From: Candidatus Aminicenantes bacterium
GTDB taxonomy: Bacteria; Acidobacteriota; Aminicenantia; Aminicenantales; UBA4085
Length of the DNA: 64,000 nucleotides
Direction: 5' to 3'
Assembly: GCA_963729855.1 (NCBI GenBank)
Contig: CAVSPT010000005.1
Location: forward strand, 1,271,221 to 1,335,220
Part shown: piece by piece, positions 1-64,000 of the stretch
How the letters are laid out: every line of letters starts with the position of its first letter
Position numbering within the stretch: the first letter of the stretch is position 1
The notes under the pieces: model-generated
Seen by the model: the letters and a program-made list of their open reading frames with translations, nothing else
Database searches by the model: none
What the model was told of the DNA's origin: nothing
Made by a program: the position numbers and the translations under genes

Positions 1-275
1 GATTCTACTCTTTCCTCGGCCCGGATTTTAGAACGAATCCCAAGTCGGGACGGCTTGCTCCCGGAAAAAAGCTTGTCTTCATCCTGACGCAGGGCAATCC
101 CGATGAGCAGACTTATGCTGCTGTCCTGGCCCGGCACCGGCTGACATTCGACATGTGCGGATTCGCGGAGGTGTATCCGGTCCAGGTCTGTGGGGCACGG
201 CCAGGAGGCGAAGCGCAAGTCCCGGAGAGAACCATGGCCCGGCTTGCCGAGGTCGCTAAGGCCCTCCTCGCCTGA
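1..275 (+). CDS. 3' end of a CDS that starts upstream of the window (…GKKLVFILTQGNPDEQTYAAVLARHRL…KALLA*); product unknown, possibly flavodoxin-like
   Basis: Open frame from the window edge to TGA at 273-275. Not in the ORF track because it has no start codon inside the window. The flavodoxin-like guess rests on weak motif resemblance only. Confidence 0.3.
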   Translation, partial: FYSFLGPDFRTNPKSGRLAPGKKLVFILTQGNPDEQTYAAVLARHRLTFDMCGFAEVYPVQVCGARPGGEAQVPERTMARLAEVAKALLA

Positions 276-547
276 AATGAAAAAGGGGCTTATCATCCCC
301 GACCCCAATTTCGAATCAGGCTATAATTGCGGAAAAGGATGTTGAGCACGAATTTTTCGCAAATTTCTCGACTGCTTTAAAGTCCGATCTCCTTATAATC
401 CGAGCAACTGCTCCGCATTGCCATTGGTGATTCGCTCCAGATCGGCCTTACTCACCGGGAGCTTGTCCAGGAAAGTCCGGCCCTCCGCCATCGAAGCGTA
501 GGGATGGTCGATCGAGAACAAGATCCGGTCCGCTCATCAGTCCAGCC

Positions 548-813
548 AAAATACCTTTCGTGTTACCTTTCGTGTTGAGACCACTAAACGGCCTTTTTTA
601 GGGTATTTTGACTCTTTTGAAAACGGGCCAAACTCGGGCATAAAATTGACCGATGAAAAAACTTAACTTACGCATTGATAAGGGGATAGTAGCGGACGGG
701 GCTTGTGCCGGAGGAGGGAATCGAACCCACACATCCATCGCTGGATACGGGATTTTGAGTCCCGCGCGTCTGCAAGTTTCAACAACCTCTAATTGATTGA
801 TCCTGAGCGGCGA
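548..813. repeat. Direct repeat copy 1 (~266 bp) containing a tRNA-Leu-like 3' fragment
   Basis: Matches 5926..6191 at roughly 90% identity in the same orientation. The two copies diverge only in a ~20-nt internal stretch. Confidence 0.85.
706..765 (-). other. 5'-truncated tRNA-Leu(CAA)-like pseudo-tRNA (anticodon arm, long variable arm, T-arm and 3' acceptor strand only)
   Basis: Minus strand reads cggga-cTcaaaa-tcccg (anticodon CAA), then a long variable hairpin atcca-gcga-tggat, then a GTTCGATTCC T-loop, then 3' acceptor CTCCGGC-A. No complementary 5' acceptor strand (GCCGGAG) and no D-stem are present. Confidence 0.4.
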
Positions 814-1002
814 GAAAATGGACCTTCCGCCAAGGGGGTTGTGTTAAAATATGCGCCCGTCTGATGATTCATTTTGGCGACCGTTTGGGTGAGCTAAATA
901 CGAAGAAGCGGTCTATGCGGAATATCTGGTAGTCCCCCAAATGGGCGGACGCTGAAGAGCGCACCTTTTATAAGAAGGGCCGGCAAGGTCCGAGGAGGTC
1001 GA

Positions 1003-1851
1003 GTGACGAGGCAATGGGCCGTTTTATCGCTGATCCTGGCCGTCGTGACGGTGTTCGTCGTCCCCGGCTTTACCAAAGACACGGTTGTCGAGAGCAAGTG
1101 GGCGTCGGCTCCCATCAAGATCGAAGGCCTTAAGCAGGACTGGCAAGATTCGACGTTCCTGACCGACGGCGGGTCGAAGGCGCAGTATGCGCTGAGGAAT
1201 GATGGAGAAAACCTATATGTCATCTTTCTCTTCAAGGATCGCATGTCCCCGTCGACGATCGAGTTCACGGGCCTGAAGGTCTTCTTCAACGGCGAAGGCA
1301 AGAAAAGCGAGGACCTCGGCGTCCACTTCAAGAAAAAGCGCGTCACGGCCGACGCCCTGATCGCTTACAAGGAGCAAAAGGGAGAGGCGTTGACCGATGC
1401 CGGGAAAACCGAGATCCGGAAAGAGAGCATGTACACGCTTTTCGAGGCTGACATCATCAACGAGAAAAAGGCGACGGCGCCGGCCGACCCGGCCGTGCAG
1501 ACCGACCCTCCGATCTTCATCACCGGCTTTCAGGACAAGGTCCTCATCTATGAGCTCCGGATCCCCCTTAGCCGAACGAACCAGCCCGGCGGTATCGGCG
1601 CGGAGCCGGGCAAGACGATCAAGCTCGGCTTCGAGTGGGGAGGGATGACCGCGCAAATCATGAGGGACATGATGGCCGGGAAGGTCGCGGAGGGCGGCAA
1701 GGCCGATCATGATCTCGGAATTGACGAGGGTATGGGGGCCGAAATCGATACCACCGGCGCCCTGCAGAGCGGCGGTGAGTATCGCCGCGATCCCCGGACA
1801 AGGATGCATTCCTTCTGGATCGACGTGAAGTTGGCCGCCCAGCGCTCTTGA
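1003..1851 (+). CDS. Secreted hypothetical protein (N-terminal signal peptide)
   Basis: GTG start with RBS GAGGAGG at 992-998. Hydrophobic N-terminus MTRQWAVLSLILAVVTVFVVPG. No recognisable domain. Confidence 0.6.
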   Translation: MTRQWAVLSLILAVVTVFVVPGFTKDTVVESKWASAPIKIEGLKQDWQDSTFLTDGGSKAQYALRNDGENLYVIFLFKDRMSPSTIEFTGLKVFFNGEGKKSEDLGVHFKKKRVTADALIAYKEQKGEALTDAGKTEIRKESMYTLFEADIINEKKATAPADPAVQTDPPIFITGFQDKVLIYELRIPLSRTNQPGGIGAEPGKTIKLGFEWGGMTAQIMRDMMAGKVAEGGKADHDLGIDEGMGAEIDTTGALQSGGEYRRDPRTRMHSFWIDVKLAAQRS

Positions 1852-2237
1852 AGCTGCCTCCGACCTGTGAAGTGAAAAATCTCGGCTCAACGGCCTCCGG
1901 AGCCGGCGGCCGACAACCCAAAGAGCTGTGGGGACGGAAGCGATTATAGGCCCGCCGGCCTCTTCCGGATCCGGGCCTTCCTCGGCCTCAACCTCGTCGA
2001 ACGTATATCCGCAACTCAAAGATCGATACATATGGCATTTCCGCTCTCTGGATGGCTCGCCTACAGATTGCTCCGCACAGCGCGCTCGGAGACTTGACGC
2101 CACGGCAGTTTGTCGAACAGAGATGAAGCCAAAAAACTCCATTTTTTGCTGGGCCAGTTTTTGGGTGAGGCTCCGAACGAATTCGATGCGGTGAAAATAA
2201 TCTATTTTTTAAGGGTGTATGATCGGTTTGCTAAAAA

Positions 2238-2573
2238 TTATACTTCATCAACGTGTTTGTTGTGATCTGTTTTTGTCATTTCAAAGATCCAAATATTAGT
2301 AAATTCTTCGAGAACAATCTTAGCCATTATGGTTGATTTTTCTTTGGTACAACACGGACATGCTTCTTTTAATCTCGGCTGGGATGCTTCTAGAGTGGAT
2401 TTGAGCAATACATCGAAACATTCGTCATATTCTTTACGATATGTGGCGGCATAGGTGTTTATCCATTCACTAACTGCCTCAGGACCGGGATCGCGTCCAA
2501 TTTTAATCCCCTTGAACCATTTGTGTTTAAGAGCTTCTTGTATCTGATTTCTCATTAATGTCTTCATGTCCAT
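2238..2573 (-). CDS. Small hypothetical protein (111 aa, Cys cluster C..CPCC) in an AT-rich islet
   Basis: ATG start preceded by GGAGG. Local GC is about 40% against about 67% for the window. No recognisable family. Confidence 0.5.
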   Translation of the reverse strand: MDMKTLMRNQIQEALKHKWFKGIKIGRDPGPEAVSEWINTYAATYRKEYDECFDVLLKSTLEASQPRLKEACPCCTKEKSTIMAKIVLEEFTNIWIFEMTKTDHNKHVDEV

Positions 2574-2800
2574 AGGCGTACCTCCGGCTGCTTAGTACAT
2601 TTTATCATTATTCTCAGGTGGACCCCATTATCTGGACAACGGAAAGGCTTGATTAAGGTGGATATTGAGCCCGCCGTATTTGTCATTTTAACTATTTCTA
2701 TATCCAGAAGCCATTTTCCCGTAGATCGCCGGAAAAATGTCTTCGCTAATTGACCTACAAACGGCGATCTAACGACAATCCATATCAAACCCTCGAGCAA
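2564..2800 (-). CDS. Doubtful small ORF (TTG start) overlapping the 5' end of the 111-aa gene
   Basis: Listed in the ORF track. It has no ATG and a weak start context. It lies in the AT-rich islet. Confidence 0.2.
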   Translation of the reverse strand: MLEGLIWIVVRSPFVGQLAKTFFRRSTGKWLLDIEIVKMTNTAGSISTLIKPFRCPDNGVHLRIMIKCTKQPEVRLWT

Positions 2801-2939
2801 AGGCCATCGCTATTAGCAAGAAAAAGCAAAGGCGAGTCGTCAAGGAGAAAAGAGAGCGGCGCCGGCGGCTGAATAATGATTTCTAAACTGTCTGACGTCA
2901 GCGAAATTCGGACAGCGATTGCTTTCTCCTAAGCTGAGG

Positions 2940-4620
2940 CTCGGACCTTTGATTGACGTCAACTATTATTTCCGGCCCGTTGCCTCAATCAAAAATGTTA
3001 CTGAAGAATCGGCGCCTTGTCGAGGCTTATTGGAGTAGCCTCGGCCGATACTTCAGATGCGTTTTGTCCGCCGAAGACAAGACCTCTTGCCATCACATGA
3101 CGCCAGGCTCTGACCCTGCGCTGCAAAGTTCGTAGTTGCACGTCTGGAAAGCGTCCCGGCTGCTCTGTTTGGAGACGCACGAACAGTTCCTTGGCTGTGG
3201 CGTCTGGCGTATCTTGGAGCCAAAGAAGGACATCCGGCCAAACCGATTCAAACGGGTCCTTACGGGTGCGCCAATAGTGAGGCGTCTTAGGGAAAGTACG
3301 ATGGGTAGCGCGGACTTCCCCCTGTCGCCATAGCTCTCCCAGTTGTTGCATAAACTGCTCAAGGCTCTCGCGGCCCGGCCCCGATGCCGAGGTGTCACGG
3401 CAGGCTAATGCCGCCAACACTTCCTGCTGTTGCCGAATCCGATGAAGCATGGCTACCGGGTCAACGGACCTACCTATTAGCTTAAGCGACTTCTTTATAT
3501 CATCGGGCACGGCCGGATGGCCTAAGAGCCGTTCGCAGGGCGTCATCGGCTTCTCGTAATAACGTCTGACCTTTGCGGCTATCTTTTCCTTTTCCCGCAA
3601 CTTGAAGGACGGTTGGAAATGGTTTACGTAAAGCCGGACGGCCTGATAAAGGGTTGCCAGGGCTTGGCCGGCGACGATTCCCGTGAACCGATCATGGCCA
3701 ACAAACCTTCGGATAACGGCCCCGTTCTTCTGTTCTATCCAAGCTTGATCGTTCTTCCGATAGGCCCGGGATCTTGTGAACTCGATGTGTTTTCCCTGGC
3801 AATAGTCGAGTAGCGTGTCGTTGATGAACGCGCCATCATTATCGGAATCGATTCCCAGGATGGGGAAGGGAAACTGTCGGCTAATCACATCGAATGCTTC
3901 CACAACCAGTTCCTGGCTTCTAGCAAGAAGAGGAACGCTTTCTACCCAACCCGAGCAGATGTCGACCGCAACCAGACTATAGATATAAGCTCCAGCCGTC
4001 GAGCCGCCGTTATGCTCGACAAAATCAATCTCCAGATATCCAGGCGGCGGGTCATTCCAGTCGGAAAAGGTTCTAACTCGGATACTACCGCTCGGTTTTT
4101 TAGGCCTTCGCCGTTTCCGTTTGCCGGGCTTGGCTTCTTTTCGTACCGGCTGCAGGAGCCTGTCTAGGGTTGAAGCACTCGCTGCCAAAAGACATCTCCG
4201 CACTTCCGGATCGGGCTGCAGATGGCCAAATCGCTCCATCGCATCTACCAGAGCCGGCAAAATGGACTTCAGTCTCTTCCCGCATATCCGATCTCCAGCC
4301 TCCCATGCGATAACCAGAGCCTTCCGGACCGCTTCATTATAAATGCGGAGGCCGTATCCCCGCTTAAGCCCATGCTCAGCAGGGGGCGAGTTGAGGAGCC
4401 GAACGGCATGCTTTCGATGGAATCCCGTCAACGCTTTGAACTCATCCAATATCTTGGTCTTTTCCATCTTCGATGAGAGCCGATAACGTCCACTTAGAGC
4501 TCCGACGAGCTCTACCCTTGCCCTCTTGCTGATCCGAGTTGACATCGTTGCTCTCCTTTTTCGGTAACATTGAATTGAGGCAACGACATGATCTCAGTAA
4601 CAAAATAGTTGAGTCAATGC
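2940..4620 (-). mobile_element. Insertion sequence (~1.68 kb) with ~60-bp imperfect terminal inverted repeats and a single transposase gene
   Basis: Left end 2940-2998 (…tgattgacgtcaactatt…cgttgcctcaatcaaaaatgttac) is the reverse complement of right end 4570-4620 (gtaacattgaattgaggcaacg…aaatagttgagtcaatg), with a few mismatches and indels. The element encloses the 2998..4545 transposase. Confidence 0.55.
2998..4545 (-). CDS. DDE transposase, rve/integrase-core superfamily (IS481/ISNCY-like; family uncertain)
   Basis: N-terminal HTH-like region. Catalytic triad candidates are EIDFVEH, then DSDNDGAF about 65 aa later, then IEQKNG about 35 aa after that (D-D-35-E spacing). Confidence 0.8.
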   Translation of the reverse strand: MSTRISKRARVELVGALSGRYRLSSKMEKTKILDEFKALTGFHRKHAVRLLNSPPAEHGLKRGYGLRIYNEAVRKALVIAWEAGDRICGKRLKSILPALVDAMERFGHLQPDPEVRRCLLAASASTLDRLLQPVRKEAKPGKRKRRRPKKPSGSIRVRTFSDWNDPPPGYLEIDFVEHNGGSTAGAYIYSLVAVDICSGWVESVPLLARSQELVVEAFDVISRQFPFPILGIDSDNDGAFINDTLLDYCQGKHIEFTRSRAYRKNDQAWIEQKNGAVIRRFVGHDRFTGIVAGQALATLYQAVRLYVNHFQPSFKLREKEKIAAKVRRYYEKPMTPCERLLGHPAVPDDIKKSLKLIGRSVDPVAMLHRIRQQQEVLAALACRDTSASGPGRESLEQFMQQLGELWRQGEVRATHRTFPKTPHYWRTRKDPFESVWPDVLLWLQDTPDATAKELFVRLQTEQPGRFPDVQLRTLQRRVRAWRHVMARGLVFGGQNASEVSAEATPISLDKAPILQ

Positions 4621-4782
4621 GCCGGGAATTTTAATTGTCGCTGATCAGACCTTGCCCAAATCGACGATTTTGAGTTTACCGGCGGCGTGCCCCCATCCGA
4701 ACGAGATCAGGTAGACGGCCAAGAGGATCAGGACCGATCCTAGCGCGCGCGGCGGAAAGGCTCGAGCATGGGCATCCGGCGA

Positions 4783-5832
4783 TCACCTCGGACCCTTTGC
4801 GGCTGCACCGCCGCTGATCCTCCCCACGAGGAAGTCTTCGAAACCGCCCAGATCCTTCCACTCCATGGCGCAAAGCATGGCTTTCCCCGCCGGATCGATC
4901 CGAGTGAAGCCATCGTCGGTGACCCGGATCGTCAGGTTCTCCATAATGCAGAAGTCCTTCTCTTTCGCCAGAGCGAGGTAGACCGCCACGGTGTCGAAGA
5001 GCGTTGTGGACTCCCGGTCGGCGTCGGCGGCGTTCTTTCCTAGCCAAATACGGTACGTCTCAAGGAGCGCCCGCGCTAGGGGATCCTTCGAGCGGCGCAG
5101 CGCCGCGTACCTCTCCCCGCGGATGGTAACCAAGCCGCAGGTATCGAGGGGCGTTATGGTCATCGGCCAGGCGGCGGCAAAGGCCCGCTGAGCGGCCGGG
5201 ATGCCGGCTTTGATGTTCCACTCGGGATCCGGGTCCCTCTTCCCTCCATAGCCCCTCCGCACGCTGCCGTCCATGCCGACGAACCGCGCGTGCTCCGCAA
5301 TCCGCGGCTCCCGCTCGAGCGCGGCGGCGATCGTCGGAAGCGGACCGATGCAGATGAGGATGATCGGCTCTCGGGAACCCATCAGGAGATCGATCAAGGC
5401 CTGGACACCGTCCCGGTGTACTTTTCCGGGATACTTTGCCAGGTCGTAACCCTTGACCCAGCCCGCTTGACCGCCTTCACCGGTTACGCCCGTCACCTCG
5501 GGGCCGAGCCCGATTGGGATGCCGCTCCGGCCAGCCGCATCGAGAAGCTTCGCGGTCACTTTAGCCCGATAGAGGGGCTTCCCGTAGTCCGTGACGACGA
5601 GCTTCAGGTCTAGCTCGGGGGAACGAAGGAGGAGGGCCAGAGCCCAGGAGTCGTCGATGTCATCCCCGATGTCCGTAACCAGGATCGCCGGGGCGCCGCG
5701 CGCGGGCTTCTCAAGATCGCCAGGATTCCCGGCTGTTCCGGCGCCCTCGAACACGCGGTGAATCGCGTTTCCCGTGAGCATCAAAGACACAACGGCGATG
5801 GGGAGAATGAGAATGCGCCAGAAACAGATCAT
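4783..5832 (-). CDS. Inosine-uridine-preferring nucleoside hydrolase (IUNH family), secreted
   Basis: N-terminal aspartate cluster DIGDDIDDSWALA, typical of IU-nucleoside hydrolases. Signal-like N-terminus MICFWRILILPIAVVSLMLTG. ATG at 5832 with GGAGGAG RBS. The track ORF extends to 6108 only because the upstream repeat happens to be open in that frame. Confidence 0.8.
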   Translation of the reverse strand: MICFWRILILPIAVVSLMLTGNAIHRVFEGAGTAGNPGDLEKPARGAPAILVTDIGDDIDDSWALALLLRSPELDLKLVVTDYGKPLYRAKVTAKLLDAAGRSGIPIGLGPEVTGVTGEGGQAGWVKGYDLAKYPGKVHRDGVQALIDLLMGSREPIILICIGPLPTIAAALEREPRIAEHARFVGMDGSVRRGYGGKRDPDPEWNIKAGIPAAQRAFAAAWPMTITPLDTCGLVTIRGERYAALRRSKDPLARALLETYRIWLGKNAADADRESTTLFDTVAVYLALAKEKDFCIMENLTIRVTDDGFTRIDPAGKAMLCAMEWKDLGGFEDFLVGRISGGAAAKGPR

Positions 5833-5925
5833 ATTCGCTCCTCCCCTGGATTCGGGCGAGCCCGAGAGAGGCGGGTTGACCCGCCTCCTGCTTAGTGTAC
5901 CACCCGTTAAGTGAAAGTTCGAGGT

Positions 5926-6191
5926 AAAATACCTTTCGTGTTGCCTTTCGTGTTGAGAGCGTAATACGGCCTTTTTTAGGATATTTTGACTCTTTTGAAA
6001 ACGGGCCAAACTCGGGCGCAGAATTGACCGATGAAAGAACTTAACATACTCATTGATAAGGGGATAGTAGCGGACGGGGCTTGTGCCGGAGGAGGGAATC
6101 GAACCCACACATCCATCGCTGGATACGGGATTTTGTGTCCCGCGCGTTTTCCATACTCAACACCCTCTAATTGATTGATCCTGAGCGGCGA
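5926..6191. repeat. Direct repeat copy 2 (~266 bp) containing a degenerate tRNA-Leu-like fragment
   Basis: Paralog of 548..813. The anticodon-loop position 33 is A in this copy rather than U. Confidence 0.85.
6084..6143 (-). other. Degenerate tRNA-Leu(CAA)-like 3' fragment (copy 2)
   Basis: Same arm pattern as 706..765 but with the loop cAcaaaa. The 5' half is absent. Confidence 0.35.
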
Positions 6192-6460
6192 AAGTCTCCG
6201 TCTTCCCGTCTTCACGAATTGGCAATCGATACTTGATCTACTTGAAAATCTCCCGGATTTGTTCCAGCCGATACAAGATCTTTGGTTGGGCAAAAAGAGT
6301 TATAAGATTTTTTACTTGAGCGCGCAGCTTTTTTTCCTTTAATATCCGTCGTTTCCTCAGTTCTTGATTTAAGCCAGCCTATACCGGAGTCGATTATTTT
6401 GACGCTCAAATGTCAAATGGGCGTCAAAGGGCATCTAGTTTATTACCCCCGAGGAGGGAA

Positions 6461-6985
6461 TTAGAAGTTGAGTTTTGTTTCCCATTGACCGAGATTAAAA
6501 TATCCCCCCGGGGAACTGATTTTGTAGAGGATGTACAATAAACCATACAAACCGGCGATGATTCCCAACACCAGTAAGATCGTCATACCGGTGTCTGACC
6601 TACGCACGGTGACCAATTTAACTTCGGAAAGGGGAATGCTTAGCGGAGGCAGGACGATCTTTTCACCTTCTCTTTTCCCTTCGATATCATGAATCGTGCG
6701 TCCGTCTTTGGTTGTGATTTCATAAACCAGGCCCTTGCCGTCTTGTCTGAAACCCTTGACGTCGCTCAAAGCGACGGTGTTGATTTCGATGACGAGCCGG
6801 TCGCCGATGATTCGGGCCGGGTTTTCCTTGGAAAATTGCATGGATTCTCCGGATATTCTCGTCAGCCCCACGATCTGGTCCTTGCTGGCAACGGACGTCA
6901 CCGGAACGTTGGTGATGCTGAGGCAGGACCAGTCAAAAAGCAAGAACGCCACGACCGTCACAAGACTTAAAACTCTCTTGGACAT
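6461..6985 (-). CDS. Hypothetical membrane-anchored protein (N-terminal signal or anchor, C-terminal TM)
   Basis: ATG with GGAGGG RBS. Hydrophobic N-terminus and a C-terminal TM segment ILLVLGIIAGLYGLLYILY. Confidence 0.5.
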   Translation of the reverse strand: MSKRVLSLVTVVAFLLFDWSCLSITNVPVTSVASKDQIVGLTRISGESMQFSKENPARIIGDRLVIEINTVALSDVKGFRQDGKGLVYEITTKDGRTIHDIEGKREGEKIVLPPLSIPLSEVKLVTVRRSDTGMTILLVLGIIAGLYGLLYILYKISSPGGYFNLGQWETKLNF

Positions 6986-7402
6986 GCTTCCCTCCGCTTG
7001 CTGAATAAATTACTATCCGCATCGCGCCGCTCTGTCAACCCAAGTGTGGAGGCCTTACTCAAAAGTGAATTCCCAGCCCGGTCGAGCCGCGAGAAGCAAC
7101 GCCTGATCGAGATCTCAAGACGGTCAAAAATGGGCTTGCATATTAAAAAAGTCGCTGACAAGAATTTCAGATGGGAGACGTGATGATGACCGCCATTGAG
7201 CGGCAAAGTCCCTCCTTCATTTGAGCGCAACTTGACATCATCACAGGCCGCAAATTAGGATTGCCGAATGGATGCCCATTCCCCGATCCGGGGGAAAATC
7301 CGTCTCTTGCCGCAAGTTCAGATCCGCACGGCGGTGGAGGGAATCAGGCTGTTCGGCTGATCAAGCCCGACGTCCTGATAGGACGTCCAAAAAGGAGCGA
7401 AC

Positions 7403-10400
7403 ATGAACAGGAACACCGCAAGAACCGCCATCACTCGCCGCTGGATCCCGGTCTTCGCCTTCGTCCTGGCGGTCGGGATGACGGCGGCCTTCTCGCTGCC
7501 GCAGGCCCAAACCGCCGCCAAGAAGGCCATGACTGTCGACGATTACGCCAAATGGCGTGATATCGCCAGCCGGGAGATCTCGGGAGACGGCGGGTGGGTC
7601 GCCTACGTCCTCCAGCTGACCAACACCATCCCGGCCGAAGCTAAGCCGGTCCTGCACCTGCTGAATCTGGAGACCGACGTCGAGACGACGGTGAACGACG
7701 CGTCGGATCCGGCCTTCTCTTCGGACTCGAAGTGGATCGCCTATCAGGTGGATCCGGGGGCCGCTCAACGCGCGCGCGCCGCCCGGACCGGCTCCGGTGG
7801 AACGCCCTCGACGCAGCCGGCCGCGCCTCCGGCGACTCCGCCCGTGCCCGCTCCGGCTGAAGCCCCCGGCACGCAACCGGGTCAGGGCCAGACCGGCCGC
7901 GGGGCGGCGCCGGCGGCCATCCCTCCGCGACGCGTCGAACTGCGCAATCTGAAGACCGGAGCGGTGCGCTCCTGGCAGGATATCGGGACCTTCGCCTTCG
8001 CCCCGACCTCCACCCATCTCGTCCTCCGCCGCCGCGGCGCCGAAACGGCCGGTCCCACGGGCCAGAGAGGCGGTGGCGGGCCGCAGGCGCCGGTCGGAGG
8101 CGCCGGGTCTGCGAGCGCGGCCGCCGGGTCGCGCGGGCAAGACGCCATTCTGCTGGATTTACGGACAGGGAGCTTCCAGTTTCTCGGAAGCGTGGGCGAC
8201 TTCGCGTTTAACCGCAGCGGGGAGCTTCTCGCCTTCACCGTGGATGCCGCCGTGAAGGACGGCAACGGAGTCTTTGTCTTCGACACGCGCAACGGGCGCG
8301 TGACACCGCTCGACAACGATGCCGAGATCTACAGCCGGTTGGCCTGGAACGATGACGGCACGGCCATCGCCGCGCTCAAGGGGAGCGAAGTCGAGAAAAT
8401 GCGCGAACGGAACAATGTGCTCGTCGCCTTTCCGGACATCCCCGCGGCGTTGAAGGACGGAGCCGGCGCACCCCTGGCGGTTGTCCTCGACCCTGCCAAA
8501 GCGGACGGCTTTCCAAAGGGCTGGATCGTCAGCGACCGGGCCGCCCTCGCCTGGAGCGAGGACAACAATCGCGTGTTCTTTGGCATCAAGGAGCAGGTGC
8601 CGGCGCCCGAAACGACGCGCAAGTCGACGGACGAAGTGGCCGACGTCGACGTCTGGAACACGGGAGACGAGAGGGTCCAATCCCTCCAAATGGTCCGCGC
8701 CGAACAGGAGCGCAACTTCACCTTCCGCCAGGCCTTCGACCTCTCGGCCAAACGGTTTGTCAGGCTCGCCGACGAGACGATGCGGGAGCTCGACGTCGCC
8801 CCGGACGGCAAGTGGGCCGTGGGATTGGATGCGCGTGCCTATATCCGCAACGAAAAGATCCTGCCGACGGCGGACATCTATCGTGTGAACACGTCCACCG
8901 GCGAGCGGACGCTCGTCGCCAAGGGCCAACTGACCGGCCGGCACACGTTCGGCATCTCCCCCTACGGCCGGCATTTCCTCTTCTGGAAGGACAACACGAT
9001 CCAGGCCTACGACTTCGAAGCAGGAACGACGAAGGCCCTCGGCGCCGGCGAGGTCAGCTTCGTGGACCTCGAGGACGACCACCCGGGGACGAAGCCGTCC
9101 TATGGCATCGCCGGCTACTCCAGCGACGGCAAGGCGGTCATCGCCCAGCACCGCTACGATTTGTGGCTCGTTCCCTTTGACGGCAGCGCGCCGAAGAACC
9201 TGACCCGCGGCGCCGGGGCCAAGAGCGAGATCCGCTTCCGCATCCTCCGCCCCGTGCCGGCGGACCCGACTCTTCCCCGCTCGGTCGGTCCCCGCGGGAC
9301 CATCGATCTCTCGAAGCCGGTCACTTTGTCCGCCTACGGCGAATGGACGAAGAAATCCGGATATTATGAGCTCGCGGGCGGGCAATTAAAGGAACTCATT
9401 TATGAAGACGCTTCGTTCAGCAACCCGGTCCGGGCGATGAAGGCGGACCGCTTTCTCTTCACCCGCCAGACGTTCGTCGAGTTTCCGGACCTCCGCGTTT
9501 CCGGTTCGAGCTTCCGGGAATCCAGGAAAATCTCCGACGCCAACCCGCAACAGAAGGACTATCTGTGGGGCCATCGCCTGCTTTTTGACTACAAGAACAA
9601 GGACGGTGTGAGGCTGCAGGGCATCCTGGCCATCCCGGACGATTACAAGCCGGGCGAAAAGCGGCCCATGCTCGTCATCTTCTACGAGAAGAACTCGCAG
9701 AACATGCACATGTACAGCGCCCCGGCCTATCTTCCCAGCATGGGACGGATGCCGGTCCAGGCGGTCAGCAACGGCTACCTGTCCATGCTGCCGGACATCC
9801 ATTTCCGTACCGGCTCCTCGCACACCGATATGCTGGAATGCGTCGAGGCGGCCACGCGCAAGGTCATCGAGATGGGCTACGCCGATCCGAAGCGCATAGG
9901 CGTCTCCGGACACAGCTACAGCGGAGAAGGCGCGGCCTTTATCGGGACGATGTCCAAGATGTTCGCCGCCGTCGGAATGGGGGCCGGCGTCGTCGACCTG
10001 TACAACGATTTCAGCATGCCCTGGGGCTGGGGATACGGCTACCAGGGCGGGAGCGGCGATACCGCGTTCCAGTACTACCTCTACGATCAGGGCCGCTGGG
10101 GTTTCTCGCCCTGGGACCGGCCCGACCGATACTATTTCGAGTCGGCCCTCACCCATGCCCCGAACGTGAGCGCGCCGTTCCTCATCATGCACGGGACGGC
10201 CGATCCGACCGTCGGCTTCATCAACGGACTCGCTTTCTACAACGCTCTGCGCTACAACGGCAAAAAGGCCGTGCTGCTGGCCTATCCGAACGAGGGCCAT
10301 GGGCTGCGCGGATTGGCGAACCGAAGGGACCTGACCATCCGGTTCTTCGAGTTCTTCGACCATTACCTCAAGGGTGCGCCGGCGCCGAAGTGGCTGACCG

Positions 10401-10441
10401 AAGGCGTGCCTTACCTGAAGAAGGAGGCGGGCGTTTCCTGA
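7403..10441 (+). CDS. S9-family serine peptidase (prolyl oligopeptidase / acylaminoacyl-peptidase-like) with an N-terminal beta-propeller and Pro/Ala/Gly-rich linkers
   Basis: C-terminal alpha/beta-hydrolase region with the motif GVSGHSYSG (GxSxG), a conserved Asp in IMHGTADPTV, and a His in EGHGL. N-terminal signal peptide. Two low-complexity P/A/G-rich segments. Confidence 0.8.
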   Translation: MNRNTARTAITRRWIPVFAFVLAVGMTAAFSLPQAQTAAKKAMTVDDYAKWRDIASREISGDGGWVAYVLQLTNTIPAEAKPVLHLLNLETDVETTVNDASDPAFSSDSKWIAYQVDPGAAQRARAARTGSGGTPSTQPAAPPATPPVPAPAEAPGTQPGQGQTGRGAAPAAIPPRRVELRNLKTGAVRSWQDIGTFAFAPTSTHLVLRRRGAETAGPTGQRGGGGPQAPVGGAGSASAAAGSRGQDAILLDLRTGSFQFLGSVGDFAFNRSGELLAFTVDAAVKDGNGVFVFDTRNGRVTPLDNDAEIYSRLAWNDDGTAIAALKGSEVEKMRERNNVLVAFPDIPAALKDGAGAPLAVVLDPAKADGFPKGWIVSDRAALAWSEDNNRVFFGIKEQVPAPETTRKSTDEVADVDVWNTGDERVQSLQMVRAEQERNFTFRQAFDLSAKRFVRLADETMRELDVAPDGKWAVGLDARAYIRNEKILPTADIYRVNTSTGERTLVAKGQLTGRHTFGISPYGRHFLFWKDNTIQAYDFEAGTTKALGAGEVSFVDLEDDHPGTKPSYGIAGYSSDGKAVIAQHRYDLWLVPFDGSAPKNLTRGAGAKSEIRFRILRPVPADPTLPRSVGPRGTIDLSKPVTLSAYGEWTKKSGYYELAGGQLKELIYEDASFSNPVRAMKADRFLFTRQTFVEFPDLRVSGSSFRESRKISDANPQQKDYLWGHRLLFDYKNKDGVRLQGILAIPDDYKPGEKRPMLVIFYEKNSQNMHMYSAPAYLPSMGRMPVQAVSNGYLSMLPDIHFRTGSSHTDMLECVEAATRKVIEMGYADPKRIGVSGHSYSGEGAAFIGTMSKMFAAVGMGAGVVDLYNDFSMPWGWGYGYQGGSGDTAFQYYLYDQGRWGFSPWDRPDRYYFESALTHAPNVSAPFLIMHGTADPTVGFINGLAFYNALRYNGKKAVLLAYPNEGHGLRGLANRRDLTIRFFEFFDHYLKGAPAPKWLTEGVPYLKKEAGVS

Positions 10442-10584
10442 ATCCTTGTCGAGGGCCGGCGGAAGGAAGATCATCGCTTCCGTCCCCACGGATCTTTGGG
10501 TGATCGACCGCCGGCTCCAGGGGCCTTGGAGCCGCGGTCTCTCATTTCACAGGCGGTCCATTCAAGGAGGGCGGGTCAATTCTC

Positions 10585-11310
10585 ATGGGTTCGATGCTGT
10601 TCGAGGTCAAAAACCTTTCGAAGCGATTCGGCCGGATCGCCGCGCTGGCGGACGTCAGCTTCCACGTGCGGTCGGGCGAAGTGCTTGGGCTGATCGGTCC
10701 CAACGGCGCCGGCAAGTCGACGCTGTTCGAGTGCGTCGCCGGAGTTTTGCCGTCCGACGGCGGGACGATGAGCGCCGGCGGCCGGCCGGTGGGGGCGCGG
10801 GAGCGCCGTTCCCTCCTCTTTTACGTTCCCGACGGAATCACGCCGTGGCCGGCGCAGTCCGTGGGCTGGGCGCTCGATTTTACAATCGGGTTTCTCGGTG
10901 GCCGGTCGGATCTTCGCCGGGACGTGGTCGAGCGTCTCGACCTCCGGGAGTTGCTGCGCCAGCCGATCGGCACGCTCTCGAAGGGCCAGCGGAAGCGCGC
11001 GCTTCTCGCCGTAGGCTTGCTGACGCGCCAGCCGGCGCTGCTCATCGACGAGCCCTTCGAGGGTCTCGACCTGCGCCAGGCGCGCGACATCGCGGCGGCG
11101 TTCCGGGCGCACGTGGCCGGGGGACGGACGCTGTTTCTCTCGATTCACCAGATCGGCGATGCCGCGCGCTTCTGTGAGCGGTTCGTTCTGCTCAGCGGCG
11201 GGCGGATGTGCGGCCAAGGCACCGTCGAGGAACTGGCGGCCCTGGCGGCCGCGGGGAATGTGTCGGGCCCGTCCCGGGACCTGGAAGAGGTGTTTCTTGC
11301 GCTCACCTAG
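10585..11310 (+). CDS. ABC transporter ATP-binding protein
   Basis: Walker A GPNGAGKST, ABC signature LSKGQRKR, Walker B LLIDEPFEGLD. Confidence 0.85.
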   Translation: MGSMLFEVKNLSKRFGRIAALADVSFHVRSGEVLGLIGPNGAGKSTLFECVAGVLPSDGGTMSAGGRPVGARERRSLLFYVPDGITPWPAQSVGWALDFTIGFLGGRSDLRRDVVERLDLRELLRQPIGTLSKGQRKRALLAVGLLTRQPALLIDEPFEGLDLRQARDIAAAFRAHVAGGRTLFLSIHQIGDAARFCERFVLLSGGRMCGQGTVEELAALAAAGNVSGPSRDLEEVFLALT

Positions 11311-11329
11311 GTCCGCGTTCCTGTGGCTG

Positions 11330-12625
11330 GTGGACAAGGAATTTCACGGACTGATCGCGTCCCGGGCCTGGTGGGTGCTGCTTCTCGCCATGGGACCGCT
11401 GGTGGGCGTGTCGTTCATCAGCGCCGTTCGGACCTACGCGGAAGTGAGCGGCCTGAACGGAACGGCGGCCGGCGTCGGCGAGGCGTTGTCGCCGCTGACC
11501 GGAGTCTGGGCCCCGACGTTCAGCGCCTGCGAGCTGGCGGCGGTCTTCCTGCTGCCCTTTGTGGCGATTCGTCTCGTGGCCGGCGACCGGCAAAGCGGCG
11601 CCCTCAAGCTCGAACTTCAGCAGGGGATGTCCCCGTTTACGCGCATCACGGCGAAGGCGCTGGTTCTGCTGGCGGGCTGGCTGGCGGCGATGCTGCCGCC
11701 CTTGAGCGCCGTCCTGTTGTGGAAAAGCTACGGAGGCGGCGTCTATCCGCCGGAGCTGGCCGCGCTGGCGGTCGGCCACGTGCTCAACGCCGGGCTGACC
11801 ATCGGGCTCGCTGCGGCCATGGCTTCGCTGACCGAGCATCCCTCGACGGCGGCGATCCTGACGCTCAGCGTGACGGTCGGCACATGGATCATCAATTTCT
11901 TCGGCGCGGTGCAGGGCGGCTTGTGGGAACGCGCCGCCGGATACACGCCCGCCGCCATGGTGGCCGAGTTTCAGCACGGACTGGTGAGGCTGGACACCGC
12001 GCTCATCTCGCTCGTGCTGATCGTGACGGGCCTCGGCCTGGCGGCGGTCTGGATGCGCCTGGGCGTACCGGTGAAGCGCCGGCTGTTCGAATCGGCCGGC
12101 GTCGGCGTGCTGGCGGCGGGCGGCCTTTTCGCCTGCACGCTCCTGACCGCGAGTTGGGACGCGTCGGAGAGCCGAAGCAACTCGTTCTCCCGGGCCAACG
12201 AACGGGCGCTCCGGCAGATCCAGGCGCCGCTGCGCATCGAGGCCCATCTCGCGCCGGAGGATCCGCGGCGGGCCGATCTCGAGCGCCGGGCGCTTTCGAA
12301 GCTGCGTCGCGTCATGCCCAAGCTGCGCGTGACATATGTGTCGGCCACGTCGATCGGGCTTTTCGAGCAGACGAGGGCCGGTTACGGCGAGATCTGGTAT
12401 GAGATGGGCGGGCGGAAGACGATGGGGCGCGCGACGACGGCCGAAGGCGTGCTCGAAGCGATTTACGCGCTGGCCGGCGTCGCGCCGCCTCCCGGGAGCG
12501 AGGAGGCGGTTTTTCGCGGGCATCCCCTCGCCGTGCCGGCCAAAGGCGCTGCGGCCCTGTTTTATGGACTCTGGCCGGGGTTGATTCTGGCCGGCGGAAT
12601 CTTTGCACAAAGGAGAACAAAATGA
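11330..12625 (+). CDS. ABC-2 family permease with a C-terminal GldG-like (auxiliary component) extension; start codon uncertain
   Basis: Six predicted TM segments downstream of the ATPase gene. The C-terminal ~150 aa loosely resemble the N-terminus of GldG. The track ORF (11159..12625) overlaps the end of the ATPase; GTG at 11330 and the downstream ATG are alternative starts. Confidence 0.6.
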   Translation: MDKEFHGLIASRAWWVLLLAMGPLVGVSFISAVRTYAEVSGLNGTAAGVGEALSPLTGVWAPTFSACELAAVFLLPFVAIRLVAGDRQSGALKLELQQGMSPFTRITAKALVLLAGWLAAMLPPLSAVLLWKSYGGGVYPPELAALAVGHVLNAGLTIGLAAAMASLTEHPSTAAILTLSVTVGTWIINFFGAVQGGLWERAAGYTPAAMVAEFQHGLVRLDTALISLVLIVTGLGLAAVWMRLGVPVKRRLFESAGVGVLAAGGLFACTLLTASWDASESRSNSFSRANERALRQIQAPLRIEAHLAPEDPRRADLERRALSKLRRVMPKLRVTYVSATSIGLFEQTRAGYGEIWYEMGGRKTMGRATTAEGVLEAIYALAGVAPPPGSEEAVFRGHPLAVPAKGAAALFYGLWPGLILAGGIFAQRRTK

Positions 12626-13422
12626 ACGTGGTTGCGCGAAGCGGATGGATTTTCCTGACCGCCGTCGTCCTGGCCGCGACGTCCGGAGCGGCGGAGATAA
12701 AAGTCGATCTCAGCAAGGAACAGGCCGGCCAGCCGCCGGTCACGTTCGAACCGATGGTCGGAACCTGGGTTGTCGCCCAGGACGGCGGCGAGAACGTGAT
12801 CATGGTCGACGGCCGGCCGTGGGTGGCGAGCAAGGACAATCCCACGAAGCTGCTGCTGCAAACGGCGCGCAAGCTGTACGGCACGTCGAACGAAGAGCTG
12901 ATGGACAACGCGAAACAGTTCGCCTACTATCCCGTGGCGGTCCTGAAGAACGTGGAAAATTTTTCCGACGGCACGATCAGCATGAAATTCAAGACCGTGG
13001 CCGGCGACTCGGACCGCTGTTCGGGCATTCTCTTCAATGTGAAGCCGAACGGCGATTGGCTGGCGGTCCGCTACAACGACACCGAAAACAACGTCGCGCT
13101 GTGGGAATTCCACTACGGCATCCGGCGGAGCGTCAAGTTCAGCGACCGGTCCAAGCCGTTCATGCTGGACCGGAACGCCTGGCACGAGCTGAAAATGACG
13201 GTGGACGGGGCCGAATTCAAGGCCTGGCTCGACGGGGCTTTGGCCCTGGAGTACACGCTCGGCAGCGAGCCGCAGGCCGGGAGGAGAGGCCTGCCGAACG
13301 CCGATTTGTCCCCGGCCAACAACCCGGTGCTGCGTCCGCCGGTCGCCGGCAAGGTCGGTCTGTGGTCGAAGACGGACAGCACCAGCTACTTCAAGGATTA
13401 TGCCGTCAGCCCTCGGAAGTGA
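12622..13422 (+). CDS. Secreted DUF1080-like (concanavalin-like fold, 3-keto-disaccharide-hydrolase family) protein
   Basis: RBS AAGGAG. Signal peptide. Resembles DUF1080 motifs (GTWVVAQDG…, NAWHELKMTVDGAEFKAWLDG). Confidence 0.5.
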   Translation: MNVVARSGWIFLTAVVLAATSGAAEIKVDLSKEQAGQPPVTFEPMVGTWVVAQDGGENVIMVDGRPWVASKDNPTKLLLQTARKLYGTSNEELMDNAKQFAYYPVAVLKNVENFSDGTISMKFKTVAGDSDRCSGILFNVKPNGDWLAVRYNDTENNVALWEFHYGIRRSVKFSDRSKPFMLDRNAWHELKMTVDGAEFKAWLDGALALEYTLGSEPQAGRRGLPNADLSPANNPVLRPPVAGKVGLWSKTDSTSYFKDYAVSPRK

Positions 13423-13653
13423 AGCCGGGCGCGGCGCCTCAGCCGCCGCGGCTTTTTCCGGCGCTCGTATTCGCCTCCTTTCCTTGACCCCCGCCGTGAA
13501 TCGACGATACAATCGGAGCTTCAACATGACAACGGATTCAGCGGCCGGAGCACGAAATCGCCTCGCCGCGGTAAAGGAAAAATCCGTTGATTGGACGGGA
13601 TCGGCCGATCGGTGAAGTCCTTTCGGCCTGGTCCGTTGAAAGGAAGACGGCCC

Positions 13654-15894
13654 ATGAAGGTTCTTTCAAGATGGATTTGGATGATGGCCCTGGTTCCCTG
13701 GTTTCCGGGCGGCGGGGCGCAGGCTCAAAATGCCCCCCCGGAGCGGTCCCTGGAAAAGCAGTTCGATTCCCATCTCTCGCCGGCGGACATGAAGGCCAGA
13801 CTGGAGCGGCTCAGCGCGCGTCCCCATCATGTCGGCTCCCCGTATGACAAGGAAAACGCCGAGTTCATCCTTTCCCAGTATAAAACGTGGGGACTCGACG
13901 CCCGCATCGAAGAGTTCAGCGCCTTGTTTCCGACTCCCAAGACGCGCCTCCTGGAGATGATATCTCCCGTCCGGTACACGGCGGTCTTGAAGGAGGCGCC
14001 GCTGAAGGAAGATGGGACTTCGGGCCAGGTTGCCGAGCAGCTGGCGACCTACAACGCCTACTCCATCGACGGCGATGTGACCGCCGACCTCATCTACGTG
14101 AATTATGGAGTTGTCTCCGACTACGAGGAGCTCGAGAGGATGGGGATCGATGTCCGGGGCAAGATCGTCATCACCCGTTACGGCGGATCCTGGAGAGGGA
14201 TCAAGCCGAAACTGGCCGCCGAGCACGGAGCGATCGGTTGTCTGATCTATTCCGATCCGAAAGACGACGGTTTCTACGTCGGCGATGTCTATCCCAAGGG
14301 CGCCTGGAGAAACGAATTCGGCGTCCAGAGAGGCTCGGTCGTGGATATGCCCGTCTACCCCGGCGATCCGTCGACGCCTTTTGTCGGGGCGACGCCGGGC
14401 GTCCGGCGCCTTTCCGTCAAAGACATCAAGGTCCTGACGAAAATACCGGTTCTTCCGATCTCCTACCGTGACGCTCTTCCCCTGCTCCAATCCCTGACCG
14501 GGCCGGTCGCCCCGGATCATTGGAAGGGGGCTCTGCCCCTGACCTATCATGTCGGGCCGGGACCGGCCAAGGTCCATCTGAAACTGGAGTTCAATTGGGA
14601 CATCAAGCCGATCTTCGACGTCATCGCCATGATCAGGGGGAGCGTCTACCCCGATCAATGGATCATCAGGGGAAATCACCATGACGGCTGGGTGAACGGG
14701 GCGGAGGATCCTCTCAGCGGACAGGTGGCGACGATGGAGGAGGGCAAGGCGCTTGGCGAGCTGGCCCGAAGCGGCTGGAGGCCGAAACGGACCATTGTTT
14801 ATTGCGCCTGGGACGGGGAAGAGCCGGGATTGATCGGCTCCACGGAATGGGTGGAGACCCACGCCGACGAATTGCGGCAGAAGGCGGTCGCCTATATCAA
14901 TTCCGATTCCAACGGGCGGGGGTTTTTCTTCGTCGAGGGATCGCATACGCTCCAGCATTTCATCAACGACGTCGCCCGGGACGTCACCGATCCCGAAAAG
15001 CACATCAGCGTCTGGCAGAGGGCCCGGGCGGCCAGGCTCCTGGCCGGCTCTCCCGGGGAGAAAATGAGCATCCGGTCCGCAAAGGATTTGGAGATCGGGG
15101 CCCTGGGATCGGGTTCCGATTTCACTCCCTTCCTTCAACACATCGGCATCGCTTCCCTGAATATCGGCTATGGCGGTGAAAGCGAAGGAGGCGCCTACCA
15201 TTCCATTTACGATTCTTTCGATCATTTCATGCGCTTCGGGGATCCGACCTTCGCCTACGAGGTCGCTCTGGCCCAGACGGGCGGGCATGCGGTCATCCGT
15301 TTGGCGGACGCCGATATCCTTCCCTTCAACTTCTCGGATTTCGCGGAAACCGTGTCCGGGTATTTGGGCCAGGTCAAGGCCCTGACTCAGACCATGAGGG
15401 ATGAAACGCTCGAATTGGACCGGGAGCTCCAGGACCATGTGTTCGCCGATGTCGCCGATCCGGCCAAGACCTTTCGGGCCCCCGAAGCCCAGGACCCGGT
15501 TCCGTATCTGAATTTCGCGCCGCTCGAAAACGCCGTCAGCACTCTCCGCAAGAGCGCGGAGGAATATCGGAAAGCGGGGCACGACCTGGAGGAAAGCGGG
15601 CGGAAACCGGCCGCCGACCAGCTCTTGCGTTTGAACGAGATCATCTTCAGGACCGAACGGGCGCTGACGAAGCCTGAAGGATTGAAAGGACGTCCCTGGT
15701 TCATCCACGAAATCTACGCCCCGGGCCTCTACACGGGCTACGGCGTGATGACGCTTCCGGGCGTCCGGGAGGCGATCGAACGGCGGCAGTGGGACGAAGC
15801 CGACCGGCAGATGATCGTCGTCGGGAAAACGCTGGAGGCCTATTCCCTCGAAATCCGTCAGGCGACGGCCATCCTCCAATCCGCGCTGAAATAG
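13654..15894 (+). CDS. M28-family peptidase, glutamate carboxypeptidase II / transferrin-receptor-like (PA domain + M28 + dimerisation domain)
   Basis: HHDGWVNGAEDPLSG and WDGEEPGLIGSTEWVE match the GCPII zinc-site motifs (HRDSWVFG…, WDAEEFGLLGSTEW). Signal peptide MKVLSRWIWMMALVPW. ATG at 13654 with AAAGGAAG RBS. Confidence 0.8.
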   Translation: MKVLSRWIWMMALVPWFPGGGAQAQNAPPERSLEKQFDSHLSPADMKARLERLSARPHHVGSPYDKENAEFILSQYKTWGLDARIEEFSALFPTPKTRLLEMISPVRYTAVLKEAPLKEDGTSGQVAEQLATYNAYSIDGDVTADLIYVNYGVVSDYEELERMGIDVRGKIVITRYGGSWRGIKPKLAAEHGAIGCLIYSDPKDDGFYVGDVYPKGAWRNEFGVQRGSVVDMPVYPGDPSTPFVGATPGVRRLSVKDIKVLTKIPVLPISYRDALPLLQSLTGPVAPDHWKGALPLTYHVGPGPAKVHLKLEFNWDIKPIFDVIAMIRGSVYPDQWIIRGNHHDGWVNGAEDPLSGQVATMEEGKALGELARSGWRPKRTIVYCAWDGEEPGLIGSTEWVETHADELRQKAVAYINSDSNGRGFFFVEGSHTLQHFINDVARDVTDPEKHISVWQRARAARLLAGSPGEKMSIRSAKDLEIGALGSGSDFTPFLQHIGIASLNIGYGGESEGGAYHSIYDSFDHFMRFGDPTFAYEVALAQTGGHAVIRLADADILPFNFSDFAETVSGYLGQVKALTQTMRDETLELDRELQDHVFADVADPAKTFRAPEAQDPVPYLNFAPLENAVSTLRKSAEEYRKAGHDLEESGRKPAADQLLRLNEIIFRTERALTKPEGLKGRPWFIHEIYAPGLYTGYGVMTLPGVREAIERRQWDEADRQMIVVGKTLEAYSLEIRQATAILQSALK

Positions 15895-15910
15895 CGGAAG
15901 CCGTTCCCGC

Positions 15911-18670
15911 CTATCCCGTCGGATTCTTCTGGCGGGGGTCGGGCTTCACCGTCAACGGCTGAGTGAAGGTCTGCCCATCCACGGTCAGCTTGACGGTGAA
16001 TGGGCCGGATGGAACGGCCGCTCCTCCGCCTCCGGCGCGCTGGCCGCCGCCAGCCGCTCCGCCCGTTTCGCCCCTCGGCCCTCCGCCTCCGGCGACTCTG
16101 GAGCGGAGATCCCAGATCCAGCGGTGGTGGCCCGCCTCGGCCGACAACGGCGCCGGCGTCGTGACCCAGACGGCGGCCACCGTGAGCGTGTTGGGGTTCG
16201 GGGATGCGATTTTGTCGTCACTCGAGCAGCGCCGGATGCTCTGTCCCGCGGCGTCAAAAATCTCGAGGGTGACGGGCCCGGAGGCCCGCGATTTCAGGTA
16301 ATAATCGATCACCGCCCCGTAGGGCGGATTTTCGGCGAACGGCTCGTCTTTCGGCTGCGGGGTTCCGTTTTCGCTCGGCGGCGGGAAGGCTGTGACCTCG
16401 GCCGGCATGAAGAGAAATGGGCCTGATTGCGCGACGGCCTCGTTGAATTGGCGCAGCACCGTGATGTCGTCGAGAACCCAGAATCCCCTCCCGTGCGTGG
16501 CGACGATCAGATCGTCGCCGTGGATGGCGATGTCGCGCATCGACGCCGGCGGCAGATTGAGTTGCAGCGACTGCCAGTAATCGCCGTCGTCGAACGAGAC
16601 GAACACTCCGAGTTCCGTGCCCGCGAAGAGAAGCCCGCGTCTCAACGGATCGGCCTTCACGGTTTGAAGATAGACTCCCTCGGGCAGACCCGTCGTGATT
16701 TTCCGCCAGGTTCGACCGCCGTCGCGCGTCCTGAAAAGATACGGCTCGTAATCTTCGAGCTGATGCCGTTCCACGGCGGCATAGGCCTCGTTCGCGTCGA
16801 GGGCCGAGGCGTCGATCATGGTCACCTTGCTCCACGCGGTCAGCGTCGGCGGCGTGACGTTCCGCCAGGTCTTGCCGTCGTCCGTTGTGACCCGGATCAG
16901 CCCGTCGTCCGTGCCGATCCAGATCGTCGGGGCCGACAGGGGCGAAGGCGCGATCGTGGAGATGACCCCTCGCCGCTTGCCCGGCGGGGAGTCCGCCGCC
17001 GCGGCCTCGTCCAGGTTGGACGGCACTCCGGGGTCCTCCCGAGTGAGATCCGGGCTGATCGGCGTCCAGTTCTCGCCGCCGTCGACGGTCTTATAGAGAT
17101 ATTGGTTGGCGAAGTAGAGCGCCTGCGGGTTCGCTTTGGAAAAGACGAGCGGCTGCGTCCAGGCATGCCGAAACGGTCCTCCCGGAGCGCCCCGCTCGGG
17201 TGAGACGTTCCGGGAAGCGCCGGTGATGACGTTCCATCGCGTGACCATGCCGCCGAAGAGAATGTCGGGATGGAGCGGATCGGGCGCCGTGTAGCCGCTT
17301 TCGCCGCCGGCGCCAAGGCCCGTCCAATCGTGCTCGGAGAGCTCAGCGCGCGGGCTCCGGACGGGCGTGCCGACCGCGCCGCTGTCCTGCTGGGCGCCCG
17401 TCACCCAGTAGGGGACTCGGTCGTCGGCCGCGACGTGATACAGCTGCGCGGTCGGCTGATTGTACCAGGAACTCCAGGTCGCCGCGCCGTCCACACTGAC
17501 GACCGCCCCCTGGTCGCTGGCGACGATCATCCGCTTCGGATCGTCGGGATCAATCCACAGCTGGTGATAGTCGTCGCCCCCCGGGGCCCCCTTGATCGGC
17601 GTCCAGGTCTTTCCGGCGTCGATGGATCGATAGAGCGCCGTGTTCGATAGATAGACGATATCCGCGTTTTTGGGATCCACGGCGACTTTGCCGAAGTACC
17701 AACCGCGGCCCCACAGGCGGTTTTCGGCGGACACTTGGGTCCATGTTGCGCCGGCGTCATCCGAGCGGAAAAATCCGCCCGCCTTCGCGTCGACGACGGC
17801 GTAGATGCGATTCGCTCTGGTCGGCGCCACGGCGAGGCCTATGCGTCCGACCCCCCCGTTCGGAAGGCCGGCCGTCAGAGGCTCCCATGTGTCTCCGCCG
17901 TCCCTGGATTTATAGAGACCGCCGGCCGGGCCGGTCGAGGGGGCATAGATGTACCACGGTGGACGGCGGGTGGCCCAAAGCGCGGCGTAAATGATCTTCG
18001 CGTCGGTCGGATCGAACGCCAGATCCACCGCCCCGAGGCCGTCGTCCCTGTAAAGGACCTTCTGCCAGGACGCGCCCCCGTCGCGGGAGCGATAAACACC
18101 CCGGTCCGGGCTGGGGCCGTAGGCATGGCCGAGAGCGGCGACGAAGACGACGTCCGGGTTTTTCGGATCGACCAGGACGCGGCCGATTTGCCGGGTGGCC
18201 TCGAGGCCGATGTGCGTCCAGGAGAGGCCGGCGTCGGTGGATTTGTACATCCCGTTGCCGAAGCCGATCGAATCGCGCATGTCGGCCTCGCCCGTTCCGA
18301 CATAGACGACGGCGGGATGAGACGGCGCGACGCCGATGGCTCCGATCGAGGCGACGGGCTGCGCGTCGAAGATCGGCTTCCAGGTACGGCCGGCGTTGGC
18401 GGATTTCCACAGGCCGCCGCCGACCGAACCGAAGAAGAACATTTCCGGCTCACCGGGTACGCCGCTTACGGCGTTGACCCGGCCGCCGCGGAACGGCCCG
18501 ATCATCCGCCAGCGGAGATCGGAAAAGAAGATTGGCCCGCCCGGCTTCGGAGGAGTCAGGGCCGAGGAAGGAGTTCTTGAGGCCGGCGATGCCGGCAGCC
18601 CCAGGCCGAGAAGCACGACGATCGTTCCGATCGCTGCAAGGCCCCTGATTTTATTATTCGGCGCATGCAT
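15911..18670 (-). CDS. BNR/Asp-box repeat protein (sortilin/Vps10- or GH74-like beta-propellers), secreted
   Basis: At least nine S-x-D-x-G-x-T-W Asp-box repeats (STDAGLSW, SRDGGASW, SRDGGDTW, SDDAGATW, SIDAGKTW, TVDGGENW, TDDGKTW, TRDGGRTW…). ATG at 18670 with AAGGAGG RBS. Signal or anchor LAAIGTIVVLLGLGL. Confidence 0.75.
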   Translation of the reverse strand: MHAPNNKIRGLAAIGTIVVLLGLGLPASPASRTPSSALTPPKPGGPIFFSDLRWRMIGPFRGGRVNAVSGVPGEPEMFFFGSVGGGLWKSANAGRTWKPIFDAQPVASIGAIGVAPSHPAVVYVGTGEADMRDSIGFGNGMYKSTDAGLSWTHIGLEATRQIGRVLVDPKNPDVVFVAALGHAYGPSPDRGVYRSRDGGASWQKVLYRDDGLGAVDLAFDPTDAKIIYAALWATRRPPWYIYAPSTGPAGGLYKSRDGGDTWEPLTAGLPNGGVGRIGLAVAPTRANRIYAVVDAKAGGFFRSDDAGATWTQVSAENRLWGRGWYFGKVAVDPKNADIVYLSNTALYRSIDAGKTWTPIKGAPGGDDYHQLWIDPDDPKRMIVASDQGAVVSVDGAATWSSWYNQPTAQLYHVAADDRVPYWVTGAQQDSGAVGTPVRSPRAELSEHDWTGLGAGGESGYTAPDPLHPDILFGGMVTRWNVITGASRNVSPERGAPGGPFRHAWTQPLVFSKANPQALYFANQYLYKTVDGGENWTPISPDLTREDPGVPSNLDEAAAADSPPGKRRGVISTIAPSPLSAPTIWIGTDDGLIRVTTDDGKTWRNVTPPTLTAWSKVTMIDASALDANEAYAAVERHQLEDYEPYLFRTRDGGRTWRKITTGLPEGVYLQTVKADPLRRGLLFAGTELGVFVSFDDGDYWQSLQLNLPPASMRDIAIHGDDLIVATHGRGFWVLDDITVLRQFNEAVAQSGPFLFMPAEVTAFPPPSENGTPQPKDEPFAENPPYGAVIDYYLKSRASGPVTLEIFDAAGQSIRRCSSDDKIASPNPNTLTVAAVWVTTPAPLSAEAGHHRWIWDLRSRVAGGGGPRGETGGAAGGGQRAGGGGAAVPSGPFTVKLTVDGQTFTQPLTVKPDPRQKNPTG

Positions 18671-19029
18671 GGCGGTCCTCCTTTCAAGCCCCGTCGGGAG
18701 ATTCGGTCCATGAAAGTCCAAGGACGAATTATGTCGGTATTGAATATGATCGTCAATATTGGCCTAAGGAGGCGACCGGATCCATTCTCTCCAAACGCGC
18801 TTTTTCCCGAATCTTCAGCCCCACCCCCTCTAGGGGTGAGGAGAGGTTAATAAATTTCACCATCCCAATACTCGGCGCCGGTGATTGACCGGACAAGCCG
18901 ATGGAACGACAATCCCTTCGTGAAAAACGAAACCTTCGTCTTTCTATTGCGTTCGATTCGGGCGGAGAGAAATTCCCCTCCCGCGAGCGTCTTTTTCTTG
19001 GGGAGAGGCCCAGATAGTGCCAATTATTG

Positions 19030-19058
19030 TTGACAAAAAATGTCATATCGGTTAATTT
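19030..19058 (+). promoter_or_regulatory. Sigma70-like promoter upstream of pilB (TTGACA-17-TAATTT)
   Basis: -35 TTGACA at 19030-19035, 17-nt spacer, -10 TAATTT at 19053-19058. pilB ATG at 19079. Confidence 0.35.
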
Positions 19059-19078
19059 TAATCATAAGAGAGAGATAA

Positions 19079-20803
19079 ATGGGCTCGACGCTGGGTGACA
19101 TTCTTGTTCGGGAGAAGATCCTCAATGCCGAACAGCTTCAAGCCGCCCAGGAATTCCAGCGCAAACACGATGTTTCCCTGGCCAGCGCCATCATCGCCCA
19201 GGCTTTCGTCTCCGCCGAGGAGATGGCCCAGGGATTGAGCCGCCAGCTGGGCTATCCTTACATCGATCTCGACCAGTTCGAGGTCTATCCCGACGTCATC
19301 AGCCTGGTCACGGTGGACGCGGCCAAGAAATACATGATCATGCCTATCCACCGCATCCGTTCCTTCCTGACCCTGGCCATGGTCGATCCGACCGACCTGG
19401 ACGTGATCGAGGACATCCGGTTCCGCACGGGCCTGTCCATCCAGCCCGTGATCGCCTCGGAATCGGGCATCATGAACGCCATCAACAAGTATTACGGGGC
19501 CTCCCACGCCATCAAGCCCAAGAAGGCGGTCGAGGACATCGAGCTGGCCGACGACAGCAAGATCAGCATCATCCAGGAAGCCAAGGAAGATTTCGATCTC
19601 GAGGAGGACGAACAGCCGGCCGACGAAGCGCCGATCATCACCCTGGTCAACTCCATTTTCGTCGAGGCCATCAAAAAGGGCGCCAGCGACGTCCATTTCG
19701 AGCCCTACGAAAAATCCTTCCGCATCCGCTACCGCATCGACGGCATCCTGTACGAGACGATGAACCTGCCGATGAAGTTTAAGAATCCCGTCCTGTCCCG
19801 GGTCAAGATCGTCTCCAACATGAACATCGCCGAGAAGCGCCTGCCCCAGGACGGACGCATCAAGCTGCGGGTCAAGCTCGACAGCGGCCAGAAGAAGGAC
19901 GTGGACATGCGCGTCTCCTCCCTTCCGACCATCTTCGGCGAGAAGATCGTCTCCCGTATCCTGGACCGGGAGAACCTCCAGATCGATCTGACCAAGCTCG
20001 GGCTGGAGCCCGAATCGCTGGAGACGCTCAGGAAGGCCATCGCCCGGCCCTGGGGAATCATCCTGGTCACGGGACCGACCGGAAGCGGCAAGACCAACAC
20101 CCTCTATTCGGCCATCTCCACGCTCAACGCCATGGAAAAGAACATCATGACGGCCGAAGACCCCGTCGAGTTCTACATCCCGGGGATCAACCAGGTCAAT
20201 ATCCGCGACGAGATCAACCTCACGTTCGCCACCTCCCTGCGGGCCTTCCTTCGCCAGGACCCCGACATCATGCTGATCGGCGAGATGCGCGACAGCGAGA
20301 CGGTGGACACGGCCATCAAGGCCGCCTTGACCGGCCATCTCGTCTTCTCCACGATCCACACCAACGACGCCGCTTCGACCCTCCACCGCCTGCTCAATAT
20401 GAACGTCGAGCCCTTCCTCGTCGCGGACTCGGTCGTCCTGATCGTGGCCCAGCGGCTGATCCGGAAAGTCTGCCGCAAGTGCGGGGTGCCCCAGAAGATC
20501 CCCGCCCGCGTCCTGACCGATCTGGGATTCCCCCCCGAGGAGGCCGAGACCGTCACCGGTTTCCAGGGCCGCGGCTGCGAGGCCTGCAACAGCACCGGCT
20601 ACAAAGGCCGCACCGGGCTCTTCGAGGTGATGGAAGTGACGCCGCCCATCAAGGAGCTCATTCTCCAGAGGGCCCAATCCAAGGACATCAAGAAGAAAGC
20701 CCTCGAACAGGGGATGATCACCCTGAGGCGGAGCGGCCTGATCAAGATCAAAGCGGGGATCACCTCGATCGAAGAGGTGATCCGGGAAACCGTCCGGGAC
20801 TAG
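19079..20803 (+). CDS. pilB: Type IV pilus assembly ATPase PilB (GspE family)
   Basis: Walker A LVTGPTGSGKTNT. Tetracysteine motif CRKCG…CEACNSTGY. N-terminal GspE/T2SS_N-like domain. Confidence 0.9.
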   Translation: MGSTLGDILVREKILNAEQLQAAQEFQRKHDVSLASAIIAQAFVSAEEMAQGLSRQLGYPYIDLDQFEVYPDVISLVTVDAAKKYMIMPIHRIRSFLTLAMVDPTDLDVIEDIRFRTGLSIQPVIASESGIMNAINKYYGASHAIKPKKAVEDIELADDSKISIIQEAKEDFDLEEDEQPADEAPIITLVNSIFVEAIKKGASDVHFEPYEKSFRIRYRIDGILYETMNLPMKFKNPVLSRVKIVSNMNIAEKRLPQDGRIKLRVKLDSGQKKDVDMRVSSLPTIFGEKIVSRILDRENLQIDLTKLGLEPESLETLRKAIARPWGIILVTGPTGSGKTNTLYSAISTLNAMEKNIMTAEDPVEFYIPGINQVNIRDEINLTFATSLRAFLRQDPDIMLIGEMRDSETVDTAIKAALTGHLVFSTIHTNDAASTLHRLLNMNVEPFLVADSVVLIVAQRLIRKVCRKCGVPQKIPARVLTDLGFPPEEAETVTGFQGRGCEACNSTGYKGRTGLFEVMEVTPPIKELILQRAQSKDIKKKALEQGMITLRRSGLIKIKAGITSIEEVIRETVRD

Positions 20804-20813
20804 GAGACCGTTC

Positions 20814-21926
20814 ATGACCCTGCCCATTCAGGACCTCCTCCAATTGACCGTCGACGCGGACGCCTCCGATCTGCACATCACGACCTACGTCCCTCCGCGC
20901 ATCCGCGTCCACGGCACGCTCAAGTCCATCGACCACCCGCCGCTGACCCCGGCCGATACGAAACAGCTGGTCTACAGCCTTCTGACCGACAAGCAGAAGA
21001 AAATTTTCGAGGAAAAGCTGGAATTGGATTTCTCTTTCGGCCTCCGGGACCTCGGCCGCTTCCGGGCCAATATCTTCATGCAGAAAGGCGCGGTGGCGGC
21101 GGCCATCCGCCGGTTCCTGCCGACCATGTGGAGCTTCCAGAAGCTGGGCATTCCGGCCCGCGTCGCCCAGCTTTGTTATCTGCCCCGCGGCCTCATCCTC
21201 GTCACCGGGCCCACCGGGTGCGGCAAATCGACGAGCCTGGCCTGCATGATCGAGCACATCAACGCCGAACGGGCGGTCCACATCGTCACGGTCGAAGACC
21301 CCATCGAGTATTTTTTCACGGCCAAGAAAGCGCTGGTCAACCAGCGCGAGCTGTTCGCCGACACGCTGTCCTATGCCAATGCCCTGCGGGCCGTGCTGCG
21401 CGAGGATCCCGACGTCGTCCTGGTCGGCGAGATGCGCGACCTGGAAACCGTGGAGATGACCATCCGGGTGGCCGAAACGGGTCACCTGACCTTCTCCACC
21501 CTGCACACCAATTCGGCCTCGGAGACGATTTCGCGGATCGTCGACATCTTCCCGCCGCAGTACCAGGCCCAGGCCCGGATCATGCTCTCGATGTCCCTGG
21601 AAGCGGTCCTGACCCAGGCCCTCCTGCCCCGGGCCGACGGCCGAGGCCGCGTCCTGGCCATGGAGATCCTCATCCCCAACGCGGCCATCCGCAACCTCAT
21701 CCGCGAGGGCAAGCTGCACATGATCTACGGCCAGATGCAGCTGGCCCAGGAAAAATCGGGAATGCAGACGTTCAATCAATCGCTGGCCGACCTCTATTTC
21801 CAGAAGCAGATCACCCGCGAAATGGCTTTCTCGGTCACCTCGTTTCCGGAAGAGCTCACCGACATCATCCAACGGCGGGAGGCCCGGCCCGCGGCTCCCA
21901 TCCCGCACCCGAGCGCGAAGCGCTAG
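20814..21926 (+). CDS. pilT: Twitching-motility (pilus retraction) ATPase PilT
   Basis: LILVTGPTGCGKSTS Walker A. PilT-like length and conserved VEDPIEY. Confidence 0.9.
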   Translation: MTLPIQDLLQLTVDADASDLHITTYVPPRIRVHGTLKSIDHPPLTPADTKQLVYSLLTDKQKKIFEEKLELDFSFGLRDLGRFRANIFMQKGAVAAAIRRFLPTMWSFQKLGIPARVAQLCYLPRGLILVTGPTGCGKSTSLACMIEHINAERAVHIVTVEDPIEYFFTAKKALVNQRELFADTLSYANALRAVLREDPDVVLVGEMRDLETVEMTIRVAETGHLTFSTLHTNSASETISRIVDIFPPQYQAQARIMLSMSLEAVLTQALLPRADGRGRVLAMEILIPNAAIRNLIREGKLHMIYGQMQLAQEKSGMQTFNQSLADLYFQKQITREMAFSVTSFPEELTDIIQRREARPAAPIPHPSAKR

Positions 21927-21938
21927 AAAGGAGCGGCC

Positions 21939-23144
21939 ATGCCACTCTACGCCTGGAAAGGCAAGAATCATTACGGCGACGCCGTCAACGGCGAGCGGGT
22001 CGCCGAATCGGCCGAAGAGCTGACCCGCATGCTGCAGAAGGAGCAGATCCAGGTCTCCGGAATCTCCTCCAAGCGCGAACCGTTCAAGATCCCCCTGCTG
22101 AACCTGGAGAAGGTCAAGCTCAAGGAGCTCTCCATCTACAGCCGCCAGCTGGCCGTGCTCATCGACGCCGAGCTTCCCCTGATTCAGAGCCTGAACATCC
22201 TGGCTGAACAGACGCGCAACAAGTACTTCAAGAAGGTCATCACCAGCGTCAGCGAGGACGTCGAGGCCGGCTCCAGCCTGAACCAGGCCAAGCGCAAGTT
22301 CCCCAAAGTCTTCGACGACCTCTACTGCAACCTGGTGGCCTCGGGGGAACAGAGCGGCTCCCTGGATGTCATGCTTCAGCGTCTGGCCGACTACATCGAA
22401 CGAATCGTCAAGCTGCGGAGCCAGGTCCGCCAGGCCATGATCTATCCCTCGGCCATCGTCACCTTCGCCATCCTGGTGGCCATCTTCCTGCTCTGGAAGG
22501 TCATCCCCATCTTCTCCAATATTTTCGCCGAGATGGGCGCGGCCCTGCCGAGCATCACCCGGGGCGTCATTGCCCTGAGCCATTTCGTCCAGAACGACAT
22601 CGTGTTCGTCTTCGCCGGCCTCATCGCCGCGGTCTTCCTCTTCCGTTATTACCGGAAAACACCCCCTGGGCGCCAGGTCGTGGACCGGGCCATCCTGCGG
22701 GCGCCGCTGTTCGGCAAACTCCTGTCCAAGGTGGCCATTTCCCGCGTCACCCGGACCCTGAGCACGCTTCTATCGGGCGGCGTGTCCATGCTCGAATGCC
22801 TGAAGATCTCGGCCTCCACGGCCGGCAACGTGGTCATCGAACAGGCCGTCATGGATGCCCGGCGGATGGTCTCCGAGGGGCGTAGCATGACCGACGCCTT
22901 CAAGGTCGGGGGCCGCTTTCCCTTCATGATGACCCAGATGATTAAGGTCGGCGAGGAGACCGGCACCCTTGACCAGATGCTGTCCAAGCTGGCCGATTTC
23001 TACGACGACGAGGTTTCCACCTCGGTCTCGGCCCTTCTGTCCATGCTCGAGCCGATCATGATGATCTTCGTCGGCGGCATCGTCGGCGGCCTCATCATGT
23101 CCATGTATCTGCCGATCTTCAGCCTCATGTCCCAGATTCAATGA
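21939..23144 (+). CDS. pilC: Type IV pilus inner-membrane platform protein PilC (GspF family)
   Basis: Two T2SS-F-type repeats. About 400 aa with three TM regions. Confidence 0.85.
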   Translation: MPLYAWKGKNHYGDAVNGERVAESAEELTRMLQKEQIQVSGISSKREPFKIPLLNLEKVKLKELSIYSRQLAVLIDAELPLIQSLNILAEQTRNKYFKKVITSVSEDVEAGSSLNQAKRKFPKVFDDLYCNLVASGEQSGSLDVMLQRLADYIERIVKLRSQVRQAMIYPSAIVTFAILVAIFLLWKVIPIFSNIFAEMGAALPSITRGVIALSHFVQNDIVFVFAGLIAAVFLFRYYRKTPPGRQVVDRAILRAPLFGKLLSKVAISRVTRTLSTLLSGGVSMLECLKISASTAGNVVIEQAVMDARRMVSEGRSMTDAFKVGGRFPFMMTQMIKVGEETGTLDQMLSKLADFYDDEVSTSVSALLSMLEPIMMIFVGGIVGGLIMSMYLPIFSLMSQIQ

Positions 23145-24412
23145 AGACGGTCCGGCCGAACACGCTGAACCTCATCGTGTTCCGGACCATCATCGTCACG
23201 ACCCTGCTCCTGGCCTCGATCATCATTCAGGTGTCCACGGCCGTCTTCCTTCCGTTGGGCCCGTTCTATATCATCATCCTGGGTTCGTACGCCTCGTGCC
23301 TCGTCTTTCTGGTCCTTTACCTGCGCGATTCCCACATCCAGCGGCAGGCCTATGCCCAGATCATCGTCGACGTCCTGATCATCACGCTGCTGGTCTACAT
23401 CACCGGCGGGATCAGCGGCCATCTCTACGTCCTCTATATCTTCCCCATCCTCGCGGCCGGATTGGTGCTTCCCGAACGGGCCGCTTACCTGACCGCTTCG
23501 ATCTCGGCCATCTTCTTCGGCGTGCTCGCGGACGGCATGTTTTACGGCCTCATCCCGTCCTTCAAGGCCGATGAGCAGCGCGAGGTCTCGGCCGGCCTCG
23601 TCCTGTACACCATCTTTCTGGCCTGGGCCCTCTTTTTCGCCATCGCCTACCTGTTCGCCCATTTCGGGCGCAACGCCCGGCGGTCCCGCGAGGCCCTGGA
23701 GCAGATCCAATACGAGCTGCAGGTCAAGGAACGGCTGGCCGAGGCGGGCCAGATGTCGGCCCTGATCGCCCACGAGATCCGCAATCCGCTGGCGGCCATT
23801 TCCGGGGCCGTTCAGGTCCTCCAGGCCGAGCTGCGGCCGGCCGGACAGGCCTCCGAGCTGATGTCCATCGTCCTGCGCGAATCGCGGCGCGTTTCCCAGA
23901 CCATCGACCAGTTCCTGAATCTGGCTTCGCCCGGGCCCCAGGAATTCACCTGGTTCCGGCCGGAGGAGATCATCCGGGAAACGTTGACCCTGCTGCGGAT
24001 GAGCGGCGATCTCGGCGACCGGGTCGCCGTGGAAGGGAACGCCGCGTCGGGCGTCCCGGATTTCTACGGCAGCCCGGTCCAGTTCAAACAGGTCGTCTGG
24101 AACCTTCTTCGGAACGCCCTGTCGGCGATGCCGGAAGGCGGCGTCCTGCGCATCGAAGGCTCCCACGGGCCGGGCCGGGCCCTGACCGTGAGCGTGGCCG
24201 ACAGCGGCCGGGGCATGACCCCCCAGGAGCGGGAGCGCATTTTCGAACCCTTCTTTTCCACGTTTCCCGGGGGGCGCGGGCTGGGGCTGGCCGTCGTCCG
24301 CCGCATCGTCGACGACTATCAGGGGACCATTCGCGTGCAGTCCGAGCCGGGACGGGGAACGGAATTCCGGCTGACCCTGCCGGACCGCGCCGATCCGCGA
24401 AAGGACCGATGA
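23141..24412 (+). CDS. pilS: Sensor histidine kinase, PilS-like (multi-TM sensor + HisKA + HATPase_c)
   Basis: Six N-terminal TM segments. H-box LIAHEIRNPLAAI. ATP-binding G-boxes. Start overlaps the pilC stop. Confidence 0.75.
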   Translation: MKTVRPNTLNLIVFRTIIVTTLLLASIIIQVSTAVFLPLGPFYIIILGSYASCLVFLVLYLRDSHIQRQAYAQIIVDVLIITLLVYITGGISGHLYVLYIFPILAAGLVLPERAAYLTASISAIFFGVLADGMFYGLIPSFKADEQREVSAGLVLYTIFLAWALFFAIAYLFAHFGRNARRSREALEQIQYELQVKERLAEAGQMSALIAHEIRNPLAAISGAVQVLQAELRPAGQASELMSIVLRESRRVSQTIDQFLNLASPGPQEFTWFRPEEIIRETLTLLRMSGDLGDRVAVEGNAASGVPDFYGSPVQFKQVVWNLLRNALSAMPEGGVLRIEGSHGPGRALTVSVADSGRGMTPQERERIFEPFFSTFPGGRGLGLAVVRRIVDDYQGTIRVQSEPGRGTEFRLTLPDRADPRKDR

Positions 24413-24415
24413 CCC

Positions 24416-25828
<1,413 letters not shown>

Positions 25829-26052
25829 ATTTCAGAATCCCCGATTTTTTAGCGCATTCCGATTACCCGCCGAGGCCGTCGAAGTCCAGCGAAAAGGGGC
25901 GGGGTCATTACGTTTGATCAATTCGATGATCATGGCCAAAGTCCAGCCCGTTTTGACAATTAACGGCATAAATGGTCATTTTTTGTTGACATTGACCGTA
26001 GTCGATTTGGATGCTAAAATACTATGTTGTTTATTTTCAGTCAGATAGAGAT

Positions 26053-26068
26053 TGGCATGGGGATTGCA
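26053..26068 (+). promoter_or_regulatory. Sigma54 (-24/-12) promoter TGGCAT-N5-TTGCA upstream of pilin gene 1
   Basis: Matches the TGGCAC-N5-TTGCW consensus. It sits about 55 nt upstream of the ATG, downstream of pilR, and an AT-rich region lies upstream. Confidence 0.6.
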
Positions 26069-26122
26069 ATAGAAAGGGCGTCCTGCAATTGCGGGACAAG
26101 ATAAAGCCATCAGGAGGTTTCA

Positions 26123-26647
26123 ATGCTTAAGAAAGAGAAAGGCTTCACCCTCATCGAGCTGCTCATCGTTGTGGCGATCATCGGCATCCTGGCCGCTCTG
26201 CTCATCCCCAACGCCATGACCGCTCTGCAGAAGGCGAAAGTCCGCGGCACCCAGAAGGACATCGCCACCATCGCCACGTCCCTGGCCGACTATGTCACGG
26301 ACCACGGCGTGCCGTTCGCGGAGAACGGGAACATCGACGCCACGGGCAAGGCCGCCCTGTCGCCGATGTACATCAAGGTGCTGCCGTTGAACGACCAGTG
26401 GGGCACGCCCTTCAAGGTCTACACGGGCGTCAACTGCAACCAGTACGGGATCACGGGCTCGGCCACGGACGACTTCCTGGTCGCCTCGTACGGGCGCGAC
26501 GCCACCATCGAGTCCTGGACGTACAATGCGGCCACGCCGGAAGCGGGGCTGTACCAGATATCGACCACGGCGGACTTCAACAAAGACCTGGTCAATCTGG
26601 ACGGATCGTTCATTCGCGGACCTCGGGCCGGCGTCTCCGCCACCTGA
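26123..26647 (+). CDS. pilA: Type IV pilin (prepilin with class III signal, N-methylation site)
   Basis: The N-terminus KGFTLIELLIVVAIIGILAA is a classic prepilin-peptidase site. RBS CAGGAGG. Confidence 0.85.
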   Translation: MLKKEKGFTLIELLIVVAIIGILAALLIPNAMTALQKAKVRGTQKDIATIATSLADYVTDHGVPFAENGNIDATGKAALSPMYIKVLPLNDQWGTPFKVYTGVNCNQYGITGSATDDFLVASYGRDATIESWTYNAATPEAGLYQISTTADFNKDLVNLDGSFIRGPRAGVSAT

Positions 26648-26670
26648 TCTTCAAACGGAACGTTCCTCCG

Positions 26671-26709
26671 GGGGCGATGCGGGAAACCGCATCGCCCCTT
26701 TTCTTTTTA
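26671..26709 (+). terminator. Rho-independent terminator after pilin gene 1
   Basis: Perfect 12-bp stem GGGGCGATGCGG / CCGCATCGCCCC with loop GAAA, followed by TTTTCTTTTT. Confidence 0.75.
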
Positions 26710-26808
26710 TACCCCAGCGGACTTGGTTCTGCGCAAGAGCGATGGGAGCGGAGGAGGAGTATCGGAGCTCGTTTCGGCCGCATCCCCTTTCCTGTATAAT
26801 GAGAACCG

Positions 26809-27516
26809 ATGTTTTTGCGGACCCTTCTCGCGGTCTTTTTCTTTGCCTTTGCCGGACTGGCCACTCTGCCCGTCTTCCTCGTCTGCCTGATCTCACGCCG
26901 GCGCGAGCCTTTACTGGAATATGCGAGGGGCGTCCTCCGCATCGGCCGATTTCTTCTAGGATTGCCCGTCCGGGTTGCCGGGCTGGAGCATCTGGGCGGG
27001 GGGGCGCCCCGCGTTTATATGGCCAATCATGTCAGTTTTCTCGATGGGCCGCTGTTGTACATCCTCGTGCCTGAACGTCTTCGGGTCATCCTGAAGAAAT
27101 CCCTTTTCCGCATCCCCATCGTCGGATCGGCCATGAAATATGCCGGATTTGTTCCCGTCGATCGGCGCGGCGTCCGCGGCGGGAAGGCCGGCATCGAGCA
27201 GGCATCCGCCCGCATACGAACGGAAGGCCTCTCCTTCCTGATCTTTCCGGAGGGAACCCGCAGTCGGGACGGCCGGATCCAGGCCTTTCGCAGGGGCGGT
27301 TTTTTCCTGGCCCTGGGGGCCGGGGCGCCGATCGTCCCCGTTTCGATTCGGGGGGCCTTCCGGATCATGCCTCGGGGGCGCTGGGTCCCCCGGCGGGGAA
27401 GCGTCGATATCATCTTCCACCCCCCCGTCGATACGGCGGCGGGGGACATGGATGCCTTGATGAAAAAAGTCCGGGCCGCCGTCGCGTCCGGCCTTGAAGG
27501 AGATCCCCATGAATGA
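26809..27516 (+). CDS. 1-acyl-sn-glycerol-3-phosphate acyltransferase-like (PlsC/LPLAT family)
   Basis: Motifs NHVSFLD (HX4D) and FPEGTRS. N-terminal TM. TATAAT lies 8 nt upstream of the ATG, suggesting a leaderless or near-leaderless transcript. Confidence 0.8.
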   Translation: MFLRTLLAVFFFAFAGLATLPVFLVCLISRRREPLLEYARGVLRIGRFLLGLPVRVAGLEHLGGGAPRVYMANHVSFLDGPLLYILVPERLRVILKKSLFRIPIVGSAMKYAGFVPVDRRGVRGGKAGIEQASARIRTEGLSFLIFPEGTRSRDGRIQAFRRGGFFLALGAGAPIVPVSIRGAFRIMPRGRWVPRRGSVDIIFHPPVDTAAGDMDALMKKVRAAVASGLEGDPHE

Positions 27517-28078
27517 GCCCACGCTGGGCGGCCGGATCGGCCGGCTGGTGGATGAATTCTTCGATCGCCGCGGAAACGCGTTCCGGGAGGCCGCCGCGGC
27601 CTGCGCCGGGGCGTTGGCCCGGGGGGGGACGATCCTGGCGTTCGGCAATGGCGGGAGCGCGGCGGAAGCGCAGCACTTCGTCGCCGAGCTGGTCAACAAA
27701 TTCCGCAAGCCACGCCGAGCGCTTCGAGCGGTGACCCTGTCGGCCGATACGTCCATCCTGACTTCGATCGGCAACGACCTGTCTTTCGAGGCCGTCTTCA
27801 GCCGTCAGATCGAGGCCCTGGGCCGGGCCGGCGACGTCGTCGTGGCCCTCTCCACGAGCGGCCAATCGTCCAACATCGTCGCCGCCCTGGCGTCGGCCAA
27901 AGCGATGGGATTGACGACCATCGCCGTGACGGGCCGGGGAGGTGGAAAGCTCGGCCCGTCGACCGATTTCCTGCTGGACGTGGATTCCGACGAGACTCCT
28001 CGTATCCAGGAAGTCCACCTGGCGGTCATCCACCTTCTGACCGAAGAGATCGAAAACCGCCTGCAGCTTTTTGATTGA
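27509..28078 (+). CDS. SIS-domain protein, phosphoheptose isomerase GmhA / DiaA-like
   Basis: GNGGSAAEAQHF…VALSTSGQS SIS motifs. Start overlaps the plsC-like stop (ATGAATGA). Confidence 0.7.
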   Translation: MNEPTLGGRIGRLVDEFFDRRGNAFREAAAACAGALARGGTILAFGNGGSAAEAQHFVAELVNKFRKPRRALRAVTLSADTSILTSIGNDLSFEAVFSRQIEALGRAGDVVVALSTSGQSSNIVAALASAKAMGLTTIAVTGRGGGKLGPSTDFLLDVDSDETPRIQEVHLAVIHLLTEEIENRLQLFD

Positions 28079-28198
28079 GGACGGCCATTTGTGACAATAT
28101 TTGTCTATCACATGGGCATAAAATGACGTTATTTAGCCGGATAAAGCCCGCCTTTTATTTTATTTGTTTATTTTCTGTTACTTGTGGTACTGTAATTT

Positions 28199-28214
28199 TG
28201 GCATGATAACCGCA
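28199..28214 (+). promoter_or_regulatory. Sigma54-like promoter TGGCAT-N5-CCGCA upstream of pilin gene 2
   Basis: GG and GC dinucleotides have the correct -24/-12 spacing. The -12 element is weaker than in copy 1. An AT-rich tract lies upstream. Confidence 0.4.
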
Positions 28215-28257
28215 TAGATTATTATGTCACCCGACGCAGTTTCAGAGGAGGTATGTA

Positions 28258-28779
28258 ATGAAACGCGAAAGCGGATTCACGCTCATTGAGCTGCTCATCG
28301 TTGTGGCGATCATCGGCATCCTGGCCGCTCTGCTCATCCCCAACGCCATGACCGCTCTGCAGAAGGCGAAAGTCCGCGGCACCCAGAAGGACATCGCCAC
28401 CATCGCCACGGCCCTGGCCGGCTATGTGACGGACCACGGCGTGCCGTTCGCCGAGAACGGGAACATCGACGCCACGGCCAAGTCCGCCCTGTCTCCGATG
28501 TACATCAAGGTGCTGCCGTTGAACGACCAGTGGGGCACGCCCTTCAAGGTCTACACGGGGGCCAACTGCAACCAGTACGGGATCACGGGCTCGGCGTCGG
28601 ACGACTTCCTGGTCGCCTCGTACGGGCGCGACGCCACCATCGAGTCCTGGACGTACAATGCGGCCACGCCGGAAGCGGGGCTGTACCAGATATCGACCAC
28701 GGCGGACTTCAACAAAGACCTGGTCAATCTGGACGGATCGTTCATTCGCGGACCTCGGGCCGGCATCTCCGCCACCTGA
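28258..28779 (+). CDS. pilA: Type IV pilin paralog (about 95% identical to 26123..26647)
   Basis: Same prepilin leader/N-terminus (GFTLIELLIVVAIIGILAA). Differs from copy 1 at about 10 residues. RBS GAGGAGG. Confidence 0.85.
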   Translation: MKRESGFTLIELLIVVAIIGILAALLIPNAMTALQKAKVRGTQKDIATIATALAGYVTDHGVPFAENGNIDATAKSALSPMYIKVLPLNDQWGTPFKVYTGANCNQYGITGSASDDFLVASYGRDATIESWTYNAATPEAGLYQISTTADFNKDLVNLDGSFIRGPRAGISAT

Positions 28780-28797
28780 TTCTGAGACGCGGCTGTG

Positions 28798-28832
28798 AAA
28801 GGGCGGCGCCTGAAGCGCCGCCCTTTTTTTTG
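28798..28832 (+). terminator. Rho-independent terminator after pilin gene 2
   Basis: GGGCGGCGC-ctgaa-GCGCCGCCC followed by a T9 run. Confidence 0.8.
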
Positions 28833-28933
28833 TCCGGATTCCGGTGCGGGCCTCGAAAGAGGATCCCAACCGCGGCGATCGATTCTCGTCCGGGTCAATC
28901 GCCCAACGCCGCGGAGAGGCGTCCGGCGATCCG

Positions 28934-31270
28934 CTATTTGATCCCGGTGATCTCCCGGATCTTGTCGACGCCCGCCGTCCCGCTGTTGAACAGCCAGGCC
29001 TTGGCGCTCTGCAGAAGACGCTGGAATTGGGACTTATGCAGCTCGAGGCGCTCTTCCGAAAGGGCCAGGAGATGGGGATTGAAGAAGGGGGGCGTCTTGG
29101 TCCCGGCCGTCTTTTTCATCCCGGGGACCTCGCCGGCGGCGAGGATCCGCAAGGCTTCTTCGGAAGATAGCTCGATCAGGGCGGGAGAGAAGGCGTCGCT
29201 GCGAAGAAGGACGATCTGACGGAGGGTGGTGCGGCGGACGACGGCGGCCGGGCCGGCGATCCAATTCGGATCAAGAAGGGCGTGGGCTTCCTTGGCCGCC
29301 TTGTAGCAGAACGGCGCGCCCCGGTCGAGGCGGCAGTCCTCCCGGCGCAGGCACTCGGCATCTTTGCAATCGTCCTTGCGCAGGACGACATTTTCGCATT
29401 TGCCGCCGTCGAAGAGGGGGGCCAGGCGGCCGAAATCCTCGACCGTCCGGGTCGGCAGGAAGACCTTCCGTTCGACCGCGTCGGCCAGGGCGGCCTTGCC
29501 GGCGTAGCGGACGAAGACCACGTCGCTGGCGTGGAAACGGAAACGCGGGTCGCGCAGCAGGCCGAAAAAGAGCCCGGTCTTGTTCGTCCCCGGCGGCCCG
29601 ACCAGGATGAGGCCTTCGCCCCCGGCGTCGACCGACATGCCGCGCACCGGGTGGACCCCGAACGAGCGCTCTCCGACGTCGGCGACCAGGCCGAGAGCCA
29701 GGCTCCTCAGGGGGCCATAGGCGTCGCAGTTGATCAGAAAACCCGTTTTCGTTTCGGTGTTGTAGAGGGCCCGCGCTTCGCGCCCCGGGATCCCGTCGAC
29801 GGCGTAGACGACGCCGTGAGGTTCCAGGCCGGCCTCGAGCTGGGCCGGATACCAATTGTCGACCCAGAAGTCATGGAGATGGGCGACATTCGTCCGCAGC
29901 TGGACGACCACCCCGTTGATGACGGCATTCCATTCGAAGTAATTCTCGGGCGTCAGAAGGCGTTCGATCTCGGCCGCCAGGCCGTCCCGGACGGGGACGG
30001 TCAGGGCCGCGTCGACCGGGACGGCGGCCCGGATGCGGGTGGCATAGTTGCTGAGGGCCACTCTCTGGGACTTGCGGGCCGGCTTGAGAGCGGCCAGGGC
30101 TTTGGCGATCCGGTCGAGGCCCTTTTCCAGGTTCTCCATCGAGGTGGCGTAGGAGAGTCGGATGTAGTCGTCCGCGCCGAAGGAGTCGCCCGGGACCACG
30201 GCGACATTGGCTTCCCTGAGGAGATAATAGGCCAGGCCGTTGGAATTGCGGATCGGCGTCCCGTTGAACTCCATGTCGTGATAGGCCTTGACGCTGGGGA
30301 AGAGGTAGAAAGCGCCCTGCGGCTTGAAGCAGGAGACGCGGGGGATGGCCCCGAGCTTGATCAGGCCGTAGTTGCGCCGGCGCTGAAACTCCTGGACCAT
30401 CCGGGACACCTCGAATTGGGGCCCGTTCAGGGCTTCCTGGGCGGCTCTCTGGGAGATGGAAGCCGCGTTGGACGTCGTGTGGCTTTGGATCTTGGCCATG
30501 CCGGCGATGATGTCGGCCGGGCCCAGGGCGTAGCCGATCCGCCAGCCGGTCATGGAGTACGATTTTGAGGGACCGTTGATGAGGATGGTCTTTTTCTTGA
30601 TGTCCTCGCCCAGGGCGGCGAAGCTGGTGAACTTGAACTGGTCGTAGACGAGCGAGGCATAGATTTCGTCGGCGACGACATAGAGATCCTCCCCGCGGAC
30701 GACGTCGGCCAGGGCCTGCAGCTGTTCGCGGGTGTAGGCCGCGCCCGTCGGATTGGAAGGAGAGTTGAGGATGACGGCCTTGGTCGCCGGCGTGATGTGG
30801 GCCTTGAGGGCCTCGGCGGTGAGGACGAAGCCGTCCTCCTCCCTGGTTTCGACATAAACGGCCTTGCCCTTGGCCAGCTTGACGACGTGAGGATAGGTGA
30901 CCCAATAGGGGACGGGCACGATGATCTCGTCGCCCGCGTCGACGATCGCCTGGAACAGGTGGAAAAGGGAACTCTTGGCTCCGCTGGAGACGATGACTTC
31001 GGCCGGCGTGTAGGCCAGGCCGAAGTCTTCTTTGAAGCGGGCGATGACCGCTTTTTTGAGGGCCGGGGTCCCGTCGTTCTCGGTATACTTGGTGAAATTG
31101 TCGCGGATCGCCTGGATCCCGGCCGACTTGACGTTCTCGGGAGTGGGAAAATCCGGCTCGCCGATGCTCAGGTCGACGACGTCGATCCCTTCCGCCTTCA
31201 TGGCCTTCGCCTTGGCCGCGATGCGCAGCGTGGGCGAGGCCCCGATTTGCTTGACTCGTTCGGAAACCAT
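28934..31270 (-). CDS. Fusion protein: class-I/II (aspartate-type) PLP aminotransferase (aa 1 to ~400) + C-terminal HprK-like P-loop kinase domain with a Cys cluster (aa ~400-778)
   Basis: N-terminal half has aminotransferase motifs, including NGPSKSYSMTGWRIGY (PLP lysine). C-terminal half has HPVRGMSVDAGGEGLILVGPPGTNKTGLFFGLL…HASDVVFV, resembling the HprK kinase core (HG.lvdv.G.GvLitGdSGvGKSE…lvaDD) with a deviant Walker A. A CxnC cluster KCE…DDC…AEC…EDC…PFC follows. Confidence 0.65.
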   Translation of the reverse strand: MVSERVKQIGASPTLRIAAKAKAMKAEGIDVVDLSIGEPDFPTPENVKSAGIQAIRDNFTKYTENDGTPALKKAVIARFKEDFGLAYTPAEVIVSSGAKSSLFHLFQAIVDAGDEIIVPVPYWVTYPHVVKLAKGKAVYVETREEDGFVLTAEALKAHITPATKAVILNSPSNPTGAAYTREQLQALADVVRGEDLYVVADEIYASLVYDQFKFTSFAALGEDIKKKTILINGPSKSYSMTGWRIGYALGPADIIAGMAKIQSHTTSNAASISQRAAQEALNGPQFEVSRMVQEFQRRRNYGLIKLGAIPRVSCFKPQGAFYLFPSVKAYHDMEFNGTPIRNSNGLAYYLLREANVAVVPGDSFGADDYIRLSYATSMENLEKGLDRIAKALAALKPARKSQRVALSNYATRIRAAVPVDAALTVPVRDGLAAEIERLLTPENYFEWNAVINGVVVQLRTNVAHLHDFWVDNWYPAQLEAGLEPHGVVYAVDGIPGREARALYNTETKTGFLINCDAYGPLRSLALGLVADVGERSFGVHPVRGMSVDAGGEGLILVGPPGTNKTGLFFGLLRDPRFRFHASDVVFVRYAGKAALADAVERKVFLPTRTVEDFGRLAPLFDGGKCENVVLRKDDCKDAECLRREDCRLDRGAPFCYKAAKEAHALLDPNWIAGPAAVVRRTTLRQIVLLRSDAFSPALIELSSEEALRILAAGEVPGMKKTAGTKTPPFFNPHLLALSEERLELHKSQFQRLLQSAKAWLFNSGTAGVDKIREITGIK

Positions 31271-31297
31271 AGTGTTCCTGCCGTTCCCGCGACGGGC

Positions 31298-32704
31298 CTA
31301 TTTCTGGGGCTTCTCTTGCGGGTTGAGCTTGTCCTTGAGGAACTTCTTCAGGTCGGCACCGGTCAGCGCCTGGACCACGTCCGGGACCTGGGCCAGCACC
31401 TCGGCCACCTGGGCCGTGATCTTGTTCGTGCCCAGGCTCTTGTCGCCGCCGCTGACGACGACGATCTTGTCCACTTTGGAGAGCGGTTCGGCCACGGCCT
31501 TGGCCACCTCGGGCAGGACCTTCATGTACATTTCCAGGATGGCGGCGTCGTTGTATTTTTGCATGGAAGCCGCCTTGCGCATCATGGCGTCGGCCTCGGC
31601 CGCGCCCTTTTCCTGGATCCGGGCGGCCTCGGCCTGTCCTTCGAGCTTGACGGCCCCGGCCTTGCCCCGGGCCTCGGCCTGGATGCGGAACTCTTCGGCC
31701 TCGGCCTCGGCCTGGATCTGGTACTTGCGGGCGTCGGAGGGCTTGCGGACGTTGGCCTCCAGCTCCTTCTCCCGGCGCTGGATCTCCAGTTCCTCGATCT
31801 TGATGGACTGCTCCTTCTCCACCAGGCGGACTTTGGATTCCTCGAGCTTGATGGCCTGGCTCAGCCGGTAGCGTTCGAGCTCGTAGGAGAAGTCGGACTG
31901 GGCCTTCTTCTGGTTGACGACCGTCAGCGATTCGGCCTTCTTGGATTCGTTCTCCCATTGGGCCTTTGCGATCAGGGCTTCGGCCTGCAGGCGGGCCACC
32001 TCGGCCTCCTTGCGGGCCTGGGAGGACCTGATGACGGCCTCCTTCTCGCCTTCGGCCTCGGCGATGGCCGCGTCGCGCTTGGCGGCCGAGATGATCGGCT
32101 TGCTCAGGGCGTCCAGATAGCCCTGCGAGTCCGAGAATTCCTTCAGCGAGAATCCCAGCAGGAGGACGCCCATGCGGGAGAATTCGTCCGCGGCCGATTC
32201 GGCCACGCGCTTGTTGAATTCGGCCCGGCCGCGGTAGATTTCCTCGACCGTCATCGTGCCGATGACTTCGCGCATCTTCCCTTCCAGGACGGCGACGGCC
32301 ACGTCGCGCACGCCGTCCTTGCCCGTGCCCAGGAACTGCTCGGCGGCAAGGCGGATGGCGGCCTCGGTCGATTCGATCTTGACCTGGGCCGTGGCGTCGG
32401 CCAGGATGGGCACGCCGCCATGGGTCAGGACCTCGGGCGTCCGGATGCCCAGAGGGATGACCTCCAGGGGCAGAACGTCGACCGTTTCCAGGAAAGGCCG
32501 GACGAACGTCCCGCCGCCGAGCCGGATGCGGTAGCCGATCTTCGTTTTGGAGCCGTCGGCCGCCGTGACCGTCTTTTTGCGCCCGGAGATGACGAGGGCT
32601 TCGTTGGGGCCGACTTTCTTGTACTGTTTGGCGAAGACGAGGATGGCCAGGGCCAGGACGGCGATCGCGGCGCCGGCGACGATGAGGACGGTCACGAGAT
32701 TCAT
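31298..32704 (-). CDS. Flotillin-like SPFH/band-7 protein
   Basis: N-terminal TM. SPFH domain. Long EA-rich coiled coil. RBS GCAGGAGG. Confidence 0.85.
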   Translation of the reverse strand: MNLVTVLIVAGAAIAVLALAILVFAKQYKKVGPNEALVISGRKKTVTAADGSKTKIGYRIRLGGGTFVRPFLETVDVLPLEVIPLGIRTPEVLTHGGVPILADATAQVKIESTEAAIRLAAEQFLGTGKDGVRDVAVAVLEGKMREVIGTMTVEEIYRGRAEFNKRVAESAADEFSRMGVLLLGFSLKEFSDSQGYLDALSKPIISAAKRDAAIAEAEGEKEAVIRSSQARKEAEVARLQAEALIAKAQWENESKKAESLTVVNQKKAQSDFSYELERYRLSQAIKLEESKVRLVEKEQSIKIEELEIQRREKELEANVRKPSDARKYQIQAEAEAEEFRIQAEARGKAGAVKLEGQAEAARIQEKGAAEADAMMRKAASMQKYNDAAILEMYMKVLPEVAKAVAEPLSKVDKIVVVSGGDKSLGTNKITAQVAEVLAQVPDVVQALTGADLKKFLKDKLNPQEKPQK

Positions 32705-32823
32705 GAAGGCCTCCTGCTCAAATGATCGATCTCTCCGGAAAATCCGGTCCTAACTCGTTCAAAGAAAATCAATTATTATCGGCGCGGCGGGCCAATGTCA
32801 AGCCGGGGCCGCGTCCGGCCGGT

Positions 32824-33573
32824 TCAGCGTTCCCCATAAGCCATGAAGAGCAGGCTTTTGCGTTTGAGAATGTCTTTTTGGATCTGCACGATTTCGCGGA
32901 TGCCTTGATCCGCCAACTTGAGTAATTCGGTCAGCTGATGGCGGGAAAAGGGGCTCCGCTCGGCCGTGGCCTGGACTTCCAGGAGTTGACCGCGGTCGGT
33001 CTGGACCACGTTCATGTCCACGTCGGCCGTCGAGTCCTCGTCGTAATCCAGGTCCAGAAGGAGCTCCTCGCGGACCATCCCGACGCTGACCGCCCCGACC
33101 AAGTGGCGGAGCGGCATCTGGTCGACGATCTTGCGGTCCATCATTTTCTTCAGGGCCAAGGCCAGGGCCACGCAGGCGGCGTTGATGGAGGCGACTCGGG
33201 TCCCCCCGTCGGCCTGGATGACGTCGCAATCGACGATGATCTGGCGCTCGCCGAGGGTCCGCAGATCCGTGACCGCCCGCAGGGTCCGGCCGATCAGGCG
33301 CTGGATCTCCTGGCTGCGTCCCGAGGGATAGCCCTGCTGGCGTTCCCTCTGGGTGCGTTTCTCCGTGGACCGCGGGAGCATGGCGTATTCGGCCGTGACC
33401 CAGCCGCCCCCCGAGCCCCGCAGGAAGGGAGGGACCTTGTCCTCGATCGTGGCCGCGGCGACGACGCGCGTCTTGCCGCACTCGATCAGGGCCGAGCCGT
33501 CGGCGAAATCCAGGTAATCGAGCTGGAACCGGATCGGCCTCAGCTCCTCGGGCGTTCGGTTGTTCGATCTCAT
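32824..33573 (-). CDS. rph: Ribonuclease PH
   Basis: …RPIRFQLDYLDFADGSALIECGKTRV…GWVTAEYAMLPRST… ATG at 33573 overlaps the lpxL-like stop. Confidence 0.9.
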   Translation of the reverse strand: MRSNNRTPEELRPIRFQLDYLDFADGSALIECGKTRVVAAATIEDKVPPFLRGSGGGWVTAEYAMLPRSTEKRTQRERQQGYPSGRSQEIQRLIGRTLRAVTDLRTLGERQIIVDCDVIQADGGTRVASINAACVALALALKKMMDRKIVDQMPLRHLVGAVSVGMVREELLLDLDYDEDSTADVDMNVVQTDRGQLLEVQATAERSPFSRHQLTELLKLADQGIREIVQIQKDILKRKSLLFMAYGER

Positions 33574-34475
33574 GACGTGTTCGTTTCCCCCGCGGGCCTC
33601 GTGTTCCAGCGCTTGTGCACCCAGAACCACCATTCGGGCGCCCGCCGGATCTGATCTTCGATCATCTTAGTGCAGAACTGGGTGATTTTCAACACGTCCT
33701 CCTCCCGGCGCCCGGTGAGCGGAATTTCCGGCGGCGGCAGAATTTTCCAGAGGAGGCGGCGTCCCCGCGGCAGACAAAAAATGGGGACGAGGGGCGCGCC
33801 GGTCAGGATATGGAAGGCGGCCGGACCGGGAGTCGTTGCCGCGCTTCGACCGAAGAAATCGACGAAAACGGCCTCGCTGCGCAGGACGTTCTGGTCGATG
33901 AGAATGGCCATGATGCCGCCGCTTTTCAGGACCCGAAGGATGGGCCGGGCCGCCCCGATCTTGTCGATGGCGCCGCCGCCCATCCGGGTCCGCATGGCCG
34001 TCAGGCGACGATCGACGAGACGGTTGTCGAGATGGCGGACGATGGCGTAGAGCGGCCCGAACTGAAGAAAGGTCGGCGTGATGGTCTCCCAATTGCCGTA
34101 GTGGGCGGTGAAAACAAGGGCGCCCTTGCCGGCGGCCAGCGCCCGTTCGAGGTGTTCCCTCCCCTCGATGTCGATCAGGCGCAGGATGCGGGCCGGTGAA
34201 TAATGAGAGAACTTGATGGTTTCCAGGATCACCCGACCGAAATGGGCGAAGGAGGCCCGGGCGATCGCCCGGCGCGCGTCCGCCGTCTTTTCCCGTCCGA
34301 ACGCGATTTCCAGGTTGTTCCCGGCGATCCGTCGGTGACGGGGGGAGAGCCTGTAGAAGAGACGTCCCAGTAACCGTCCGGAAGCCAGCACGACGGGGCG
34401 GGGCAGAACGATCAGGGCGGCGGAGACCGTCCGGTAAGCCGCGTATCCGGCCCATTCGCCCAGCCGGTCCTTCAC
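33570..34475 (-). CDS. Lipid A biosynthesis lauroyl/myristoyl acyltransferase-like (LpxL/HtrB, LPLAT family)
   Basis: GTG start at 34475 with GAGGAGG RBS; it overlaps the lpxK stop. The Arg/Gly-rich N-terminal ~100 aa of the track ORF are artifact. Confidence 0.75.
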   Translation of the reverse strand: MKDRLGEWAGYAAYRTVSAALIVLPRPVVLASGRLLGRLFYRLSPRHRRIAGNNLEIAFGREKTADARRAIARASFAHFGRVILETIKFSHYSPARILRLIDIEGREHLERALAAGKGALVFTAHYGNWETITPTFLQFGPLYAIVRHLDNRLVDRRLTAMRTRMGGGAIDKIGAARPILRVLKSGGIMAILIDQNVLRSEAVFVDFFGRSAATTPGPAAFHILTGAPLVPIFCLPRGRRLLWKILPPPEIPLTGRREEDVLKITQFCTKMIEDQIRRAPEWWFWVHKRWNTRPAGETNTS

Positions 34476-35467
34476 GTCCGTCCTCCTCGCGGGAAACTCT
34501 CGATGGCGGCCCGGACGCTCTCGCGAAAGCCGGCCGGAAGTTCCAGGCCGATGCGTAAAACGAACGTTTCGAAGCCGGCAATCGACCCGCTGCGGCCGCG
34601 GATCTTGACCGCGTCCTTCTCCGTGGTCAGGAGGACGGGGCAATCCGCCGCGCGCGCGGAGCCGGCCAGCCTGTCCAGGGCCCGCTCCGGGTAATCGAAA
34701 TGGTCGGGAAAAACAGCCCGGGCGGCCGGCCCCGAACCCGCGGCCTCGAGCAGTTCGAAGAATCGCTCCGGACGGGCGATGCCGCAAAAGGCGAAGATGC
34801 GCCGTCCGCGAAGGGTGGCCAAAGGCCGCATCGGGCCCCCTTCGAGGGGGGAGATTCCCTGTTCCCGGACGCGATAGGCGAAAACCTCGGCCCGGCCGGT
34901 TCGGGGCGCCGGGACACCCGGCCGGTCCTTCACCAGGACGATGTCCGCGGCCGCCAGGGCGGCCGGTCCCTCCCGGAGGGGCGTACGGGCGGCCGCGTCG
35001 TAGAGGACGATGTCCAGATCGCGCCGCAGGCGGAGGTGTTGAAAGCCGTCGTCGAGGACGGCGACGTCGAATCCGGCGTCACGGGCCCGCCGGCACGATT
35101 GAAGCCGGTCCCGGCCGATGAAAACGCCGGCGCCCGGGTGACGCCGGGCCGCCAGGAAAGGCTCGTCCCCGCCTTCGCGCCAGGTGCCGGTGATCGTCCG
35201 GCCGTCCGAAAGAACGCCTCCTGTGCGTTCCCAGGCGCTCCTGTACCCCCGGCTGACCAGGGCCGGCCTGCGGCCGATCTCCAGAAGGAAGCCAAGCAGA
35301 TCCATGGCCAGCGGGGTCTTTTCCGATCCGCCCAGGGCCAGATTTCCGACGCTGAGGACGGGCAGGGGCGCACACCGGGGGCGCGGGATTCCAACCCGGC
35401 GAAGAATGCGCTTGAGGCGGCAGACCGGGCGGGAAAAAGCGGAATAGATCCCCAGCAGAAGTTTCAT
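34472..35467 (-). CDS. lpxK: Tetraacyldisaccharide 4'-kinase
   Basis: P-loop VLSVGNLALGGSEKTP, characteristic of LpxK. About 330 aa. Confidence 0.85.
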   Translation of the reverse strand: MKLLLGIYSAFSRPVCRLKRILRRVGIPRPRCAPLPVLSVGNLALGGSEKTPLAMDLLGFLLEIGRRPALVSRGYRSAWERTGGVLSDGRTITGTWREGGDEPFLAARRHPGAGVFIGRDRLQSCRRARDAGFDVAVLDDGFQHLRLRRDLDIVLYDAAARTPLREGPAALAAADIVLVKDRPGVPAPRTGRAEVFAYRVREQGISPLEGGPMRPLATLRGRRIFAFCGIARPERFFELLEAAGSGPAARAVFPDHFDYPERALDRLAGSARAADCPVLLTTEKDAVKIRGRSGSIAGFETFVLRIGLELPAGFRESVRAAIESFPRGGRT

Positions 35468-35544
35468 ACGCCCCCATGATATTACATCGGCCCCCGATTT
35501 GAAATATTCCCCCGGCCTTACAACTCTTCACTTTCCCCAGGGCG

Positions 35545-35690
35545 AAGGGCATGCGATCCGAAACCCCTCGACGAGTGAACGGGCATGGTTTCCCGACTCT
35601 TGTCGGGAAGAGCGAATGAGGAGGGGAGCGAAAATCCTCGCTGGGGATTTTCGAGTGTTTCGGATCGCGTGTCATGAGGCCTCCTTACTT
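35545..35690. repeat. Structured repeat element, copy A, in the lpxK 5' leader (12-bp perfect terminal inverted repeat GCGATCCGAAAC / GTTTCGGATCGC, two internal 8-bp hairpins, conserved core)
   Basis: Core GAAACCCCTCGACGAGTGAACGGGCATGGTTTCC is shared with 47533..47580 and 47640..47760. Internal hairpins are ttcccgac-aaga-gtcgggaa and gaaaatcc…ggattttc. Confidence 0.55.
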
Positions 35691-35761
35691 TACAGGGCCT
35701 GAAATATTGGCCTATAATGAACGGCGTCAAAACGCGCCGAAGCGCGCTTGGAGGATCAGAG

Positions 35762-36628
35762 ATGAACCGAAAGATTTTTTCCGCGGGCGTCCTTATCACG
35801 GCCGCGCTGGCCGTCGTTTCCTGCCAAAAGAAGACCCAAGTCAAGGGCATCGAATTGGGCGTCTCGTTCGGCGAGGCGACCCTGTCCGACAACCTGATGA
35901 CCGAGGCGATGTATAAGTGGAAGACCGGTTCGGACTTCAAGCCTTTCGACCGGGATTACACGATTTTCGTCCATTACTGGCACGACAGCAACCTCCTCAT
36001 CCAGGATGATTACACGCCCGACGTGCCCACCTCCAAATGGGAGAAGAACAAGGAATACACCTTCAAGCGGCGGCTCTATATCCCCCCCTTCATCGACGAA
36101 TTCGATCCCCAGTTCAAGGGCGAAGAGACGCTCCGGTTTTCCTCGGGATTCTACAATCCGTTCGACCGGACCGGGAAATCGCAGCGCGAGGTCCTTTCCA
36201 AGAAGCTGAAAGTCCTCCCGCCCCCGCTGGGCACGCCCGAGGTCATCTACGAGAGCGGCTGGTTCGACCAGGAGACCAACCGCGATTCCCCGCTCAAACA
36301 GTGGCGCTGGACGGCCAAGGAAGCCAAGTGCATCGTCGACAATCCCAAGCGCGATGCGGTCCTGGTCATCCGCGGCGGGGCCTACTTGGAAGCGGTCAAG
36401 GACCAGAAGATCACCTTCAAGATCAACGACCTGGTCCTGGACGAATTCGTGCCTGAACCGGGCATCTTCGAGAAATCCTACGCTATTAAGAAGGAACAGC
36501 TCGGCGATAAAGACGAATTTTCCCTGACGATAAGCGTCGACAAGCCTTTCATCCCGGCCAAGTTCATCGCCGGGTCGAAAGACGACCGCCAGCTGGGCAT
36601 CCAGGTCGGGCTGGTCTATTTCCGCTGA
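35762..36628 (+). CDS. Hypothetical lipoprotein
   Basis: ATG at 35762 with GGAGGA RBS. Lipobox LAVVSC. Confidence 0.6.
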   Translation: MNRKIFSAGVLITAALAVVSCQKKTQVKGIELGVSFGEATLSDNLMTEAMYKWKTGSDFKPFDRDYTIFVHYWHDSNLLIQDDYTPDVPTSKWEKNKEYTFKRRLYIPPFIDEFDPQFKGEETLRFSSGFYNPFDRTGKSQREVLSKKLKVLPPPLGTPEVIYESGWFDQETNRDSPLKQWRWTAKEAKCIVDNPKRDAVLVIRGGAYLEAVKDQKITFKINDLVLDEFVPEPGIFEKSYAIKKEQLGDKDEFSLTISVDKPFIPAKFIAGSKDDRQLGIQVGLVYFR

Positions 36629-36646
36629 GGACCGGGCCGCCGGCCG

Positions 36647-37225
36647 CTATTTGATCGTGGAGGAAGGCGTCGTCGCGCCGCCTTCGCCGACGACGCGGTC
36701 CAGGTCTTCCTTGGCCTTGGCCAATTCGGCCTGGGCCTGCAGGAATGTCTGATAGGTCTCGGCGAATTCCTTCTGGACCTTGTCCTTCGTCTGCATGCTG
36801 TCGAAGGTCGTCAGCTGCTGGCGCAGGGAGAGCATCTTCAATCCCAGCAGGTCCAGCCTCTCCTTGGCCCTGTCGTAGCGGTTCTGAACGTCGGCCTTCT
36901 CCTGCTCCCGCATGGACGCGCCGGGCGATTCCGGCTCCGGCCCGGGCAGGGGTGCGGGAGCGGCGCCGGGTGTTCCGGCGGCGGGCTTCATCATACCGGC
37001 GCTCCCGGCCGCGAGGTCCCGGCCGCCCTCGGAATTCAACGTCGGGACGGAAGGCTTTTTCTTCAGCTCGGAGAGGGTCATGTTGGTGATGACGATGGCT
37101 TTGCCGCTCTTTTGGGCCTCGCGCCGGTCTTTTTCCTTTTTGGCCGCCTCGACCAGATCCTGGCCGAAACAGAGCCCGCCCGCGAGAATGATCAACCCGG
37201 GAAGGAGGAGCGCCCTTTTCATCAT
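36647..37225 (-). CDS. Secreted coiled-coil hypothetical protein
   Basis: Signal peptide MMKRALLLPGLIILAGGLCFG. Heptad-rich C-terminus. The upstream part of the track ORF is artifact. Confidence 0.5.
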   Translation of the reverse strand: MMKRALLLPGLIILAGGLCFGQDLVEAAKKEKDRREAQKSGKAIVITNMTLSELKKKPSVPTLNSEGGRDLAAGSAGMMKPAAGTPGAAPAPLPGPEPESPGASMREQEKADVQNRYDRAKERLDLLGLKMLSLRQQLTTFDSMQTKDKVQKEFAETYQTFLQAQAELAKAKEDLDRVVGEGGATTPSSTIK

Positions 37226-37256
37226 ATTAAAATAATAATCTTCCCGGCGAGGGGTG

Positions 37257-39647
37257 TCAATCACCCCTGCCGGAGGCGGCCGCGGTCCGGACCGACAACT
37301 GGGCGCCGTCCGAAACGATCTCCACGGCCCCGTCCCGGTCCGTGCGCAGGACGCGGACTCCGCGCTCTTCATAGCGGGCCACGACGGCCGGGTCCGGCAG
37401 GCCGTAGCGATTGTCCCGGCCCACGGAGATGACCACAATCGCCGGGGAGACCGCGTCCAGGAATTCCGGCGAGCTGGACGACCGGCTGCCGTGGTGCGGC
37501 GACTTGATCACGTCCGTCCGGAGCGCCCGCCCCGATCGGGCCAGCCGCCGCTCCGCGTCTGCATCGATGTCTCCGGTCAGCAGGAACGCGGTCGAACCGT
37601 AGGTCAGGCGCAGGACGAGCGAGCGCTCGTTTTCGGCCGCCGCCCGGACGGGATCGTCCGCCTCCGGGGCCAGGACCTCGACACGCACGCCGCCGATCGT
37701 CCGCTCGTCCCCGGGTTTCAGCAGCCGGTGGACGGCCGGACCGAGGGCGCGCAGGAGCGCCTCGGCGCCGGCATCGGCGGCCCCCGGCGCGGCTTCCCAG
37801 AATTCGCGGGGACGGAAATTGCGGGCCACGGCGGGCAGGCCGTTGCGGTGGTCGGGATGGGGATGGCTGAGGACGATCGTCCCGATCGTCCGGATCCCCT
37901 TGTCCCACAGGAAAAGGGAAACCACGCTCTCACCGACGTCGAACGTCCCAACGGGAAGGCCGCCGCCGTCGACAAGCATCTTTTCGCGGCCGGGGAATTC
38001 GACCAGGATGGAATCGCCGTGCCCGACGTCGAGGAACGTGACTCGAAGGACCGCGAAATCGACCGGATAGGGATAGAAGGCCAGCAACAGGAAAAACGCC
38101 CCCGAGGCGGCCGCCGTCATCGCTTTCTGGGCCCGGTCGCGCCCCGGCACGAGAAAGAGCAAAAGAGCGATCCAGTAACCGGCGCAAACCCACAGGGGAG
38201 GAGCCGGAACGCGGAAGGACAGGCCCGGCCGGCCTTCCAGCAGGCGCGTCGACCAAAGGAACGCGTCGGTCAACAGACGCAGGACGGCCGCTCCGGCGCG
38301 TACGACGGCCCCGCCCATGAACGTCAGGGGCAGGAAGAGGTATCCGGCGGCCAGCAGGATGGTGGCCACGGGGATGGCCAGGAAATTGAGGAACAAGCCC
38401 GAAAAAGTGATCCTGTGGAAGGAGGACGCCACCAGGGGGAGGACACCGGCTTGGGCGGACAGCGACATGGCCAGCGTGTCCGAAATTTTGAGCGGAAGCC
38501 GGGGCAGCCTCTTCATCAGCGGTTCGAAGAAGAGAAGGATGAACAGGGTCGCCGCATAGGTCAGGGCGAAACCCATGTCGAAAATCTGGAATGGATTGTC
38601 CAGCAGGATGATGAAGGCGCTCAGCCCCAGCGTGTTGAGGAGATGAACGTCCTTCCACAAGAGCCCGCCGGCGAAATAGAGCCCGGCCATGAGCACGGCC
38701 CGGGAAACGGAGGCCTGGCCTTCGATGAGGAGGCCGTAGAGGACGAGCAGAACGATGAGGATGGCCGAGGCGGGGCGCCGGGACACGCCCAGGATCCGCA
38801 GGACGCCGAAGAGCAGGGCGGCGATGATTCCGATGTGCGCTCCCGAGATGGCCAGCAGATGAAGGAGCCCCGTTTCCTGGAGGGTCCGGTTGATGTCGTC
38901 TCCGACCCGGCCGCGTTCGCCCAGGAGAAAAGCCTCCAGCACCGCCCCTTCCGGAAGGATGCCCCCCGGCGCGTCCGGGGCGGCGAACGCGGCTTCCAGC
39001 CGGCGAAGGAAGCTCCGCCGCAGGCGCGAGACGATCCGCCGCAGGGAGAATTTCGGACCGGGGCGGACCATGGCGACCAGGGCGGGGCTCTTGGTTGAAG
39101 CGAGGGCCTGGAATCCTTGGCTCCGCAGGTAGCGGCGGGAGAACGGCTCTTCGAAATTGCGGTATTCCTTGGGCGGAACGATCTGGGCCGAGACCTTTAC
39201 GGTATCCCCGACCAGGACGTCCGGGCGGCCCGGCGATGCGGCGGAGCGGGCGACCGCGATGCGAACCCGGCCGGATGCGGCGATCAAGCGGCCGAGGCGG
39301 CCGATCCGTTCGATCCTCAGAACGAGGAAGTCCCGATCGATCCCCGGAGCCAACGACCGGTCGACCGTCCCATAGAAATCGATATAGGCGTATGGAGGAA
39401 GTCCGGCCAGCGGGTTGGCGGCGTAGCCGGCCTCGGCGGCGGAATAGGCCGTCGCTCCCAGGGAGAGGGAGGAGGCCAGGGCGCAGGCGGCCGCTCCCCC
39501 CAAGCGGTTCCGGACGAAGAACCGCCAGCCCAGCGCGAGAGGGAGGATCAACAGGAGCGCCCCGAGGGCCGGCGGCCAAGGCCGGTGCGCGCCGAGCAGA
39601 AGCCCGGCGACGAAAGGCAGGGCCAAGGCGAAAAGCGGGCAGGACAT
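37257..39647 (-). CDS. comEC: DNA internalisation competence protein ComEC/Rec2 (competence domain + metallo-beta-lactamase domain)
   Basis: Multi-TM core. C-terminal MBL motifs IVLSHPHPDHRNG, …TGDID…, SPHHGSRSS. Confidence 0.85.
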   Translation of the reverse strand: MSCPLFALALPFVAGLLLGAHRPWPPALGALLLILPLALGWRFFVRNRLGGAAACALASSLSLGATAYSAAEAGYAANPLAGLPPYAYIDFYGTVDRSLAPGIDRDFLVLRIERIGRLGRLIAASGRVRIAVARSAASPGRPDVLVGDTVKVSAQIVPPKEYRNFEEPFSRRYLRSQGFQALASTKSPALVAMVRPGPKFSLRRIVSRLRRSFLRRLEAAFAAPDAPGGILPEGAVLEAFLLGERGRVGDDINRTLQETGLLHLLAISGAHIGIIAALLFGVLRILGVSRRPASAILIVLLVLYGLLIEGQASVSRAVLMAGLYFAGGLLWKDVHLLNTLGLSAFIILLDNPFQIFDMGFALTYAATLFILLFFEPLMKRLPRLPLKISDTLAMSLSAQAGVLPLVASSFHRITFSGLFLNFLAIPVATILLAAGYLFLPLTFMGGAVVRAGAAVLRLLTDAFLWSTRLLEGRPGLSFRVPAPPLWVCAGYWIALLLFLVPGRDRAQKAMTAAASGAFFLLLAFYPYPVDFAVLRVTFLDVGHGDSILVEFPGREKMLVDGGGLPVGTFDVGESVVSLFLWDKGIRTIGTIVLSHPHPDHRNGLPAVARNFRPREFWEAAPGAADAGAEALLRALGPAVHRLLKPGDERTIGGVRVEVLAPEADDPVRAAAENERSLVLRLTYGSTAFLLTGDIDADAERRLARSGRALRTDVIKSPHHGSRSSSSPEFLDAVSPAIVVISVGRDNRYGLPDPAVVARYEERGVRVLRTDRDGAVEIVSDGAQLSVRTAAASGRGD

Positions 39648-39662
39648 CGCGGCGGACGCCGC

Positions 39663-40952
39663 TCAGCGGATGTTTTTCTCGACGCCGTTTTGCCGGTCGA
39701 GGCAGTCGAGCAGCAGGTGGGACATGACCTTGATGCCGACGGAGATCGTCCGTTCGTCGGGATTGAAATAGGGGGAGCGGAGCGGAACGGCGGCCTGGAG
39801 GCGGGGGTTGCGGGAGCCGAGGAAGAAAAAGAGCGAGGGGACCTTCTGGCCATAGCGGCCGAAATCGTCGGCCGTCATCTGTGGTTTGATCTCGACGAGC
39901 TTCTTTTCCCCCAGGGCCGCGTCGAACGAGGGCCGCATGAGTTCGAGCAGTTCCGGGTGATTGTACACGGGCGGGACGTCCTGTTCGCAGGCGAACGTGG
40001 CGTCCCCGCCCAGCCCCTGGACGATGCCCTTGACCGCCGCTTCCATGGCCCGCGGAATCCGTTTGCGGCTGCCCTCGCTCAGCGTTCGGATGACTCCATC
40101 GAACGTGACCCGTTCGGCGACGCTGTCGGCCTTGGGCCCGGCTTCCAATTTGCCGATGGTCAGCTGGACCGGATCGGCCGGATCGGACAGGCGGGCGAAC
40201 AGGGTTTGGAGACCGATGATGGCCTGGGCGGCCAGGGCCACTGCGTCCGAACCGTCCTGGATCGGGCCCGGCTTGCCGCGGATCTGGACATGGAAGGCGT
40301 CGGACGCGGCCAGAAAGGGGCCCGAAGCCACGAAGGCCTGGCCCAGCGTCTCCGGCCAGACATGCAGGCCGAAGACGGCCACGACCGGCGGATTGTCCAG
40401 GACGCCTTCCTTGATCAGAAGATCGGCCCCTCCGTCCTCGCCCGGATTGTTTTCGTCGCCCGGCTGGAAGATGAACTTGACGCCGCCGTGGATGCGCTCC
40501 TTGAGCGCGGACAGGACCATGGCCGTGCCCAGCCCGATCGTCGAGTCCAGGTCGTGGCCCGAGGCGTGCATCACTCCGGCATTGAGGGATTTGAAGGGGA
40601 CGTCGGCCATCTCCTGCACGGGGTCGGCGTCCATGTCGGCGCGCAGGGCGATCATGGCCCCCGGCTGGTTGCCGCGCAGAATAGCGATCAAGCCGGTCCG
40701 GCCGACGCCCGTGTGCACGTCGAGCCCGAGCGCCTCCAGGCGGCCGCTGAGAAGCTTAGCCGTTTCCCCTTCGCGTCCGGAAAGTTGGGGGTTCATGTGG
40801 ATGAAGCGCCGGACCTTGATCATTTCGGCCCGCGATTTCTCGATTTCCCGGTCGATGTCGGAGGCCGTTTTCTTGTCCACTGCTCCAGCGGGACGCAGAA
40901 TCGAACAAATTGATAATACAATAAATAATGCCCGTCCCGTGCGGATTTCCAT
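39663..40952 (-). CDS. M20D-family amidohydrolase (N-acyl-amino-acid / hippurate-hydrolase-like), secreted
   Basis: Signal peptide. M20 metal-binding pattern (…HASGHD…, DMDA…). Confidence 0.75.
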   Translation of the reverse strand: MEIRTGRALFIVLSICSILRPAGAVDKKTASDIDREIEKSRAEMIKVRRFIHMNPQLSGREGETAKLLSGRLEALGLDVHTGVGRTGLIAILRGNQPGAMIALRADMDADPVQEMADVPFKSLNAGVMHASGHDLDSTIGLGTAMVLSALKERIHGGVKFIFQPGDENNPGEDGGADLLIKEGVLDNPPVVAVFGLHVWPETLGQAFVASGPFLAASDAFHVQIRGKPGPIQDGSDAVALAAQAIIGLQTLFARLSDPADPVQLTIGKLEAGPKADSVAERVTFDGVIRTLSEGSRKRIPRAMEAAVKGIVQGLGGDATFACEQDVPPVYNHPELLELMRPSFDAALGEKKLVEIKPQMTADDFGRYGQKVPSLFFFLGSRNPRLQAAVPLRSPYFNPDERTISVGIKVMSHLLLDCLDRQNGVEKNIR

Positions 40953-41061
40953 GACCTCTTATATTAAAATGGGCCGTGTTTTTTGTCAAATAAAAGGCTA
41001 CCGCCCTTGCACTTCGGATGCCGTTATGTCATTGATGATCCGTTAAAAGGAGTCCATTCGA

Positions 41062-41544
41062 ATGGACGCTCCATTTCGCCTTTATTATCAATCGCCGATC
41101 GGGCTCGTGGAAATCGCCGGGACGGATACGGCGGTCAAAGGTTTGAATTTCGTCGAGGCCCGCCCGGGAGAGACGACGGACGAGCCTCCCGTCCTGCGCG
41201 ACGCGCTGCGCCAGATCGACGAATATTTCCTCGGCCGGCGGACGGAATTCACCGTTCCTTTGATGACGGAGGGGACCCTCTTTCAAGAAGACGTCTGGCG
41301 GGCGCTCCGGGCGATCGGTTTCGGGACGACGGCCTCCTATCAGGATATCGCCCGGGCGATCGGGCGCCCCGACGCCGTGCGGGCCGTGGGCGCGGCCAAC
41401 GGGGCCAACCCCATTTCCATCATCATCCCCTGCCATCGCATCATCGGCAAGGACGGCCGGCTGACCGGCTATGGCGGAGGGCTGTGGCGCAAGGAGTGGC
41501 TCCTGGCCCATGAACAGCGCGGGCGCGGCCCGCTCTTCGCCTAA
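41062..41544 (+). CDS. ogt: Methylated-DNA-protein-cysteine methyltransferase
   Basis: Active-site PCHRII. C-terminal HTH-like DNA-binding region. Confidence 0.85.
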   Translation: MDAPFRLYYQSPIGLVEIAGTDTAVKGLNFVEARPGETTDEPPVLRDALRQIDEYFLGRRTEFTVPLMTEGTLFQEDVWRALRAIGFGTTASYQDIARAIGRPDAVRAVGAANGANPISIIIPCHRIIGKDGRLTGYGGGLWRKEWLLAHEQRGRGPLFA

Positions 41545-41554
41545 AAAAATCGTT

Positions 41555-42898
<1,344 letters not shown>

Positions 42899-43222
42899 TC
42901 AGGCCTTGGGATCCTCGTCGGGAAGCCCTTCGGGACCGCGCTTGAGGAACTCTTCCTTCTTCTTGTCGATGAACTCGCGGATGGCGTCGAGGCCCTCCTG
43001 GGTTTTTTCGCGGACGACCTTGATGCCCTTTTCCGCTTCCTTGGCGATTTTATCGTAATTTTCCTTGGCTTTCTCGCCCGTTTTGCTGATTTCTTCCTGG
43101 AGCTTCTCGCGGGTTTCCTTTCCGCTGGCGGGGGCGAAGAGCACGCCGACGATGTATCCGGCGGCGGCGCCGATCACGAAGGACACGGCGACTTCAAGAG
43201 CCGAGCTCTTTTCATTCGACAT
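42899..43222 (-). CDS. YtxH-like small membrane protein
   Basis: TM followed by a Lys/Glu-rich helix. The start is probably MSNEK…. Confidence 0.45.
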   Translation of the reverse strand: MSNEKSSALEVAVSFVIGAAAGYIVGVLFAPASGKETREKLQEEISKTGEKAKENYDKIAKEAEKGIKVVREKTQEGLDAIREFIDKKKEEFLKRGPEGLPDEDPKA

Positions 43223-43577
43223 GGTGCTTCTCCTTTTTCTTTTTGATTTGGCGGACAACGAAGCGGACCACGGGCAGGACGAAAGGGAGGAACTTGGCCT
43301 GGGCCGGAAGCAGTTTCGAAGAGAACAGCATGGTCGCCTCGGACAGGCCGACGGCCGCCTTCTTGGACGCGCGGAACGTGTCCCCCAGCTCTTCCACCCG
43401 GGCCTTGATCTCCAGGTCCAGCTCGCTCAGTCGCTGGGTCAGGACGCGGACTTCGGCCAGCGCTTTTTCGGCCTCGGCCGCCGTCCGGCGGAGCTGGATG
43501 AAAAGGCGGAGGAGGAAAACGACGGCGATGACGGCCGCCGCGGTCAGAACGATCAGGAGGATGGAATTCAGCGGCAT
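43212..43577 (-). CDS. DUF948-like membrane protein
   Basis: N-terminal TM plus coiled coil. Overlaps the following gene by about 10 nt. Confidence 0.45.
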   Translation of the reverse strand: MPLNSILLIVLTAAAVIAVVFLLRLFIQLRRTAAEAEKALAEVRVLTQRLSELDLEIKARVEELGDTFRASKKAAVGLSEATMLFSSKLLPAQAKFLPFVLPVVRFVVRQIKKKKEKHHVE

Positions 43578-43722
43578 GGTGGTTCAAACATAGTGGAAAA
43601 AAGAGGATTTGTCAATGAAACGCCGCCCGGCCGATCAGGGGCATTGAACGACCCCCTGGGACTTCTACGCCTCCGCGAAATCCGTGCGATCCGTCTTCGC
43701 CCATATCAAAAACTCCCGGTGC

Positions 43723-44778
43723 TCAGGACACTTCCCGAGCGGCAAAGAATCTTTTCCGGAAATGCAGGGCGACGTTGACCAGCCCGATCATAACTGGGAC
43801 CTCGATAAGGGGGCCGATGACCGCGGCGAAGGCCTCGCCAGAGTTAAGACCGAAGACGGCCACGGCCACGGCGATGGCCAGCTCGAAGTTGTTGCTGGCG
43901 GCGGTGAAGGACAGCGTCGCGGTCTTGGCGTAACCGGCGCCAATTTTCCGGCTCATGAAGAACGAAACCATGAACATGATGATGAAATAAAAGACGAGGG
44001 GCACGGCGATGCGCAGGACGTCGAGCGGGATCTTGACGATGAACTCGCCCTTGAGCGAGAACATGACGACGATCGTGAAGAGAAGGGCGATCAGGGTGAT
44101 GGGGCTGATTTTGGGGATGAATTTCGTCTCATACCAGGTTTTGCCTTTGAGCTTGAGCATCGTGAAGCGGGTGATGATTCCGGCCAGGAAGGGGATGCCC
44201 AGGTAGATGAAGACGCTCCTGGCGATCTGGCCGATGGTGATGGCGACCGCCGTCCCCTTCAAACCGACCCATCCGGGAAGGACGGTGATGAAGACATAGG
44301 CATAGACGGAAAAGAACAGCACCTGGAAGATCGAATTGAAGGCCACCAGGCCGGCGGCATACTCCGTGTCCCCCTTGGCCAGGTCGTTCCAGACGATGAC
44401 CATGGCGATGCAGCGGGCCAGGCCGATGAGGATCAGGCCATACATGTAATGGGGGTATCCGCGCAGGAAAATGACGGCCAGGGCGAACATCAGAAGCGGT
44501 CCGATGATCCAGTTCTGGACAAGAGAAAGGACCAGGACGCGGCCGTTGCGGAAGACGTCCCCGAGCTCCTCGTATTTCACCTTGGCCAGGGGCGGGTACA
44601 TCATCAGGATCAAGCCGATGGCGATGGGTATGTTGGTCGTCCCCGATTGAAACTTGTTGATGAACCGGACGACGGCCTGGACGAAATAGCCCAGGCCGAT
44701 GCCGACGGCCATGGCTGTGAAGATCCACAGCGTCAGGTAGCGGTCGAGGAAGGAAAGAGAACGGGGGGCGTTTTTCAT
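43723..44778 (-). CDS. acr3: Arsenite efflux transporter, ACR3 family
   Basis: [20 protein letters not shown]… and ten TM segments typical of Acr3. ATG at 44778 overlaps the arsR stop. Confidence 0.85.
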
Positions 44779-45179
44779 TCGGGCTTCTTTTTTGAGGGAG
44801 CGGCCTCCGATGGCCCACAGCGTTTTCCCCGAATGTCGTCTTTTACGGCGATATCGAGCTCGGCAAGGTCTCGCCGATGGGCGCGGAAATGATCCCGGTC
44901 GCCGGACAGGGCCGGTTGGAGGGCGGCCTTGAGGGCCTCCCGCCCGGCCGGGGCGATCCGGTAAATCATCCACCGCCCCCGCCGTTCGTCTTCAACCAGC
45001 CCTCCGCTGCGGAGAATCTGCAAGTGGTGGGAGATGCGGGACTGCTCCAGCTTCAGGATGAACGTCAGCTCGCGGACGCACAGAGGCCTCTCGAGCAGGA
45101 GCCGCACGATCCGCAACCGGACGGGATCGGCCAGGGCTTTGAAGAAACGGACAGCGTCCGGAGGGCGCTCTTTCGGCAT
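44775..45179 (-). CDS. arsR: ArsR-family metalloregulator
   Basis: HTH …[27 protein letters not shown]…[13 protein letters not shown]. Only one Cys (LCV) sits where ELCVCDL is usual. Confidence 0.8.
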
Positions 45180-45209
45180 GGGTCGACCTCTATCAAATAT
45201 GAAAAAAGC

Positions 45210-45238
45210 ATCATATAGGAGAGGCCAGGGCCTGTCAA
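45210..45238 (-). promoter_or_regulatory. Sigma70 promoter for arsR-acr3 (TTGACA-17-TATGAT on the minus strand)
   Basis: Reverse complement of 45210-45238 gives TTGACA, a 17-nt spacer, then TATGAT. About 25 nt separate it from the arsR ATG at 45179. Confidence 0.55.
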
Positions 45239-45249
45239 TATGATCGGCG

Positions 45250-45278
45250 TTGACAGCGACGGCCACCACAAGTATGAT
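45250..45278 (+). promoter_or_regulatory. Sigma70 promoter for arsC (TTGACA-17-TATGAT)
   Basis: TTGACA 45250-45255, a 17-nt spacer, TATGAT 45273-45278. The GTG start of arsC is at 45312 with a GGAGG RBS. Confidence 0.55.
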
Positions 45279-45311
45279 GATATCTTCATATAAGAAGATT
45301 GGAGGCTGTCC

Positions 45312-45767
45312 GTGAGGGCCGACTCGCCGCCCCGCAAAAAGGTTCTCTTTCTCTGCACCGCGAACAGCGCCCGTTCGCAGATGGCCGAGGCCCTGGTCAA
45401 CCACGACCTGGGCGATCAGTTCGAAGCCTTTTCCGCCGGGACGATGCCGACCGTGCCTCGCCCGGAGGCCCTCCGGGTCCTGGCCGAACTGGGCATCGAT
45501 CATTCTCGGGCGTGGGCCAAATCCATCGATGAATTCGCCGGCCGGACATTCGACTTCGTCATCACCCTCTGCGACGGGGCCAACGAGACCTGCCCCCTGT
45601 TTTTCGGCGGGGTCCGGCGGATCCATATCGGTTTCGAGGATCCCGCGCGGGCCGCCGGGACCGAGGACGAGGTCCTGGCCGCTTTCCGCCGCGTCCGGGA
45701 TCATATCCGCCGCGACGTCGAGGCCTACCTGGCCGGCGCGGACCGGGCGCCCAAGGCCGGAACCTGA
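45312..45767 (+). CDS. arsC: Arsenate reductase, LMW-PTP family (thioredoxin-coupled ArsC)
   Basis: CX5R P-loop CTANSARSQ. Second and third Cys in LCDGANETCP. Confidence 0.85.
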   Translation: MRADSPPRKKVLFLCTANSARSQMAEALVNHDLGDQFEAFSAGTMPTVPRPEALRVLAELGIDHSRAWAKSIDEFAGRTFDFVITLCDGANETCPLFFGGVRRIHIGFEDPARAAGTEDEVLAAFRRVRDHIRRDVEAYLAGADRAPKAGT

Positions 45768-45777
45768 TCCGCGGAGG

Positions 45778-45969
45778 ATGAATTTGCCGATCAGACCCAT
45801 TCTACGCGAAGAGATCCCTTGGTTCCCCACGGTCGACGCCGACCGGTGTACGGGATGCCGGATTTGCTTCGAATTTTGCGTCCACGGCGTGTATGCCTGG
45901 GACGCGGAAAGGAATGCCGCCGTTGTGGCCCGTCCTTACCAATGCGTCGTCGGCTGCAGCGGCTGCTAG
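45778..45969 (+). CDS. Small ferredoxin-like protein (CxxCxxCxxxC … CxxxCxxC-terminus)
   Basis: 63-aa ORF directly after arsC with GGAGG upstream. One complete [4Fe-4S]-type Cys motif plus a C-terminal CVVGCSGC. Confidence 0.4.
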   Translation: MNLPIRPILREEIPWFPTVDADRCTGCRICFEFCVHGVYAWDAERNAAVVARPYQCVVGCSGC

Positions 45970-46050
45970 GACCAATGTGCGGCCGGCGCCGTTTCTTTTC
46001 CGGAGCTCGAGGATATCGCCGCGCTTTTGCGACGGCTAAGGAAGGGCTGA

Positions 46051-46635
46051 TTATTTCCAGAGGATTTTGCGCAGGTCCGTCAATCCCCACTCCGCTTCCA
46101 TCCTGGCCAAGAGAGGCGGGTAGGCCGCTTCGTCCCCGGCCGTGACCGCCGTTTCCCACTCGGCCAGAAGCGGCGCTTCCGTGAACGCGTATTCTTTCTT
46201 CAGGAAAGCGTGGATGCCGCGGAACGACTGCCAATGGGTGATCATGAGCAGGGCTAGGACATAGAAAAAAACGTTCGGACCTGGAAGCGGCATAGTCAAG
46301 GCCGTGAAAGGCAGAAGCAGCGCCTCTCCGAGCAGGATGAAGATGCGGGTCGTGCGCTGCCTGAGAAGAAACAGGCGGAAGCGCAGGCCGATGTGGCTTT
46401 CCTCCTGCGCGCCCGCGTAGAAGACGCGGACATGCGGTTCTTCTATTTTCAGGGCCCGGGCAAAGGCCTGTTCCTGGCGGAAAATGCGCTGGGGAAGGAT
46501 CATCAGCTTGCGCCTGGCCAAATCCCAGGCAACCCGGGCTTTGGTCTTCCTGATGTCGGGCGGGCGCGGAGGATCGGCCGTGAAAAAGCGGAAACTGCGG
46601 CGGACATCGCGGACGAAGTAGAACTCGTTCATCAA
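46051..46635 (-). CDS. Hypothetical membrane protein
   Basis: 194-aa ORF with two central TM segments. ATG overlaps the stop of the upstream BtuF-like gene. Confidence 0.45.
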   Translation of the reverse strand: MMNEFYFVRDVRRSFRFFTADPPRPPDIRKTKARVAWDLARRKLMILPQRIFRQEQAFARALKIEEPHVRVFYAGAQEESHIGLRFRLFLLRQRTTRIFILLGEALLLPFTALTMPLPGPNVFFYVLALLMITHWQSFRGIHAFLKKEYAFTEAPLLAEWETAVTAGDEAAYPPLLARMEAEWGLTDLRKILWK

Positions 46636-46637
46636 AT

Positions 46638-47753
46638 TCAGAACCGGTCGGGATGGAGAATCCGGGCCAGGGCTTCCAGGGCATCGTAGAGCCGCGGGCC
46701 GAAGCGGCTGGCCGCGTTCTGGTCGAGAAAGAGGATGCGGCCGGTCCGGACGGCCTTCAGGTCCCGCAGCCCCGCTTGGGACCGGAACCAGTCGGCGGCC
46801 CGGCGGAAATTGGCTTCGGAGCCGGCCAGGATGACGAAGGCGTCCGGATCGTCGCGAATGAGCGCTTCACGGCCGTATTCGAACCAGCGCTGGCCGATCG
46901 CGGCCGTGATGCTGACGGCCTTGGCCTTGGCTAGCAGATCGTTGAAATAGCTGTCCCGGCCGAACGTCCAGAGCCCCATCCCTTCGAGGCTGAGAAACAC
47001 GCGCGGCGCTTCCCGGACCGCGGACAGCGCGGCCGCGACCCGATCGAGCTTGCGGGCCAGTCCGACGTTCAGTCGGGCGGCCTCATCCGCGCGCCCGGTG
47101 GCCGCGCCGATCCGATCGATCATGTGGGGCACGGAGGAGAGATCGTTCTTGATGTCCAGGGTGAAGAGCGGGACGCCGATCTCCTCCAGCTTGCGCAGCA
47201 CGCTGAGCGGGTTGCCGCGGAAGGCGATCACGATGTCGGGGCCGAGAGCCTTGATCCGTTCAACGTCCGGATCGAGGAAGCCGCCGATCTTCGTTTTCGC
47301 CCGGGCCGCGGGAGGATAGTCGCAATAGCGGGTGACGCCGATGATGCGGTCGTCCAAGCCGAGGGCGAAGAGGATCTCGGTGATGTTCGGGGCCAGGGAA
47401 ATGATGCGCTTCGGCGGCGCGGCCAGGACTAACGTCTTTCCAATGTCGTCGGTGACCCGGACCGCCTGGGCGCGGGAGGGCGCGGGGGCCAGGGCCAAGC
47501 CGATGAGAATGGCGCAAATGAGGGCGAACGGTGTCGGGGGGAAAACCCGTCGACGAGTGAGCGGGCAGGGTCCTTCAATAATGCGCGATGGGTGTGAGAG
47601 TAAGACAGAGTTTTTGTTCGCTGGGCGAGGCGGGTGAGTCTCAAAACCCGTCGACGAGCGAGCGGGCACGGTTCCTCGCCGGGAGGCGAGGAGAGCGAGC
47701 GAGGAGCGGATCGCATTTCCTCGTTGGGGAAATGCGAGCGTTTTGGAACTCAT
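46638..47753 (-). CDS. Periplasmic substrate-binding protein, BtuF / ABC-type cobalamin-Fe3+-siderophore class (Tat signal); true start unresolved
   Basis: Mature domain …ISLAPNITEILFALGLDDRIIGVTRYCDYP… Tat motif TRRRVF plus a hydrophobic core ending AQA. The only in-frame ATG is 80 codons upstream, inside the repeat copies. No cognate permease or ATPase genes are adjacent. Confidence 0.6.
   Translation of the reverse strand: MSSKTLAFPQRGNAIRSSLALLASRRGTVPARSSTGFETHPPRPANKNSVLLSHPSRIIEGPCPLTRRRVFPPTPFALICAILIGLALAPAPSRAQAVRVTDDIGKTLVLAAPPKRIISLAPNITEILFALGLDDRIIGVTRYCDYPPAARAKTKIGGFLDPDVERIKALGPDIVIAFRGNPLSVLRKLEEIGVPLFTLDIKNDLSSVPHMIDRIGAATGRADEAARLNVGLARKLDRVAAALSAVREAPRVFLSLEGMGLWTFGRDSYFNDLLAKAKAVSITAAIGQRWFEYGREALIRDDPDAFVILAGSEANFRRAADWFRSQAGLRDLKAVRTGRILFLDQNAASRFGPRLYDALEALARILHPDRF
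47533..47580. repeat. Structured repeat core, copy B (inside the annotated 5' end of the BtuF-like ORF)
   Basis: GAAAACCCGTCGACGAGTGAGCGGGCAGGGTCC. On the minus strand it encodes GPCPLTRRRVF. Confidence 0.55.
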
Positions 47754-47760
47754 CCGCCGA
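47640..47760. repeat. Structured repeat, copy C (tandem to copy B; contains internal 9-bp and 7-8-bp hairpins)
   Basis: Core CAAAACCCGTCGACGAGCGAGCGGGCACGGTTCC plus hairpins cgcatttcc…ggaaatgcg and cctcgcc-tccc-ggcgagg. Sits immediately 3' of the KaiC-like gene. Confidence 0.5.
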
Positions 47761-47768
47761 GCCCTCCT

Positions 47769-48470
47769 CTACATGATGAGGAGCGTCTTCGGATCGAGCT
47801 TGAGCTTGAGCAGTCCGGGCGGCGGGTAGTCGCGGTCCTTGACCACACGGAGCTCGACGTGATCGCCCTGGGCGTGCAGGGTGATTAGCACGTCGATGCC
47901 GTCCACGGCGTCTTTGAGGAGATAGGGCATCCCCGACTCCTCGTAGAGAGGCGTGCCGTTCTCCTTGAGCGAGGCGCTGAACCAAACTTCCAGGCCGAGT
48001 TTCCCGGCGAAGGCCTTGAACTTGGCCAGGTCTTCCATGGCCGGCCGGGTGAAATCATAGCCGTCGACGATGACGGCGTCGGCGGCGAATTTGCCGTAGG
48101 AAACCAGGGCCTCGACACTGCGCAGGACCTGCTCCGTGCGGGTGCCTTCCTGCTTGAAATTCATGATGACCCGGTTCTTGACGATCTCGTCGTGGATGTC
48201 CACCGCCGATTCCAGCCGGCGCTTCTTGGCCAGCTCGGTGAAGATGTCCTCGTACCAGTTGATAATGTAGTCGACCCGGCTGGAATACGAGACGTGGATG
48301 ACGGGGCGGCCCTGGAGAAGCTTGTCCGTGGCGATGTGGACCAGGCAGGCCGTCTTGCCCACGCCCTTGGGCGAGGCCAGGACGCCGATCTGACCCCTGC
48401 TCAGCCCCCCGTGGATCGCCTTTTCCAGGACCCGTAGGGGGCTGCGCTTGATGAGCTCTTCTTTGACCAT
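47769..48470 (-). CDS. RecA-superfamily ATPase, single-domain KaiC/RAD55-like
   Basis: Walker A SPKGVGKT. Walker B-like AVIVDGYD. 233 aa. Confidence 0.6.
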   Translation of the reverse strand: MVKEELIKRSPLRVLEKAIHGGLSRGQIGVLASPKGVGKTACLVHIATDKLLQGRPVIHVSYSSRVDYIINWYEDIFTELAKKRRLESAVDIHDEIVKNRVIMNFKQEGTRTEQVLRSVEALVSYGKFAADAVIVDGYDFTRPAMEDLAKFKAFAGKLGLEVWFSASLKENGTPLYEESGMPYLLKDAVDGIDVLITLHAQGDHVELRVVKDRDYPPPGLLKLKLDPKTLLIM

Positions 48471-48493
48471 CGAACGACTCCTTCTCTTTGCCC

Positions 48494-50581
48494 TCAGGCG
48501 TTTTCGCCGCGCCGCTTTTCCTGATAGGCGGCCATGAGCTCCTCGGCGACGGAGGCCGGGACGCGGCCGTATTTGAGGAACTCCATGGTGAATTCGGCCT
48601 TGCCCTGGGTCAGCGAGCGGAGCTGGCTGGAATAGCCGAACATCTCGCTCAGCGGGACCTCGGCGTCGACGCGGGTGAAAGCCCCGTCCTCGACCGAGCT
48701 GACGATCATGCCCCGCCGCTGGTTGATCGTGGCGAAGACGTTGCCGGCGAATTCGACCGGCCCTTCGACCGAGACTTTCATGATCGGCTCCAGGATCTGG
48801 GGCTTGGCCTTGCGGTAGACCTCGCGGAAGGCCCCCACGGCCGCCGCCTGGAAGGCGTTGTCGGACGAATCGACCTCGTGGTACTGGCCGTCGGTCAGGA
48901 CGACGCGGATGCCGATGACGGGGAAACCGATGAGCTCGCCCTTCCTCATGCCGGCCCGGAAGCCCTTGTCGCAGGAGGGGATGAATTCCCGGGGGATGCG
49001 TCCGCCCCTGACCTCGTTGACGAACTCGTAGGGGTACTCGGCCTGCGGCTCGAGGTAGCCGATGACCCGGCCGTACTGGCCCGCGCCGCCGGTCTGCTTC
49101 TTATGCGTGTAGTCGAATTCGACTCTCTGGGTGATGGACTCGCGGTAAGCGACCTGGGGCTTGCCCGTGGCCACCTCGGCGTTGTATTCGCGCTTCATCC
49201 GTTCGACGTAGACGTCGAGATGGAGCTCGCCCATGCCCTGGATGATCGTCTCGTGCGATTCGGGGTCGACGTGGGTGCGGAACGTCGGGTCTTCCTTGGT
49301 GAATCGGTTGAGGGCCTTGGCCACCCTGTCCGAGGCCTTCTTGTCGACCGGCGTGATGGCCAGGGAGATGACCGGTTCGGGGACATAAATCGACGTCATG
49401 GCGTAATTGAGCCCCGGCGCGGCGAAGGTGTCGCCCGAGGCGCAGTCGATGCCGAAGAGGGCGGCGATGTCGCCGGCCTCCGCCTCGGGGATGTCGGCCA
49501 TGCTGTCCGCGTGCATGCGCACGAGACGGCCGACCTTGACCTTCTGGCCGGAACGGGTGTTGACGAGCTCCGTGCCCTTTTCGATCCGCCCCTGGTAGAT
49601 GCGGATGTACGTCAGCTGGCCGTACGGCCCGTCTTCGAGCTTGAAGGCCAGCAGGACGGGCGGCCGGGCCGGGTCGGTCTCCAGCCGGACCTGTTTCCCA
49701 TCCAGATCGATGTCCAGGGCGAAATTCTCGACTTCGGTCGGGTTGGGCAGGTAGCGGATGACGCCGTCGAGGAGGGTCTGGACGCCCTTGTTCTTGTAGG
49801 CCGAGCCTATGAAGACGGGCGTCAGCTTGCGGGCGATCGTCCCCCGGCGGACGGCCGCGCGGACGAGGTCCGCCGTGACGCGCTCCTCGAGGATGGCCTC
49901 GGTCAGCTCGTCGGAGAACATCGAGGCCGCGTTGAGCATCGCCTCGCGCCGCGTGCGGGCCTCGGCCATGAGTTCGTCCGGAATGACCGCCTCGCGCCGG
50001 TCCTCTCCGTCGAGGCCTTCGAAATAGACGGCCTTCATCGTGACCAGATCGACGATTCCCTGGAATTTGTCCTCCAGGCCGATGGGGAGCTGCATCAGGA
50101 CGGCGTTATGGCCGAGCTTTTCCTCGAGCTGATCGCGGACCTTGAGAGGGTTGGCCCCGATGCGGTCGCACTTGTTGATGAAGGCGATGCGGGGGACGTT
50201 GTAACGCTTGAGCTGGCGGTCGACGGTGATGGTCTGGGACTGGACGCCGCCGACGGAGCAAAGGACGAGGACCGCCCCGTCCAGGACGCGCAGCGAGCGC
50301 TCGACCTCGATCGTGAAATCGACATGGCCGGGCGTGTCGATGATGTTGATGGGGTGTCCGTCCCATTCGACGTTGGTCGCGGCCGAGGTGATGGTGATGC
50401 CGCGTTCACGCTCGAGCTCCATATGATCCATGGTCGCGCCTATGCCGTCCTTGCCCTTGACTTCATGGATCCGGTGGATCTTCTTGCAATAAAAGAGGAT
50501 CCGCTCGGTCAGCGTGGTCTTGCCCGAATCGATGTGGGCGCTGATGCCGATGTTGCGCATGCTGTCGATGGCGGTCGTCAT
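48494..50581 (-). CDS. fusA: Elongation factor G paralog (EF-G2-like translational GTPase)
   Basis: G1 [10 protein letters not shown]3 DTPGHVDF, G4 NKCD. Domains II-V present. ATG at 50581. Not next to rpsL/rpsG/tuf. Confidence 0.8.
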
Positions 50582-50829
50582 GACGGAAATATCCTTGGTC
50601 GCGGGCGATAAAAGTGGGTTCTCTCGGGTTTTCGCGGGGTCTTGGGAAAAGAAGATCTCAGACGCTGAGCGATAAGTTCCCCAGGAACAAGATTTTATTA
50701 TACCGGAAGAAGCCCTGATAATCAAGGGATCGGTTGACTTTTCCTCCCCCAACCCCTACACTTTGGCTGATTTTCGCCCTACGGGTTTATTTTCTCCAGG
50801 CCGACAACGGGACCGAGGATACGGCTACG

Positions 50830-53325
50830 ATGACCGATAAACACGAACGCTACGAAGAATACGATTTCCAGGCCGTCGAATCGAAGTGGCAGGACATTTG
50901 GGAATCACAAAGTGCTTTCCAGGCCGCGGACGACCCGGCCAAGACAAAATTCTACTGCCTGGAGATGTATCCCTATCCCTCGGGCCGCATCCACATGGGT
51001 CACGTCCGCAATTACAGCATCGGCGACGTCATCGCCCGTTACAAGATGATGCGGGGCTTCAACGTCCTCCATCCCATCGGTTGGGACGCCCTGGGCATGC
51101 CGGCCGAGAACGCCGCCATCAAATACGGCACCCATCCCCGGAAATGGACCCTGGACAACATCGCCCACATGAAGTCCCAGCTCAAGCGCATGGGTTTCGC
51201 CTACGACTGGTCGCGGGAGGTCAACTCCTGCCTGCCCGAGTACTATAAATGGAACCAATGGATGTTCCTGAAAATGTACGAACGCGGGCTGGCCTACCGT
51301 CGCGAGAGCTTGGTCAACTGGTGTCCGACCTGCCGCACCGTCCTGGCCAACGAGCAGTCGGCCGGCGGCACGTGCTGGCGCTGCTCGGACGCCGTCGAAC
51401 AAAAGAAGATGGAACAGTGGTTCCTCAAGATCACCGACTACGCCGAGGAGCTCCTGACGGGGCACGACCGGCTGGCCGAATGGCCCGAGCACGTCCTGAC
51501 CATGCAGCGCAACTGGATCGGCCGAAGCGAAGGCGCCACCCTCGATTTCGCCGTGCCCTCGGTCGGCCGATCCATCCGCGTCTTCACCACGCGCATCGAT
51601 ACGATCTACGGGGCGACTTTTCTCGTCCTGTCGCCCGAACACCCGCTGAGCCGGGAGCTTGTCCGGGGCCCGCGCGAAGCCGAGCTCAACGCCTGGATCT
51701 CGAAGACCATCGCCGCCGCCCGCCTGAAGCGCGAGATCGGTGCGGCGGAGAAGGAAGGCATCGACACCGGCCGGACGGCGGTCAACCCCTTCACCGGGAA
51801 GCCCGTTCCGATTTTCCTGGCCGATTACGTCCTGATGGAGTACGGGACCGGCGCCATCATGGCCGTCCCGGCCCACGACAGGCGCGATTTTGAGTTCGCC
51901 CGGAAGTACGGCCTGCCCGTTCCCGAGGTCATCGCGCCCAGGGACGGCTCGGCGGCCGGAGAAGAGGCCGGCGGGCTGTTCGAAGACCTGGGCGTTCTGG
52001 TCAATTCCGGGCCGTTCAGCGGCCTGACATCGGAAGCCGCCATGGACAAAATGGCCGCCTATGCCAAGGAGAAAGGCTTCGGGGAAAAATCCGTCACCTA
52101 CCGGCTCCGCGATTGGGGCATTTCCCGCCAGCGCTACTGGGGCACGCCCATTCCCATGATCCATTGCGGCCGCTGCGGGGTCGTGCCCGTCCCCTACGGG
52201 GACCTGCCCGTGCGCATCCCCTCGGACGCCGAGTTCACCGGCGAGGCCGGCTCGCCGCTGGCCAAGATCCCGGACTTCGTCAACGTGAAATGCCCGACGT
52301 GCGGCGGCCCGGCCCGGCGCGAAACCGACACCATGGACACGTTCGTCGATTCGTCCTGGTATTTCTTCCGCTACACGTCGCCCCGGAACGCCGACCTGCC
52401 CTTCACCCGCGCCGCGGCCGATTACTGGCTCCCGGTCGATCTTTACATCGGCGGAGTCGAACACGCCATCCTGCACCTGATCTATTCCCGCTTCTTCACC
52501 AAGATCCTGCGCGATCTCGGCCTGACCGCGCTCAGCGAGCCGTTCCCCCGCTATCTGGCCCAGGGCATGGTCAACAAGGACGGCTCGGCCATGTCCAAGT
52601 CCAAGGGCAATGTCGTCGACCCCGACGAGATGATCCGGCGTTACGGCGCCGACGCCCTGCGCCTGTTCATTCTCTTCGCCGCCCCGCCGGAAAACGAGTT
52701 CGATTGGAACGAGGACGGGTTGGAAGGCTGTTACCGGTTCGTCGGCCGGGTCTGGGGCGTGTTCCAGCAGGCCCTTCAGCTTCCGCCCGCGGGTCCGCCC
52801 GGCGGCCCGCTCGATTCCTCGGCCTCGGCCCGGCTGCGGAAGAAGATGCACCAGACCATCCGCAAGGTCGGCGAGGACGTGGGGACGCGCTTCCGCCTCA
52901 ACACCGCGGTCAGCGCCTTCCACGAGTTCGTCAACGTCCTGAAGAAGGAATGGGATGCGCTCAAGGGCTCGGCCGAAGGCCGGGACCTCCTGCGCCAGGC
53001 GGTCGAGACCCTGACTTTGATGATGGCCCCCTTCACGCCCCATCTCTGCGAGGAGATGTGGAGCCGCCTCGGACGCGGCGGCCTCGTCCTCCGGGCGTCC
53101 TGGCCGGTCTTCGATGCGGCCCTGGCCCAGGAGGAGAAGACGACCATCGTCGTCGAGATCAACGGCAAAATCCGGGACAAATTCGAGGCCCCGGCCGACA
53201 TCGGCGAAGAGGCCATGAAGTCCCAGGCCCTCGCCCTGCCCCGCATTCAGCACATGCTGGCCGGGCGGACCATGCGCAAGGTCGTCGTCATCAAGGGCAA
53301 GATGGTCAACGTGGTGGTCTCATGA
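50830..53325 (+). CDS. leuS: Leucyl-tRNA synthetase
   Basis: HMGH-type motif PSGRIHMGHVRNY. KMSKS present as AMSKSKGN. CP1 editing domain. Confidence 0.95.
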   Translation: MTDKHERYEEYDFQAVESKWQDIWESQSAFQAADDPAKTKFYCLEMYPYPSGRIHMGHVRNYSIGDVIARYKMMRGFNVLHPIGWDALGMPAENAAIKYGTHPRKWTLDNIAHMKSQLKRMGFAYDWSREVNSCLPEYYKWNQWMFLKMYERGLAYRRESLVNWCPTCRTVLANEQSAGGTCWRCSDAVEQKKMEQWFLKITDYAEELLTGHDRLAEWPEHVLTMQRNWIGRSEGATLDFAVPSVGRSIRVFTTRIDTIYGATFLVLSPEHPLSRELVRGPREAELNAWISKTIAAARLKREIGAAEKEGIDTGRTAVNPFTGKPVPIFLADYVLMEYGTGAIMAVPAHDRRDFEFARKYGLPVPEVIAPRDGSAAGEEAGGLFEDLGVLVNSGPFSGLTSEAAMDKMAAYAKEKGFGEKSVTYRLRDWGISRQRYWGTPIPMIHCGRCGVVPVPYGDLPVRIPSDAEFTGEAGSPLAKIPDFVNVKCPTCGGPARRETDTMDTFVDSSWYFFRYTSPRNADLPFTRAAADYWLPVDLYIGGVEHAILHLIYSRFFTKILRDLGLTALSEPFPRYLAQGMVNKDGSAMSKSKGNVVDPDEMIRRYGADALRLFILFAAPPENEFDWNEDGLEGCYRFVGRVWGVFQQALQLPPAGPPGGPLDSSASARLRKKMHQTIRKVGEDVGTRFRLNTAVSAFHEFVNVLKKEWDALKGSAEGRDLLRQAVETLTLMMAPFTPHLCEEMWSRLGRGGLVLRASWPVFDAALAQEEKTTIVVEINGKIRDKFEAPADIGEEAMKSQALALPRIQHMLAGRTMRKVVVIKGKMVNVVVS

Positions 53326-53825
53326 AAAAGCGGACGTTGTTGGCCCTCTGCCTGTTCGCCGCCGCCTGCGGCTACCGAGCGGTCGGCACGGGCGGCTCCC
53401 TGTCGCCGGAGATCCGCCGCATTCAGGTGCCGCTCTTCGAGAACCGCACGACGCGGTTTCAGCTTGACGTCAAGCTGACCAATGCGGTCATCGACGAGTT
53501 CGTCGCCCGGGGCAAGGTCGAAATCACGACCGACGCCGCCAAAGCCGACGCCGTCCTCACCGGGCGGATCCTGACTTTCATCGCCACGCCGATCGCCTTC
53601 TCCAACAACACCGCCGACCGCTACGACATCCTGGTCATCACCGAGATCACCCTCAAGAACGCCCGGACGGATCAGGTCATTTTTTTCAATCCTTCCTATA
53701 TGTTCCATACGGATTATGAAGTCCCTCCGGGTTCGGACTTCGAATCCTCGCAGGGTCAGGCCCTCGATACCCTGGCGCAGCTCTACGCCCGCACCCTCAT
53801 CGTGGCCATCCTGGAGGGATTCTGA
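53322..53825 (+). CDS. lptE: LPS-assembly lipoprotein LptE-like
   Basis: Lipobox LFAAACGY. ATG overlaps the leuS stop. Position between leuS and holA matches E. coli. Confidence 0.7.
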   Translation: MKKRTLLALCLFAAACGYRAVGTGGSLSPEIRRIQVPLFENRTTRFQLDVKLTNAVIDEFVARGKVEITTDAAKADAVLTGRILTFIATPIAFSNNTADRYDILVITEITLKNARTDQVIFFNPSYMFHTDYEVPPGSDFESSQGQALDTLAQLYARTLIVAILEGF

Positions 53826-53828
53826 GGC

Positions 53829-54911
53829 ATGCGCGCCGCCGCCCCGAACGCGGGCCCCACGGAGAAAACGGTCAAGGCCGGATATTTGTTCCACGGCGAG
53901 GAGCTCTTCCCGGCCCGCGAATTCATCGACCGCCTGAAGGTTTCGCTGGCCGCTGACGCGGGCGGGACGGCCGCCGAGGACCGTTTCGACCTGGAGGAGA
54001 CGGGCTGGCGGGACATCGTCGACTCCGCCCGGGCCATGTCCTTCTTCTTCTCCCCCTGGCGGCTGATCGTCGTCGAAGCGTCCAAGGCCGCCCGGGCCGA
54101 GCTGACCGCGGACGAAGAGTCGGTCCTCAAGGAGTTCTTTGCCGACCCCACGCCCAAGACCGTCTTGATCGTGCTTTATGCCGGAAAGCTGGGCAAGACG
54201 AAGCCGCTCTATGAATTATTCGACAAGCTCCCGGACTCCCTGGCTTGCGTGGAGCACATGGAGCCGCTCAAAAAGGCCGGAATCGTCGAATGGCTCGACG
54301 GGAGGACGGCGGCCCTGGGCAAGCGGATCAGCTCCGAGGCCGTCGACGAATTGACGGAGATCGTCGGCGGAGATCTGCGGGAGCTGGACACCGAGCTGAA
54401 AAAACTGGCGACCTACGTCGGCGACAAAAAGCTGATCGAAGCGGCTGACGTCCGGGCGGTCACCGACGGAGAACGGGAGTACAAAGGATGGGATCTGACC
54501 GACGCCTTGGAAAAGGGCGACATCGTCCGGGCCCTTGTCATACTCGATCAGCAGATGCCTGAAGGGACCCGGGGCGAGATGATGCTGGGCACGATGGCAG
54601 GCTTTTTCCGCGACATTCTCATCGGCCGCATCGGGCTGGCCCAGGGTCGGGATCGGCGGGAGATCTTCCGTGAGATCCGGCCGAACATCAAGGAATTCTA
54701 CAAATTCTATCCCGAGAAGCTGCTCCATTATTTCACCGTGGTCGAGGGCCTTACGGACGACGGGTTCGCCCGTCTGGCCGCGGACTTGGAGCGACTGGAC
54801 ATGAAGCTGAAGACATCGGACTCCGACGCCAAGGCTTTGTTCGAGGCTTTTTTCTGCGAATTCGGCCGGACGGTGCGCCGGCCGGGCTTTACTTCGAAGC
54901 GGCGGGGCTGA
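53829..54911 (+). CDS. holA: DNA polymerase III subunit delta
   Basis: About 360 aa with delta N-terminal and C-terminal domains. Conserved leuS-lptE-holA synteny. Confidence 0.8.
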   Translation: MRAAAPNAGPTEKTVKAGYLFHGEELFPAREFIDRLKVSLAADAGGTAAEDRFDLEETGWRDIVDSARAMSFFFSPWRLIVVEASKAARAELTADEESVLKEFFADPTPKTVLIVLYAGKLGKTKPLYELFDKLPDSLACVEHMEPLKKAGIVEWLDGRTAALGKRISSEAVDELTEIVGGDLRELDTELKKLATYVGDKKLIEAADVRAVTDGEREYKGWDLTDALEKGDIVRALVILDQQMPEGTRGEMMLGTMAGFFRDILIGRIGLAQGRDRREIFREIRPNIKEFYKFYPEKLLHYFTVVEGLTDDGFARLAADLERLDMKLKTSDSDAKALFEAFFCEFGRTVRRPGFTSKRRG

Positions 54912-55167
54912 CCTTTTCGATCTGTCGGGCCAGGCGGGATTTGTAGCGGGCGCCCTTGTTGGCGTGGACCGTTCCCTTCTTGACCGTCTTGTCGACGACG
55001 GCGTAGGCCTTGGGCAGGGCCTTCTGTGCGCCTTCTTTATCTCCGCTCTCGATCAGGGCGCGTATTTTTCTGACTTCCGTGCGCAGCGCGGAGTTGTTCT
55101 TCTTGTTGACTTTGTTACGGCGGAGGCTGTAGCGGTGCTGGCGTTCCGCGGATGCATGACGAGCCAT
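54889..55167 (-). CDS. rpsT: 30S ribosomal protein S20
   Basis: MARHASAERQHRYSLRRNKVNK… RBS AAAGGAGA. Its 3' end overlaps the holA 3' end by about 23 bp (convergent). Confidence 0.9.
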   Translation of the reverse strand: MARHASAERQHRYSLRRNKVNKKNNSALRTEVRKIRALIESGDKEGAQKALPKAYAVVDKTVKKGTVHANKGARYKSRLARQIEKVSPAASK

Positions 55168-55191
55168 AGTGATCTCCTTTAAGGGCGTGTT

Positions 55192-55220
55192 ATAATAGAA
55201 TATCGTCAACGTCTTGTCAA
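55192..55220 (-). promoter_or_regulatory. Sigma70 promoter for rpsT (TTGACA-17-TATTAT on the minus strand)
   Basis: Reverse complement gives TTGACA (55220-55215), a 17-nt spacer, TATTAT (55197-55192). About 25 nt to the rpsT ATG. Confidence 0.45.
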
Positions 55221-55238
55221 CGCGTGAGATAGCGGCCC

Positions 55239-55679
55239 ATGAAAATCGTCCTCCAGCGTGTCCGCGAAGCCTGCGTCGCCGTCGAGGGGCGGGACGTCGG
55301 CCGCATCGGGCGCGGCCTGTGTCTGCTGGTGGGCGTCGAGAAGGGGGACACCGAGGCGGACGTCGAGGCCCTGGCCCGAAAGGCCGTCGAATTGCGCATT
55401 TTCCCCGACGCCCGGGACAAAATGAACCTGTCCGTGCTCGATGTCGGCGGCGAAGTCCTGGCCGTCTCCCAGTTCACCTTGGCCGGCTCGACCGCCCGGG
55501 GGCGGCGTCCCAGCTTCGACAACGCCGAAACGCCGGCCCGGGCCGCCGAGCTGTTCGAGCTCTTCACGGACAAGCTCAGGGGACGCGGCCTCGTCGTCGC
55601 CACCGGCGTCTTCCAGGCCGTCATGGAGGTCCACTTGATCAACGAAGGGCCCGTGACGTTCGTCCTCGACTCGCGCTAA
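55239..55679 (+). CDS. dtd: D-aminoacyl-tRNA deacylase
   Basis: SQFTL motif. Full-length Dtd similarity. Confidence 0.9.
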   Translation: MKIVLQRVREACVAVEGRDVGRIGRGLCLLVGVEKGDTEADVEALARKAVELRIFPDARDKMNLSVLDVGGEVLAVSQFTLAGSTARGRRPSFDNAETPARAAELFELFTDKLRGRGLVVATGVFQAVMEVHLINEGPVTFVLDSR

Positions 55680-55767
55680 AAATGTCGGCGGGTCCTAGCC
55701 AAGGCGTAGGACTGGCAAGGCCTGTCCTGCCTGTTCCCGCCCCCTGAGCTCACCCCCCGAGCCCTTT

Positions 55768-56355
55768 TTACGTGAACTTGAAGTCGCAGATCTTGTCCAG
55801 CGCCGCCTGGGCCGCGATCCGCACGGGCGAGCTGGGATCCCGTCCCAGCCGGACCAGCAAAGCCCGGGCTTCCGCTCCCCCGATTTCCCCCAGGGCGGCG
55901 GCCGCCGACCGGCGGACGTCGGCATTGGGGTCGTCGATGACGACCCGGATGCAGCGGGCCGTTGCCGGGATCTTTTTCGCCGCCAGGATCTGAAGGGCCG
56001 CACTCTTGGCGAACCAGGGCGGACGGCTCAGCCTGTCGCAGATGTCGTCGATCGGGCAGTCGACTCGGGCGATGAGCCCGCGAACGGCGATTCCGCGGAC
56101 CTCCTCGATCGGATCGCCCAGCAGGCCGACGAGAAAGAAGGCGGCCCAATCCGTCCCCAGGCGGGCCGCGGTCTGGATGAGCCGGATCTTCTTGGCCCGG
56201 TTCTGGAGGATGGCCGTCTTGGCCAGGACCTCGGCGGCTTGGGCCCGGGGTTCGCGGTTTTCATCCGCCCGGAGAACCGGCAACTGAAGCTCTTCCAGGA
56301 CGGAGGACGACTCCTCGGCTGCCTCCGCCGGCGTCCGTCTCAGGAACTTCACCAC
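55768..56355 (-). CDS. HEAT-repeat (PBS-lyase-like) protein; start approximate (GTG)
   Basis: Repeats of DP..VR..AA.ALG.IG. The track ORF's N-terminal part lies inside ribBA and is an artifact. Confidence 0.5.
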   Translation of the reverse strand: MVKFLRRTPAEAAEESSSVLEELQLPVLRADENREPRAQAAEVLAKTAILQNRAKKIRLIQTAARLGTDWAAFFLVGLLGDPIEEVRGIAVRGLIARVDCPIDDICDRLSRPPWFAKSAALQILAAKKIPATARCIRVVIDDPNADVRRSAAAALGEIGGAEARALLVRLGRDPSSPVRIAAQAALDKICDFKFT

Positions 56356-56360
56356 GCTCT

Positions 56361-57578
56361 TCAGACCATATCCAGAAAATGGCCCAATTTCTCTTTTTTG
56401 GTTCTCAGGTAATGGATGTTCGTCGCGTTGGGCGCGATCTCGAGCGGCACGCGGTCGATGATCTCCAGACCGTACCCCGACAGGCCGATGAATTTGCGGG
56501 GGTTGTTGGTGATCAGCCGGATCTTCTTGATCCCCAGGGAAACGAGGATCTGGGCCCCGATGCCGTAGTCGCGCTGGTCGGGCTTGAAGCCCAGCCTGGT
56601 GTTGGCTTCGACCGTGTCGGCGCCCTTGTCCTGCATGGCGTAAGCGCGGATCTTGTTGGCCAGGCCGATGCCCCGTCCCTCGTGGTTGAGGATATAAAGG
56701 ATGACGCCGCGCCCTTCCTTTTCGACAAGGGCCATGGCCTGGTGGAGCTGCTCCCCGCAGTCGCAGCGGCCGGAACCGAAGGTGTCCCCGGTCAGGCATT
56801 GGGAGTGGGCCCGGACAAGCGTCGGGGTCTGGGGATCGATGCCGCCCTTAATCAGGGCGACGTGGTCTTCGTGCTGGATGAGGTCCTCGAAGACGGCGAT
56901 GCGGAAATGGCCGTAGCGCGTGGGCAGGTCGGCCTCGTCAATCATACGCACCAGGCATTCGTGGCGCATGCGGTACTTGATGAGGTCGGCGATGGTCAGG
57001 ATGGGCAGGCCGAATTCGGCGCTCAGCTTTTCCAGCTCGGGCATGCGGGCCATGGTCCCGTCTTCGTTCATGATCTCGCAGATCACGCCGGACGGATCGA
57101 GGCCGGCCAGGCGGGCCAGGTCCACCGACGCTTCGGTCTGCCCCGCCCGGGCCAGGACGCCGCCTTCCTTGGCCTGGAGGGGAAAGACGTGCCCCGGCCG
57201 GGCCAAGTCTTCCGGCCGGGTCGCCGGATCGACGGCCGCCCGGATCGTCCTGGCCCGGTCGGCGGCCGAGATGCCGGTCGTGACTCCATCCTTGGCGTCG
57301 ATGGACACGGTGAAAGCCGTCTGGAAGCGGGCCGTGTTGTCCTGGACCATGAGGGGTAGCTGCAGGGCATCGAGGCGGGGCCGCGCCAGGGGCAGGCAGA
57401 TCAGGCCCCGGCCGTGGCGGGCCATGAAATTGACGATCTCGGGGGTGACTTTTTCGGCCGCGACCATCAGGTCGCCTTCGTTCTCCCGGTCCTCGTCGTC
57501 GATGATGATGATCATGCGGCCGCCGCGGACGGCGGCGATGGCCGTTTCGACGGAGGCGGTGGGGAGGGGACCGTTCAT
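56361..57578 (-). CDS. ribBA: Bifunctional 3,4-dihydroxy-2-butanone-4-phosphate synthase / GTP cyclohydrolase II
   Basis: DHBP synthase N-terminal half (…DDEDRENEGDL…). GCH-II half with zinc site CDCGEQ. Confidence 0.9.
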   Translation of the reverse strand: MNGPLPTASVETAIAAVRGGRMIIIIDDEDRENEGDLMVAAEKVTPEIVNFMARHGRGLICLPLARPRLDALQLPLMVQDNTARFQTAFTVSIDAKDGVTTGISAADRARTIRAAVDPATRPEDLARPGHVFPLQAKEGGVLARAGQTEASVDLARLAGLDPSGVICEIMNEDGTMARMPELEKLSAEFGLPILTIADLIKYRMRHECLVRMIDEADLPTRYGHFRIAVFEDLIQHEDHVALIKGGIDPQTPTLVRAHSQCLTGDTFGSGRCDCGEQLHQAMALVEKEGRGVILYILNHEGRGIGLANKIRAYAMQDKGADTVEANTRLGFKPDQRDYGIGAQILVSLGIKKIRLITNNPRKFIGLSGYGLEIIDRVPLEIAPNATNIHYLRTKKEKLGHFLDMV

Positions 57579-57588
57579 GGACGCATTC

Positions 57589-58173
57589 CTATCGTTTTCC
57601 TCGTAAAATATGATTATAAACGTATTTTCCGATCATGTCACATTCGATGTTGACCTCCGCGCCGGGGCGCAGGGCGGACAGGTTGGATCGGTCCAGGGTC
57701 ACGGGGATGAGCTCGACTTCAAAGTCCGTCCGCCCGAGTGCGGCCACGGTCAGGCTGACGCCGTTGACGGCCACCGAGCCTTTGGGGATGAAATAGGGCC
57801 GGAATTCCGGGGGCAGTCCGAAGACGAGCCTTTTGCCGGGCGTCTTGGACAGGACCCGCTTGAGCGTTCCGACGAAGTCGACGTGCCCGGACATGAGATG
57901 ACCCCCCAGCGGGGCGGACAGGGTCAGGGGAAGCTCGATGTTGATCGCGGCCTGGGGCTTGATCCGGCCGAGGGTCGTGCAGGACAGGGTTTCTTGAGAG
58001 AGATTGAAGGCCAGGAATTTGTCCTCACGGCGGATGACGCTGAGGCAGACGCCGTCCACGGCCACGCTCCCGCCGATCTCGACCGCGAGACCGGGAGCCT
58101 CCACGAGAAGCTCCGTCTTGCCCTTGCCGAAGCCGCGAAAGCGGCCGGATTGCTGGACGATTCCGGTGAACAT
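57589..58173 (-). CDS. ribE: Riboflavin synthase (alpha subunit)
   Basis: MFTGIV… Two lumazine-binding repeats. Start overlaps the ribD stop. Confidence 0.9.
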   Translation of the reverse strand: MFTGIVQQSGRFRGFGKGKTELLVEAPGLAVEIGGSVAVDGVCLSVIRREDKFLAFNLSQETLSCTTLGRIKPQAAINIELPLTLSAPLGGHLMSGHVDFVGTLKRVLSKTPGKRLVFGLPPEFRPYFIPKGSVAVNGVSLTVAALGRTDFEVELIPVTLDRSNLSALRPGAEVNIECDMIGKYVYNHILRGKR

Positions 58174-59273
58174 CAGATTTCTCCCTCCACGATCGTATCG
58201 TGTCCGATCATGAATCGCGTTATCCGCCGCAGGCGGAGGGTGTCCGGAACGGCTTCGACCCGGGCGCCTCCATCGAACGAGACGGAGTCCGCCCCGCCGA
58301 TCATGAGGGGGGCGATCATGAGGACGAGCTGGTGAAAACGCGGCGGCCGGATCGCCGAGTTCATCACCTGGCCGCCGCCCTCGACGAGGACTCCGGTGAC
58401 GTCCCTTTGACCCAGGAGGCGGAGCGCCTCGTCGAGGTCGAGGACCCCCTGCTTGTTCGGAAGAACGATGACCTCCGCTCCGGCTTTCTCCAGCGCGGCC
58501 CTCTTCCCCGTCGGCGCGCCCGGCCCGGTGAAGATCAGGACGGGCCCGCCGTCCCGATCGGCCAGCAGGCGGGCCTCCGGCGGCGTGCGCAGACGGCCGT
58601 CCAGGACGACCCGGGAGATCTTCCTCCCGGGCCAATTCGGGTGGCGGACGCTGAGCAGGGGATCGTCGGCCAGGACGGTCCCCGCCCCGACCAGCACGGC
58701 GTCGTTCTCGGCCCGCAGGAGATGGGCGTAGGCGCGCGTTTCTTCGGACGTGAGCCAGCGGCCGGCTCCCGCCGGCGGGGCCATCTTCCCGTCCAGGCTG
58801 ACGGCCGCCTTGAGCGTGACGAAGGGCATCCGTCCGCCGATAAAATGCATGTAATGGCGGTTGAGCCGGAGATTCCGGTCGGCCAGCAGGCCGTGCTCGA
58901 ATTCGATCCCGGCCGCGCGCAGCCTGGCCGCGCCCTTGGTCAGAACAAGAGGGTTGGGATCGATATCGGCGGCCACGACCCGCTTCACGGCGGCCGCGGC
59001 CAGCGCGTCGGCACAGGGCGGGGTCCGGCCCCAATGGGCGCACGGTTCGAGCGTGACATAGAGCGTCGCCCCCTTGGCTTTCCGCCCGGCCCGGGCCAGG
59101 GCGACGGCCTCGGCATGCGGCTGCCCGGCCGCTTCGTGGCGTCCCCAGCCGACGATGGCCTCGCCCTTGACCAGGACGGCGCCGACGCAGGGATTGGGGG
59201 ATGTCCGTCCGGCGGACCCGGCCGCCAGGCCGAGGGCCATTTCCATATAGGCCTGATCGCGACGATCGGTCAT
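58173..59273 (-). CDS. ribD: Bifunctional riboflavin-biosynthesis deaminase/reductase
   Basis: CMP/dCMP-deaminase zinc motif HAE…PCxxC. C-terminal RibG reductase domain. Confidence 0.9.
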   Translation of the reverse strand: MTDRRDQAYMEMALGLAAGSAGRTSPNPCVGAVLVKGEAIVGWGRHEAAGQPHAEAVALARAGRKAKGATLYVTLEPCAHWGRTPPCADALAAAAVKRVVAADIDPNPLVLTKGAARLRAAGIEFEHGLLADRNLRLNRHYMHFIGGRMPFVTLKAAVSLDGKMAPPAGAGRWLTSEETRAYAHLLRAENDAVLVGAGTVLADDPLLSVRHPNWPGRKISRVVLDGRLRTPPEARLLADRDGGPVLIFTGPGAPTGKRAALEKAGAEVIVLPNKQGVLDLDEALRLLGQRDVTGVLVEGGGQVMNSAIRPPRFHQLVLMIAPLMIGGADSVSFDGGARVEAVPDTLRLRRITRFMIGHDTIVEGEI

Positions 59274-60163
59274 GTGAAGAGCGCGTCGACGAACGCGGGC
59301 GCGGAGAACTCGACCAGGTCCTCGTCGGTTTCGCCCGTCCCGACAAATTTGATGGGCAGGCCCAGCTCGTCGGCGATGGCCACGATGATGCCGCCCTTGG
59401 CCGTGCCGTCGAGCTTGGTCAGGATGATCCCGGTCAGGCCGGAAACCTTGAGGAATTCGCGAGCCTGGATCAGGGCGTTCTGGCCGATGCTGGCATCGAG
59501 GATGAGCAGAATCTCGTGAGGAGCGCCGGGGATCTCGCGGCCCAGGACCCTTTTGATCTTCTCCAATTCCTGCATCAGGTTGGCATTGGTGTGAATGCGC
59601 CCGGCGGTGTCGACCAGCAGGAGATCCAGGCTCTGGGCCTTGGCATAATGGGCGGCGTCGAACGCGACCGAGGCCGGGTCGGCGCCGTAGCGTCCGTGGA
59701 TGACGGGCAGGCCGAGGCGCTTTCCCCAGACCGAGAGCTGTTCCTGGGCGGCCGCCCGAAACGTGTCGGCGGCGGCCAGCCCGACCTTCTTGCCTTCGTC
59801 CCGGAACCGGCGGGCGAGCTTGGCCAGCGACGTCGTCTTGCCCCCGCCGTTGACGCCGACGGCCATCAGCACCGCGGGGGCCGGCCCGAGCCGCAAGTCC
59901 GCCGCTCCGCCCGCCAGGCGTTCGGTCAGATCGGCCTTGAGGGCCTCCAGGACCTCGGCGAATCCGTCGGTTTTCAGCGTCCTAGAGCGGAGGGAATCCA
60001 TGATCTTATCCGTGGCGGAGACGCCGACATCGGCCAGGATGAGGGCTTCGCCCAGGTCGTCAAGGATCTCTTCGCGCGGTTTTCCGCTCTTGACCAGGCC
60101 GTCGAGGCGCTGTTTGAGGGCCAGCCGGGTCTTGTTAAGTTTTTCGCGGAGGCTGCCGAGCAT
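59270..60163 (-). CDS. ftsY: Signal-recognition-particle receptor FtsY (NG domain only)
   Basis: GVNGGGKTTS, DTAGR, TKLDGTAKGG. Confidence 0.9.
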   Translation of the reverse strand: MLGSLREKLNKTRLALKQRLDGLVKSGKPREEILDDLGEALILADVGVSATDKIMDSLRSRTLKTDGFAEVLEALKADLTERLAGGAADLRLGPAPAVLMAVGVNGGGKTTSLAKLARRFRDEGKKVGLAAADTFRAAAQEQLSVWGKRLGLPVIHGRYGADPASVAFDAAHYAKAQSLDLLLVDTAGRIHTNANLMQELEKIKRVLGREIPGAPHEILLILDASIGQNALIQAREFLKVSGLTGIILTKLDGTAKGGIIVAIADELGLPIKFVGTGETDEDLVEFSAPAFVDALFT

Positions 60164-60255
60164 TGCAACTGGATTATAGGGGCGGCCCCCGCGCTAGTCA
60201 ATGAAACGGGGGGTCTTTGGCTGCGCGCGCGTCTTGTGTTACATTGGATACTCTC

Positions 60256-61950
60256 ATGGACGATGCCTTATGGGTCCTCTCTCCCTCCCGCGACGAAGCG
60301 CGAACGATCGCTTCCGAGCTGGGGATTCCCCTGCCCATCGCCCAGGTCCTGGTCAACCGTAATATCCTGGATGCGCCATCCGCCCATCGATATCTGCACG
60401 GCACCACGGACGATTTCAACGATCCCTTCCTTTTTTCCGGTATGAAAGCGGCCGTCGAGCGAATCGAGGCGGCCGTGGCCCGCGGCGAGAAAATCCTCAT
60501 TTTCGGCGATTACGACGTCGACGGCATCCTCTCCATGATCATGCTTCACAAGGCCCTGACCACGTTGGGCGGACAGGTCGATTATTTCATCCCTGAACGC
60601 CTCAAGGACGGCTACGGCATCAAGGATGAGCACATCGCCGTCGTCCTCGAGCGGGGCGCCCGCCTGGTCATCAGCGTCGATTGCGGGATCAAGGCCGGCG
60701 GTTTCGTCCGGCGGGCCGCGGAGGCCGGCGTGGACGTCATCGTCACCGACCATCACCTTCCCGGTTCAGATCTGCCTGCCGCGGCGGCAGTTTTGGATCC
60801 CGTCGTTGAAGGGGCCGGCTATCCCGAGAAGAACCTGGCCGGCGTCGGGGTCGTCTTCAAGCTCATCCAGGCCCTTCTCCATAAGACACGCTGGGCCGGC
60901 TTCCTGCCCGACTATCTCAAGCTGGTGGCGATCGGCACCATCAGCGATATCGCCGAGCTGCGGGGAGAAAACCGCCTTTTCGCCCGGATCGGGCTCAAGA
61001 AGCTGGAGAACGTCGTCAATCCCGGTCTGCGCAGCCTCTTCGACGTCTGCGGCCTTCTGGGGAAAACGATCTCCGAGGGCGACGTCGGCTTCCGCATCGG
61101 CCCGCGCATCAACGCGGCCGGGCGGATGGGCCAGACCGGGCTGGCCGTGCGCCTTTTTTTCGCCAAATCCGACGGGGAAACCCTGGACATCGCCCGCCGA
61201 TTGGACGCCCTGAACTCCCGGCGCCAGCAGGCCGAGGAGAAAATCTTCAAGCAGGCCGCCGAGCGGGTCCGGGCCGGGAAGATCCATGAGAAATACCGGA
61301 TCCTCATCCTGGGTTGCGAAGAATGGCAGCGGGGCATCGTCGGCATCGTCGCCTCGCGGCTCAAGGACGCTTTCCGCCGCCCCGTCGTTCTTTTCGCCTA
61401 CGAAGACGGGCGCGCGTACGGCTCGGGCCGCTCGATCGGCGATTTTTCGCTCATCGCCTGCCTGGAAGAGAGCGGAGGCCGTTTCCTCTCGTACGGCGGC
61501 CACACTTACGCCGTCGGCTGCACCTTGATGCGCGAGGACCTGGGCGATTTCCGCCGCGGGGCCAACGCCGTGGCCGAGACCCGCTTGACCGACGAGGATC
61601 TGCGCAAGAAGATCCGTCTGGACGCCGAAGTGGAATTCGCGGATATCGAGAAGCGGGATTTTCTGGGCGCCTACGCCCTGCTCTCCCCGTTCGGGGTGGG
61701 AAACGCCCGGCCGATCTTCGTGTCCCGGCAGGCCGAGGTCACCGCCGCGCCGCAGACGATGCAGGGCAAGCATCTCAAGCTCCGGCTGCGCCAGAACGGC
61801 CGCTCCTTCGAGGCCGTCGGCTGGGACCGCGCGGCCTGGGCCGAGCGGATCGGCCAGGGCGACCGGATCGATGTGGCCTATTCCCTGCTCTTTTCCTCGT
61901 ATCTCGGCGAGGATCAGCTCCAATTGTCTCTGGAAGGAGCGCGACGGTGA
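60256..61950 (+). CDS. recJ: Single-stranded-DNA-specific exonuclease RecJ
   Basis: DHH motifs (IFGDYDVDG, DHH at TDHHLP). DHHA1 domain. Confidence 0.9.
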   Translation: MDDALWVLSPSRDEARTIASELGIPLPIAQVLVNRNILDAPSAHRYLHGTTDDFNDPFLFSGMKAAVERIEAAVARGEKILIFGDYDVDGILSMIMLHKALTTLGGQVDYFIPERLKDGYGIKDEHIAVVLERGARLVISVDCGIKAGGFVRRAAEAGVDVIVTDHHLPGSDLPAAAAVLDPVVEGAGYPEKNLAGVGVVFKLIQALLHKTRWAGFLPDYLKLVAIGTISDIAELRGENRLFARIGLKKLENVVNPGLRSLFDVCGLLGKTISEGDVGFRIGPRINAAGRMGQTGLAVRLFFAKSDGETLDIARRLDALNSRRQQAEEKIFKQAAERVRAGKIHEKYRILILGCEEWQRGIVGIVASRLKDAFRRPVVLFAYEDGRAYGSGRSIGDFSLIACLEESGGRFLSYGGHTYAVGCTLMREDLGDFRRGANAVAETRLTDEDLRKKIRLDAEVEFADIEKRDFLGAYALLSPFGVGNARPIFVSRQAEVTAAPQTMQGKHLKLRLRQNGRSFEAVGWDRAAWAERIGQGDRIDVAYSLLFSSYLGEDQLQLSLEGARR

Positions 61951-63923
61951 CCCGCCCGCCCCGCGCCCGCCATCCCCTGCGCTGGATCCGGCGCCTGCAG
62001 GCCTTTTTTACCGTCGGCCTGGGCATCGTTCTGGTGGCGGTCGCCGGGTATTTCCTGACCCATCTCAAGCGCCCCGGCGGCCTGGAATCGAGGGACGGGG
62101 GCTTCACGCCCCAGAAGATCGAAGTCCAGGAGTCGGCCAGCCATTTCGAGTTCGAACAAGGCTTGAGCCGGATGGACATCAAGTTCAACCGGCGGTCTCT
62201 CGGATCGGATGGGCTGTATCATCTGGAGGGCGGGGTGGAACTCATCGACCACGGCAAGAAGGGCAGCCGGGAAATCCGGATCAATGCCGATCGAGCCGTG
62301 AGCGACAAGGACCAGACCATGGTCCGCTTCATGGGGCACGTCTCCGCCGCTTCCAAGGGCCTGACCGTTCGGGCGGATTCCTTCTCCTACGACAAGTCCC
62401 GCGATCTCGTTTACAACGAAACGGGCGTGACCATGCATTCGGAGCGTTTCACCGGCTCGGCCCGGTCCTATGCCTACACCCTGAGCGATGAAACCGTCGT
62501 CCTCGATGGGGATGTCGTTTTTTCCATACGCCCCCAGTCCGGCGATTCCCAGTTTCTGGTCATCAGGGGCGATCGGCTGGTCTTCAACTATCCCCAAAGG
62601 CGGGCCCACCTCGAGGGCGGCATCGACATCAGCCACGGCCGCAGCCGGGGGACGGCCGACGCCGTGGAGCTCCAGCTGTTCGAAAAAAAAGACCAAATTC
62701 ATCTCCTCTGGCTGATGGGCAAGGCCCGCATCGTCTTCCGCGAGGAGCCCAAGCCGGCCAAAACCAAGGCCGCGCCGGCCGCCCCCAATAAGGACGAGCA
62801 GACCTACGCCCAAACTTATCAGTCGCTTTTCCTCTTCGAAAGCGCCGACCAGGACATCGTTGCCGACCAGATCCTGCTGTCGGCCTTTGAAAACGTCCGC
62901 CGCCTCCACGTCGTCCGGGCCCGGGGCGGTTCATCCGTCGTCCTGTCCGCCGCCGAGGGCCGGACGACCCGCATCGAGGGCGCGGCGGTCAATTTCGTCT
63001 TCGATCTCGCTCGCGGCCTGGAGTCCGTCGACGTCCGGGGCCCGGGCCGCCTCCGCGGCGTCAGCAAGGATGTCCCCGTCGGCCGCTCGGTCGAGGGCGG
63101 CTTCATCCTCTATGACGGGTTCCATCGCATCCTCAAAGCCGGGGGCAGCGCTTTGAACCCGGCCCGTTCGATTTCCGAGGGGCGCGACGTCCGGGCCGAG
63201 AACATGATCATCTTCTTCCAAAACAATTCCTTCGACGCCTGGGGCTCGGTCAAGGCCGTCCTGGACGACTCCCCCGCGCCGGGCACGCCGGGCGCGGCTT
63301 CGTCCGGCGCCTTCTTCGCCGCCGGCAAACCCGTTTTCGCCCGGGCCCGGCTGCTCCGTTTCATCCAGATCAATCAGGAACTCGTTTTGAGCGACCAGGC
63401 CCGGCTCTGGCAGGACAAGCAGGTCCTGGAAGGCCCGGAAATCGTCATCAATAAAGAGACCCAGGCCATGCGCGGAGCGCGGAACGTCAAGACCCAGTTC
63501 AACCATGCGCCCAAGGCCGGCGGCCCCGAGGAGCGCGTCGAGGTCGGCGGAGAACGGATGGACTACGATCCCAAGACCAGGCTCATCGTCTTCAGCAAGA
63601 ACGGCTATCTGATTGCCAAGGACGTCGACATCCGGTCCGAGAGCGTGGCCATCGTCCCCGAGGCGTCGGGCGGCAAACCCCGCCTCATCCAGGCCAGGGG
63701 GGCGGTCGTCCTCACGCAGAAGACGCGGAAGCGGGAGGCCCGGGGCGAGGCCGCGGACTATGACGTCGGCCAGGAGACGATCGTCCTGACGGGGCATCCC
63801 GTCGTCGTCGACCGGGATAAGGGCACCTTCCGGGGCGATAAATTGACATTCAATTTGGCCGATGGTAACATCCAAGTGGACAACAAAGATCAACAGCGAT
63901 CGGATGTCGTCATCAAGTCGTGA
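61947..63923 (+). CDS. Membrane-anchored multi-domain LptC/LptA-like (OstA N-terminal-domain repeats) periplasmic LPS-transport protein
   Basis: GTG at 61947 overlapping the recJ stop. N-terminal TM FFTVGLGIVLVAVAGYFL. Several OstA_N-like beta-jellyroll segments. Immediately followed by lptB. Confidence 0.6.
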   Translation: MTRPPRARHPLRWIRRLQAFFTVGLGIVLVAVAGYFLTHLKRPGGLESRDGGFTPQKIEVQESASHFEFEQGLSRMDIKFNRRSLGSDGLYHLEGGVELIDHGKKGSREIRINADRAVSDKDQTMVRFMGHVSAASKGLTVRADSFSYDKSRDLVYNETGVTMHSERFTGSARSYAYTLSDETVVLDGDVVFSIRPQSGDSQFLVIRGDRLVFNYPQRRAHLEGGIDISHGRSRGTADAVELQLFEKKDQIHLLWLMGKARIVFREEPKPAKTKAAPAAPNKDEQTYAQTYQSLFLFESADQDIVADQILLSAFENVRRLHVVRARGGSSVVLSAAEGRTTRIEGAAVNFVFDLARGLESVDVRGPGRLRGVSKDVPVGRSVEGGFILYDGFHRILKAGGSALNPARSISEGRDVRAENMIIFFQNNSFDAWGSVKAVLDDSPAPGTPGAASSGAFFAAGKPVFARARLLRFIQINQELVLSDQARLWQDKQVLEGPEIVINKETQAMRGARNVKTQFNHAPKAGGPEERVEVGGERMDYDPKTRLIVFSKNGYLIAKDVDIRSESVAIVPEASGGKPRLIQARGAVVLTQKTRKREARGEAADYDVGQETIVLTGHPVVVDRDKGTFRGDKLTFNLADGNIQVDNKDQQRSDVVIKS

Positions 63924-63926
63924 CTG

Positions 63927-64000
63927 ATGAAATCGGATTTGAAAGCCGTCGGGTTACGCAAAAGCTACGGCGACAAGACGGTGGTCGATGACGTCTCCGT
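63927..64000 (+). CDS. lptB: LPS export ABC ATPase LptB (5' fragment, truncated by the window edge)
   Basis: MKSDLKAVGLRKSYGDKTVVDDVS matches the LptB N-terminus (…LKAENLAKSYKGRKVVNDVSL). The ATG lies 3 nt after the upstream stop. Confidence 0.6.
   Translation, partial: MKSDLKAVGLRKSYGDKTVVDDVS

Follow-up and report, generated by a model that had tools for sequence, protein, structure and literature searches.

The repeat pair and the DNA it encloses

The left end of the window, the 64-kb stretch of Candidatus Aminicenantes DNA analysed here, carries two copies of a 266-bp unit as direct repeats. Between them lie a conserved hypothetical gene (hyp282), a low-GC stretch, an insertion sequence (IS) and a nucleoside hydrolase gene. 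The features are given with strand in brackets:

396–530 (−): remnant of an Amidohydro_2 gene, the C-terminal 44 aa (PF04909 profile positions 240–289 of 289, E = 0.005, below the gathering score)
548–813 (−): repeat unit, copy 1 (blastn, alignment, composition)
553–576 (−): 12-mer AACACGAAAGGT, two copies in tandem at the distal end of the unit; partner at 5931–5954 with one mismatch
673–757 (−): 85-nt block identical in the two units; partner at 6051–6135 (copy comparison)
705–793 (−): tRNA-Leu(CAA) pseudogene, copy 1 (ARAGORN -ps, alignment, blastn)
814–1865 (+): hyp282 module, a 190-nt upstream region and a coding sequence (1003–1851, 282 aa) conserved in Aminicenantes (nucleotide homology)
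2100–2950 (−): low-GC stretch
2951–4650 (−): IS of the ISNCY family, ISBj12-like, with a transposase of 515 aa (2998–4545) containing an rve domain
4783–5862 (−): nucleoside hydrolase module, coding sequence 4783–5832, IU_nuc_hydro (Pfam, homology to L057)
5926–6191 (−): repeat unit, copy 2, in the same orientation as copy 1, the starts 5378 bp apart
6085–6170 (−): tRNA-Leu(CAA) pseudogene, copy 2 (ARAGORN -ps, alignment)
6461–6985 (−): 174-aa hypothetical protein to the right of unit 2, with homologues in other contexts in relatives

The units aligned by blastn over 266 bp without gaps at 92.1% identity (E = 2e-109), which confirmed the exact coordinates and the approximate identity (90%) given in an earlier interpretation of the locus, hereafter the sequence-only reading. 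A repeat search of the window paired slightly wider segments (541–813 and 5919–6191) at 91%. Further copies, which that reading had proposed to look for, were not detected by blastn: the 64-kb window held just the two, and the unit was absent from approximately 1.3 Mb of related loci. On the minus strand, copy 1 consists of a 22-nt leader, a degenerate or replaced acceptor strand of 7 nt, positions 8–73 of tRNA-Leu(CAA) and a 3’ flank of 158 nt. The outer boundaries on either side of the tRNA part are common to both copies. Junctions 813/814 and 5925/5926 were confirmed by short Logan contigs of ERR11594402, which were 100% identical to the window and ended inside the units. On inspection, neither copy had terminal inverted repeats or target-site duplications, which sets the units apart from miniature inverted-repeat (MITE) and other non-autonomous transposable repeats; the multiple dispersed copies expected of a MITE were judged on the window and the 1.3 Mb of related loci.

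The copies differed at 21 positions (10 transitions, 11 transversions), corresponding to approximately 10 events when grouped, and the clustered changes split the unit into conserved blocks of 28, 85, 36 and 33 nt. The 85-nt block started at the anticodon and ended 33 nt beyond A73. The probability of an identical block of this length is 0.0045 when each of the 21 differences counts as independent and 0.21 when clustered ones count as single events; on the latter count, its value as evidence of constraint was downgraded. Exact copies of the tandem 12-mer were confined to the two units. It is a candidate protein-binding site, possibly an arm-type site or an operator, and in copy 2 it lay approximately 100 nt upstream of the start codon of the nucleoside hydrolase.

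The content of the enclosed DNA was as the sequence-only reading had listed it: a secreted hypothetical protein, a low-GC islet, an IS and a secreted nucleoside hydrolase, where secretion refers to hydrophobic N-termini. The 282-aa protein had no Pfam match and an N-terminal hydrophobic, signal-like segment as judged by eye; the IU_nuc_hydro protein likewise had a hydrophobic N-terminus. The GC content was 38–43% at approximately 2100–2850, and the 111-aa open reading frame (ORF) in this stretch (2238–2573) matched no family. The ends of the IS are approximate since its terminal and subterminal inverted repeats are imperfect. Outside the pair, the amidohydrolase gene was truncated at approximately 530–547, adjoining unit 1; the remnant ends within 20 nt of the edge of the unit, so the gene was broken at that junction.

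Among approximately 50 ORFs searched against Pfam (those in 1–7000 and approximately 40 larger, selected ones elsewhere in the window), no Phage_integrase, Resolvase or Recombinase domain was found, and the rve (DDE) transposase was the sole find. This agrees with the earlier statement that no integrase is present. The rve protein was itself considered as a tRNA-targeting recombinase, because in L105 an intact tRNA-Leu(CAA) gene is preceded, at a distance of approximately 50 bp, by a gene for a homologue with 37% identity. The idea was rejected: with hundreds of relatives on plasmids, the protein belongs to the ordinary ISNCY/ISBj12-like transposases.

tRNA-Leu(CAA) pseudogenes within the units

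Both units contained, on the minus strand, an anticodon arm (CGGGA-CUCAAAA-UCCCG), a long variable arm, a T arm and the 3’ acceptor strand CTCCGGC followed by A73, all of which the sequence-only reading had recognized. Copy 2 had an A at position 33, where U is universal in tRNAs. The same reading held that the 5’ acceptor strand and the D-stem were missing. This was correct for the acceptor part, of which the 7-nt 5’ strand only was lost or degenerate (ATTAGAG/TAGAGGT in copy 1, GCCGGAG in native genes); CCA was also missing from the units. It did not hold for the D arm: in an alignment with 120 native tRNA-Leu(CAA) genes the homology spanned positions 8–73, so degenerate D-arm remnants are present in the units, with 18/20 (copy 1) and 13/20 (copy 2) matching bases at positions 8–27. 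Both copies carried a mutated G10, and copy 1 a mutated G18 as well. The damage was concentrated in the 5’ third. In the 3’ two-thirds the sole defect was A33 (copy 2), and copy 1 had kept its anticodon, variable and T arms and its 3’ acceptor strand intact.

Searches with copy 1 (blastn) returned 80-nt matches with 82–91% identity to many native tRNA-Leu(CAA) genes, as well as matches to annotated phage tRNA-Leu genes. ARAGORN with default settings detected no tRNA gene in the 64-kb window, and no Rfam family was matched at gathering thresholds (best sub-threshold match: tRNA-Sec, 21 bits, E = 1.1); an intact tRNA fold was thus found for neither copy. The pseudogene-mode run suggested by the sequence-only reading (relaxed ARAGORN -ps) called both copies as tRNA-Leu(CAA), in this mode only, and folded the acceptor stem of copy 1 with three Watson–Crick pairs, two G-U pairs and two mismatches. 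The homology, the CAA anticodon, the class II variable arm and A73 identify both as tRNA-Leu(CAA)-derived sequence. A functional tRNA-Leu(CAA) is contradicted by the acceptor stem, the mutated G10 (both copies) and G18 (copy 1), A33 in place of U (copy 2) and the lack of detection under default settings.

The unit also lacked the marks of a structured non-coding RNA: it had no Rfam covariance match, and its fold was not more stable than those of shuffled controls (z = +0.55 and +0.94). No promoter-like site was found on the minus strand in or near the unit. Small ORFs in the units had no recorded protein counterparts; a 47-aa ORF on the plus strand is the usual artefact antisense to a tRNA.

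Relatives and sequence collections

Comparison with relatives showed the DNA around and between the units to be a patchwork of pieces found elsewhere in those genomes. The edges of the units lay at or near the breakpoints: nucleotide homology to L060 began at 816, three bases from the edge of unit 1, homology to L057, the closest relative for the nucleoside hydrolase module, stopped at 5862, and the amidohydrolase truncation adjoined unit 1 on its other side. Left of 7205 the window was non-syntenic with all relatives; from 7205 rightward it consisted of syntenic housekeeping DNA. The hyp282 and nucleoside hydrolase genes had different neighbourhoods in every relative examined, and relatives with either gene, or with that for the 174-aa protein, carried it in a context unrelated to that of the window. 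The arrangement was not found in relatives as a conserved core. Judged by these homologies, the ‘cassette’ between the repeats is not a coherent element, its two conserved genes being ordinary chromosomal genes of Aminicenantes rather than element cargo.

Two further accounts of the neighbourhood were rejected. A shared ancestral neighbourhood of hyp282 and the nucleoside hydrolase, linked through adjacent Peptidase_C69 genes in L057 and L061, was dismissed as the C69 proteins were only 32% identical and the window contained none of the genes that neighbour them in the relatives. Unit 2 was likewise discarded as a native tRNA site downstream of the 174-aa gene or upstream of the nucleoside hydrolase gene, as relatives have no tRNA-Leu there and L057 has an intact tRNA-Arg(TCG) 130 nt upstream of its nucleoside hydrolase gene.

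The unit outside its tRNA part had no counterpart in the collections searched. The junction 23-mer TCCCTCCTCCGGCACAAGCCCCG had no match in genome (GTDB), viral (IMG/VR) or metagenome (JGI) contigs, and a 28-mer of the trailer had none in viral contigs; none of the relatives in these collections had the unit, either beside 814–5925 or as a single copy without it. When the whole unit was compared with phages and plasmids (blastn), the tRNA part alone was matched and the flanks were not. The flanks were shared with 0 of the 120 native tRNA-Leu(CAA) loci fetched. Since they have no relatives in any collection searched, an element origin of the unit is not traceable. Genes for tRNA-Leu(CAA) were retained widely. 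Fragments of tRNA-Leu(CAA) with a similar 5’ truncation occurred on a viral contig from IMG/VR (L062) and on a metagenome contig (L145). The former, a piece of a low-GC phage, shows no integrase, and the likeness of ‘AACACGAA’ repeats downstream of its tRNA fragment to the 12-mers of the unit was taken as coincidence.

Origin of the units

From these comparisons, the units are best read as the two copies of a duplicated tRNA-Leu segment, either an orphaned att-type site or a simply decayed one; they now mark the points at which this variable region, which bears an IS, was rearranged. Element integration usually yields partial tRNA copies as a by-product, and those that have been orphaned mark later rearrangement (PMC9897764). 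A plausible beginning would be a partial tRNA duplicate carried or left by an integrase-type element at a tRNA-Leu(CAA) gene. An attP- or attR-type site of this kind would combine a foreign arm with the identity block from the tRNA and a flank in which binding motifs recur. Rearrangement may then have removed the element and the partner tRNA from the site. Later, the 266-bp segment would have been copied, or would have arrived on a second DNA molecule joined by RecA-type recombination, and approximately 10 mutational events would have followed the duplication. That the truncated copy started as an att-type scar is plausible; for the full sequence of scar, element loss and whole-segment duplication we would put the chance somewhat short of even. 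Speaking against an att origin, both copies share sequence on either side of the tRNA part, unlike a simple attL/attR pair, neither an integrase (approximately 50 ORFs) nor an intact tRNA-Leu partner (64-kb window) was found, and the flanks have no relatives through which an element could be traced.

The units resemble three known kinds of sequence. With the attR-type partial tRNA copies of tyrosine-integrase elements (genomic islands, prophages and integrative and conjugative elements) they share a 5’-truncated tRNA with a perfect 3’ portion, the same-orientation direct repeat, and flanked DNA that contains an IS, is of odd composition and is non-syntenic with relatives. They differ from them in lacking a complete tRNA partner and an integrase, in that both repeats are truncated, in a repeat length of 266 bp, of which 29 nt precede and 158 nt follow the tRNA part in each copy, and in enclosing ordinary chromosomal genes. 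In Thermococcus, tRNA gene fragments have been orphaned when later rearrangement split them from the full-length counterpart (PMC9897764); as here, such fragments are non-functional, have no intact copy nearby and lie at synteny breakpoints. In the Thermococcus cases the full copy can be identified at another place in the genome (PMC9897764), whereas our reading covers a 64-kb window and the fragment itself is duplicated. Low-copy repeats acted on by RecA (deletion, duplication, Campbell-type insertion) are matched by two direct copies of approximately 270 bp with an 85-bp perfect block, a 5.1-kb interval, sharp boundaries, and no target-site duplications or terminal inverted repeats; in our case, such recombination is a prediction, and no empty site or circle junction was observed.

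A plain pseudogene duplication requires no mobile element: a native tRNA-Leu(CAA) locus that had become dispensable (the gene with a short leader and trailer) would have decayed at its 5’ end, and a 266-bp piece would have been copied by illegitimate or homologous recombination during rearrangements. The nearly full-length tRNA (8–73) fits this, and the acceptor strand may also be a decayed one, ATTAGAG differing from GCCGGAG by four transitions; because the purine/pyrimidine pattern is kept, the 5’ end may be decayed rather than replaced, which favours this explanation. So do the absence of an att partner and of any integrase found, the boundaries shared on both sides, as expected of a copied segment, and a number of mutational events compatible with neutral drift. 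Yet damage limited to the 5’ third, with sound 3’ two-thirds (apart from A33 in copy 2), would be unexpected for neutral decay and is typical of an att identity block, none of the 120 native loci shares the flanks, and tRNA-Leu(CAA) genes are widely retained. We consider this explanation rather unlikely. The sequence-only reading had offered a segmental duplication of a pseudo-tRNA-containing region as one of its two options, and this fits everything seen, with identical boundaries, no integrase and no intact partner tRNA.

Its other option, a decayed tandem integrative islet, found no such support. Here 814–5925 would be the remains of an integrase-type element between two att sites, with a neighbouring element or target on either side. 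Same-orientation repeats of tRNA 3’ fragments around DNA with an IS and a low-GC stretch point that way, as do the candidate arm-type 12-mers and the start of the identical block in the anticodon loop, where, as Williams is said to have described in 2002, one class of tRNA-targeting integrases crosses over. We nevertheless regard the islet as improbable: ARAGORN found no intact tRNA-Leu in the 58 kb on the side expected to hold attL, no integrase was found among the approximately 50 ORFs, the interval’s two conserved genes, hyp282 and nucleoside hydrolase, are chromosomal ones whose contexts vary in relatives, unit 1 adjoins a broken amidohydrolase gene instead of a tRNA target, and the window is syntenic housekeeping DNA from 7205 rightward. 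A complete tRNA at one end and a tyrosine or serine recombinase gene inside, both expected of an integrative element, were thus lacking in the window and in the ORFs scanned, respectively.

The blocks conserved between clustered changes and the position of the tandem 12-mer upstream of the nucleoside hydrolase could instead suggest a functional element. It might be a recombination site that is still live, its recombinase being encoded elsewhere, or else a module for regulation or for a small RNA, placed upstream of a minus-strand gene (for copy 2, the nucleoside hydrolase). A functional element is very improbable, given a fold indistinct from shuffled controls, no Rfam family match, no minus-strand promoter-like site in or near the unit, a copy 1 that lies upstream of a gene fragment, and absence of the unit from all other genomes searched; two copies are also too few for covariation. 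In its most specific form, the units would be live attP-like sites (the tRNA-Leu identity block with arm-type 12-mers) for a recombinase elsewhere, and the 5.4-kb interval an integrase-less islet moved in trans. Such an islet would carry ordinary metabolic genes between non-tRNA chromosomal sites, and we give the idea hardly any credence. If true, mobilisation without an integrase would make the case modestly interesting; no finding here points there.

Under the preferred reading, an orphaned and duplicated tRNA-Leu segment, the units have the look of ordinary remnants left by mobile-DNA traffic and by rearrangement rather than of a working system. They have no evident function of their own today, and the one activity evident for them is that of a homologous-recombination substrate. 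As direct repeats of 266 bp with an 85-bp perfect block, they can be predicted to let homologous recombination delete the 5.4-kb interval or insert it again, which would be visible as deletion or circle polymorphism. The pair is a further instance of an already known kind, and its significance beyond annotation is small. It offers a clean example of duplicated, orphaned tRNA-gene fragments that mark where the genome of an uncultured Aminicenantes bacterium was rearranged, and a warning for annotation, as relaxed tRNA callers would report two false tRNA-Leu(CAA) genes here.

Two copies of a tRNA-derived segment

The direct repeats proposed from the sequence alone at 548-813 (unit 1) and 5926-6191 (unit 2) were recovered at exactly these positions as a gap-free 266-bp blastn alignment (92.1% identity, E=2e-109). 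A second repeat-finding method returned the same pair in the window, and self-comparison of the 64 kb revealed no third copy. Short-read contigs from ERR11594402, 100% identical to the window, gave independent support for the junctions 813/814 and 5925/5926, ruling out assembly noise as the source of the units; these contigs end within the repeats and cover the junctions, with long-range order outside their reach. The host is an uncultured Aminicenantes bacterium, and the left part of the window contains, from left to right:

Leftmost: C-terminal end of a flavodoxin-like gene
Left of unit 1: Amidohydro_2 remnant, a 44-aa C-terminal end that stops <20 nt from unit 1
548-813, read on the minus strand: unit 1
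1003-1851: gene of a conserved 282-aa Aminicenantes protein (hyp282)
After hyp282: stretch of 38-43% GC with an orphan 111-aa ORF
2951-4650: ISNCY/ISBj12-like insertion sequence (IS)
Between the IS and unit 2: nucleoside hydrolase
5926-6191, read on the minus strand: unit 2
Right of unit 2: 174-aa hypothetical protein
After the 174-aa protein: S9 peptidase

Housekeeping DNA fills the window between 7.4 kb and 64 kb (type IV pilus genes, ComEC, EF-G, LeuRS, RibBA, RecJ, LptD). Neither an integrase, reported absent before, nor any recombinase was detected among the scanned ORFs of the window. The enclosed rve protein was ruled out as a tRNA-targeting recombinase by IS family comparison, which identified it as an ISNCY/ISBj12-like transposase. 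A 37%-identical homologue with similar terminal repeats was found on a metagenome contig (L105, 1-1500) ~50 bp upstream of an intact tRNA-Leu(CAA), probably by chance, as IS of this family are common on plasmids.

Between the two copies, 21 positions differ (~10 events when grouped); the D-arm region and two spots in the 3' flank hold the largest clusters. An identical 85-nt block (673-757 = 6051-6135) extends from the anticodon to 33 nt past the tRNA 3' end. Such a run has P=0.0045 if the 21 differences are independent; as P rises to 0.21 when clustered differences count as single events, it is suggestive only. Each unit extends 29 nt beyond tRNA position 8 on the 5' side and 158 nt beyond A73 on the 3' side; at its far end is a tandem 12-mer (AACACGAAAGGT x2) whose exact form occurs nowhere else in the window. 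Inspection of both units revealed no terminal inverted repeats or target-site duplications, and the whole-unit RNA fold was unremarkable (z = +0.55 and +0.94).

Remains of a tRNA-Leu(CAA) gene

The minus-strand sequence of each copy is ...ACGCG CGGGA-C[U/A]CAAAA-UCCCG, a 17-nt variable arm, GUGGG-UUCGAUU-CCCUC, CUCCGGC-A and then CAAGCC, without CCA. Neither is a tRNA gene. With default settings, ARAGORN found no tRNA across the whole 64 kb, and Rfam gave no match at gathering thresholds (best sub-threshold hit tRNA-Sec, 21 bits, E=1.1), leaving no intact fold in either copy. The relaxed, pseudogene-tolerant mode of ARAGORN called both copies as tRNA-Leu(CAA) (705-793 and 6085-6170); the fold of copy 1, the one detailed, had an acceptor stem with three Watson-Crick pairs, two G-U pairs and two mismatches, and a weak D stem.

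The units were compared with 120 native tRNA-Leu(CAA) genes from JGI metagenomes that have the same anticodon stem and acceptor, and the closest of these were aligned. The sequence-only reading had the tRNA homology begin at the anticodon arm, with neither a 5' acceptor nor a D-stem. The 7-nt 5' acceptor strand is indeed missing, but a degenerate D arm is present, as the homology starts at position 8. Over positions 8-27, copy 1 matches the native bases at 18 of 20 positions and copy 2 at 13 of 20. G10 is changed to T in both copies, indicating a mutation older than the duplication. Six intact native genes (L079, L086, L129, L133, L084 and L141) also have the U50-U64 mismatch of the T-stem, which is thus not a defect. 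At the 5' acceptor strand the units read TAGAGG(T/G) in register, or ATTAGAG with a 2-nt shift, a reading that preserves the order of purines and pyrimidines in the native GCCGGAG; the strand may have been replaced or may have decayed.

A 23-mer over the junction of tRNA 3' end and trailer had no matches in GTDB species genomes, JGI metagenomes or IMG/VR. Matches of the unit in phage and plasmid collections were confined to the tRNA part, and its non-tRNA parts had no match in ~1.3 Mb of related loci. A viral contig (L062) and a metagenome contig (L145) carry unremarkable 5'-truncated tRNA-Leu(CAA) fragments.

Gene neighbourhoods in relatives and origin of the units

Six relatives with a 91-95% identical S9 peptidase share sequence with the window only from 7205-7378 rightward, and none of the window's left-hand genes lies within 10 kb in any of them. 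Three of the six carry tRNA-Pro(TGG) and tRNA-Arg(TCT) just upstream of the S9 peptidase (L003, L005 and L006; 200-500 bp), while the window has no tRNA at 6986-7210 and synteny with these three begins only at 7205-7210, which places the left 7 kb beyond a tRNA-associated breakpoint. The closest nucleoside hydrolase (84% nucleotide identity) is on a 1.03-Mb JGI contig (L057), where homology to the window ends at 5862. The closest hyp282 gene (L060, 86% nucleotide identity) shares 816-1865, starting three bases from the edge of unit 1, and has IS remnants in front. Further homologues of the nucleoside hydrolase, hyp282 and the 174-aa protein are in still other neighbourhoods. The interval between the units (814-5925), previously described as a 5-kb accessory cassette, thus lacks coherence: it is a mosaic in which conserved chromosomal genes are mixed with an IS and an orphan stretch, with pieces elsewhere in relatives. 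In these comparisons, rearrangement breakpoints fall at the unit edges.

In prokaryotes, partial tRNA copies usually stem from the integration of an element at a tRNA gene, and partner-less fragments are a sign of later rearrangement (PMC9897764). In the simplest account, a single 266-bp piece (an orphaned att-type site, or just a decayed tRNA-Leu segment) was duplicated, or homologous recombination joined this DNA to a second molecule bearing the same segment; the copies would since have drifted apart by ~10 events. We tentatively favour an att relic that was later duplicated, a reading that may well be wrong. It is consistent with the intact 3' two-thirds of the tRNA (bar A33 in copy 2) beside a damaged 5' third, the break at or near position 7/8, the repeated 12-mers ~130 nt from the tRNA end and the IS-bearing, non-syntenic setting. 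Duplication of a plain pseudogene is rather unlikely. A true decayed tandem islet is improbable. The layout argues against a present-day island: both copies are of the partial kind and alike on both sides of the tRNA block, the window has neither an intact tRNA-Leu nor, among the ORFs scanned, an integrase, and unit 1 lies within a broken amidohydrolase gene.

Direct repeats of tRNA fragments flanking variable DNA are textbook; unusual here are the partial state of both copies and the length of the repeat, two traits we consider unexciting. The units represent a new instance of a known phenomenon and do not point to a new mechanism. Any current function is very improbable, and the sole predicted activity is for RecA to delete or re-insert the 5378-bp interval via the 85-bp perfect block.

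Other observations on gene context and small repeats

In L057, an intact tRNA-Arg(TCG) (9794-9870) precedes the nucleoside hydrolase in the same orientation, the position at which the window has unit 2 and its defunct tRNA-Leu. The relative whose S9 peptidase gene is closest to that of the window (L012, 1-23034; 95% nucleotide identity) has nothing else in common with the window on either side of the gene; the peptidase gene therefore occurs in different contexts among close relatives. An 8.6-kb block at 10446-19077 (ABC transporter, 3-keto-disaccharide-hydrolase-like protein, M28 peptidase, BNR/sortilin-repeat protein) is replaced in L003 and L005 by ~4-5 kb without nucleotide similarity, between the S9 peptidase and pilB genes.

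A 508-bp direct repeat (26141-26648 and 28273-28780, 97% identity) matches a pair of type IV pilin paralogues with the N-terminal methylation motif, 2.1 kb apart and adjoining the pilB/T/C/S/R cluster. An ~84-nt element just downstream of hyp282 (1864-1947) recurs in inverted orientation (82% identity) immediately after the S9 peptidase gene (10470-10553), and also occurs in other Aminicenantes contigs (L007, 2684-2747; L186, 363-467). It resembles a small dispersed repeat of intergenic regions and may be associated with terminators. The ~130 nt directly upstream of hyp282 (814-940), beginning at the edge of unit 1, occur twice in L060, first in front of its hyp282 gene and again, inverted, at a distance of 6.7 kb (9809-9940 and 3011-3141), and are one more short repeat or else a conserved leader. 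Two more short intergenic stretches (48-49 nt; 5876-5923 and 2126-2174) are 83-94% identical to intergenic sequence of the Aminicenantes contig L184 (7306-7352 and 12268-12316). The genomes compared here seem to have many small non-coding elements in common.

What the first reader, a model, noticed from the sequence alone, without database searches (positions are those of the whole stretch)
26123..28832. Tandem ~95%-identical pilin paralogs, each with its own sigma54-type promoter and strong terminator, separated by PlsC-like and GmhA-like genes
About 500 bp are duplicated at near identity (26145-26647 versus 28278-28779). The two copies differ at roughly 10 codons, mostly in the C-terminal globular half. 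The promoters, 5' UTRs and terminators differ completely. Between the copies sit a lysophospholipid acyltransferase homolog and an SIS phosphoheptose-isomerase homolog, whose TATAAT lies 8 nt from the ATG. Two hypotheses follow. One is that recent gene conversion keeps two differentially regulated major pilins. The other is that the intervening genes take part in pilin modification, with heptose as a glycan precursor and acylation. The second hypothesis is speculative.
Basis: partly seen in the sequence, partly recalled or inferred. Interest (0 to 1): 0.55.

Follow-up and report, generated by a model that had tools for sequence, protein, structure and literature searches.

The report
Pilin gene copies homogenised by gene conversion
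An uncultured Aminicenantes bacterium carries two (and elsewhere a third) almost identical type IV pilin genes. Each has its own PilR/sigma-54 promoter, and gene conversion keeps them alike, while the two genes between them look like an ordinary, separately transcribed envelope-biosynthesis operon rather than pilin-modification genes.

Summary
pilA1 (26123-26647) and pilA2 (28258-28779) share 492 of 507 nt (97.0%). The identity starts at the Gly(-1) codon of the prepilin cleavage site and stops at the stop codon. Leaders, UTRs and terminators are unrelated in sequence.

The window is the Aminicenantes (Acidobacteriota) type IV pilus cluster: pilB-pilT-pilC-pilS-pilR-pilA1-[plsC-gmhA]-pilA2. 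Both pilins have a -24/-12 sigma-54 box, the only two matches in 64 kb. Both also have an upstream TGACAA-N5-GKC palindrome and a strong terminator, so they share one regulatory design.

Gene conversion is well supported. The split arrangement, with position-specific leaders and promoters, is also present in seven related genomes. In five of them where both copies could be compared, the copies are 66-89% identical. Against a sister population, 21 sites group the paralogs by genome, 7 by position and 1 crosswise. Paralog dS is 0.065, against 0.24-0.53 for flanking orthologues.

The pilin-modification idea is not supported. plsC-gmhA is a translationally coupled operon behind pilA1's terminator, with its own conserved TATAAT 8 nt before the ATG. 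It is syntenic in most relatives, as are the unrelated downstream housekeeping genes.

This is a new member of a known kind, of moderate-to-low interest.

The parts
19031..19044 (+). TGACAAAAAATGTC palindromic motif 35 nt upstream of pilB, overlapping a TTGACA-17 nt-TAATTT sigma-70-like promoter. Candidate operator shared with both pilin genes.
   Evidence: Third and independent match to TGACAAWWWWNGKC (3 matches in 64 kb, 0.01 expected). Sequence. Found at the same place upstream of pilB in most relatives.
19079..20803 (+). pilB, the assembly ATPase (MshEN + T2SSE domains).
   Evidence: Pfam PF00437 at 1.5e-132 and PF05157.
20814..21926 (+). pilT-like retraction ATPase.
   Evidence: Pfam PF00437 at 1.6e-50; 370 aa with no N-terminal domain.
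21939..23144 (+). pilC, the platform protein.
   Evidence: Pfam PF00482, two repeats, 3.3e-65.
23141..24412 (+). pilS, the sensor histidine kinase.
   Evidence: Pfam 6TM_PilS (PF25323), HisKA and HATPase_c.
24416..25828 (+). pilR, a sigma-54-dependent response regulator (REC, AAA+ with GSFTGA loop, HTH_8).
   Evidence: Pfam Sigma54_activat at 1.9e-73, Response_reg and HTH_8. The GSFTGA loop is visible in the translation.
25954..25967 (+). TGACAATTAACGGC, candidate PilR upstream activating site for pilA1, 99 nt before the -24 box.
   Evidence: Conserved position in relatives, often as a pair 20-21 nt apart.
26053..26068 (+). Sigma-54 -24/-12 promoter of pilA1 (TGGCATGGGGATTGCA).
   Evidence: Identical in sister population locus L078, and conserved upstream of the first pilin in nearly all loci.
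26123..26647 (+). pilA1, a prepilin of 174 aa with leader MLKKEKG | FTLIE.
   Evidence: N_methyl at 1.5e-9, weak T2SSG. AlphaFold pLDDT 85.8, and the best structural matches are pilins and pseudopilins.
26141..26647 (+). Homogenised (gene-conversion) tract, copy A. It covers the mature pilin coding sequence.
   Evidence: 492/507 nt identical to 28273-28779. Site-pattern and dS tests.
26670..26709 (+). Intrinsic terminator of pilA1.
   Evidence: 13-bp stem plus U-tract. -29.5 kcal/mol, z = -5.6.
26795..26800 (+). TATAAT -10 box, 8 nt before the plsC-like ATG. This spacing implies a leaderless or near-leaderless mRNA.
   Evidence: TATAAT sits 7-10 nt before the ATG in most of the 23 loci inspected.
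26809..27516 (+). plsC-like acyltransferase (LPLAT/AGPAT family). It has an N-terminal TM helix and the NHVSFLD (HX4D) and FPEGTRS motifs.
   Evidence: PF01553 at 4.9e-29. TIGR00530 scores 96.9 bits, below its cutoff of 102.95. Motifs are visible in the translation.
27509..28078 (+). gmhA-type sedoheptulose-7-phosphate isomerase, 189 aa, translationally coupled to plsC (ATGAATGA overlap).
   Evidence: SIS_2 at 7.1e-28. gmhA equivalog models score 180-190 bits, below their cutoffs. Best PDB match is Burkholderia GmhA 2xbl at 5e-46, with the His/Glu/Gln/His site conserved.
28092..28105 (+). TGACAATATTTGTC, candidate PilR upstream activating site for pilA2, 107 nt before the -24 box.
28199..28214 (+). 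Sigma-54 -24/-12 promoter of pilA2 (TGGCATGATAACCGCA).
   Evidence: Identical in sister population locus L075. A -24/-12 box precedes the downstream copy in L011, L012, L026, L028 and L029.
28258..28779 (+). pilA2, a prepilin of 173 aa with leader MKRESG | FTLIE.
   Evidence: N_methyl at 2.2e-9. Identical to database protein P0002 from a 1.38-Mb contig.
28273..28779 (+). Homogenised (gene-conversion) tract, copy B.
28797..28835 (+). Intrinsic terminator of pilA2.
   Evidence: 13-bp stem plus T8. -30.4 kcal/mol, z = -4.3.

Best explanation
The window holds the main type IV pilus locus of an Aminicenantes bacterium: pilB-pilT-pilC-pilS-pilR followed by two complete major-pilin genes. Each pilin gene is its own transcription unit, made of a palindromic upstream site (presumably bound by PilR), an AT-rich tract, a sigma-54 -24/-12 promoter, a Shine-Dalgarno sequence, a leader peptide, the mature pilin and a strong terminator.

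The duplication is old. Homologous recombination between the copies (gene conversion) has repeatedly overwritten the mature-pilin coding part and nothing else. As a result the two genes, and a third copy elsewhere on the same contig, now encode nearly the same mature pilin behind different leaders and flanks.

The most likely consequence (inferred) is redundancy or higher dosage of one filament subunit under the same PilS-PilR/sigma-54 control. Both products should be able to co-assemble.

The plsC-like and gmhA genes between the copies form an independent, translationally coupled operon. It is probably leaderless and sigma-70-driven, and it belongs to a conserved block of envelope and housekeeping genes. 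An ancestral rearrangement in this subclade placed it between the pilins.

What is shown: the anatomy, the conservation, and the conversion signature. What is inferred: PilR binding, expression, co-assembly, and the LPS or lipid role of the operon.
For: Anatomy:
- The only two -24/-12 matches in 64 kb lie 55 and 44 nt upstream of the two pilin ATGs.
- Both terminators are confirmed.
- A shared TGACAA-N5-GKC motif lies upstream of pilB, pilA1 and pilA2 (3 matches against 0.01 expected). It recurs at the same places in relatives.

Age of the duplication:
- The split order pilA-plsC-gmhA-pilA is found in L011, L024, L026, L028, L029 and L012, and in the sister population L078+L075.
- L078 and L075 overlap at 99.7% identity, and L075 is colinear with the window at 89% over 5.7 kb.
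- Leaders (MLKKEKG; MKRESG/MRRESG) and both -24/-12 boxes are conserved by position between the window and the sister population.

Conversion:
- Paralog identity is 97% in the window. It is 89% in the sister population and 66-81% in L011, L026, L028 and L029.
- Informative sites are 21 by genome, 7 by position and 1 crosswise, p = 1.1e-5.
- dS between the paralogs is 0.065. It is 0.23-0.44 for the between-genome comparisons of the pilin genes, and 0.24-0.53 for plsC, gmhA and the aminotransferase between the two genomes.
- In the NJ tree, the window's two copies pair at 92% bootstrap inside a 100% window+sister clade. In the L011/L028/L026/L024 group the downstream copies still form their own clade (91%).
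- A third copy, P0132, has leader MHLRKG and lies on the same 1,380,231-nt contig. It differs from mature PilA1 only at the two residues where it matches PilA2.

Independence of plsC-gmhA:
- pilA1's terminator precedes the operon.
- TATAAT lies 7-10 nt before the ATG in most of the 23 loci inspected.
- An LpxL-like gene and LpxK lie 5-7 kb downstream, and LptC/LptA-like domains are present in the window.
Against: - No expression data exist, so promoter use, PilR binding and leaderless initiation are inferred from sequence only.
- The upstream motif pattern was derived from two of its three window matches. At pilB it overlaps a -35-like TTGACA, so it could be a promoter element rather than an operator there.
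- The -12 element of pilA2 (CCGCA) is weaker than that of pilA1 (TTGCA). No terminator separates gmhA from pilA2 (z = 0.05). Some differential expression is therefore possible and not excluded.
- The sister-population sequences come from short-read metagenome contigs, where a 500-nt repeat can be mis-assembled. One such chimera, L086, was seen.
- Reads for the window's own contig could not be inspected.
Confidence: 0.8

Rival explanations
1. The intervening plsC-like and gmhA genes are pilin-modification genes. Heptose would serve as a glycan precursor and the acyltransferase would acylate the pilin, with the genes kept beside pilA for that reason.
For: - The pair lies directly next to the pilin gene or genes in 33 of 44 informative species-level loci.
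- Pilin accessory and modification genes are known to sit immediately downstream of pilA in Pseudomonas (TfpO, TfpW; 10.1101/2020.04.19.049825, PMC11841053).
- gmhA keeps its catalytic and metal-binding residues.
Against: - A strong terminator and an own conserved -10 box separate the operon from pilA1.
- No transferase that could put a sugar on a protein is present.
- The unrelated downstream genes are equally syntenic.
- In L054 and L056 the acyltransferase stays beside the aminotransferase gene, 4.1 kb from the pilins. Nine loci keep the pilins without the pair.
- In the lineage represented by L054 and L055, the gene directly after the pilins is instead a GT-C (PMT_2) glycosyltransferase, a more credible pilin glycosylase.
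- LpxL, LpxK and Lpt genes nearby give gmhA an ordinary LPS role.
- To my knowledge, no pilin heptosylation or PlsC-type pilin acylation has been described.
Confidence: 0.06
2. The near-identity reflects a very recent duplication that created pilA2 (or purifying selection alone), not gene conversion between old paralogs.
For: High identity and sharp boundaries at the edges of the coding sequence could in principle come from a recent copy event.
Against: - A gene with the pilA2-specific leader, the identical -24/-12 box and colinear flanks exists at the same position in the sister population. A downstream copy is also present in six further genomes.
- In five of these genomes where both copies could be compared, they are 66-89% identical.
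- Synonymous divergence between the copies (0.065) is 4-8 times lower than between orthologous flanking genes. Selection on the protein cannot explain that.
- The mosaic of 7 position-specific sites among 21 genome-specific sites indicates partial tracts.
Confidence: 0.04
3. The duplicate is an assembly artefact (a repeat expansion or a chimera).
For: Reads could not be checked. Short-read contigs of relatives often break at, or are chimeric across, the pilin repeat.
Against: - The copies differ at 15 positions and have unique, functional-looking flanks on both sides, with different leaders, Shine-Dalgarno sequences, promoters and terminators.
- The same arrangement is assembled independently in seven other genomes or populations.
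- Both proteins are on record from the same 1.38-Mb contig.
Confidence: 0.02
4. The proteins are type II secretion major pseudopilins (GspG), as public annotations call them, rather than type IV pilus subunits.
For: - JGI and NCBI names for relatives are 'type II secretion system protein G'.
- There is a weak T2SSG Pfam match, and the best NCBIfam model is GspG.
- The top Foldseek hits include EpsG and PulG.
- The protein has a single Cys and so no D-region disulfide.
Against: - GspG equivalog scores are 57.7 and 60.9 bits against a cutoff of 88.85. T2SSG scores are 17.9 and 20.8 bits against a cutoff of 21.
- The genes follow pilB, a PilT-type retraction ATPase, pilC, a 6TM-PilS kinase and PilR. 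This is a type IVa pilus context.
- No GspC, D, H, I, J, K, L or M is present in the window.
Confidence: 0.05

Closest known systems
PilS-PilR / sigma-54 control of the major pilin gene (Pseudomonas aeruginosa, Myxococcus xanthus, Geobacter sulfurreducens pilB-pilT-pilC-pilS-pilR-pilA type loci)
   Same: - The gene order is the same, and the kinase has the 6TM PilS domain.
- The activator is an NtrC-type protein with a GAFTGA-like loop.
- -24/-12 promoters precede the pilin genes, with an upstream palindromic site at enhancer distance.
- PMC13170364 summarises that PilS/PilR modulates pilin transcription and cites the Geobacter case. The species list and gene order rest on my own knowledge.
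   Different: - Two pilin genes each carry their own enhancer-promoter-terminator set.
- A housekeeping operon sits between them.
- The pilin globular domain is GspG-like and lacks a disulfide.
- The organism is an uncultured Acidobacteriota lineage, and nothing has been tested experimentally.
Genomes with several major-pilin paralogs: Legionella pneumophila PilA1/PilA2 (PMC13170364), Xylella fastidiosa PilA1-3 (PMC9956873), Streptococcus sanguinis PilA1-3 (PMC11121087)
   Same: Two or three related, complete pilin genes lie at or near one pilus locus. The open question is the same: redundancy or division of labour.
   Different: In those species the paralogs are clearly diverged and have distinct phenotypes (Xylella: opposing effects; Legionella: PilA2 but not PilA1 in pili). 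Here the mature parts are 96-99% identical, so neofunctionalisation of the protein is unlikely.
Neisseria pilE/pilS antigenic variation by gene conversion (PMC4023411)
   Same: Non-reciprocal transfer of pilin coding segments occurs between several loci in one genome. Tract ends fall inside or at the edges of the mature coding region.
   Different: - Neisseria donors are silent, promoterless, 5'-truncated cassettes, and the outcome is diversification of one expressed gene.
- Here all copies in the window are complete and separately promoted, and the net outcome is homogenisation.
- No G4 or other initiating element was looked for or seen.
Concerted evolution of duplicated bacterial genes by RecA-dependent conversion (for example tufA/tufB in Salmonella and rRNA operons; from my own knowledge)
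   Same: Paralogs within a genome are more alike than orthologues between genomes. Identity is confined to the coding part and the flanks are diverged.
   Different: The gene here is an extracellular filament subunit rather than a translation component. Homogenisation is episodic and lineage-specific, with relatives at 66-89%.
GspG/EpsG/PulG major pseudopilins (PDB 4lw9, 3gn9, 1t92)
   Same: These are the best structural matches to the predicted model (Foldseek probability 0.91-1.00, TM 0.59-0.65 normalised to the target). They also have a short globular domain and no disulfide.
   Different: - Family scores are below the cutoffs.
- The protein is about 35 residues longer.
- The genomic context is a type IVa pilus cluster, not a type II secretion system.
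Pilin accessory modification genes downstream of pilA (P. aeruginosa TfpO, TfpW; 10.1101/2020.04.19.049825, PMC11841053)
   Same: Genes sit directly after the pilin gene. In the Aminicenantes lineage represented by L054 and L055, a GT-C (PMT_2) membrane glycosyltransferase occupies that position, as TfpW does.
   Different: The window has no such transferase. Its neighbours are a soluble sugar-phosphate isomerase and a glycerolipid-type acyltransferase, with their own promoter.

Membership tests
Type IV pilin (prepilin with class III signal peptide) | Short basic leader ending in Gly, then Phe(+1) and Glu(+5), followed by a hydrophobic alpha1-N helix. | tested here: met
   MLKKEKG|FTLIELLIVVAIIGILAA and MKRESG|FTLIE... 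PF07963 at 1.5e-9 and 2.2e-9, and TIGR02532 above its cutoff.
Type IV pilin (prepilin with class III signal peptide) | Long N-terminal helix packed on a small beta-sheet globular domain. | tested here: met
   AlphaFold model has pLDDT 85.8, with helix 10-61 plus four or five strands. The top 18 Foldseek PDB hits are all pilins or pseudopilins, though E-values are only 6e-3 to 0.3.
Type IV pilin (prepilin with class III signal peptide) | Encoded with the pilus motor: PilB, PilC and the retraction ATPase PilT. | tested here: met
   pilB, pilT and pilC lie directly upstream. The same order is found in about 60 related loci.
Type IV pilin (prepilin with class III signal peptide) | C-terminal disulfide-bonded D-region (typical of type IVa pilins of Proteobacteria). 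| tested here: not met
   The protein has a single Cys (C105). This feature is not universal among pilins, so it argues against a classical proteobacterial IVa pilin fold detail, not against pilin identity.
Type IV pilin (prepilin with class III signal peptide) | Processed by a prepilin peptidase and polymerised into a filament. | not testable with these tools
   No pilD in the window. This needs biochemistry or microscopy.
GspG (type II secretion major pseudopilin) | Scores above the curated equivalog or Pfam thresholds. | tested here: not met
   TIGR01710 scores 57.7 and 60.9 bits against 88.85. PF08334 scores 17.9 and 20.8 bits against 21.
GspG (type II secretion major pseudopilin) | Encoded in a gsp operon with GspC, D, E, F and H-M. 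| tested here: not met
   None of these genes is in the 64-kb window. The rest of the genome was not available.
Sigma-54 / PilR-dependent promoter | GG-N10-GC with the TGGCAC-N5-TTGCW consensus at a suitable distance from the start codon. | tested here: met
   Two matches, the only ones in the window, lie 55 and 44 nt from the ATGs. The strict pattern occurs upstream of 69 of 111 pilin genes in relatives, including nearly all first copies.
Sigma-54 / PilR-dependent promoter | Cognate bacterial enhancer-binding protein with a GAFTGA loop and an upstream activating site. | tested here: inconclusive
   PilR with GSFTGA is adjacent. A conserved palindromic motif lies about 100 nt upstream of both boxes. 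Binding has not been tested.
Sigma-54 / PilR-dependent promoter | rpoN present, and transcription dependent on it. | not testable with these tools
   rpoN is not in the window and no expression data are available.
Concerted evolution by gene conversion | Paralogs within a genome are more similar than orthologues between genomes, although the duplication predates the split. | tested here: met
   - W1-W2 differ at 15 sites. W1-S1 differ at 38 and W2-S2 at 60.
- dS is 0.065 between the paralogs, against 0.23-0.38 for their orthologues and 0.24-0.53 for flanking genes.
Concerted evolution by gene conversion | Sharp homology boundaries and mosaic tracts. | tested here: met
   Identity starts at 26141 and ends at 26647. 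Position-specific sites cluster at both edges and in two internal patches. The third copy, P0132, is a PilA1/PilA2 mosaic.
Pilin glycosylation system (TfpO/PglL O-oligosaccharyltransferase or TfpW-type GT-C) | A membrane oligosaccharyl- or glycosyltransferase encoded beside the pilin gene. | tested here: not met
   Only PF01553 and SIS domains lie between the pilins, and none is found elsewhere in the window. A PMT_2 GT-C gene is present at this position only in L054 and L055.
GmhA (sedoheptulose-7-phosphate isomerase) | SIS fold with the conserved His/Glu/Gln/His active and metal site. | tested here: met
   The alignment to Burkholderia GmhA 2xbl (5e-46) keeps AQHxxxE and IQExHxxxxH. DiaA-type substitutions, known to me from memory, are absent.
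GmhA (sedoheptulose-7-phosphate isomerase) | Score above the curated equivalog cutoff, with the rest of the heptose pathway present. | tested here: inconclusive
   TIGR00441 scores 179.6 bits against 209.45. PRK13936 scores 189.5 bits against 276. No hldE, gmhB or heptosyltransferase is in the window, and the rest of the genome was not available.
PlsC / LPLAT acyltransferase | HX4D and EGTR catalytic motifs plus an N-terminal membrane anchor. | tested here: met
   NHVSFLD and FPEGTRS are present, and the N-terminus is hydrophobic. PF01553 at 4.9e-29. The substrate is unknown: TIGR00530 scores 96.9 bits against 102.95.

The most novel reading that the evidence does not exclude
The three or more complete pilin loci (pilA1, pilA2 and the dispersed MHLRKG copy) might form a working cassette-exchange system. 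A roughly 670-nt promoter-to-terminator pilA1 cassette found at different places in relatives (L083, L014) would be part of it. In this reading, the free-living anaerobe shuffles mature-pilin segments among differently promoted genes (sigma-54/PilR, read-through from a constitutive operon, sigma-70-like). This would let it change or reset its pilus surface, for instance against pilus-specific phages. It would be an expressed-copy analogue of Neisseria pilE/pilS in an uncultured environmental phylum.
Probability: 0.1. Interest if true: 0.6.

Novelty: new member of a known kind. Interest (0 to 1): 0.3.

Why it matters
Multiple pilin genes, PilS-PilR/sigma-54 control and gene conversion between paralogs are each well known. 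Finding them together in Aminicenantes extends them to an abundant, uncultured wetland and subsurface lineage whose surface biology is almost undescribed.

Three practical points follow:
- These genes are annotated publicly as 'type II secretion protein G', but they are almost certainly type IV pilus subunits.
- The roughly 500-nt near-identical repeat breaks or chimerises short-read assemblies at this locus. Pilin 'variants' from metagenomes of this group therefore need caution.
- The conserved palindrome, the -24/-12 design and the leaderless plsC promoter are testable regulatory predictions for a phylum with no genetics.

The locus does not open a new mechanism or answer a long-standing question.

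Tried and rejected
- Exact-protein look-ups of pilA1, pilA2 (P0002) and the third copy (P0132) found no contig on record. The window's own genome outside the 64 kb, including the third locus, could not be read.
- My first version of the upstream motif pattern was mis-specified and gave 0 matches. It was corrected.
- A Biopython bootstrap run timed out and was replaced by a lighter NJ bootstrap.
- Rfam found nothing above threshold in 25700-29100. The only weak hits sit on the terminator hairpin. No tRNA lies near the locus, so a tRNA-linked pilin island as in Pseudomonas is not the case here.
- I looked for a terminator between gmhA and pilA2 and found none.
- I tested whether the dispersed pilin loci of relatives share one context. 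They fall into at least three unrelated contexts: L010/L014/L019, L084/L013/L087, and L083.
- Apparent recombinant proteins P0129 and P0131 first looked like proof of ongoing conversion within a population. I set them aside because L086 joins the upstream flank of one locus to the downstream flank of another, which is typical of a short-read chimera.
- A literature search for Aminicenantes pili found nothing specific.
- An extended -10 (TGn) for the plsC promoter was considered and dropped, because the TG directly abuts TATAAT.

Full report

Yes. Two ORFs, 26123-26647 (174 aa) and 28258-28779 (173 aa), encode prepilins. The repeat finder and a MAFFT alignment show a single long direct repeat.

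Counted exactly, 26141-26647 and 28273-28779 are 507 nt with 15 mismatches, which is 97.0% identity. Identity begins at the codon for Gly(-1) of the prepilin cleavage site and ends at the stop codon. On either side the alignment falls to background.

The leaders differ: MLKKEKG versus MKRESG. In the mature part there are 8 synonymous and 7 non-synonymous differences: S53A, D56G, G75A, A77S, V103A, T115S and V171I. All but V171I lie between residues 53 and 115, and nucleotides 26466-26632 are identical.

**2. What the genes are**

The window is 62.6% G+C. The pilins' closest relatives are hundreds of 66-94% identical proteins from Candidatus Aminicenantes/Aminicenantales MAGs. Most are annotated 'type II secretion system protein G'.

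Upstream on the same strand lie:
- pilB (MshEN + T2SSE), a PilT-type ATPase and pilC
- a kinase with the 6TM PilS domain
- a sigma-54 activator with REC, AAA+ (GSFTGA loop) and HTH_8 domains

The pilins match the N-methylation motif. They match GspG models only below the cutoffs: TIGR01710 scores 57.7 and 60.9 bits against 88.85, and PF08334 scores 17.9 and 20.8 bits against 21.

An AlphaFold model built from 70 homologues has pLDDT 85.8, with a 52-residue N-terminal helix and a small sheet. Its top 18 PDB matches by Foldseek are all pilins or pseudopilins. EpsG, PulG and the Vibrio vulnificus pseudopilin rank among the best, at modest E-values.

With PilT, PilS and PilR present and no gsp genes in the window, these are type IV pilus subunits with a GspG-like head. 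They are not secretion pseudopilins.

**3. Regulatory anatomy**

The pattern TGGCAY-N5-YYGCW occurs twice in 64 kb, against 0.31 expected. The matches are at 26053-26068 and 28199-28214, which is 55 and 44 nt before the two ATGs. Each gene ends in a 13-bp GC-rich hairpin plus U-tract, folding at -29.5 and -30.4 kcal/mol with z = -5.6 and -4.3.

The upstream regions are not 'completely different'. Aligning them with relatives shows an invariant TTGGCAY-N5-TTGC and an AT-rich tract. About 100 nt further upstream lies a TGACA-N5-7-TGTC(A)-like palindrome.

Written as TGACAAWWWWNGKC, this motif matches three times in the window, against 0.01 expected. The matches are at 25954 (before pilA1), 28092 (before pilA2) and 19031, which is 35 nt before pilB. 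The pattern was derived from the first two sites, so only the third is an independent hit. At pilB it overlaps a TTGACA-17-TAATTT promoter-like site.

In the related loci the motif recurs upstream of pilB and 170-200 nt upstream of the first pilin. It often appears as two sites 20-21 nt apart, and it also precedes the downstream pilin in the split-arrangement genomes. I read it as the PilR binding site. That is an inference.

Across relatives, the strict -24/-12 pattern precedes 69 of 111 pilin genes. These include nearly all first copies and the second copies in the window's wider clade. In more distant clades the second tandem pilin has no box of its own.

**4. The genes in between**

ORF 26809-27516 is a PF01553 acyltransferase with a hydrophobic N-terminus and the NHVSFLD and FPEGTRS motifs.

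The SIS gene is best started at ATG 27509, which is preceded by AAGGAG. This gives 189 aa, the length called in relatives, and overlaps the acyltransferase stop within ATGAATGA, so the two are translationally coupled. It aligns to Burkholderia GmhA (2xbl, 5e-46) with the His/Glu/Gln/His site intact. It still scores below NCBI's equivalog cutoffs.

TATAAT at 26795-26800 lies 8 nt before the acyltransferase ATG. A TATAAT 7-10 nt before the ATG recurs in most of the 23 loci inspected. That spacing suggests a leaderless or near-leaderless transcript from its own sigma-70-type promoter, placed behind pilA1's terminator.

No terminator separates gmhA from pilA2 (z = 0.05). Read-through into pilA2 is therefore possible.

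Downstream on the other strand lie an aspartate-aminotransferase fusion, an SPFH protein, RNase PH, an LpxL-type lipid A acyltransferase and LpxK. LptC/LptA-like domains occur at the window's end.

**5. Relatives**

I surveyed 69 loci from species-representative genomes, plus loci from exact-protein look-ups, by tblastn with the window's proteins.

The common order is pilBTCSR, then one to three tandem pilins, then plsC-gmhA. The aminotransferase, SPFH, RNase PH and LpxK genes follow on the opposite strand. Of 44 informative loci:
- 28 have plsC-gmhA directly after the pilins.
- 5 have the window's split order, pilA-plsC-gmhA-pilA. These are L011, L024, L026, L028 and L029, the genomes with the most similar PilB (85-86%).
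- 2 have a 4.1-kb insertion after the pilins and no gmhA, with plsC still next to the aminotransferase gene.
- 9 have pilins but neither gene within 6.6-10.7 kb.

The split order is also present in L012 and in a sister population reconstructed from L078 and L075. Those two contigs overlap at 99.7% over 1354 nt, and L075 is colinear with the window at 89% over 5.7 kb.

In L054 and L055, the gene directly after the pilins is a roughly 585-aa PMT_2 (GT-C) glycosyltransferase.

**6. Gene conversion**

The sister population has the same leaders by position (MLKKEKG; MRRESG) and identical -24/-12 boxes by position. Both genes therefore existed before the two lineages split.

Even so, the window's copies differ at 15 of 507 sites. 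The orthologous pairs differ at 38 (upstream copies) and 60 (downstream copies), and the sister's own copies differ at 56.

Among informative sites, 21 unite the paralogs of each genome, 7 unite orthologues, and 1 is crosswise. Under the orthology tree the first and third classes should be equally frequent, which gives binomial p = 1.1e-5. The 7 orthology sites sit at the two edges (26143-26155, 26633) and in two internal patches (26296, 26428-26430). This pattern is what partial or repeated tracts would leave.

Nei-Gojobori dS is 0.065 between the window's copies. It is 0.23 and 0.38 for their orthologues. Between the two genomes it is 0.53 for plsC, 0.30 for gmhA and 0.24 for the aminotransferase.

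In an NJ tree (Kimura distances, 100 bootstraps), the window's copies pair at 92% inside a 100% window+sister clade. In the L011/L028/L026/L024 group the downstream copies still form their own clade at 91%.

Both window copies are closer to the sister's upstream copy than to its downstream copy. This suggests pilA1 was the donor.

Intragenomic identity elsewhere ranges from 56% to 100% at nucleotide level. Other near-identical pairs occur in L008 (copies 1 and 3, with a diverged copy between them), L034, L036 and L037. Homogenisation is thus recurrent and lineage-specific in this group.

**7. A third copy**

The cluster look-up shows that the 1,380,231-nt contig carrying pilA1 (P0121) and pilA2 (P0002) also encodes P0132. 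P0132 is 173 aa with leader MHLRKG. Its mature part equals PilA1 except at residues 75 and 77, where it has the PilA2 states. It is not in the window, and its locus could not be fetched.

Orthologous MHLRKG loci in relatives (L084, L013/L087) lie between a nitroreductase and an M28 peptidase gene. They have no -24/-12 box and are preceded by a TATA-rich stretch. In the L012/L013 genome, this copy is only 77% identical to the downstream copy.

Separately, a close relative's contig (L083) carries 665 nt that are 99.1% identical to window 26043-26707. This segment runs from inside the sigma-54 promoter to past the terminator and sits in an unrelated context. The -24 GG reads AG there.

In MAG UBA4085, a stand-alone copy (L014) matches that genome's pilA1 (L028) at 96% over 678 nt, with the same promoter-to-terminator extent. 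How this cassette gets copied is unexplained.

One caution applies. A short-read contig (L086) joins the upstream flank of the MHLRKG locus to the downstream flank of pilA2. It is probably a chimera across the repeat, so I did not use 'recombinant' proteins known only from such contigs.

**8. Mechanism and rivals**

The best-supported account is as follows. Two old paralogous major-pilin genes each carry the same PilR/sigma-54 enhancer-promoter design. Their mature-coding parts are kept nearly identical by gene conversion. The likely outcome is redundancy or dosage of one filament subunit.

The plsC-gmhA pair is an independent envelope-biosynthesis operon that an ancestral rearrangement placed between the pilins.

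- The pilin-modification idea cannot be excluded without mass spectrometry. It has no positive support beyond adjacency, which the unrelated neighbours share.
- A recent de novo duplication and purifying selection alone are both contradicted by the comparative data.
- An assembly artefact is contradicted by the same data.

**9. Comparison with the known, and verdict**

The parts are all familiar:
- PilS-PilR/sigma-54 pilin control (summarised in PMC13170364)
- multiple major-pilin paralogs (PMC13170364, PMC9956873, PMC11121087)
- pilin gene conversion (PMC4023411)
- pilin accessory genes downstream of pilA (10.1101/2020.04.19.049825, PMC11841053)

Compared with Neisseria, all copies in the window are complete and promoted, and the net effect is homogenisation rather than diversification. 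Compared with Legionella and Xylella, the proteins are too alike for neofunctionalisation.

This is a new member of a known kind. It is a tidy example of concerted evolution in an uncultured phylum and is useful for annotation and assembly practice. It would not surprise a specialist. Interest is 0.3.

Noticed in passing
Outside the window, on the same 1,380,231-nt source contig (protein P0132). Orthologous loci: L084 616-1137, L013/L087 3342-3863.: There is a third pilin gene with a third leader (MHLRKG). Its mature part is a PilA1/PilA2 mosaic, differing from PilA1 by 2 residues. In relatives it lies between a nitroreductase and an M28 peptidase gene. It has no -24/-12 box there and is preceded by a TATA-rich stretch.
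   Followed up: partly
L083 9921-10585 (matches window 26043-26707); L014 5820-6495 (matches L028 8437-9113).: A roughly 670-nt pilA1 cassette, running from promoter to terminator, is present at 96-99% identity at unrelated chromosomal places in two lineages. In L083 the -24 GG reads AG, which may make that copy silent. How the cassette is copied is unknown.
   Followed up: partly
window 19031-19044, 25954-25967, 28092-28105: The palindromic motif TGACAA-N5-GKC lies upstream of pilB and of both pilins (3 hits against 0.01 expected). It is conserved at the same places across Aminicenantes loci, often as two sites 20-21 nt apart. It is a candidate PilR operator.
   Followed up: partly
window 26795-26811, and the equivalent positions in most of the 23 loci inspected: TATAAT lies 7-10 nt before the plsC-like start codon in most of the inspected Aminicenantes loci. 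This spacing implies a leaderless mRNA for the plsC-gmhA operon.
   Followed up: partly
L054 11153-12931 and L055 11182-12927: In L054 and L055, a roughly 585-aa PMT_2 (GT-C fold) membrane glycosyltransferase lies directly downstream of the tandem pilins. Its position resembles that of Pseudomonas TfpW, which makes it a candidate pilin glycosyltransferase.
   Followed up: no
window 28934-31270 (-): A 778-aa fusion joins a class I/II aspartate aminotransferase (residues 1-396) to an unannotated C-terminal half of about 380 aa containing a P-loop-like GPPGTNKTG. A gene of 776-780 aa occupies the same position in the relatives checked (L001-L005, L054, L075).
   Followed up: no
L086 (short-read contig); contig ends in L075, L076, L077 and L080-L082: Short-read metagenome contigs of this group end at the pilin repeat or are chimeric across it. 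L086 joins the upstream flank of the MHLRKG locus to the downstream flank of pilA2. Pilin variants taken from such contigs are unreliable.
   Followed up: yes
L008 8603-10417; L034 9893-11304; L036 and L037 (first two of three pilins): Other genomes show independent cases of near-identical pilin pairs (90-100% nt). In L008, copies 1 and 3 are 93% identical while the copy between them is only 77% identical to either.
   Followed up: partly
window 37257-39647 (-): A ComEC-type DNA-uptake channel gene (Competence + DUF4131 + metallo-beta-lactamase domains) lies 8.5 kb from the pilin locus. This is compatible with pilus-dependent natural transformation.
   Followed up: no
window 2998-4545 (-): An ORF with an integrase core (rve) domain is present, probably an insertion sequence transposase.
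   Followed up: no
window 33570-34787 (-): An LpxL-type lipid A acyltransferase (PF03279, 2.1e-59) lies between RNase PH and LpxK. My simple gene caller missed it in favour of a spurious plus-strand ORF (33615-34199).
   Followed up: yes
L019 versus L010/L014: The stand-alone pilin in L019 has the same flanking genes as in L010 and L014, but in the opposite order relative to the pilin. This suggests a local inversion of the pilin gene.
   Followed up: no

Follow-up and report, generated by a model that had tools for sequence, protein, structure and literature searches.

Fusion of an aspartate-type aminotransferase with a predicted PEPCK-fold module in Candidatus Aminicenantes and other uncultured bacteria

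Introduction

What is the role of a protein that joins a complete aminotransferase to a second half with a variant P-loop? This question is raised by an open reading frame on the reverse strand of a Candidatus Aminicenantes genome (positions 28934..31270 of a 64-kb stretch of DNA, hereafter the window), which starts with ATG and encodes 778 amino acids followed by a stop codon. A sequence-only reading of the window assigned the second half to the HprK-like domains and knew of no described fusion of an aminotransferase with HprK. The literature that we searched indeed contains no such fusion, nor any description of the second half, hereafter the module, or of a link between flotillin and PEPCK. 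The domain in question, however, has the predicted fold of PEPCK.

The balance among gluconeogenesis, anaplerosis and amino-acid metabolism is set at the oxaloacetate/PEP node. Oxaloacetate itself is a chemically unstable compound. Aspartate aminotransferase makes or consumes oxaloacetate, which is the substrate of PEPCK. The attachment of a PEPCK-fold domain to such an aminotransferase points to a way of organising or regulating this node that has so far gone unrecognised. Moreover, genetic links connect the fusion with a true PEPCK, with ndk and with flotillin, and its hosts (Aminicenantes, Zixibacteria) are abundant uncultured sediment bacteria.

Reality and distribution of the fusion

The fusion is a real gene, and it is conserved among hundreds of species of uncultured bacteria. 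When each GTDB species was represented by one genome, the scan yielded 336 matches. The best 80 of these 336, nearly all from Candidatus Aminicenantes, were used for the locus tests. One in-frame tblastn alignment, from residue 1 to about residue 774, was obtained in 74 of these best 80 loci, while in the other six the fusion was cut by a contig end. The frame is thus continuous, with no frameshift at the junction. The C-terminal half as query retrieved 94 proteins, many with an N-terminal PF00155 domain. Outside Aminicenantes, CSSED10-310 (a candidate division), Zixibacteria and two other lineages have the same architecture.

It is true that gene callers split the gene in a few records (L001 and L105) and that many database entries are fragments, as would be expected if two separate genes had been merged through an assembly or sequencing error. 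Yet, in the assemblies of 74 species, independent of each other, a single in-frame alignment crosses the junction, and the sequence of the linker itself is conserved among the fusions. Such an artefact therefore has a negligible probability. The long-read contig of L001 has a single-base slip within the aminotransferase part, away from the junction, which is continuous; a split of L001 into two real genes was rejected.

The conserved basic linker comprises residues 394-420 (30011..30091, reverse strand), with the consensus LKTAKKxKRVxLxNxxTR. Model confidence is low here, and so is that of the alignment, which places the linker at the R65 loop region of PEPCK. The full-length AF2 model (pTM 0.51) predicts no fixed interdomain geometry. 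Neither a membrane segment nor an SPFH/NfeD-type domain is predicted in the fusion protein.

The aminotransferase half

Residues 1-393 (30092..31270, reverse strand) constitute a class Ib aspartate-type PLP aminotransferase domain, as indicated by Pfam, NCBIfam and PDB matches. PF00155 matches residues 30-388 over its full length (model positions 2-361 of 361, E=4e-79). The best NCBIfam matches are aspartate transaminases, with 432 and 401 bits, below their equivalog cutoffs of 617 and 550. Among its relatives in the PDB, AspAT and prephenate AT rank highest, with 6f35_A, an AspAT B of class Ib, as the best (E=3e-106). The PLP-lysine motif PSKSYSMTGWRIG lies at 30533-30571 on the reverse strand. 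It contains the PLP-binding lysine K236 (30563..30565, reverse strand; SKSYSMTGWR), which is invariant in 75 of 75 fusions and agrees with the Schiff-base lysine motif S-x-S-K...G-x-R. Hence, the complete class I aminotransferase that had been read within this single ORF is confirmed.

Compared to the class Ib aspartate and aspartate-prephenate aminotransferases 6F35, 1BJW and 5WMH, the N-terminal half aligns from end to end and keeps the PLP lysine and the class I motifs. In contrast, these three enzymes are stand-alone proteins of ~385-410 amino acids, and none of them has a C-terminal PEPCK-fold extension. The N-terminal half would then be an active class Ib aspartate aminotransferase, which converts aspartate and 2-oxoglutarate reversibly into oxaloacetate and glutamate.

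Fold and family of the C-terminal module

The C-terminal half has no genuine sequence match in Pfam, NCBIfam or the PDB, where only spurious AAA+ P-loop matches appeared. A profile search against PDB sequences returned only aminotransferase tails and marginal HprK matches (E=0.5-1). With 48 homologs as input, AlphaFold2 gave a confident model of the module (pLDDT 88.8, pTM 0.87). In a Foldseek search of the PDB with this model, the top matches were all PEPCKs, with E=3e-17 and a query TM of 0.70 for the ATP-type and ~1e-11 for the GTP-type. On the evidence of the model, residues 421-778 (28937..30010, reverse strand) are a compact two-domain PEPCK fold, with an N-domain and a P-loop nucleotide domain.

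The earlier assignment to HprK therefore named the right superfamily and the wrong member of it. PF07475 (Hpr_kinase_C) did not match the window module at E<=10, and its matches to standalone relatives were all sub-threshold. Only ~131-150 residues, the P-loop subdomain, align with HprK/P, and the HprK-like look of the C-terminal half is explained by this subdomain, which the HprK and PEPCK families have in common.

PF01293 and the NCBIfam PEPCK models also gave no match to the window module at E<=10. The homology to PEPCK became visible only when profiles were compared with profiles, and only when the standalone relatives were included. In this comparison (hhalign, with P0230-type sequences removed from the template side), the module family matched a divergent PEPCK subclass with 97.0% probability (E=1e-10, 357 columns). 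It matched a profile of 11 classical ATP-PEPCKs, built with plasmid-borne pckA genes, with 96.7% probability (E=3e-10), spanning E. coli residues 66-462. The fused clade on its own reached only 68% (E=5e-5), and an earlier comparison of this clade with classical PEPCKs gave 13-24% probability in a partly wrong register. A lead to ScmC (PF27840) from precomputed matches was dropped; it was not reproduced in the Pfam search and not found in the literature.

An exhaustive search with a profile, over 1.84 billion cluster representatives, recovered only 294 members of the family. Among these are the fusions, standalone proteins of ~355-415 amino acids, forms of ~480-570 amino acids and P0230, in which a module copy with a degenerate P-loop is joined directly to a PEPCK of the same divergent subclass. 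The module is thus a previously undescribed and unannotated family within the known PEPCK/HprK superfamily, and its combination with an aminotransferase is a new domain architecture.

A remodelled active site

The standalone members carry the motifs NTDYYGQCKSW, IHSIHGA, APTGTGKST, HSDDW, SERxFYxRT and nSRAxLDP, the equivalents of PEPCK Tyr207, Lys212/213, His232, Ser250, Gly253, Lys254, Thr255, Asp268/269, Lys288 and Arg333. The fused clade keeps Lys254 and Thr255 (module K171 and T172; K564 and T565 of the full protein), as well as Asp269 (D190), the ENV motif, Asp363, the NTG-type Asn and a large part of the cleft.

Several other positions have changed. At the position of Lys212/213, where standalone relatives have Lys, the fused clade has Arg (module R129, R522 of the full protein; 29705..29707, reverse strand) followed by Ser. 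The position of PEPCK His232, which is also that of the HprK signature His, is occupied by His in the standalone relatives and by an invariant Arg in the fused clade (module R150, R543; 29642..29644, reverse strand). For instance, the HprK signature H-G-x-x-V-D reads VRGMSVD in the window. Of the Mn2+ ligands Lys213, His232 and Asp269, which map to R129/S130, R150 and D190, the Asp alone is kept. Ser250 is replaced by Pro or Lys, Gly253 by Asn, Lys, Arg or Gln, and Asp268 by Asn or Ser. Lys288 appears as Pro and, in Aminicenantes, Arg333 as His (H270 by one alignment, with R254 as the equivalent by another); the assignments at Tyr207, Lys288 and Arg333 depend on the alignment and are uncertain. 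For the Arg65 loop, the equivalent lies within the linker, which is of low confidence, at A5 with Lys/Arg on its flanks.

The module is also shorter than ATP-PEPCK (PckA, PF01293, EC 4.1.1.49), with ~385 against ~540 amino acids. It lacks the N-terminal ~65 residues, and the alignment stops at E. coli residue 462, which leaves the module ~80 residues short at the C-terminus; the adenine loop of Arg449 (the segment from Arg449 to Thr455) is deleted. Unlike PckA, moreover, the module of the fused clade is always joined to an aminotransferase.

The P-loop of the module is a variant, GPPGTNKT (residues 558-565; 29576..29599, reverse strand), in which G, G, T and K are invariant. As noted earlier, Asn takes the place of Gly. 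Across the 75 fusions the residue before the P-loop Lys is always N, K, R or Q and never Gly, so that G-x-x-G-x-G-K-[ST] is not matched. A few deep-branching fused members have degenerate P-loops: APNVKKER (P0217), STSGAGRP (P0215) and GPKGMKRGS (Zixibacteria-type).

A further feature that PckA lacks is the cysteine-rich insert from C625 to C655 (29306..29398, reverse strand), in the region of the Arg333 hairpin. Its spacing C-x9-C-x4-C-x5-C-x8-C is exactly as first described. The residues C635, C640, C646 and C655 are invariant in Aminicenantes and over the 75 fusions, and may form a Zn knuckle (Cys4).

Over these fusions, invariant residues occupy 63 of the 385 module positions, among them R150-G-M, the P-loop G/G/T/K, E207-R-K, E233-N and the four cysteines. 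The substituted residues are thus not drifting, and the residue pattern points to a site that is repurposed, neither decaying nor canonical.

Flotillin and PEPCK as neighbours

A flotillin (FloT-like) gene lies directly upstream of the fusion (31298..32704, reverse strand; Band_7, assigned with Pfam/NCBIfam). The fusion ATG is 27 nt past the flotillin stop codon and is preceded, at 6 nt, by the ribosome-binding site AGGA. Every locus whose contig reaches that far, 73 of the 81, has flotillin in this place and on the strand of the fusion. The arrangement also holds in CSSED10-310 (L099), in L100 and L101 and in the Zixibacteria locus L105. A sigma-70-like sequence, TTGACA-18-AATAAT (32772..32801, reverse strand), matches the consensus at 11 of 12 positions upstream of flotillin and is likely the promoter of the flotillin-fusion pair. 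At the other end, a 13-bp GC-rich hairpin (28797..28827), likewise a consensus match only, lies where the fusion gene and the prepilin-type gene converge and is likely a terminator. The flotillin and the fusion would then be expressed as a two-gene unit, and the assembly may be membrane-associated.

Among the other neighbours that had been named, RNase PH (rph) and LpxK were confirmed by Pfam/NCBIfam. The putative lpxL, the ORF at 33667-34581, has no Pfam or NCBIfam match, although at L001 the gene at the corresponding position carries PF03279.

Downstream of the fusion, on the same strand and after 29-291 bp, a gene of ~610 amino acids is present in 38 of the 75 Aminicenantes loci whose sequence extends far enough on that side. 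It encodes a divergent ATP-type PEPCK (NF006821, E=7e-85, below the cutoff), in which every catalytic residue is present. The same PEPCK type lies divergently upstream of flotillin at L100. At L101 the gene order is flotillin-fusion-ndk-PEPCK, and at L102 it is fusion-ndk. Within Aminicenantes the adjacency tracks phylogeny, with 35 loci with and three without PEPCK in one clade and 0 of 32 in the others, and therefore corresponds to approximately one evolutionary event. The window belongs to the sub-clade in which no PEPCK was found within 10 kb (0/32), and the 64-kb window itself contains none. One Zixibacteria locus also has no PEPCK nearby. The standalone relatives (L096-L098, L103, L104) have no recurrent partner, and neither flotillin nor PEPCK adjoins them.

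Possible roles of the module

The fusion of aminotransferase and module, the fusion of module and PEPCK in P0230 and the adjacency of the fusion gene and the PEPCK gene together argue for a single functional unit that acts at the aspartate/oxaloacetate/PEP node. Within this unit, a non-canonical role of the module is favoured because a complete PEPCK frequently accompanies it, and because the module has lost most of the metal and substrate residues of PEPCK and gained positive charges. Tentatively, we favour a module that may serve as a ligand-binding partner or regulator coupling the aminotransferase to PEPCK. It would no longer run the canonical Mn-dependent PEPCK reaction, and would bind an anionic ligand, which could be oxaloacetate, PEP, or a nucleotide or phosphate. 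Possibly, it is a paralog that docks onto the genuine PEPCK of the organism or regulates it, much as a catalytically altered paralog pairs with an active enzyme. The unstable oxaloacetate would pass between aspartate and PEP. Channelling and the direction of flux, like the ligand and the binding of a partner, are what we infer from the observed fusion, fold, homology, residue pattern and neighbourhoods.

Such a coupling would resemble, by analogy, the 'prozyme'-type pseudoenzymes, which are catalytically altered paralogs that partner an active enzyme. The module is likewise a paralog with substituted catalytic residues under strong purifying selection, encoded beside an intact paralog or, in P0230, fused to it, but it may still be catalytic.

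Several observations fit less well with a coupling to PEPCK. The sub-clade of the window has no PEPCK within 10 kb, and the 38 adjacent cases represent approximately one event. The full-length model gives no fixed packing of the domains, and the residue mapping near Tyr207, Lys288 and Arg333 varies with the alignment. Furthermore, the invariant P-loop Lys and Thr would equally fit a catalytically active enzyme that uses NTP or PPi. The module might then be catalytic through an arginine-based, remodelled site, perhaps independent of metal or with PPi or another phosphoryl donor, and a single polypeptide would connect aspartate, oxaloacetate and PEP or pyruvate, by interconversion of oxaloacetate and PEP or by decarboxylation of oxaloacetate. 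We consider such a bifunctional enzyme unlikely, because the equivalents of Lys213, His232, Ser250, Lys288 and Arg333 and the adenine loop of Arg449 are replaced or absent, because some of the fused proteins (P0217, P0215, Zixibacteria-type) have a degenerate P-loop, and because a second PEPCK activity would be redundant in the many lineages with a complete PEPCK next door. A slightly less likely, more speculative picture unites the fusion, the co-transcribed flotillin and the divergent PEPCK in a membrane-raft metabolon for aspartate, oxaloacetate and PEP. Here the module would be a new functional class with an Mn site rebuilt with arginines, either as a metal-independent or PPi-type catalyst or as an obligate PEPCK-activating subunit.

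The association with flotillin holds more universally than that with PEPCK, and coupling to PEPCK leaves it unexplained. Flotillin followed by the fusion, with gaps of mostly 18-130 bp, is the only neighbourhood feature in every lineage with upstream sequence, and flotillin neighbours are absent at the standalone relatives. Possibly, the module recruits the aminotransferase to flotillin membrane microdomains, for example beside amino-acid transport or a membrane oxaloacetate decarboxylase, or is regulated there, and the link with PEPCK is secondary. This seems improbable to us: adjacency alone is no proof of physical interaction, neither a membrane segment nor a domain of the SPFH/NfeD type is predicted in the fusion itself, and we know of no precedent or mechanism for such recruitment. 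Slightly more improbable still is an HprK/P-like kinase/phosphorylase module that regulates the aminotransferase, PEPCK or flotillin through phosphorylation of Ser/Thr, the kind of role proposed in the sequence-only reading. The match to HprK/P is confined to the P-loop subdomain, whereas the match to PEPCK covers the whole module, including an N-domain that is MurE/F-like in HprK/P and HprK-related kinases and PEPCK-like here. In addition, all fused members have Arg in place of the signature His, PF07475 finds no match in the window module, and the PTS context of HprK/P is missing, with no HPr or PTS genes in the neighbourhoods examined. A simple kinase role for the module is thus unlikely.

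The conserved link with flotillin was unexpected, and it makes the fusion a rare candidate for a metabolic client of bacterial flotillin. Within the family, active sites form a natural series from catalytically canonical to heavily remodelled ones, a useful resource for work on change of function in PEPCK/HprK-type P-loop enzymes and on the origin of pseudoenzymes. The members of the family with a source name are at present all labelled 'hypothetical' or 'aminotransferase'. One of the family members carries an intein in its Walker A motif.

Divergent PEPCK lineage and domain fusions

The gene that adjoins the aminotransferase fusion in many Aminicenantes loci encodes a divergent ATP-type PEPCK, which occurs at L050:11202-13031 and in 37 other Aminicenantes loci, and also at L100:4443-6344 and in a Zixibacteria-type locus at L101:3192-5048. 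All catalytic residues are present in these proteins, which are ~610–633 aa long and carry a C-terminal extension. Their core identity with E. coli PckA is only ~30% and their NCBIfam scores are below the cutoffs. This subclass appears to represent a PEPCK lineage that has been little characterised.

A divergent PEPCK was also found fused to the PEPCK-fold module itself. In P0230 (899 aa; L093:8001-10700), the module is N-terminal and is followed by a complete divergent PEPCK, and the same type of fusion is present in L094 and L095. The P-loop of the module copy in P0230 is degenerate. On these three contigs, the fusion is neighboured by archaeal-type genes (V4R, Robl_LC7, TFIIE-like).

Inteins usually target functionally critical sites. 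P0305, a homolog of 754 aa from a Logan contig that is of the standalone type, without the aminotransferase, contains an intein (PF14890) at residues 216–393. Comparison with the intein-free P0265 located the insertion point in the Walker A motif, APTGTGK|S, which is split precisely at the Lys/Ser boundary.

Interrupted fusion genes in relatives

In both Zixibacteria-type loci (L101:460-2748 and L105:845-3309), the fusion gene was called as two pieces, with a break in the aminotransferase part that falls between residues ~100 and ~160. The gene may be truly split at this point, or the break may reflect a frameshift that recurs in both loci or an insert of divergent sequence. On the 804-kb contig L001, a one-base frame slip within the aminotransferase coding region (L001:7700-7800) caused the gene to be called as two genes (405 and 354 aa); this slip probably arose from an error in sequencing or assembly.

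Neighbouring genes

The sequence-only reading had named the window ORF at 33667-34581 (−) lpxL. This ORF gave no Pfam or NCBIfam match at E ≤ 1e-3; only 13 of the related loci have a homolog spanning at least half of it. The window also contains two prepilin-type genes with an N-terminal methylation motif, at 26123-26647 (+) and 28258-28779 (+), one of which is T2SS-G-like. In the window and in L002–L004, its closest relatives, the second of these genes separates the fusion from the SIS gene; in the remaining loci with a homolog of this gene, the homolog is located beyond the SIS and acyltransferase genes, on their downstream side. In one relative, an AbiEi/AbiEii toxin-antitoxin pair (L001:9647-11087) is inserted directly past the SIS gene, in an otherwise syntenic region.

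Follow-up and report, generated by a model that had tools for sequence, protein, structure and literature searches.

A lineage-restricted, structured intergenic repeat with a predicted G·A-rich three-way junction in Candidatus Aminicenantes

Amongst described bacterial elements, the REP and BIME sequences of the enterobacteria and the REPINs of Pseudomonas resemble the repeat reported here in being non-coding, structured and intergenic, and in often lying directly after stop codons. With REP/BIME sequences our repeat also shares inverted pairs, mosaic clusters with other motifs, a patchy distribution among relatives and the placing of hairpins in read-through transcripts. A REP, however, is 20-40 nt long, forms an imperfect palindrome with GTAG on its 5′ side, and is linked to a RAYT (Y1 HUH) transposase. 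The element described here is 145-185 nt long and, in place of a short palindrome with a 5′ tetranucleotide, has a predicted branched three-way junction in which the junction sequences are invariant and tandem G·A motifs are stacked.

The mosaic elements of neisserial genomes (RS units flanked by dRS3) and the Correia- and ERIC-type MITEs offer a second comparison. As in those systems, different interiors are found between common inverted termini (those of our repeat and of a second family, family II), and the elements occupy the same intergenic hot spots, nest within one another and would be co-transcribed with their neighbours. The terminal sequences GGGCGAGGGG and CCCCGAGCCC are conserved and mutually inverted except for the central GA/GA, with different termini in the more divergent ‘subtype 2’ copies, and the multiple dispersed copies are polymorphic for presence at orthologous sites. 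Unlike MITEs, the copies are not framed by a fixed-length target-site duplication: only one, at locus L003 (loci in relatives are numbered with the prefix L), has a perfect 6-bp direct repeat, TTCCTA, and the other flanks are pyrimidine-rich. The helices vary but stay complementary, rather than being those of near-identical copies, and there is no known parent insertion sequence with matching ends.

Several features recall the attC sites of integrons: stems that keep structure over sequence, a folded strand antisense to its neighbours, a variable distal structure, contact with the stop codon of the upstream gene, and an inner AAC/GTT at the base of the terminal stem. In contrast to attC, the termini depart from the RYYYAAC/GTTRRRY core sites, the central junction is conserved in sequence, the flanks are housekeeping genes and not cassettes, and it is the element alone, without a gene, whose presence varies; none of the loci examined showed an integron integrase. 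With the cobalamin riboswitch (RF00174) the repeat shares a short B12-box-like string, on the minus strand, and a position beside a periplasmic binding protein gene. It differs in lacking a match to the covariance model of that riboswitch, in its probable structured strand, which is the opposite one, in its absence from orthologous BtuF-like loci, and in standing also beside lpxK, lepA, tolB, xerC-like and thiS genes. More generally, the copies are not sense 5′ UTRs of related genes conserved among orthologues, as a cis-regulatory leader would be; the G+C-rich hairpin and U-tract of an intrinsic terminator are missing at both full loci of the window; and no reverse transcriptase gene, as in a retron, adjoins any copy examined.

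The window, by which we mean the whole 64 kb stretch of DNA that was analysed, holds two full copies and one truncated copy (Table 1). An earlier note, made from the letters of the window alone, had flagged a structured repeat at 35545-35690. The observation is real and every sequence detail reported there is present, although the element runs longer than proposed and includes an outer stem. The 12-bp perfect terminal helix is fully complementary (GCGATCCGAAAC, 35553-35564, with GTTTCGGATCGC, 35657-35668) and grows to 15 pairs, one of them U·G, when 35550-35564 is paired with 35657-35671. The two 8-bp hairpins are likewise found, as TTCCCGAC/GTCGGGAA (35590-35609) and GAAAATCC/GGATTTTC (within 35628-35653), and copy A folds at -59.8 kcal/mol (z = -4.6 against shuffled sequence).

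A core shared, in one orientation, by copy A and two places upstream of the BtuF-like gene had also been proposed. If one mismatch is allowed, the window contains three sites of the 18-nt core TCGACGAGTGAGCGGGCA (35568, 47550 and 47651), all of them on the + strand; shuffles predict 0.14 such sites by chance and none of 100 reached three, and a repeat search of the window puts the three sites into one family. The two copies claimed within 47533-47760 exist but are unequal, one being truncated and the other full. Copy B retains the 5′ strands of the outer stem and P1, and the core as far as the start of P3. The 3′ end of copy C abuts the stop codon (47769-47771) of a minus-strand KaiC-like gene, to which the element is antisense. 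With filters off, a search of all 64 kb with our covariance model returned copies A and C and the truncated copy B, and nothing further.

Table 1. Copies of the repeat in the window, parts of copy A and neighbouring promoter-like sites.
Feature	Position	Strand	Details
Promoter-like site	35476..35503	-	TTCAAA-16-TATCAT; directly upstream of lpxK ATG (35467); kept in orthologues without the element
Copy A, full element	35540..35685	+	Outer stem, P1, junction, P3, P4, UCCU tail; covariance model 151 bits
Outer stem, 5′ strand	35540..35549	+	GGGCGAAGGG; family consensus GGGCGAGGGG; from alignments
P1, 5′ strand	35550..35564	+	CATGCGATCCGAAAC; partner 35657-35671, GTTTCGGATCGCGTG
Purine-rich helix, 5′ strand	35569..35580	+	C-GA-C-GA-GT-GA-AC
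Bulge 5′ of P3	35581..35589	+	GGGCATGGT; family consensus GGGCANGGU; invariant alignment columns
P3 hairpin	35590..35609	+	TTCCCGAC-TCTT-GTCGGGAA
Purine-rich helix, 3′ strand	35612-35623	+	GC-GA-AT-GA-G-GA-G
P4 hairpin	35628..35653	+	Conserved loop CTCGCTGG; helix 8
Outer stem, 3′ partner	35673-35681	+	CATGAGGCC, degenerate form of CCCCGAGCC
Promoter-like site	35689..35718	+	TTTACA-18-TATAAT; serves gene 35762-36628; kept in all orthologues
Copy B, truncated	47522..47576	+	Covariance model 15 bits, model positions 35-90
Copy C, full element	47623..47768	+	Covariance model 163 bits

In the predicted fold, a long stem closes a tight three-way junction. At the foot of the stem, GGGCGAGGGG faces CCCCGAGCCC, so that GGGC-GA-GGGG lies opposite CCCC-GA-GCCC with a tandem G·A in the middle; some subtype-2 copies have A-U or U·G pairs in place of this G·A. 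P1, of 12-15 bp, differs in sequence among copies, with both-side changes in 10 of the 13 pairs of helix 3, and its inner AAAC/GTTT (in RNA, AAAC/GUUU) is nearly invariant. One arm contains the short helix P2, the purine-rich helix, the bulge and P3. The purine-rich helix has the consensus 5′-C GA C GA NN GA GC-3′ against 3′-G AG G AG NN AG CG-5′, that is, three stacked tandem G·A motifs split by two covarying Watson-Crick or wobble pairs. These two central pairs (47/114 and 48/113 of the 20-copy alignment) are seen as GC, CG, UA, GU and UG, and in L002, L003 and L133 Watson-Crick pairs (CGAC/GUCG) stand in for one tandem G·A. A kink-turn has a bulge of 3 nt with tandem sheared G·A pairs immediately after it; by comparison, subtype-1 copies have the tandem G·A, a bulge of 1 nt, and a C-G pair between bulge and G·A; in subtype-2 copies three extra nucleotides pair with the opposite strand.

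The distal parts of the fold are more variable. P3 ranges from 20 to about 65 nt in other copies, and all eight of its pairs change on both sides with 99% of cells still paired. The P4 loop reads CUCGCNGG across the family, a different hairpin stands in the place of P4 in L132 and L133, and L124 has an optional 33-nt hairpin in the junction. At the 3′ end, a CCUCCU tail is semi-conserved on the + strand; the tail of the minus strand is A-rich.

Compensatory change, which the earlier note had named as one test of its proposal, is abundant in the helices. RNAalifold on a MAFFT alignment of 11 copies predicted 49 pairs, with changes on both sides in 28. With 20 copies, 35 of the 49 pairs show changes on both sides and pairing is seen in 95.4% of predicted pair cells; shuffles give 74.7% (none of 500 reached the observed value), and sliding the partners gives 36-57%. 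The 20-copy alignment had been fitted to the covariance model; the unfitted alignment gives 93% paired. The suggestion that the element might be MITE- or REP-like lies closer to this evidence than the riboswitch does, although with covariation so abundant it is not a simple REP.

The structure is likely to be carried by the + strand of the window, antisense to lpxK and the BtuF-like gene, because the G·A motifs, the folding energies and the counts of G·U against A·C all favour that strand. RNAalifold gives the + strand a consensus energy of -67.6 kcal/mol and the minus strand one of -55.3 kcal/mol, 12 kcal/mol worse; with DNA parameters, copy A gives -39.1 against -31.4 kcal/mol. Tandem G·A motifs are confined to the + strand; their minus-strand counterparts are U·C and C·U mismatches. 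The model pairs include about 19 G·U pairs against 8-13 A·C mismatches, a modest asymmetry among related copies, and the subtype-2 extensions hold further G·U pairs. The minus strand also out-folds shuffled sequence (z = -4.3), as a riboswitch or attenuator read from that strand would, but its consensus energy is the worse of the two and the purine-rich helix would there be a series of U·C/C·U mismatch runs.

Signs of constraint are visible at a single locus. Copy C and its orthologous copy in L125 are 84% identical, against 58% at fourfold-degenerate sites of the adjacent gene. Few positions of the family-invariant junction have changed between these two copies, compensatory changes are present in P1, and the whole of P3 has been exchanged. 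This pattern is a sign of either purifying selection or recurrent gene conversion by copies under constraint, and not of simple decay. A near-invariant junction together with above-neutral conservation would exceed what decaying selfish DNA retains, and hints at a locus-level function that the reading as a repeat leaves unnamed.

The copies occupy spacers between genes of unrelated function, with no association with any one gene, and the neighbours (lpxK, lepA, tolB, xerC-like, thiS) do not fit a gene-specific regulator. A convergent gene has its stop codon 0-19 nt away from the 3′ end of the structured strand in L002 (LepA), L119 (TolB, then Pal), L058a (a XerC/D-like integrase), L045a (ThiS, then AOR) and L081. 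One copy, L084b, lies in sense orientation after a cytochrome gene; the neighbours of the family also include a cytochrome and histidine kinase pair and an M14 peptidase. Seven copies have a stop codon no more than 24 nt away, and six of these are antisense, a suggestive bias that is not statistically significant. Head-to-head pairs occur in L006 and L058 and a tandem pair in L084. In L119 (3747-4279) the element stands between tolB and a pal-like OmpA-family gene, where a further 530 nt of non-coding DNA holds hairpins such as CCCCTCCTGCGCAGGAGGGG.

Two divergent promoter-like sites flank copy A, and orthologous loci with or without the element retain both. The placement of this copy in the lpxK 5′ leader, as the earlier note had it, is contradicted by the minus-strand site (35503-35476), which separates the element from the lpxK start codon and so puts copy A upstream of the lpxK promoter. 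We also considered whether the element carries a promoter of its own, and rejected this, as the TTTACA-18-TATAAT site is kept in orthologues without the element and is native to its gene. In a consensus scan, 18 of 19 copies had no sigma-70-like promoter within 250 nt upstream on the structured strand, in a genome in which such promoters are enriched (15 found, 3.1 expected). No terminator-like site follows the element at either full locus of the window, where no U-tract stands 3′ of the closing stem; canonical hairpin-plus-U terminators do occur in the same genome. A coding reading was likewise rejected: variable positions are out of codon phase, copies B and C lie in different frames, and the Shine-Dalgarno-plus-ATG at the minus-strand entry is not conserved.

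About 20 further copies were found in Aminicenantes genomes and metagenomes, and by pattern scans and covariance model alike, true copies were seen only on Aminicenantes-like contigs. A scan of one genome per species with a 20-base pattern returned true copies only in Candidatus Aminicenantes L002 and L003, and a match in Paraburkholderia that we attribute to chance. A looser 18-base scan of metagenomes returned at least 120 loci; about 90% of the matches listed are chance occurrences in coding DNA and some ten are true copies. The covariance model, R1, was built from 11 copies and then detected the more divergent subtype-2 copies at the same loci, as well as copies in orthologous loci fetched by way of the neighbouring proteins, whose closest relatives are named Aminicenantes or Acidobacteriota.

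Searches elsewhere gave no copy in 115 kb from two other Aminicenantes lineages and no match in the viral contigs, plasmids and phages searched. Rfam gave no match for the whole window at the gathering score. At E values up to 10, copy A and copies B/C drew only chance-level matches to C/D-box sRNAs and STnc180, as did a family II locus (L140) at E values up to 5, and a literature search for an RNA motif in Aminicenantes returned nothing relevant. Within this coverage, the repeat is restricted to a subclade of Candidatus Aminicenantes.

Comparison of orthologous sites shows that copies are gained, lost or swapped among close relatives. Between the KaiC-like and BtuF-like genes, with relatedness given as amino-acid identity of the neighbouring KaiC-like protein to that of the window, the site is filled by this repeat in the window, L003, L124/L125 (81%) and L132/L133 (85%). 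The site is empty in L126-L128 (79%) and, judging by gene coordinates only, in the P0002 contig (89%), with the genes 8-10 nt apart in both, and in L129/L130 (76%), with a gap of 68 nt. In L140, the closest relative (91%), and in L131 (85%) it is filled by family II. At the lpxK site, a subtype-2 copy is found at a different position in L135-137, a fragment of family II in L134, and a short remnant only in L138 and L139; the last two are too divergent from the site of the L126 copy for an alignment to set insertion boundaries.

Copy C has orthologous copies in L125, L124 and L003, and truncated orthologues of copy B are found in L125 and L140. L124 and L125, whose KaiC-like proteins are identical, differ by the 33-nt hairpin in the full copy and by one array unit. 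In these two loci (L124 10700-11210, L125 7525-7940), four and three truncated copies, respectively, stand in tandem beside the full copy, each unit comprising the 5′ strands of the outer stem and P1 and reaching at most to where the core begins. An A+T-rich spacer (25-30 nt) comes after each unit.

Family II is a second structured repeat of about 215 nt (z = -6.0), with the termini GGG(Y)CGAGGGG...CCCCGAGCCC and a different interior, and it too has no Rfam match. It was seen at the same two intergenic sites, at L140 812-1032 (minus strand), at L131 about 10700-10935 (minus strand) and as a fragment at L134 2745-3000. Intergenic DNA of these genomes also contains a recurrent small REP-like hairpin, GTCCTACGC(N4-5)GCYAGGAC: at about 2790-2870 in L134, where it is nested within the family II element, upstream of copy a in L058, and downstream of the copy in L008.

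Our data are most consistent with a non-coding, lineage-restricted, structured interspersed repeat of the REP/BIME/NIME/MITE kind that is under constraint, a reading to which we give a probability of about 0.6. A trans-acting factor would recognize or propagate the element in the form of a folded single strand (DNA or RNA), and such recognition would explain why the helices stay complementary despite sequence drift while the junction is fixed. Its effect on the host would consist mainly in adding a large stable hairpin to read-through transcripts, as with REP elements. On this reading, neither lpxK nor the BtuF-like gene is under ligand-responsive control by the element.

The enzyme behind such propagation was sought without success around the copies that we examined, none of which has a linked transposase, reverse transcriptase or HUH enzyme, and an autonomous insertion sequence with the same ends is missing from about 0.4 Mb of related DNA. 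Nothing ties the repeat to the rve integrase of the window: across the window the terminal motif shows no enrichment, and no match to it lies close to the integrase gene, in a mobile region whose ends are undefined. If the flanking genes are co-oriented with replication, the structured strand would template leading-strand synthesis, which is not the side that IS200/IS605-like single-strand transposition uses; the GC skew of the window is uninformative for the replication strand. As a repeat family of an uncultured phylum, the element is now defined by a covariance model, by its subtypes and by a sister family with the same termini. The combination of covariation, G·A helix, strand-specific fold, missing promoter and above-neutral conservation makes it a good test case for how structured repeats spread and persist, and may point to an unrecognized single-strand-specific enzyme.

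The distinguishing features of the repeat, as read from its sequence, are the branched G·A-rich fold, the conserved junction and the termini common to two families. On a rather unlikely but more consequential reading, the family would be a previously undescribed folded single-stranded class with a G·A-rich three-way junction, held by purifying selection at the level of the locus and serving as substrate of a strand-specific system. Candidates under that reading include a promoter-less retroposon with folded cDNA, and an orientation-specific insulator or protein-bound RNA.

A further possibility, which we hold only tentatively, is that the copies are small structured RNA genes or cis-antisense RNAs expressed from the + strand, acting through a bound protein or through pyrimidine-rich tails complementary to Shine-Dalgarno sequences. 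The strand-specific structure, with its G·U pairs, tandem G·A, tight three-way junction, variable P3 and optional 33-nt hairpin, would suit an RNA of this kind, as would the conservation of orthologous copies well above neutral sites and the semi-conserved CCUCCU tail. Against this, the copies largely lack promoters in a genome where these are enriched. There is no terminator-like site after the element, copy A is flanked by two promoters that face outwards, and the family shows gain and loss among close relatives and truncated copies in arrays.

The lack of a promoter is accommodated by a retroposon model, in which minus-strand RNA from host read-through is reverse-transcribed in trans and the folded + strand cDNA integrates. 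In six of the seven stop-touching copies, a proportion that is statistically not significant, host transcription would copy the minus strand; the structured strand is that of the cDNA; and the truncated copies (B, p1-p4 of L124, L140 and L067) all retain the would-be 3′ end of the RNA, after which an A-rich stretch follows. The L124 truncated copies may, however, be tandem duplicates of a single event. Copy A and the copies in L135 and L126 lie in divergent promoter regions where read-through is unlikely, and L084a/b, L058b and L006b are oppositely oriented. With no reverse transcriptase found near any copy and target-site duplications inconsistent, we regard this model as improbable.

Equally improbable is an orientation-specific transcription insulator or terminator whose 3′ end faces a protected gene boundary, be it a convergent 3′ end or a co-directional promoter. 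The geometry is that described above: in six independent loci only 0-19 nt separate the 3′ end from a convergent gene's stop codon, and in copy A and L113 it stands directly upstream of a promoter. In L084a it is upstream of TTGTGC...TATAAT, promoter-like by eye and unscored in the consensus scan, and the head-to-head pairs of L006 and L058 would act both ways. A termination role is putative, however. The closing stem lacks the U-tract of the canonical hairpin-plus-U terminators present in the genome, and relatives dispense with the element at empty sites where the genes are 8-10 nt apart.

Least tenable is the proposal that lpxK and the BtuF-like gene have in their 5′ leaders a minus-strand cis-regulatory RNA of the riboswitch or attenuator type, since the single orientation upstream of both genes and the B12-box-like string beside a Peripla_BP_2 gene, both of which are real, are outweighed by position (the conserved promoter-like site before lpxK), strand, gene association (copies after lepA, tolB, xerC-like and thiS genes) and orthology (lpxK and BtuF-like loci without the element), and Rfam models, that for cobalamin included, gave no match at E values up to 10.

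Our analysis removes a false riboswitch lead beside lpxK and the BtuF-like gene from the annotation. Open frames across these elements can also be read as coding, the BtuF-like gene of the window (46638-47753, minus strand) being an example. It reads ATT (47510-47508) where the closest relative, L140, has an ATG start, and upstream its frame stays open across both copies, B and C, as far as position 47753, where there is an ATG with GAGGAGG before it. Gene callers may report a BtuF-like product of 371 aa, of which about 75 residues, including a TRRRVF string, are encoded by the element.

Other repeats were seen elsewhere in the window. Positions 1-6200 have a lower G+C content (55%), an rve-type integrase ORF (2998-4545, minus strand) and flanking 273-nt direct repeats (541-813 and 5919-6191, 91% identical), and are probably an insertion sequence or other mobile region. 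An 84-nt inverted repeat (1864-1947 and 10470-10553) is 82% complementary, with arms 8.5 kb apart. A 300-nt direct duplication (26141-26440 and 28273-28572) is 96% identical over a distance of 2.1 kb, and two strong hairpin-plus-T terminator-like sites lie near it, at 26670 and 28797.
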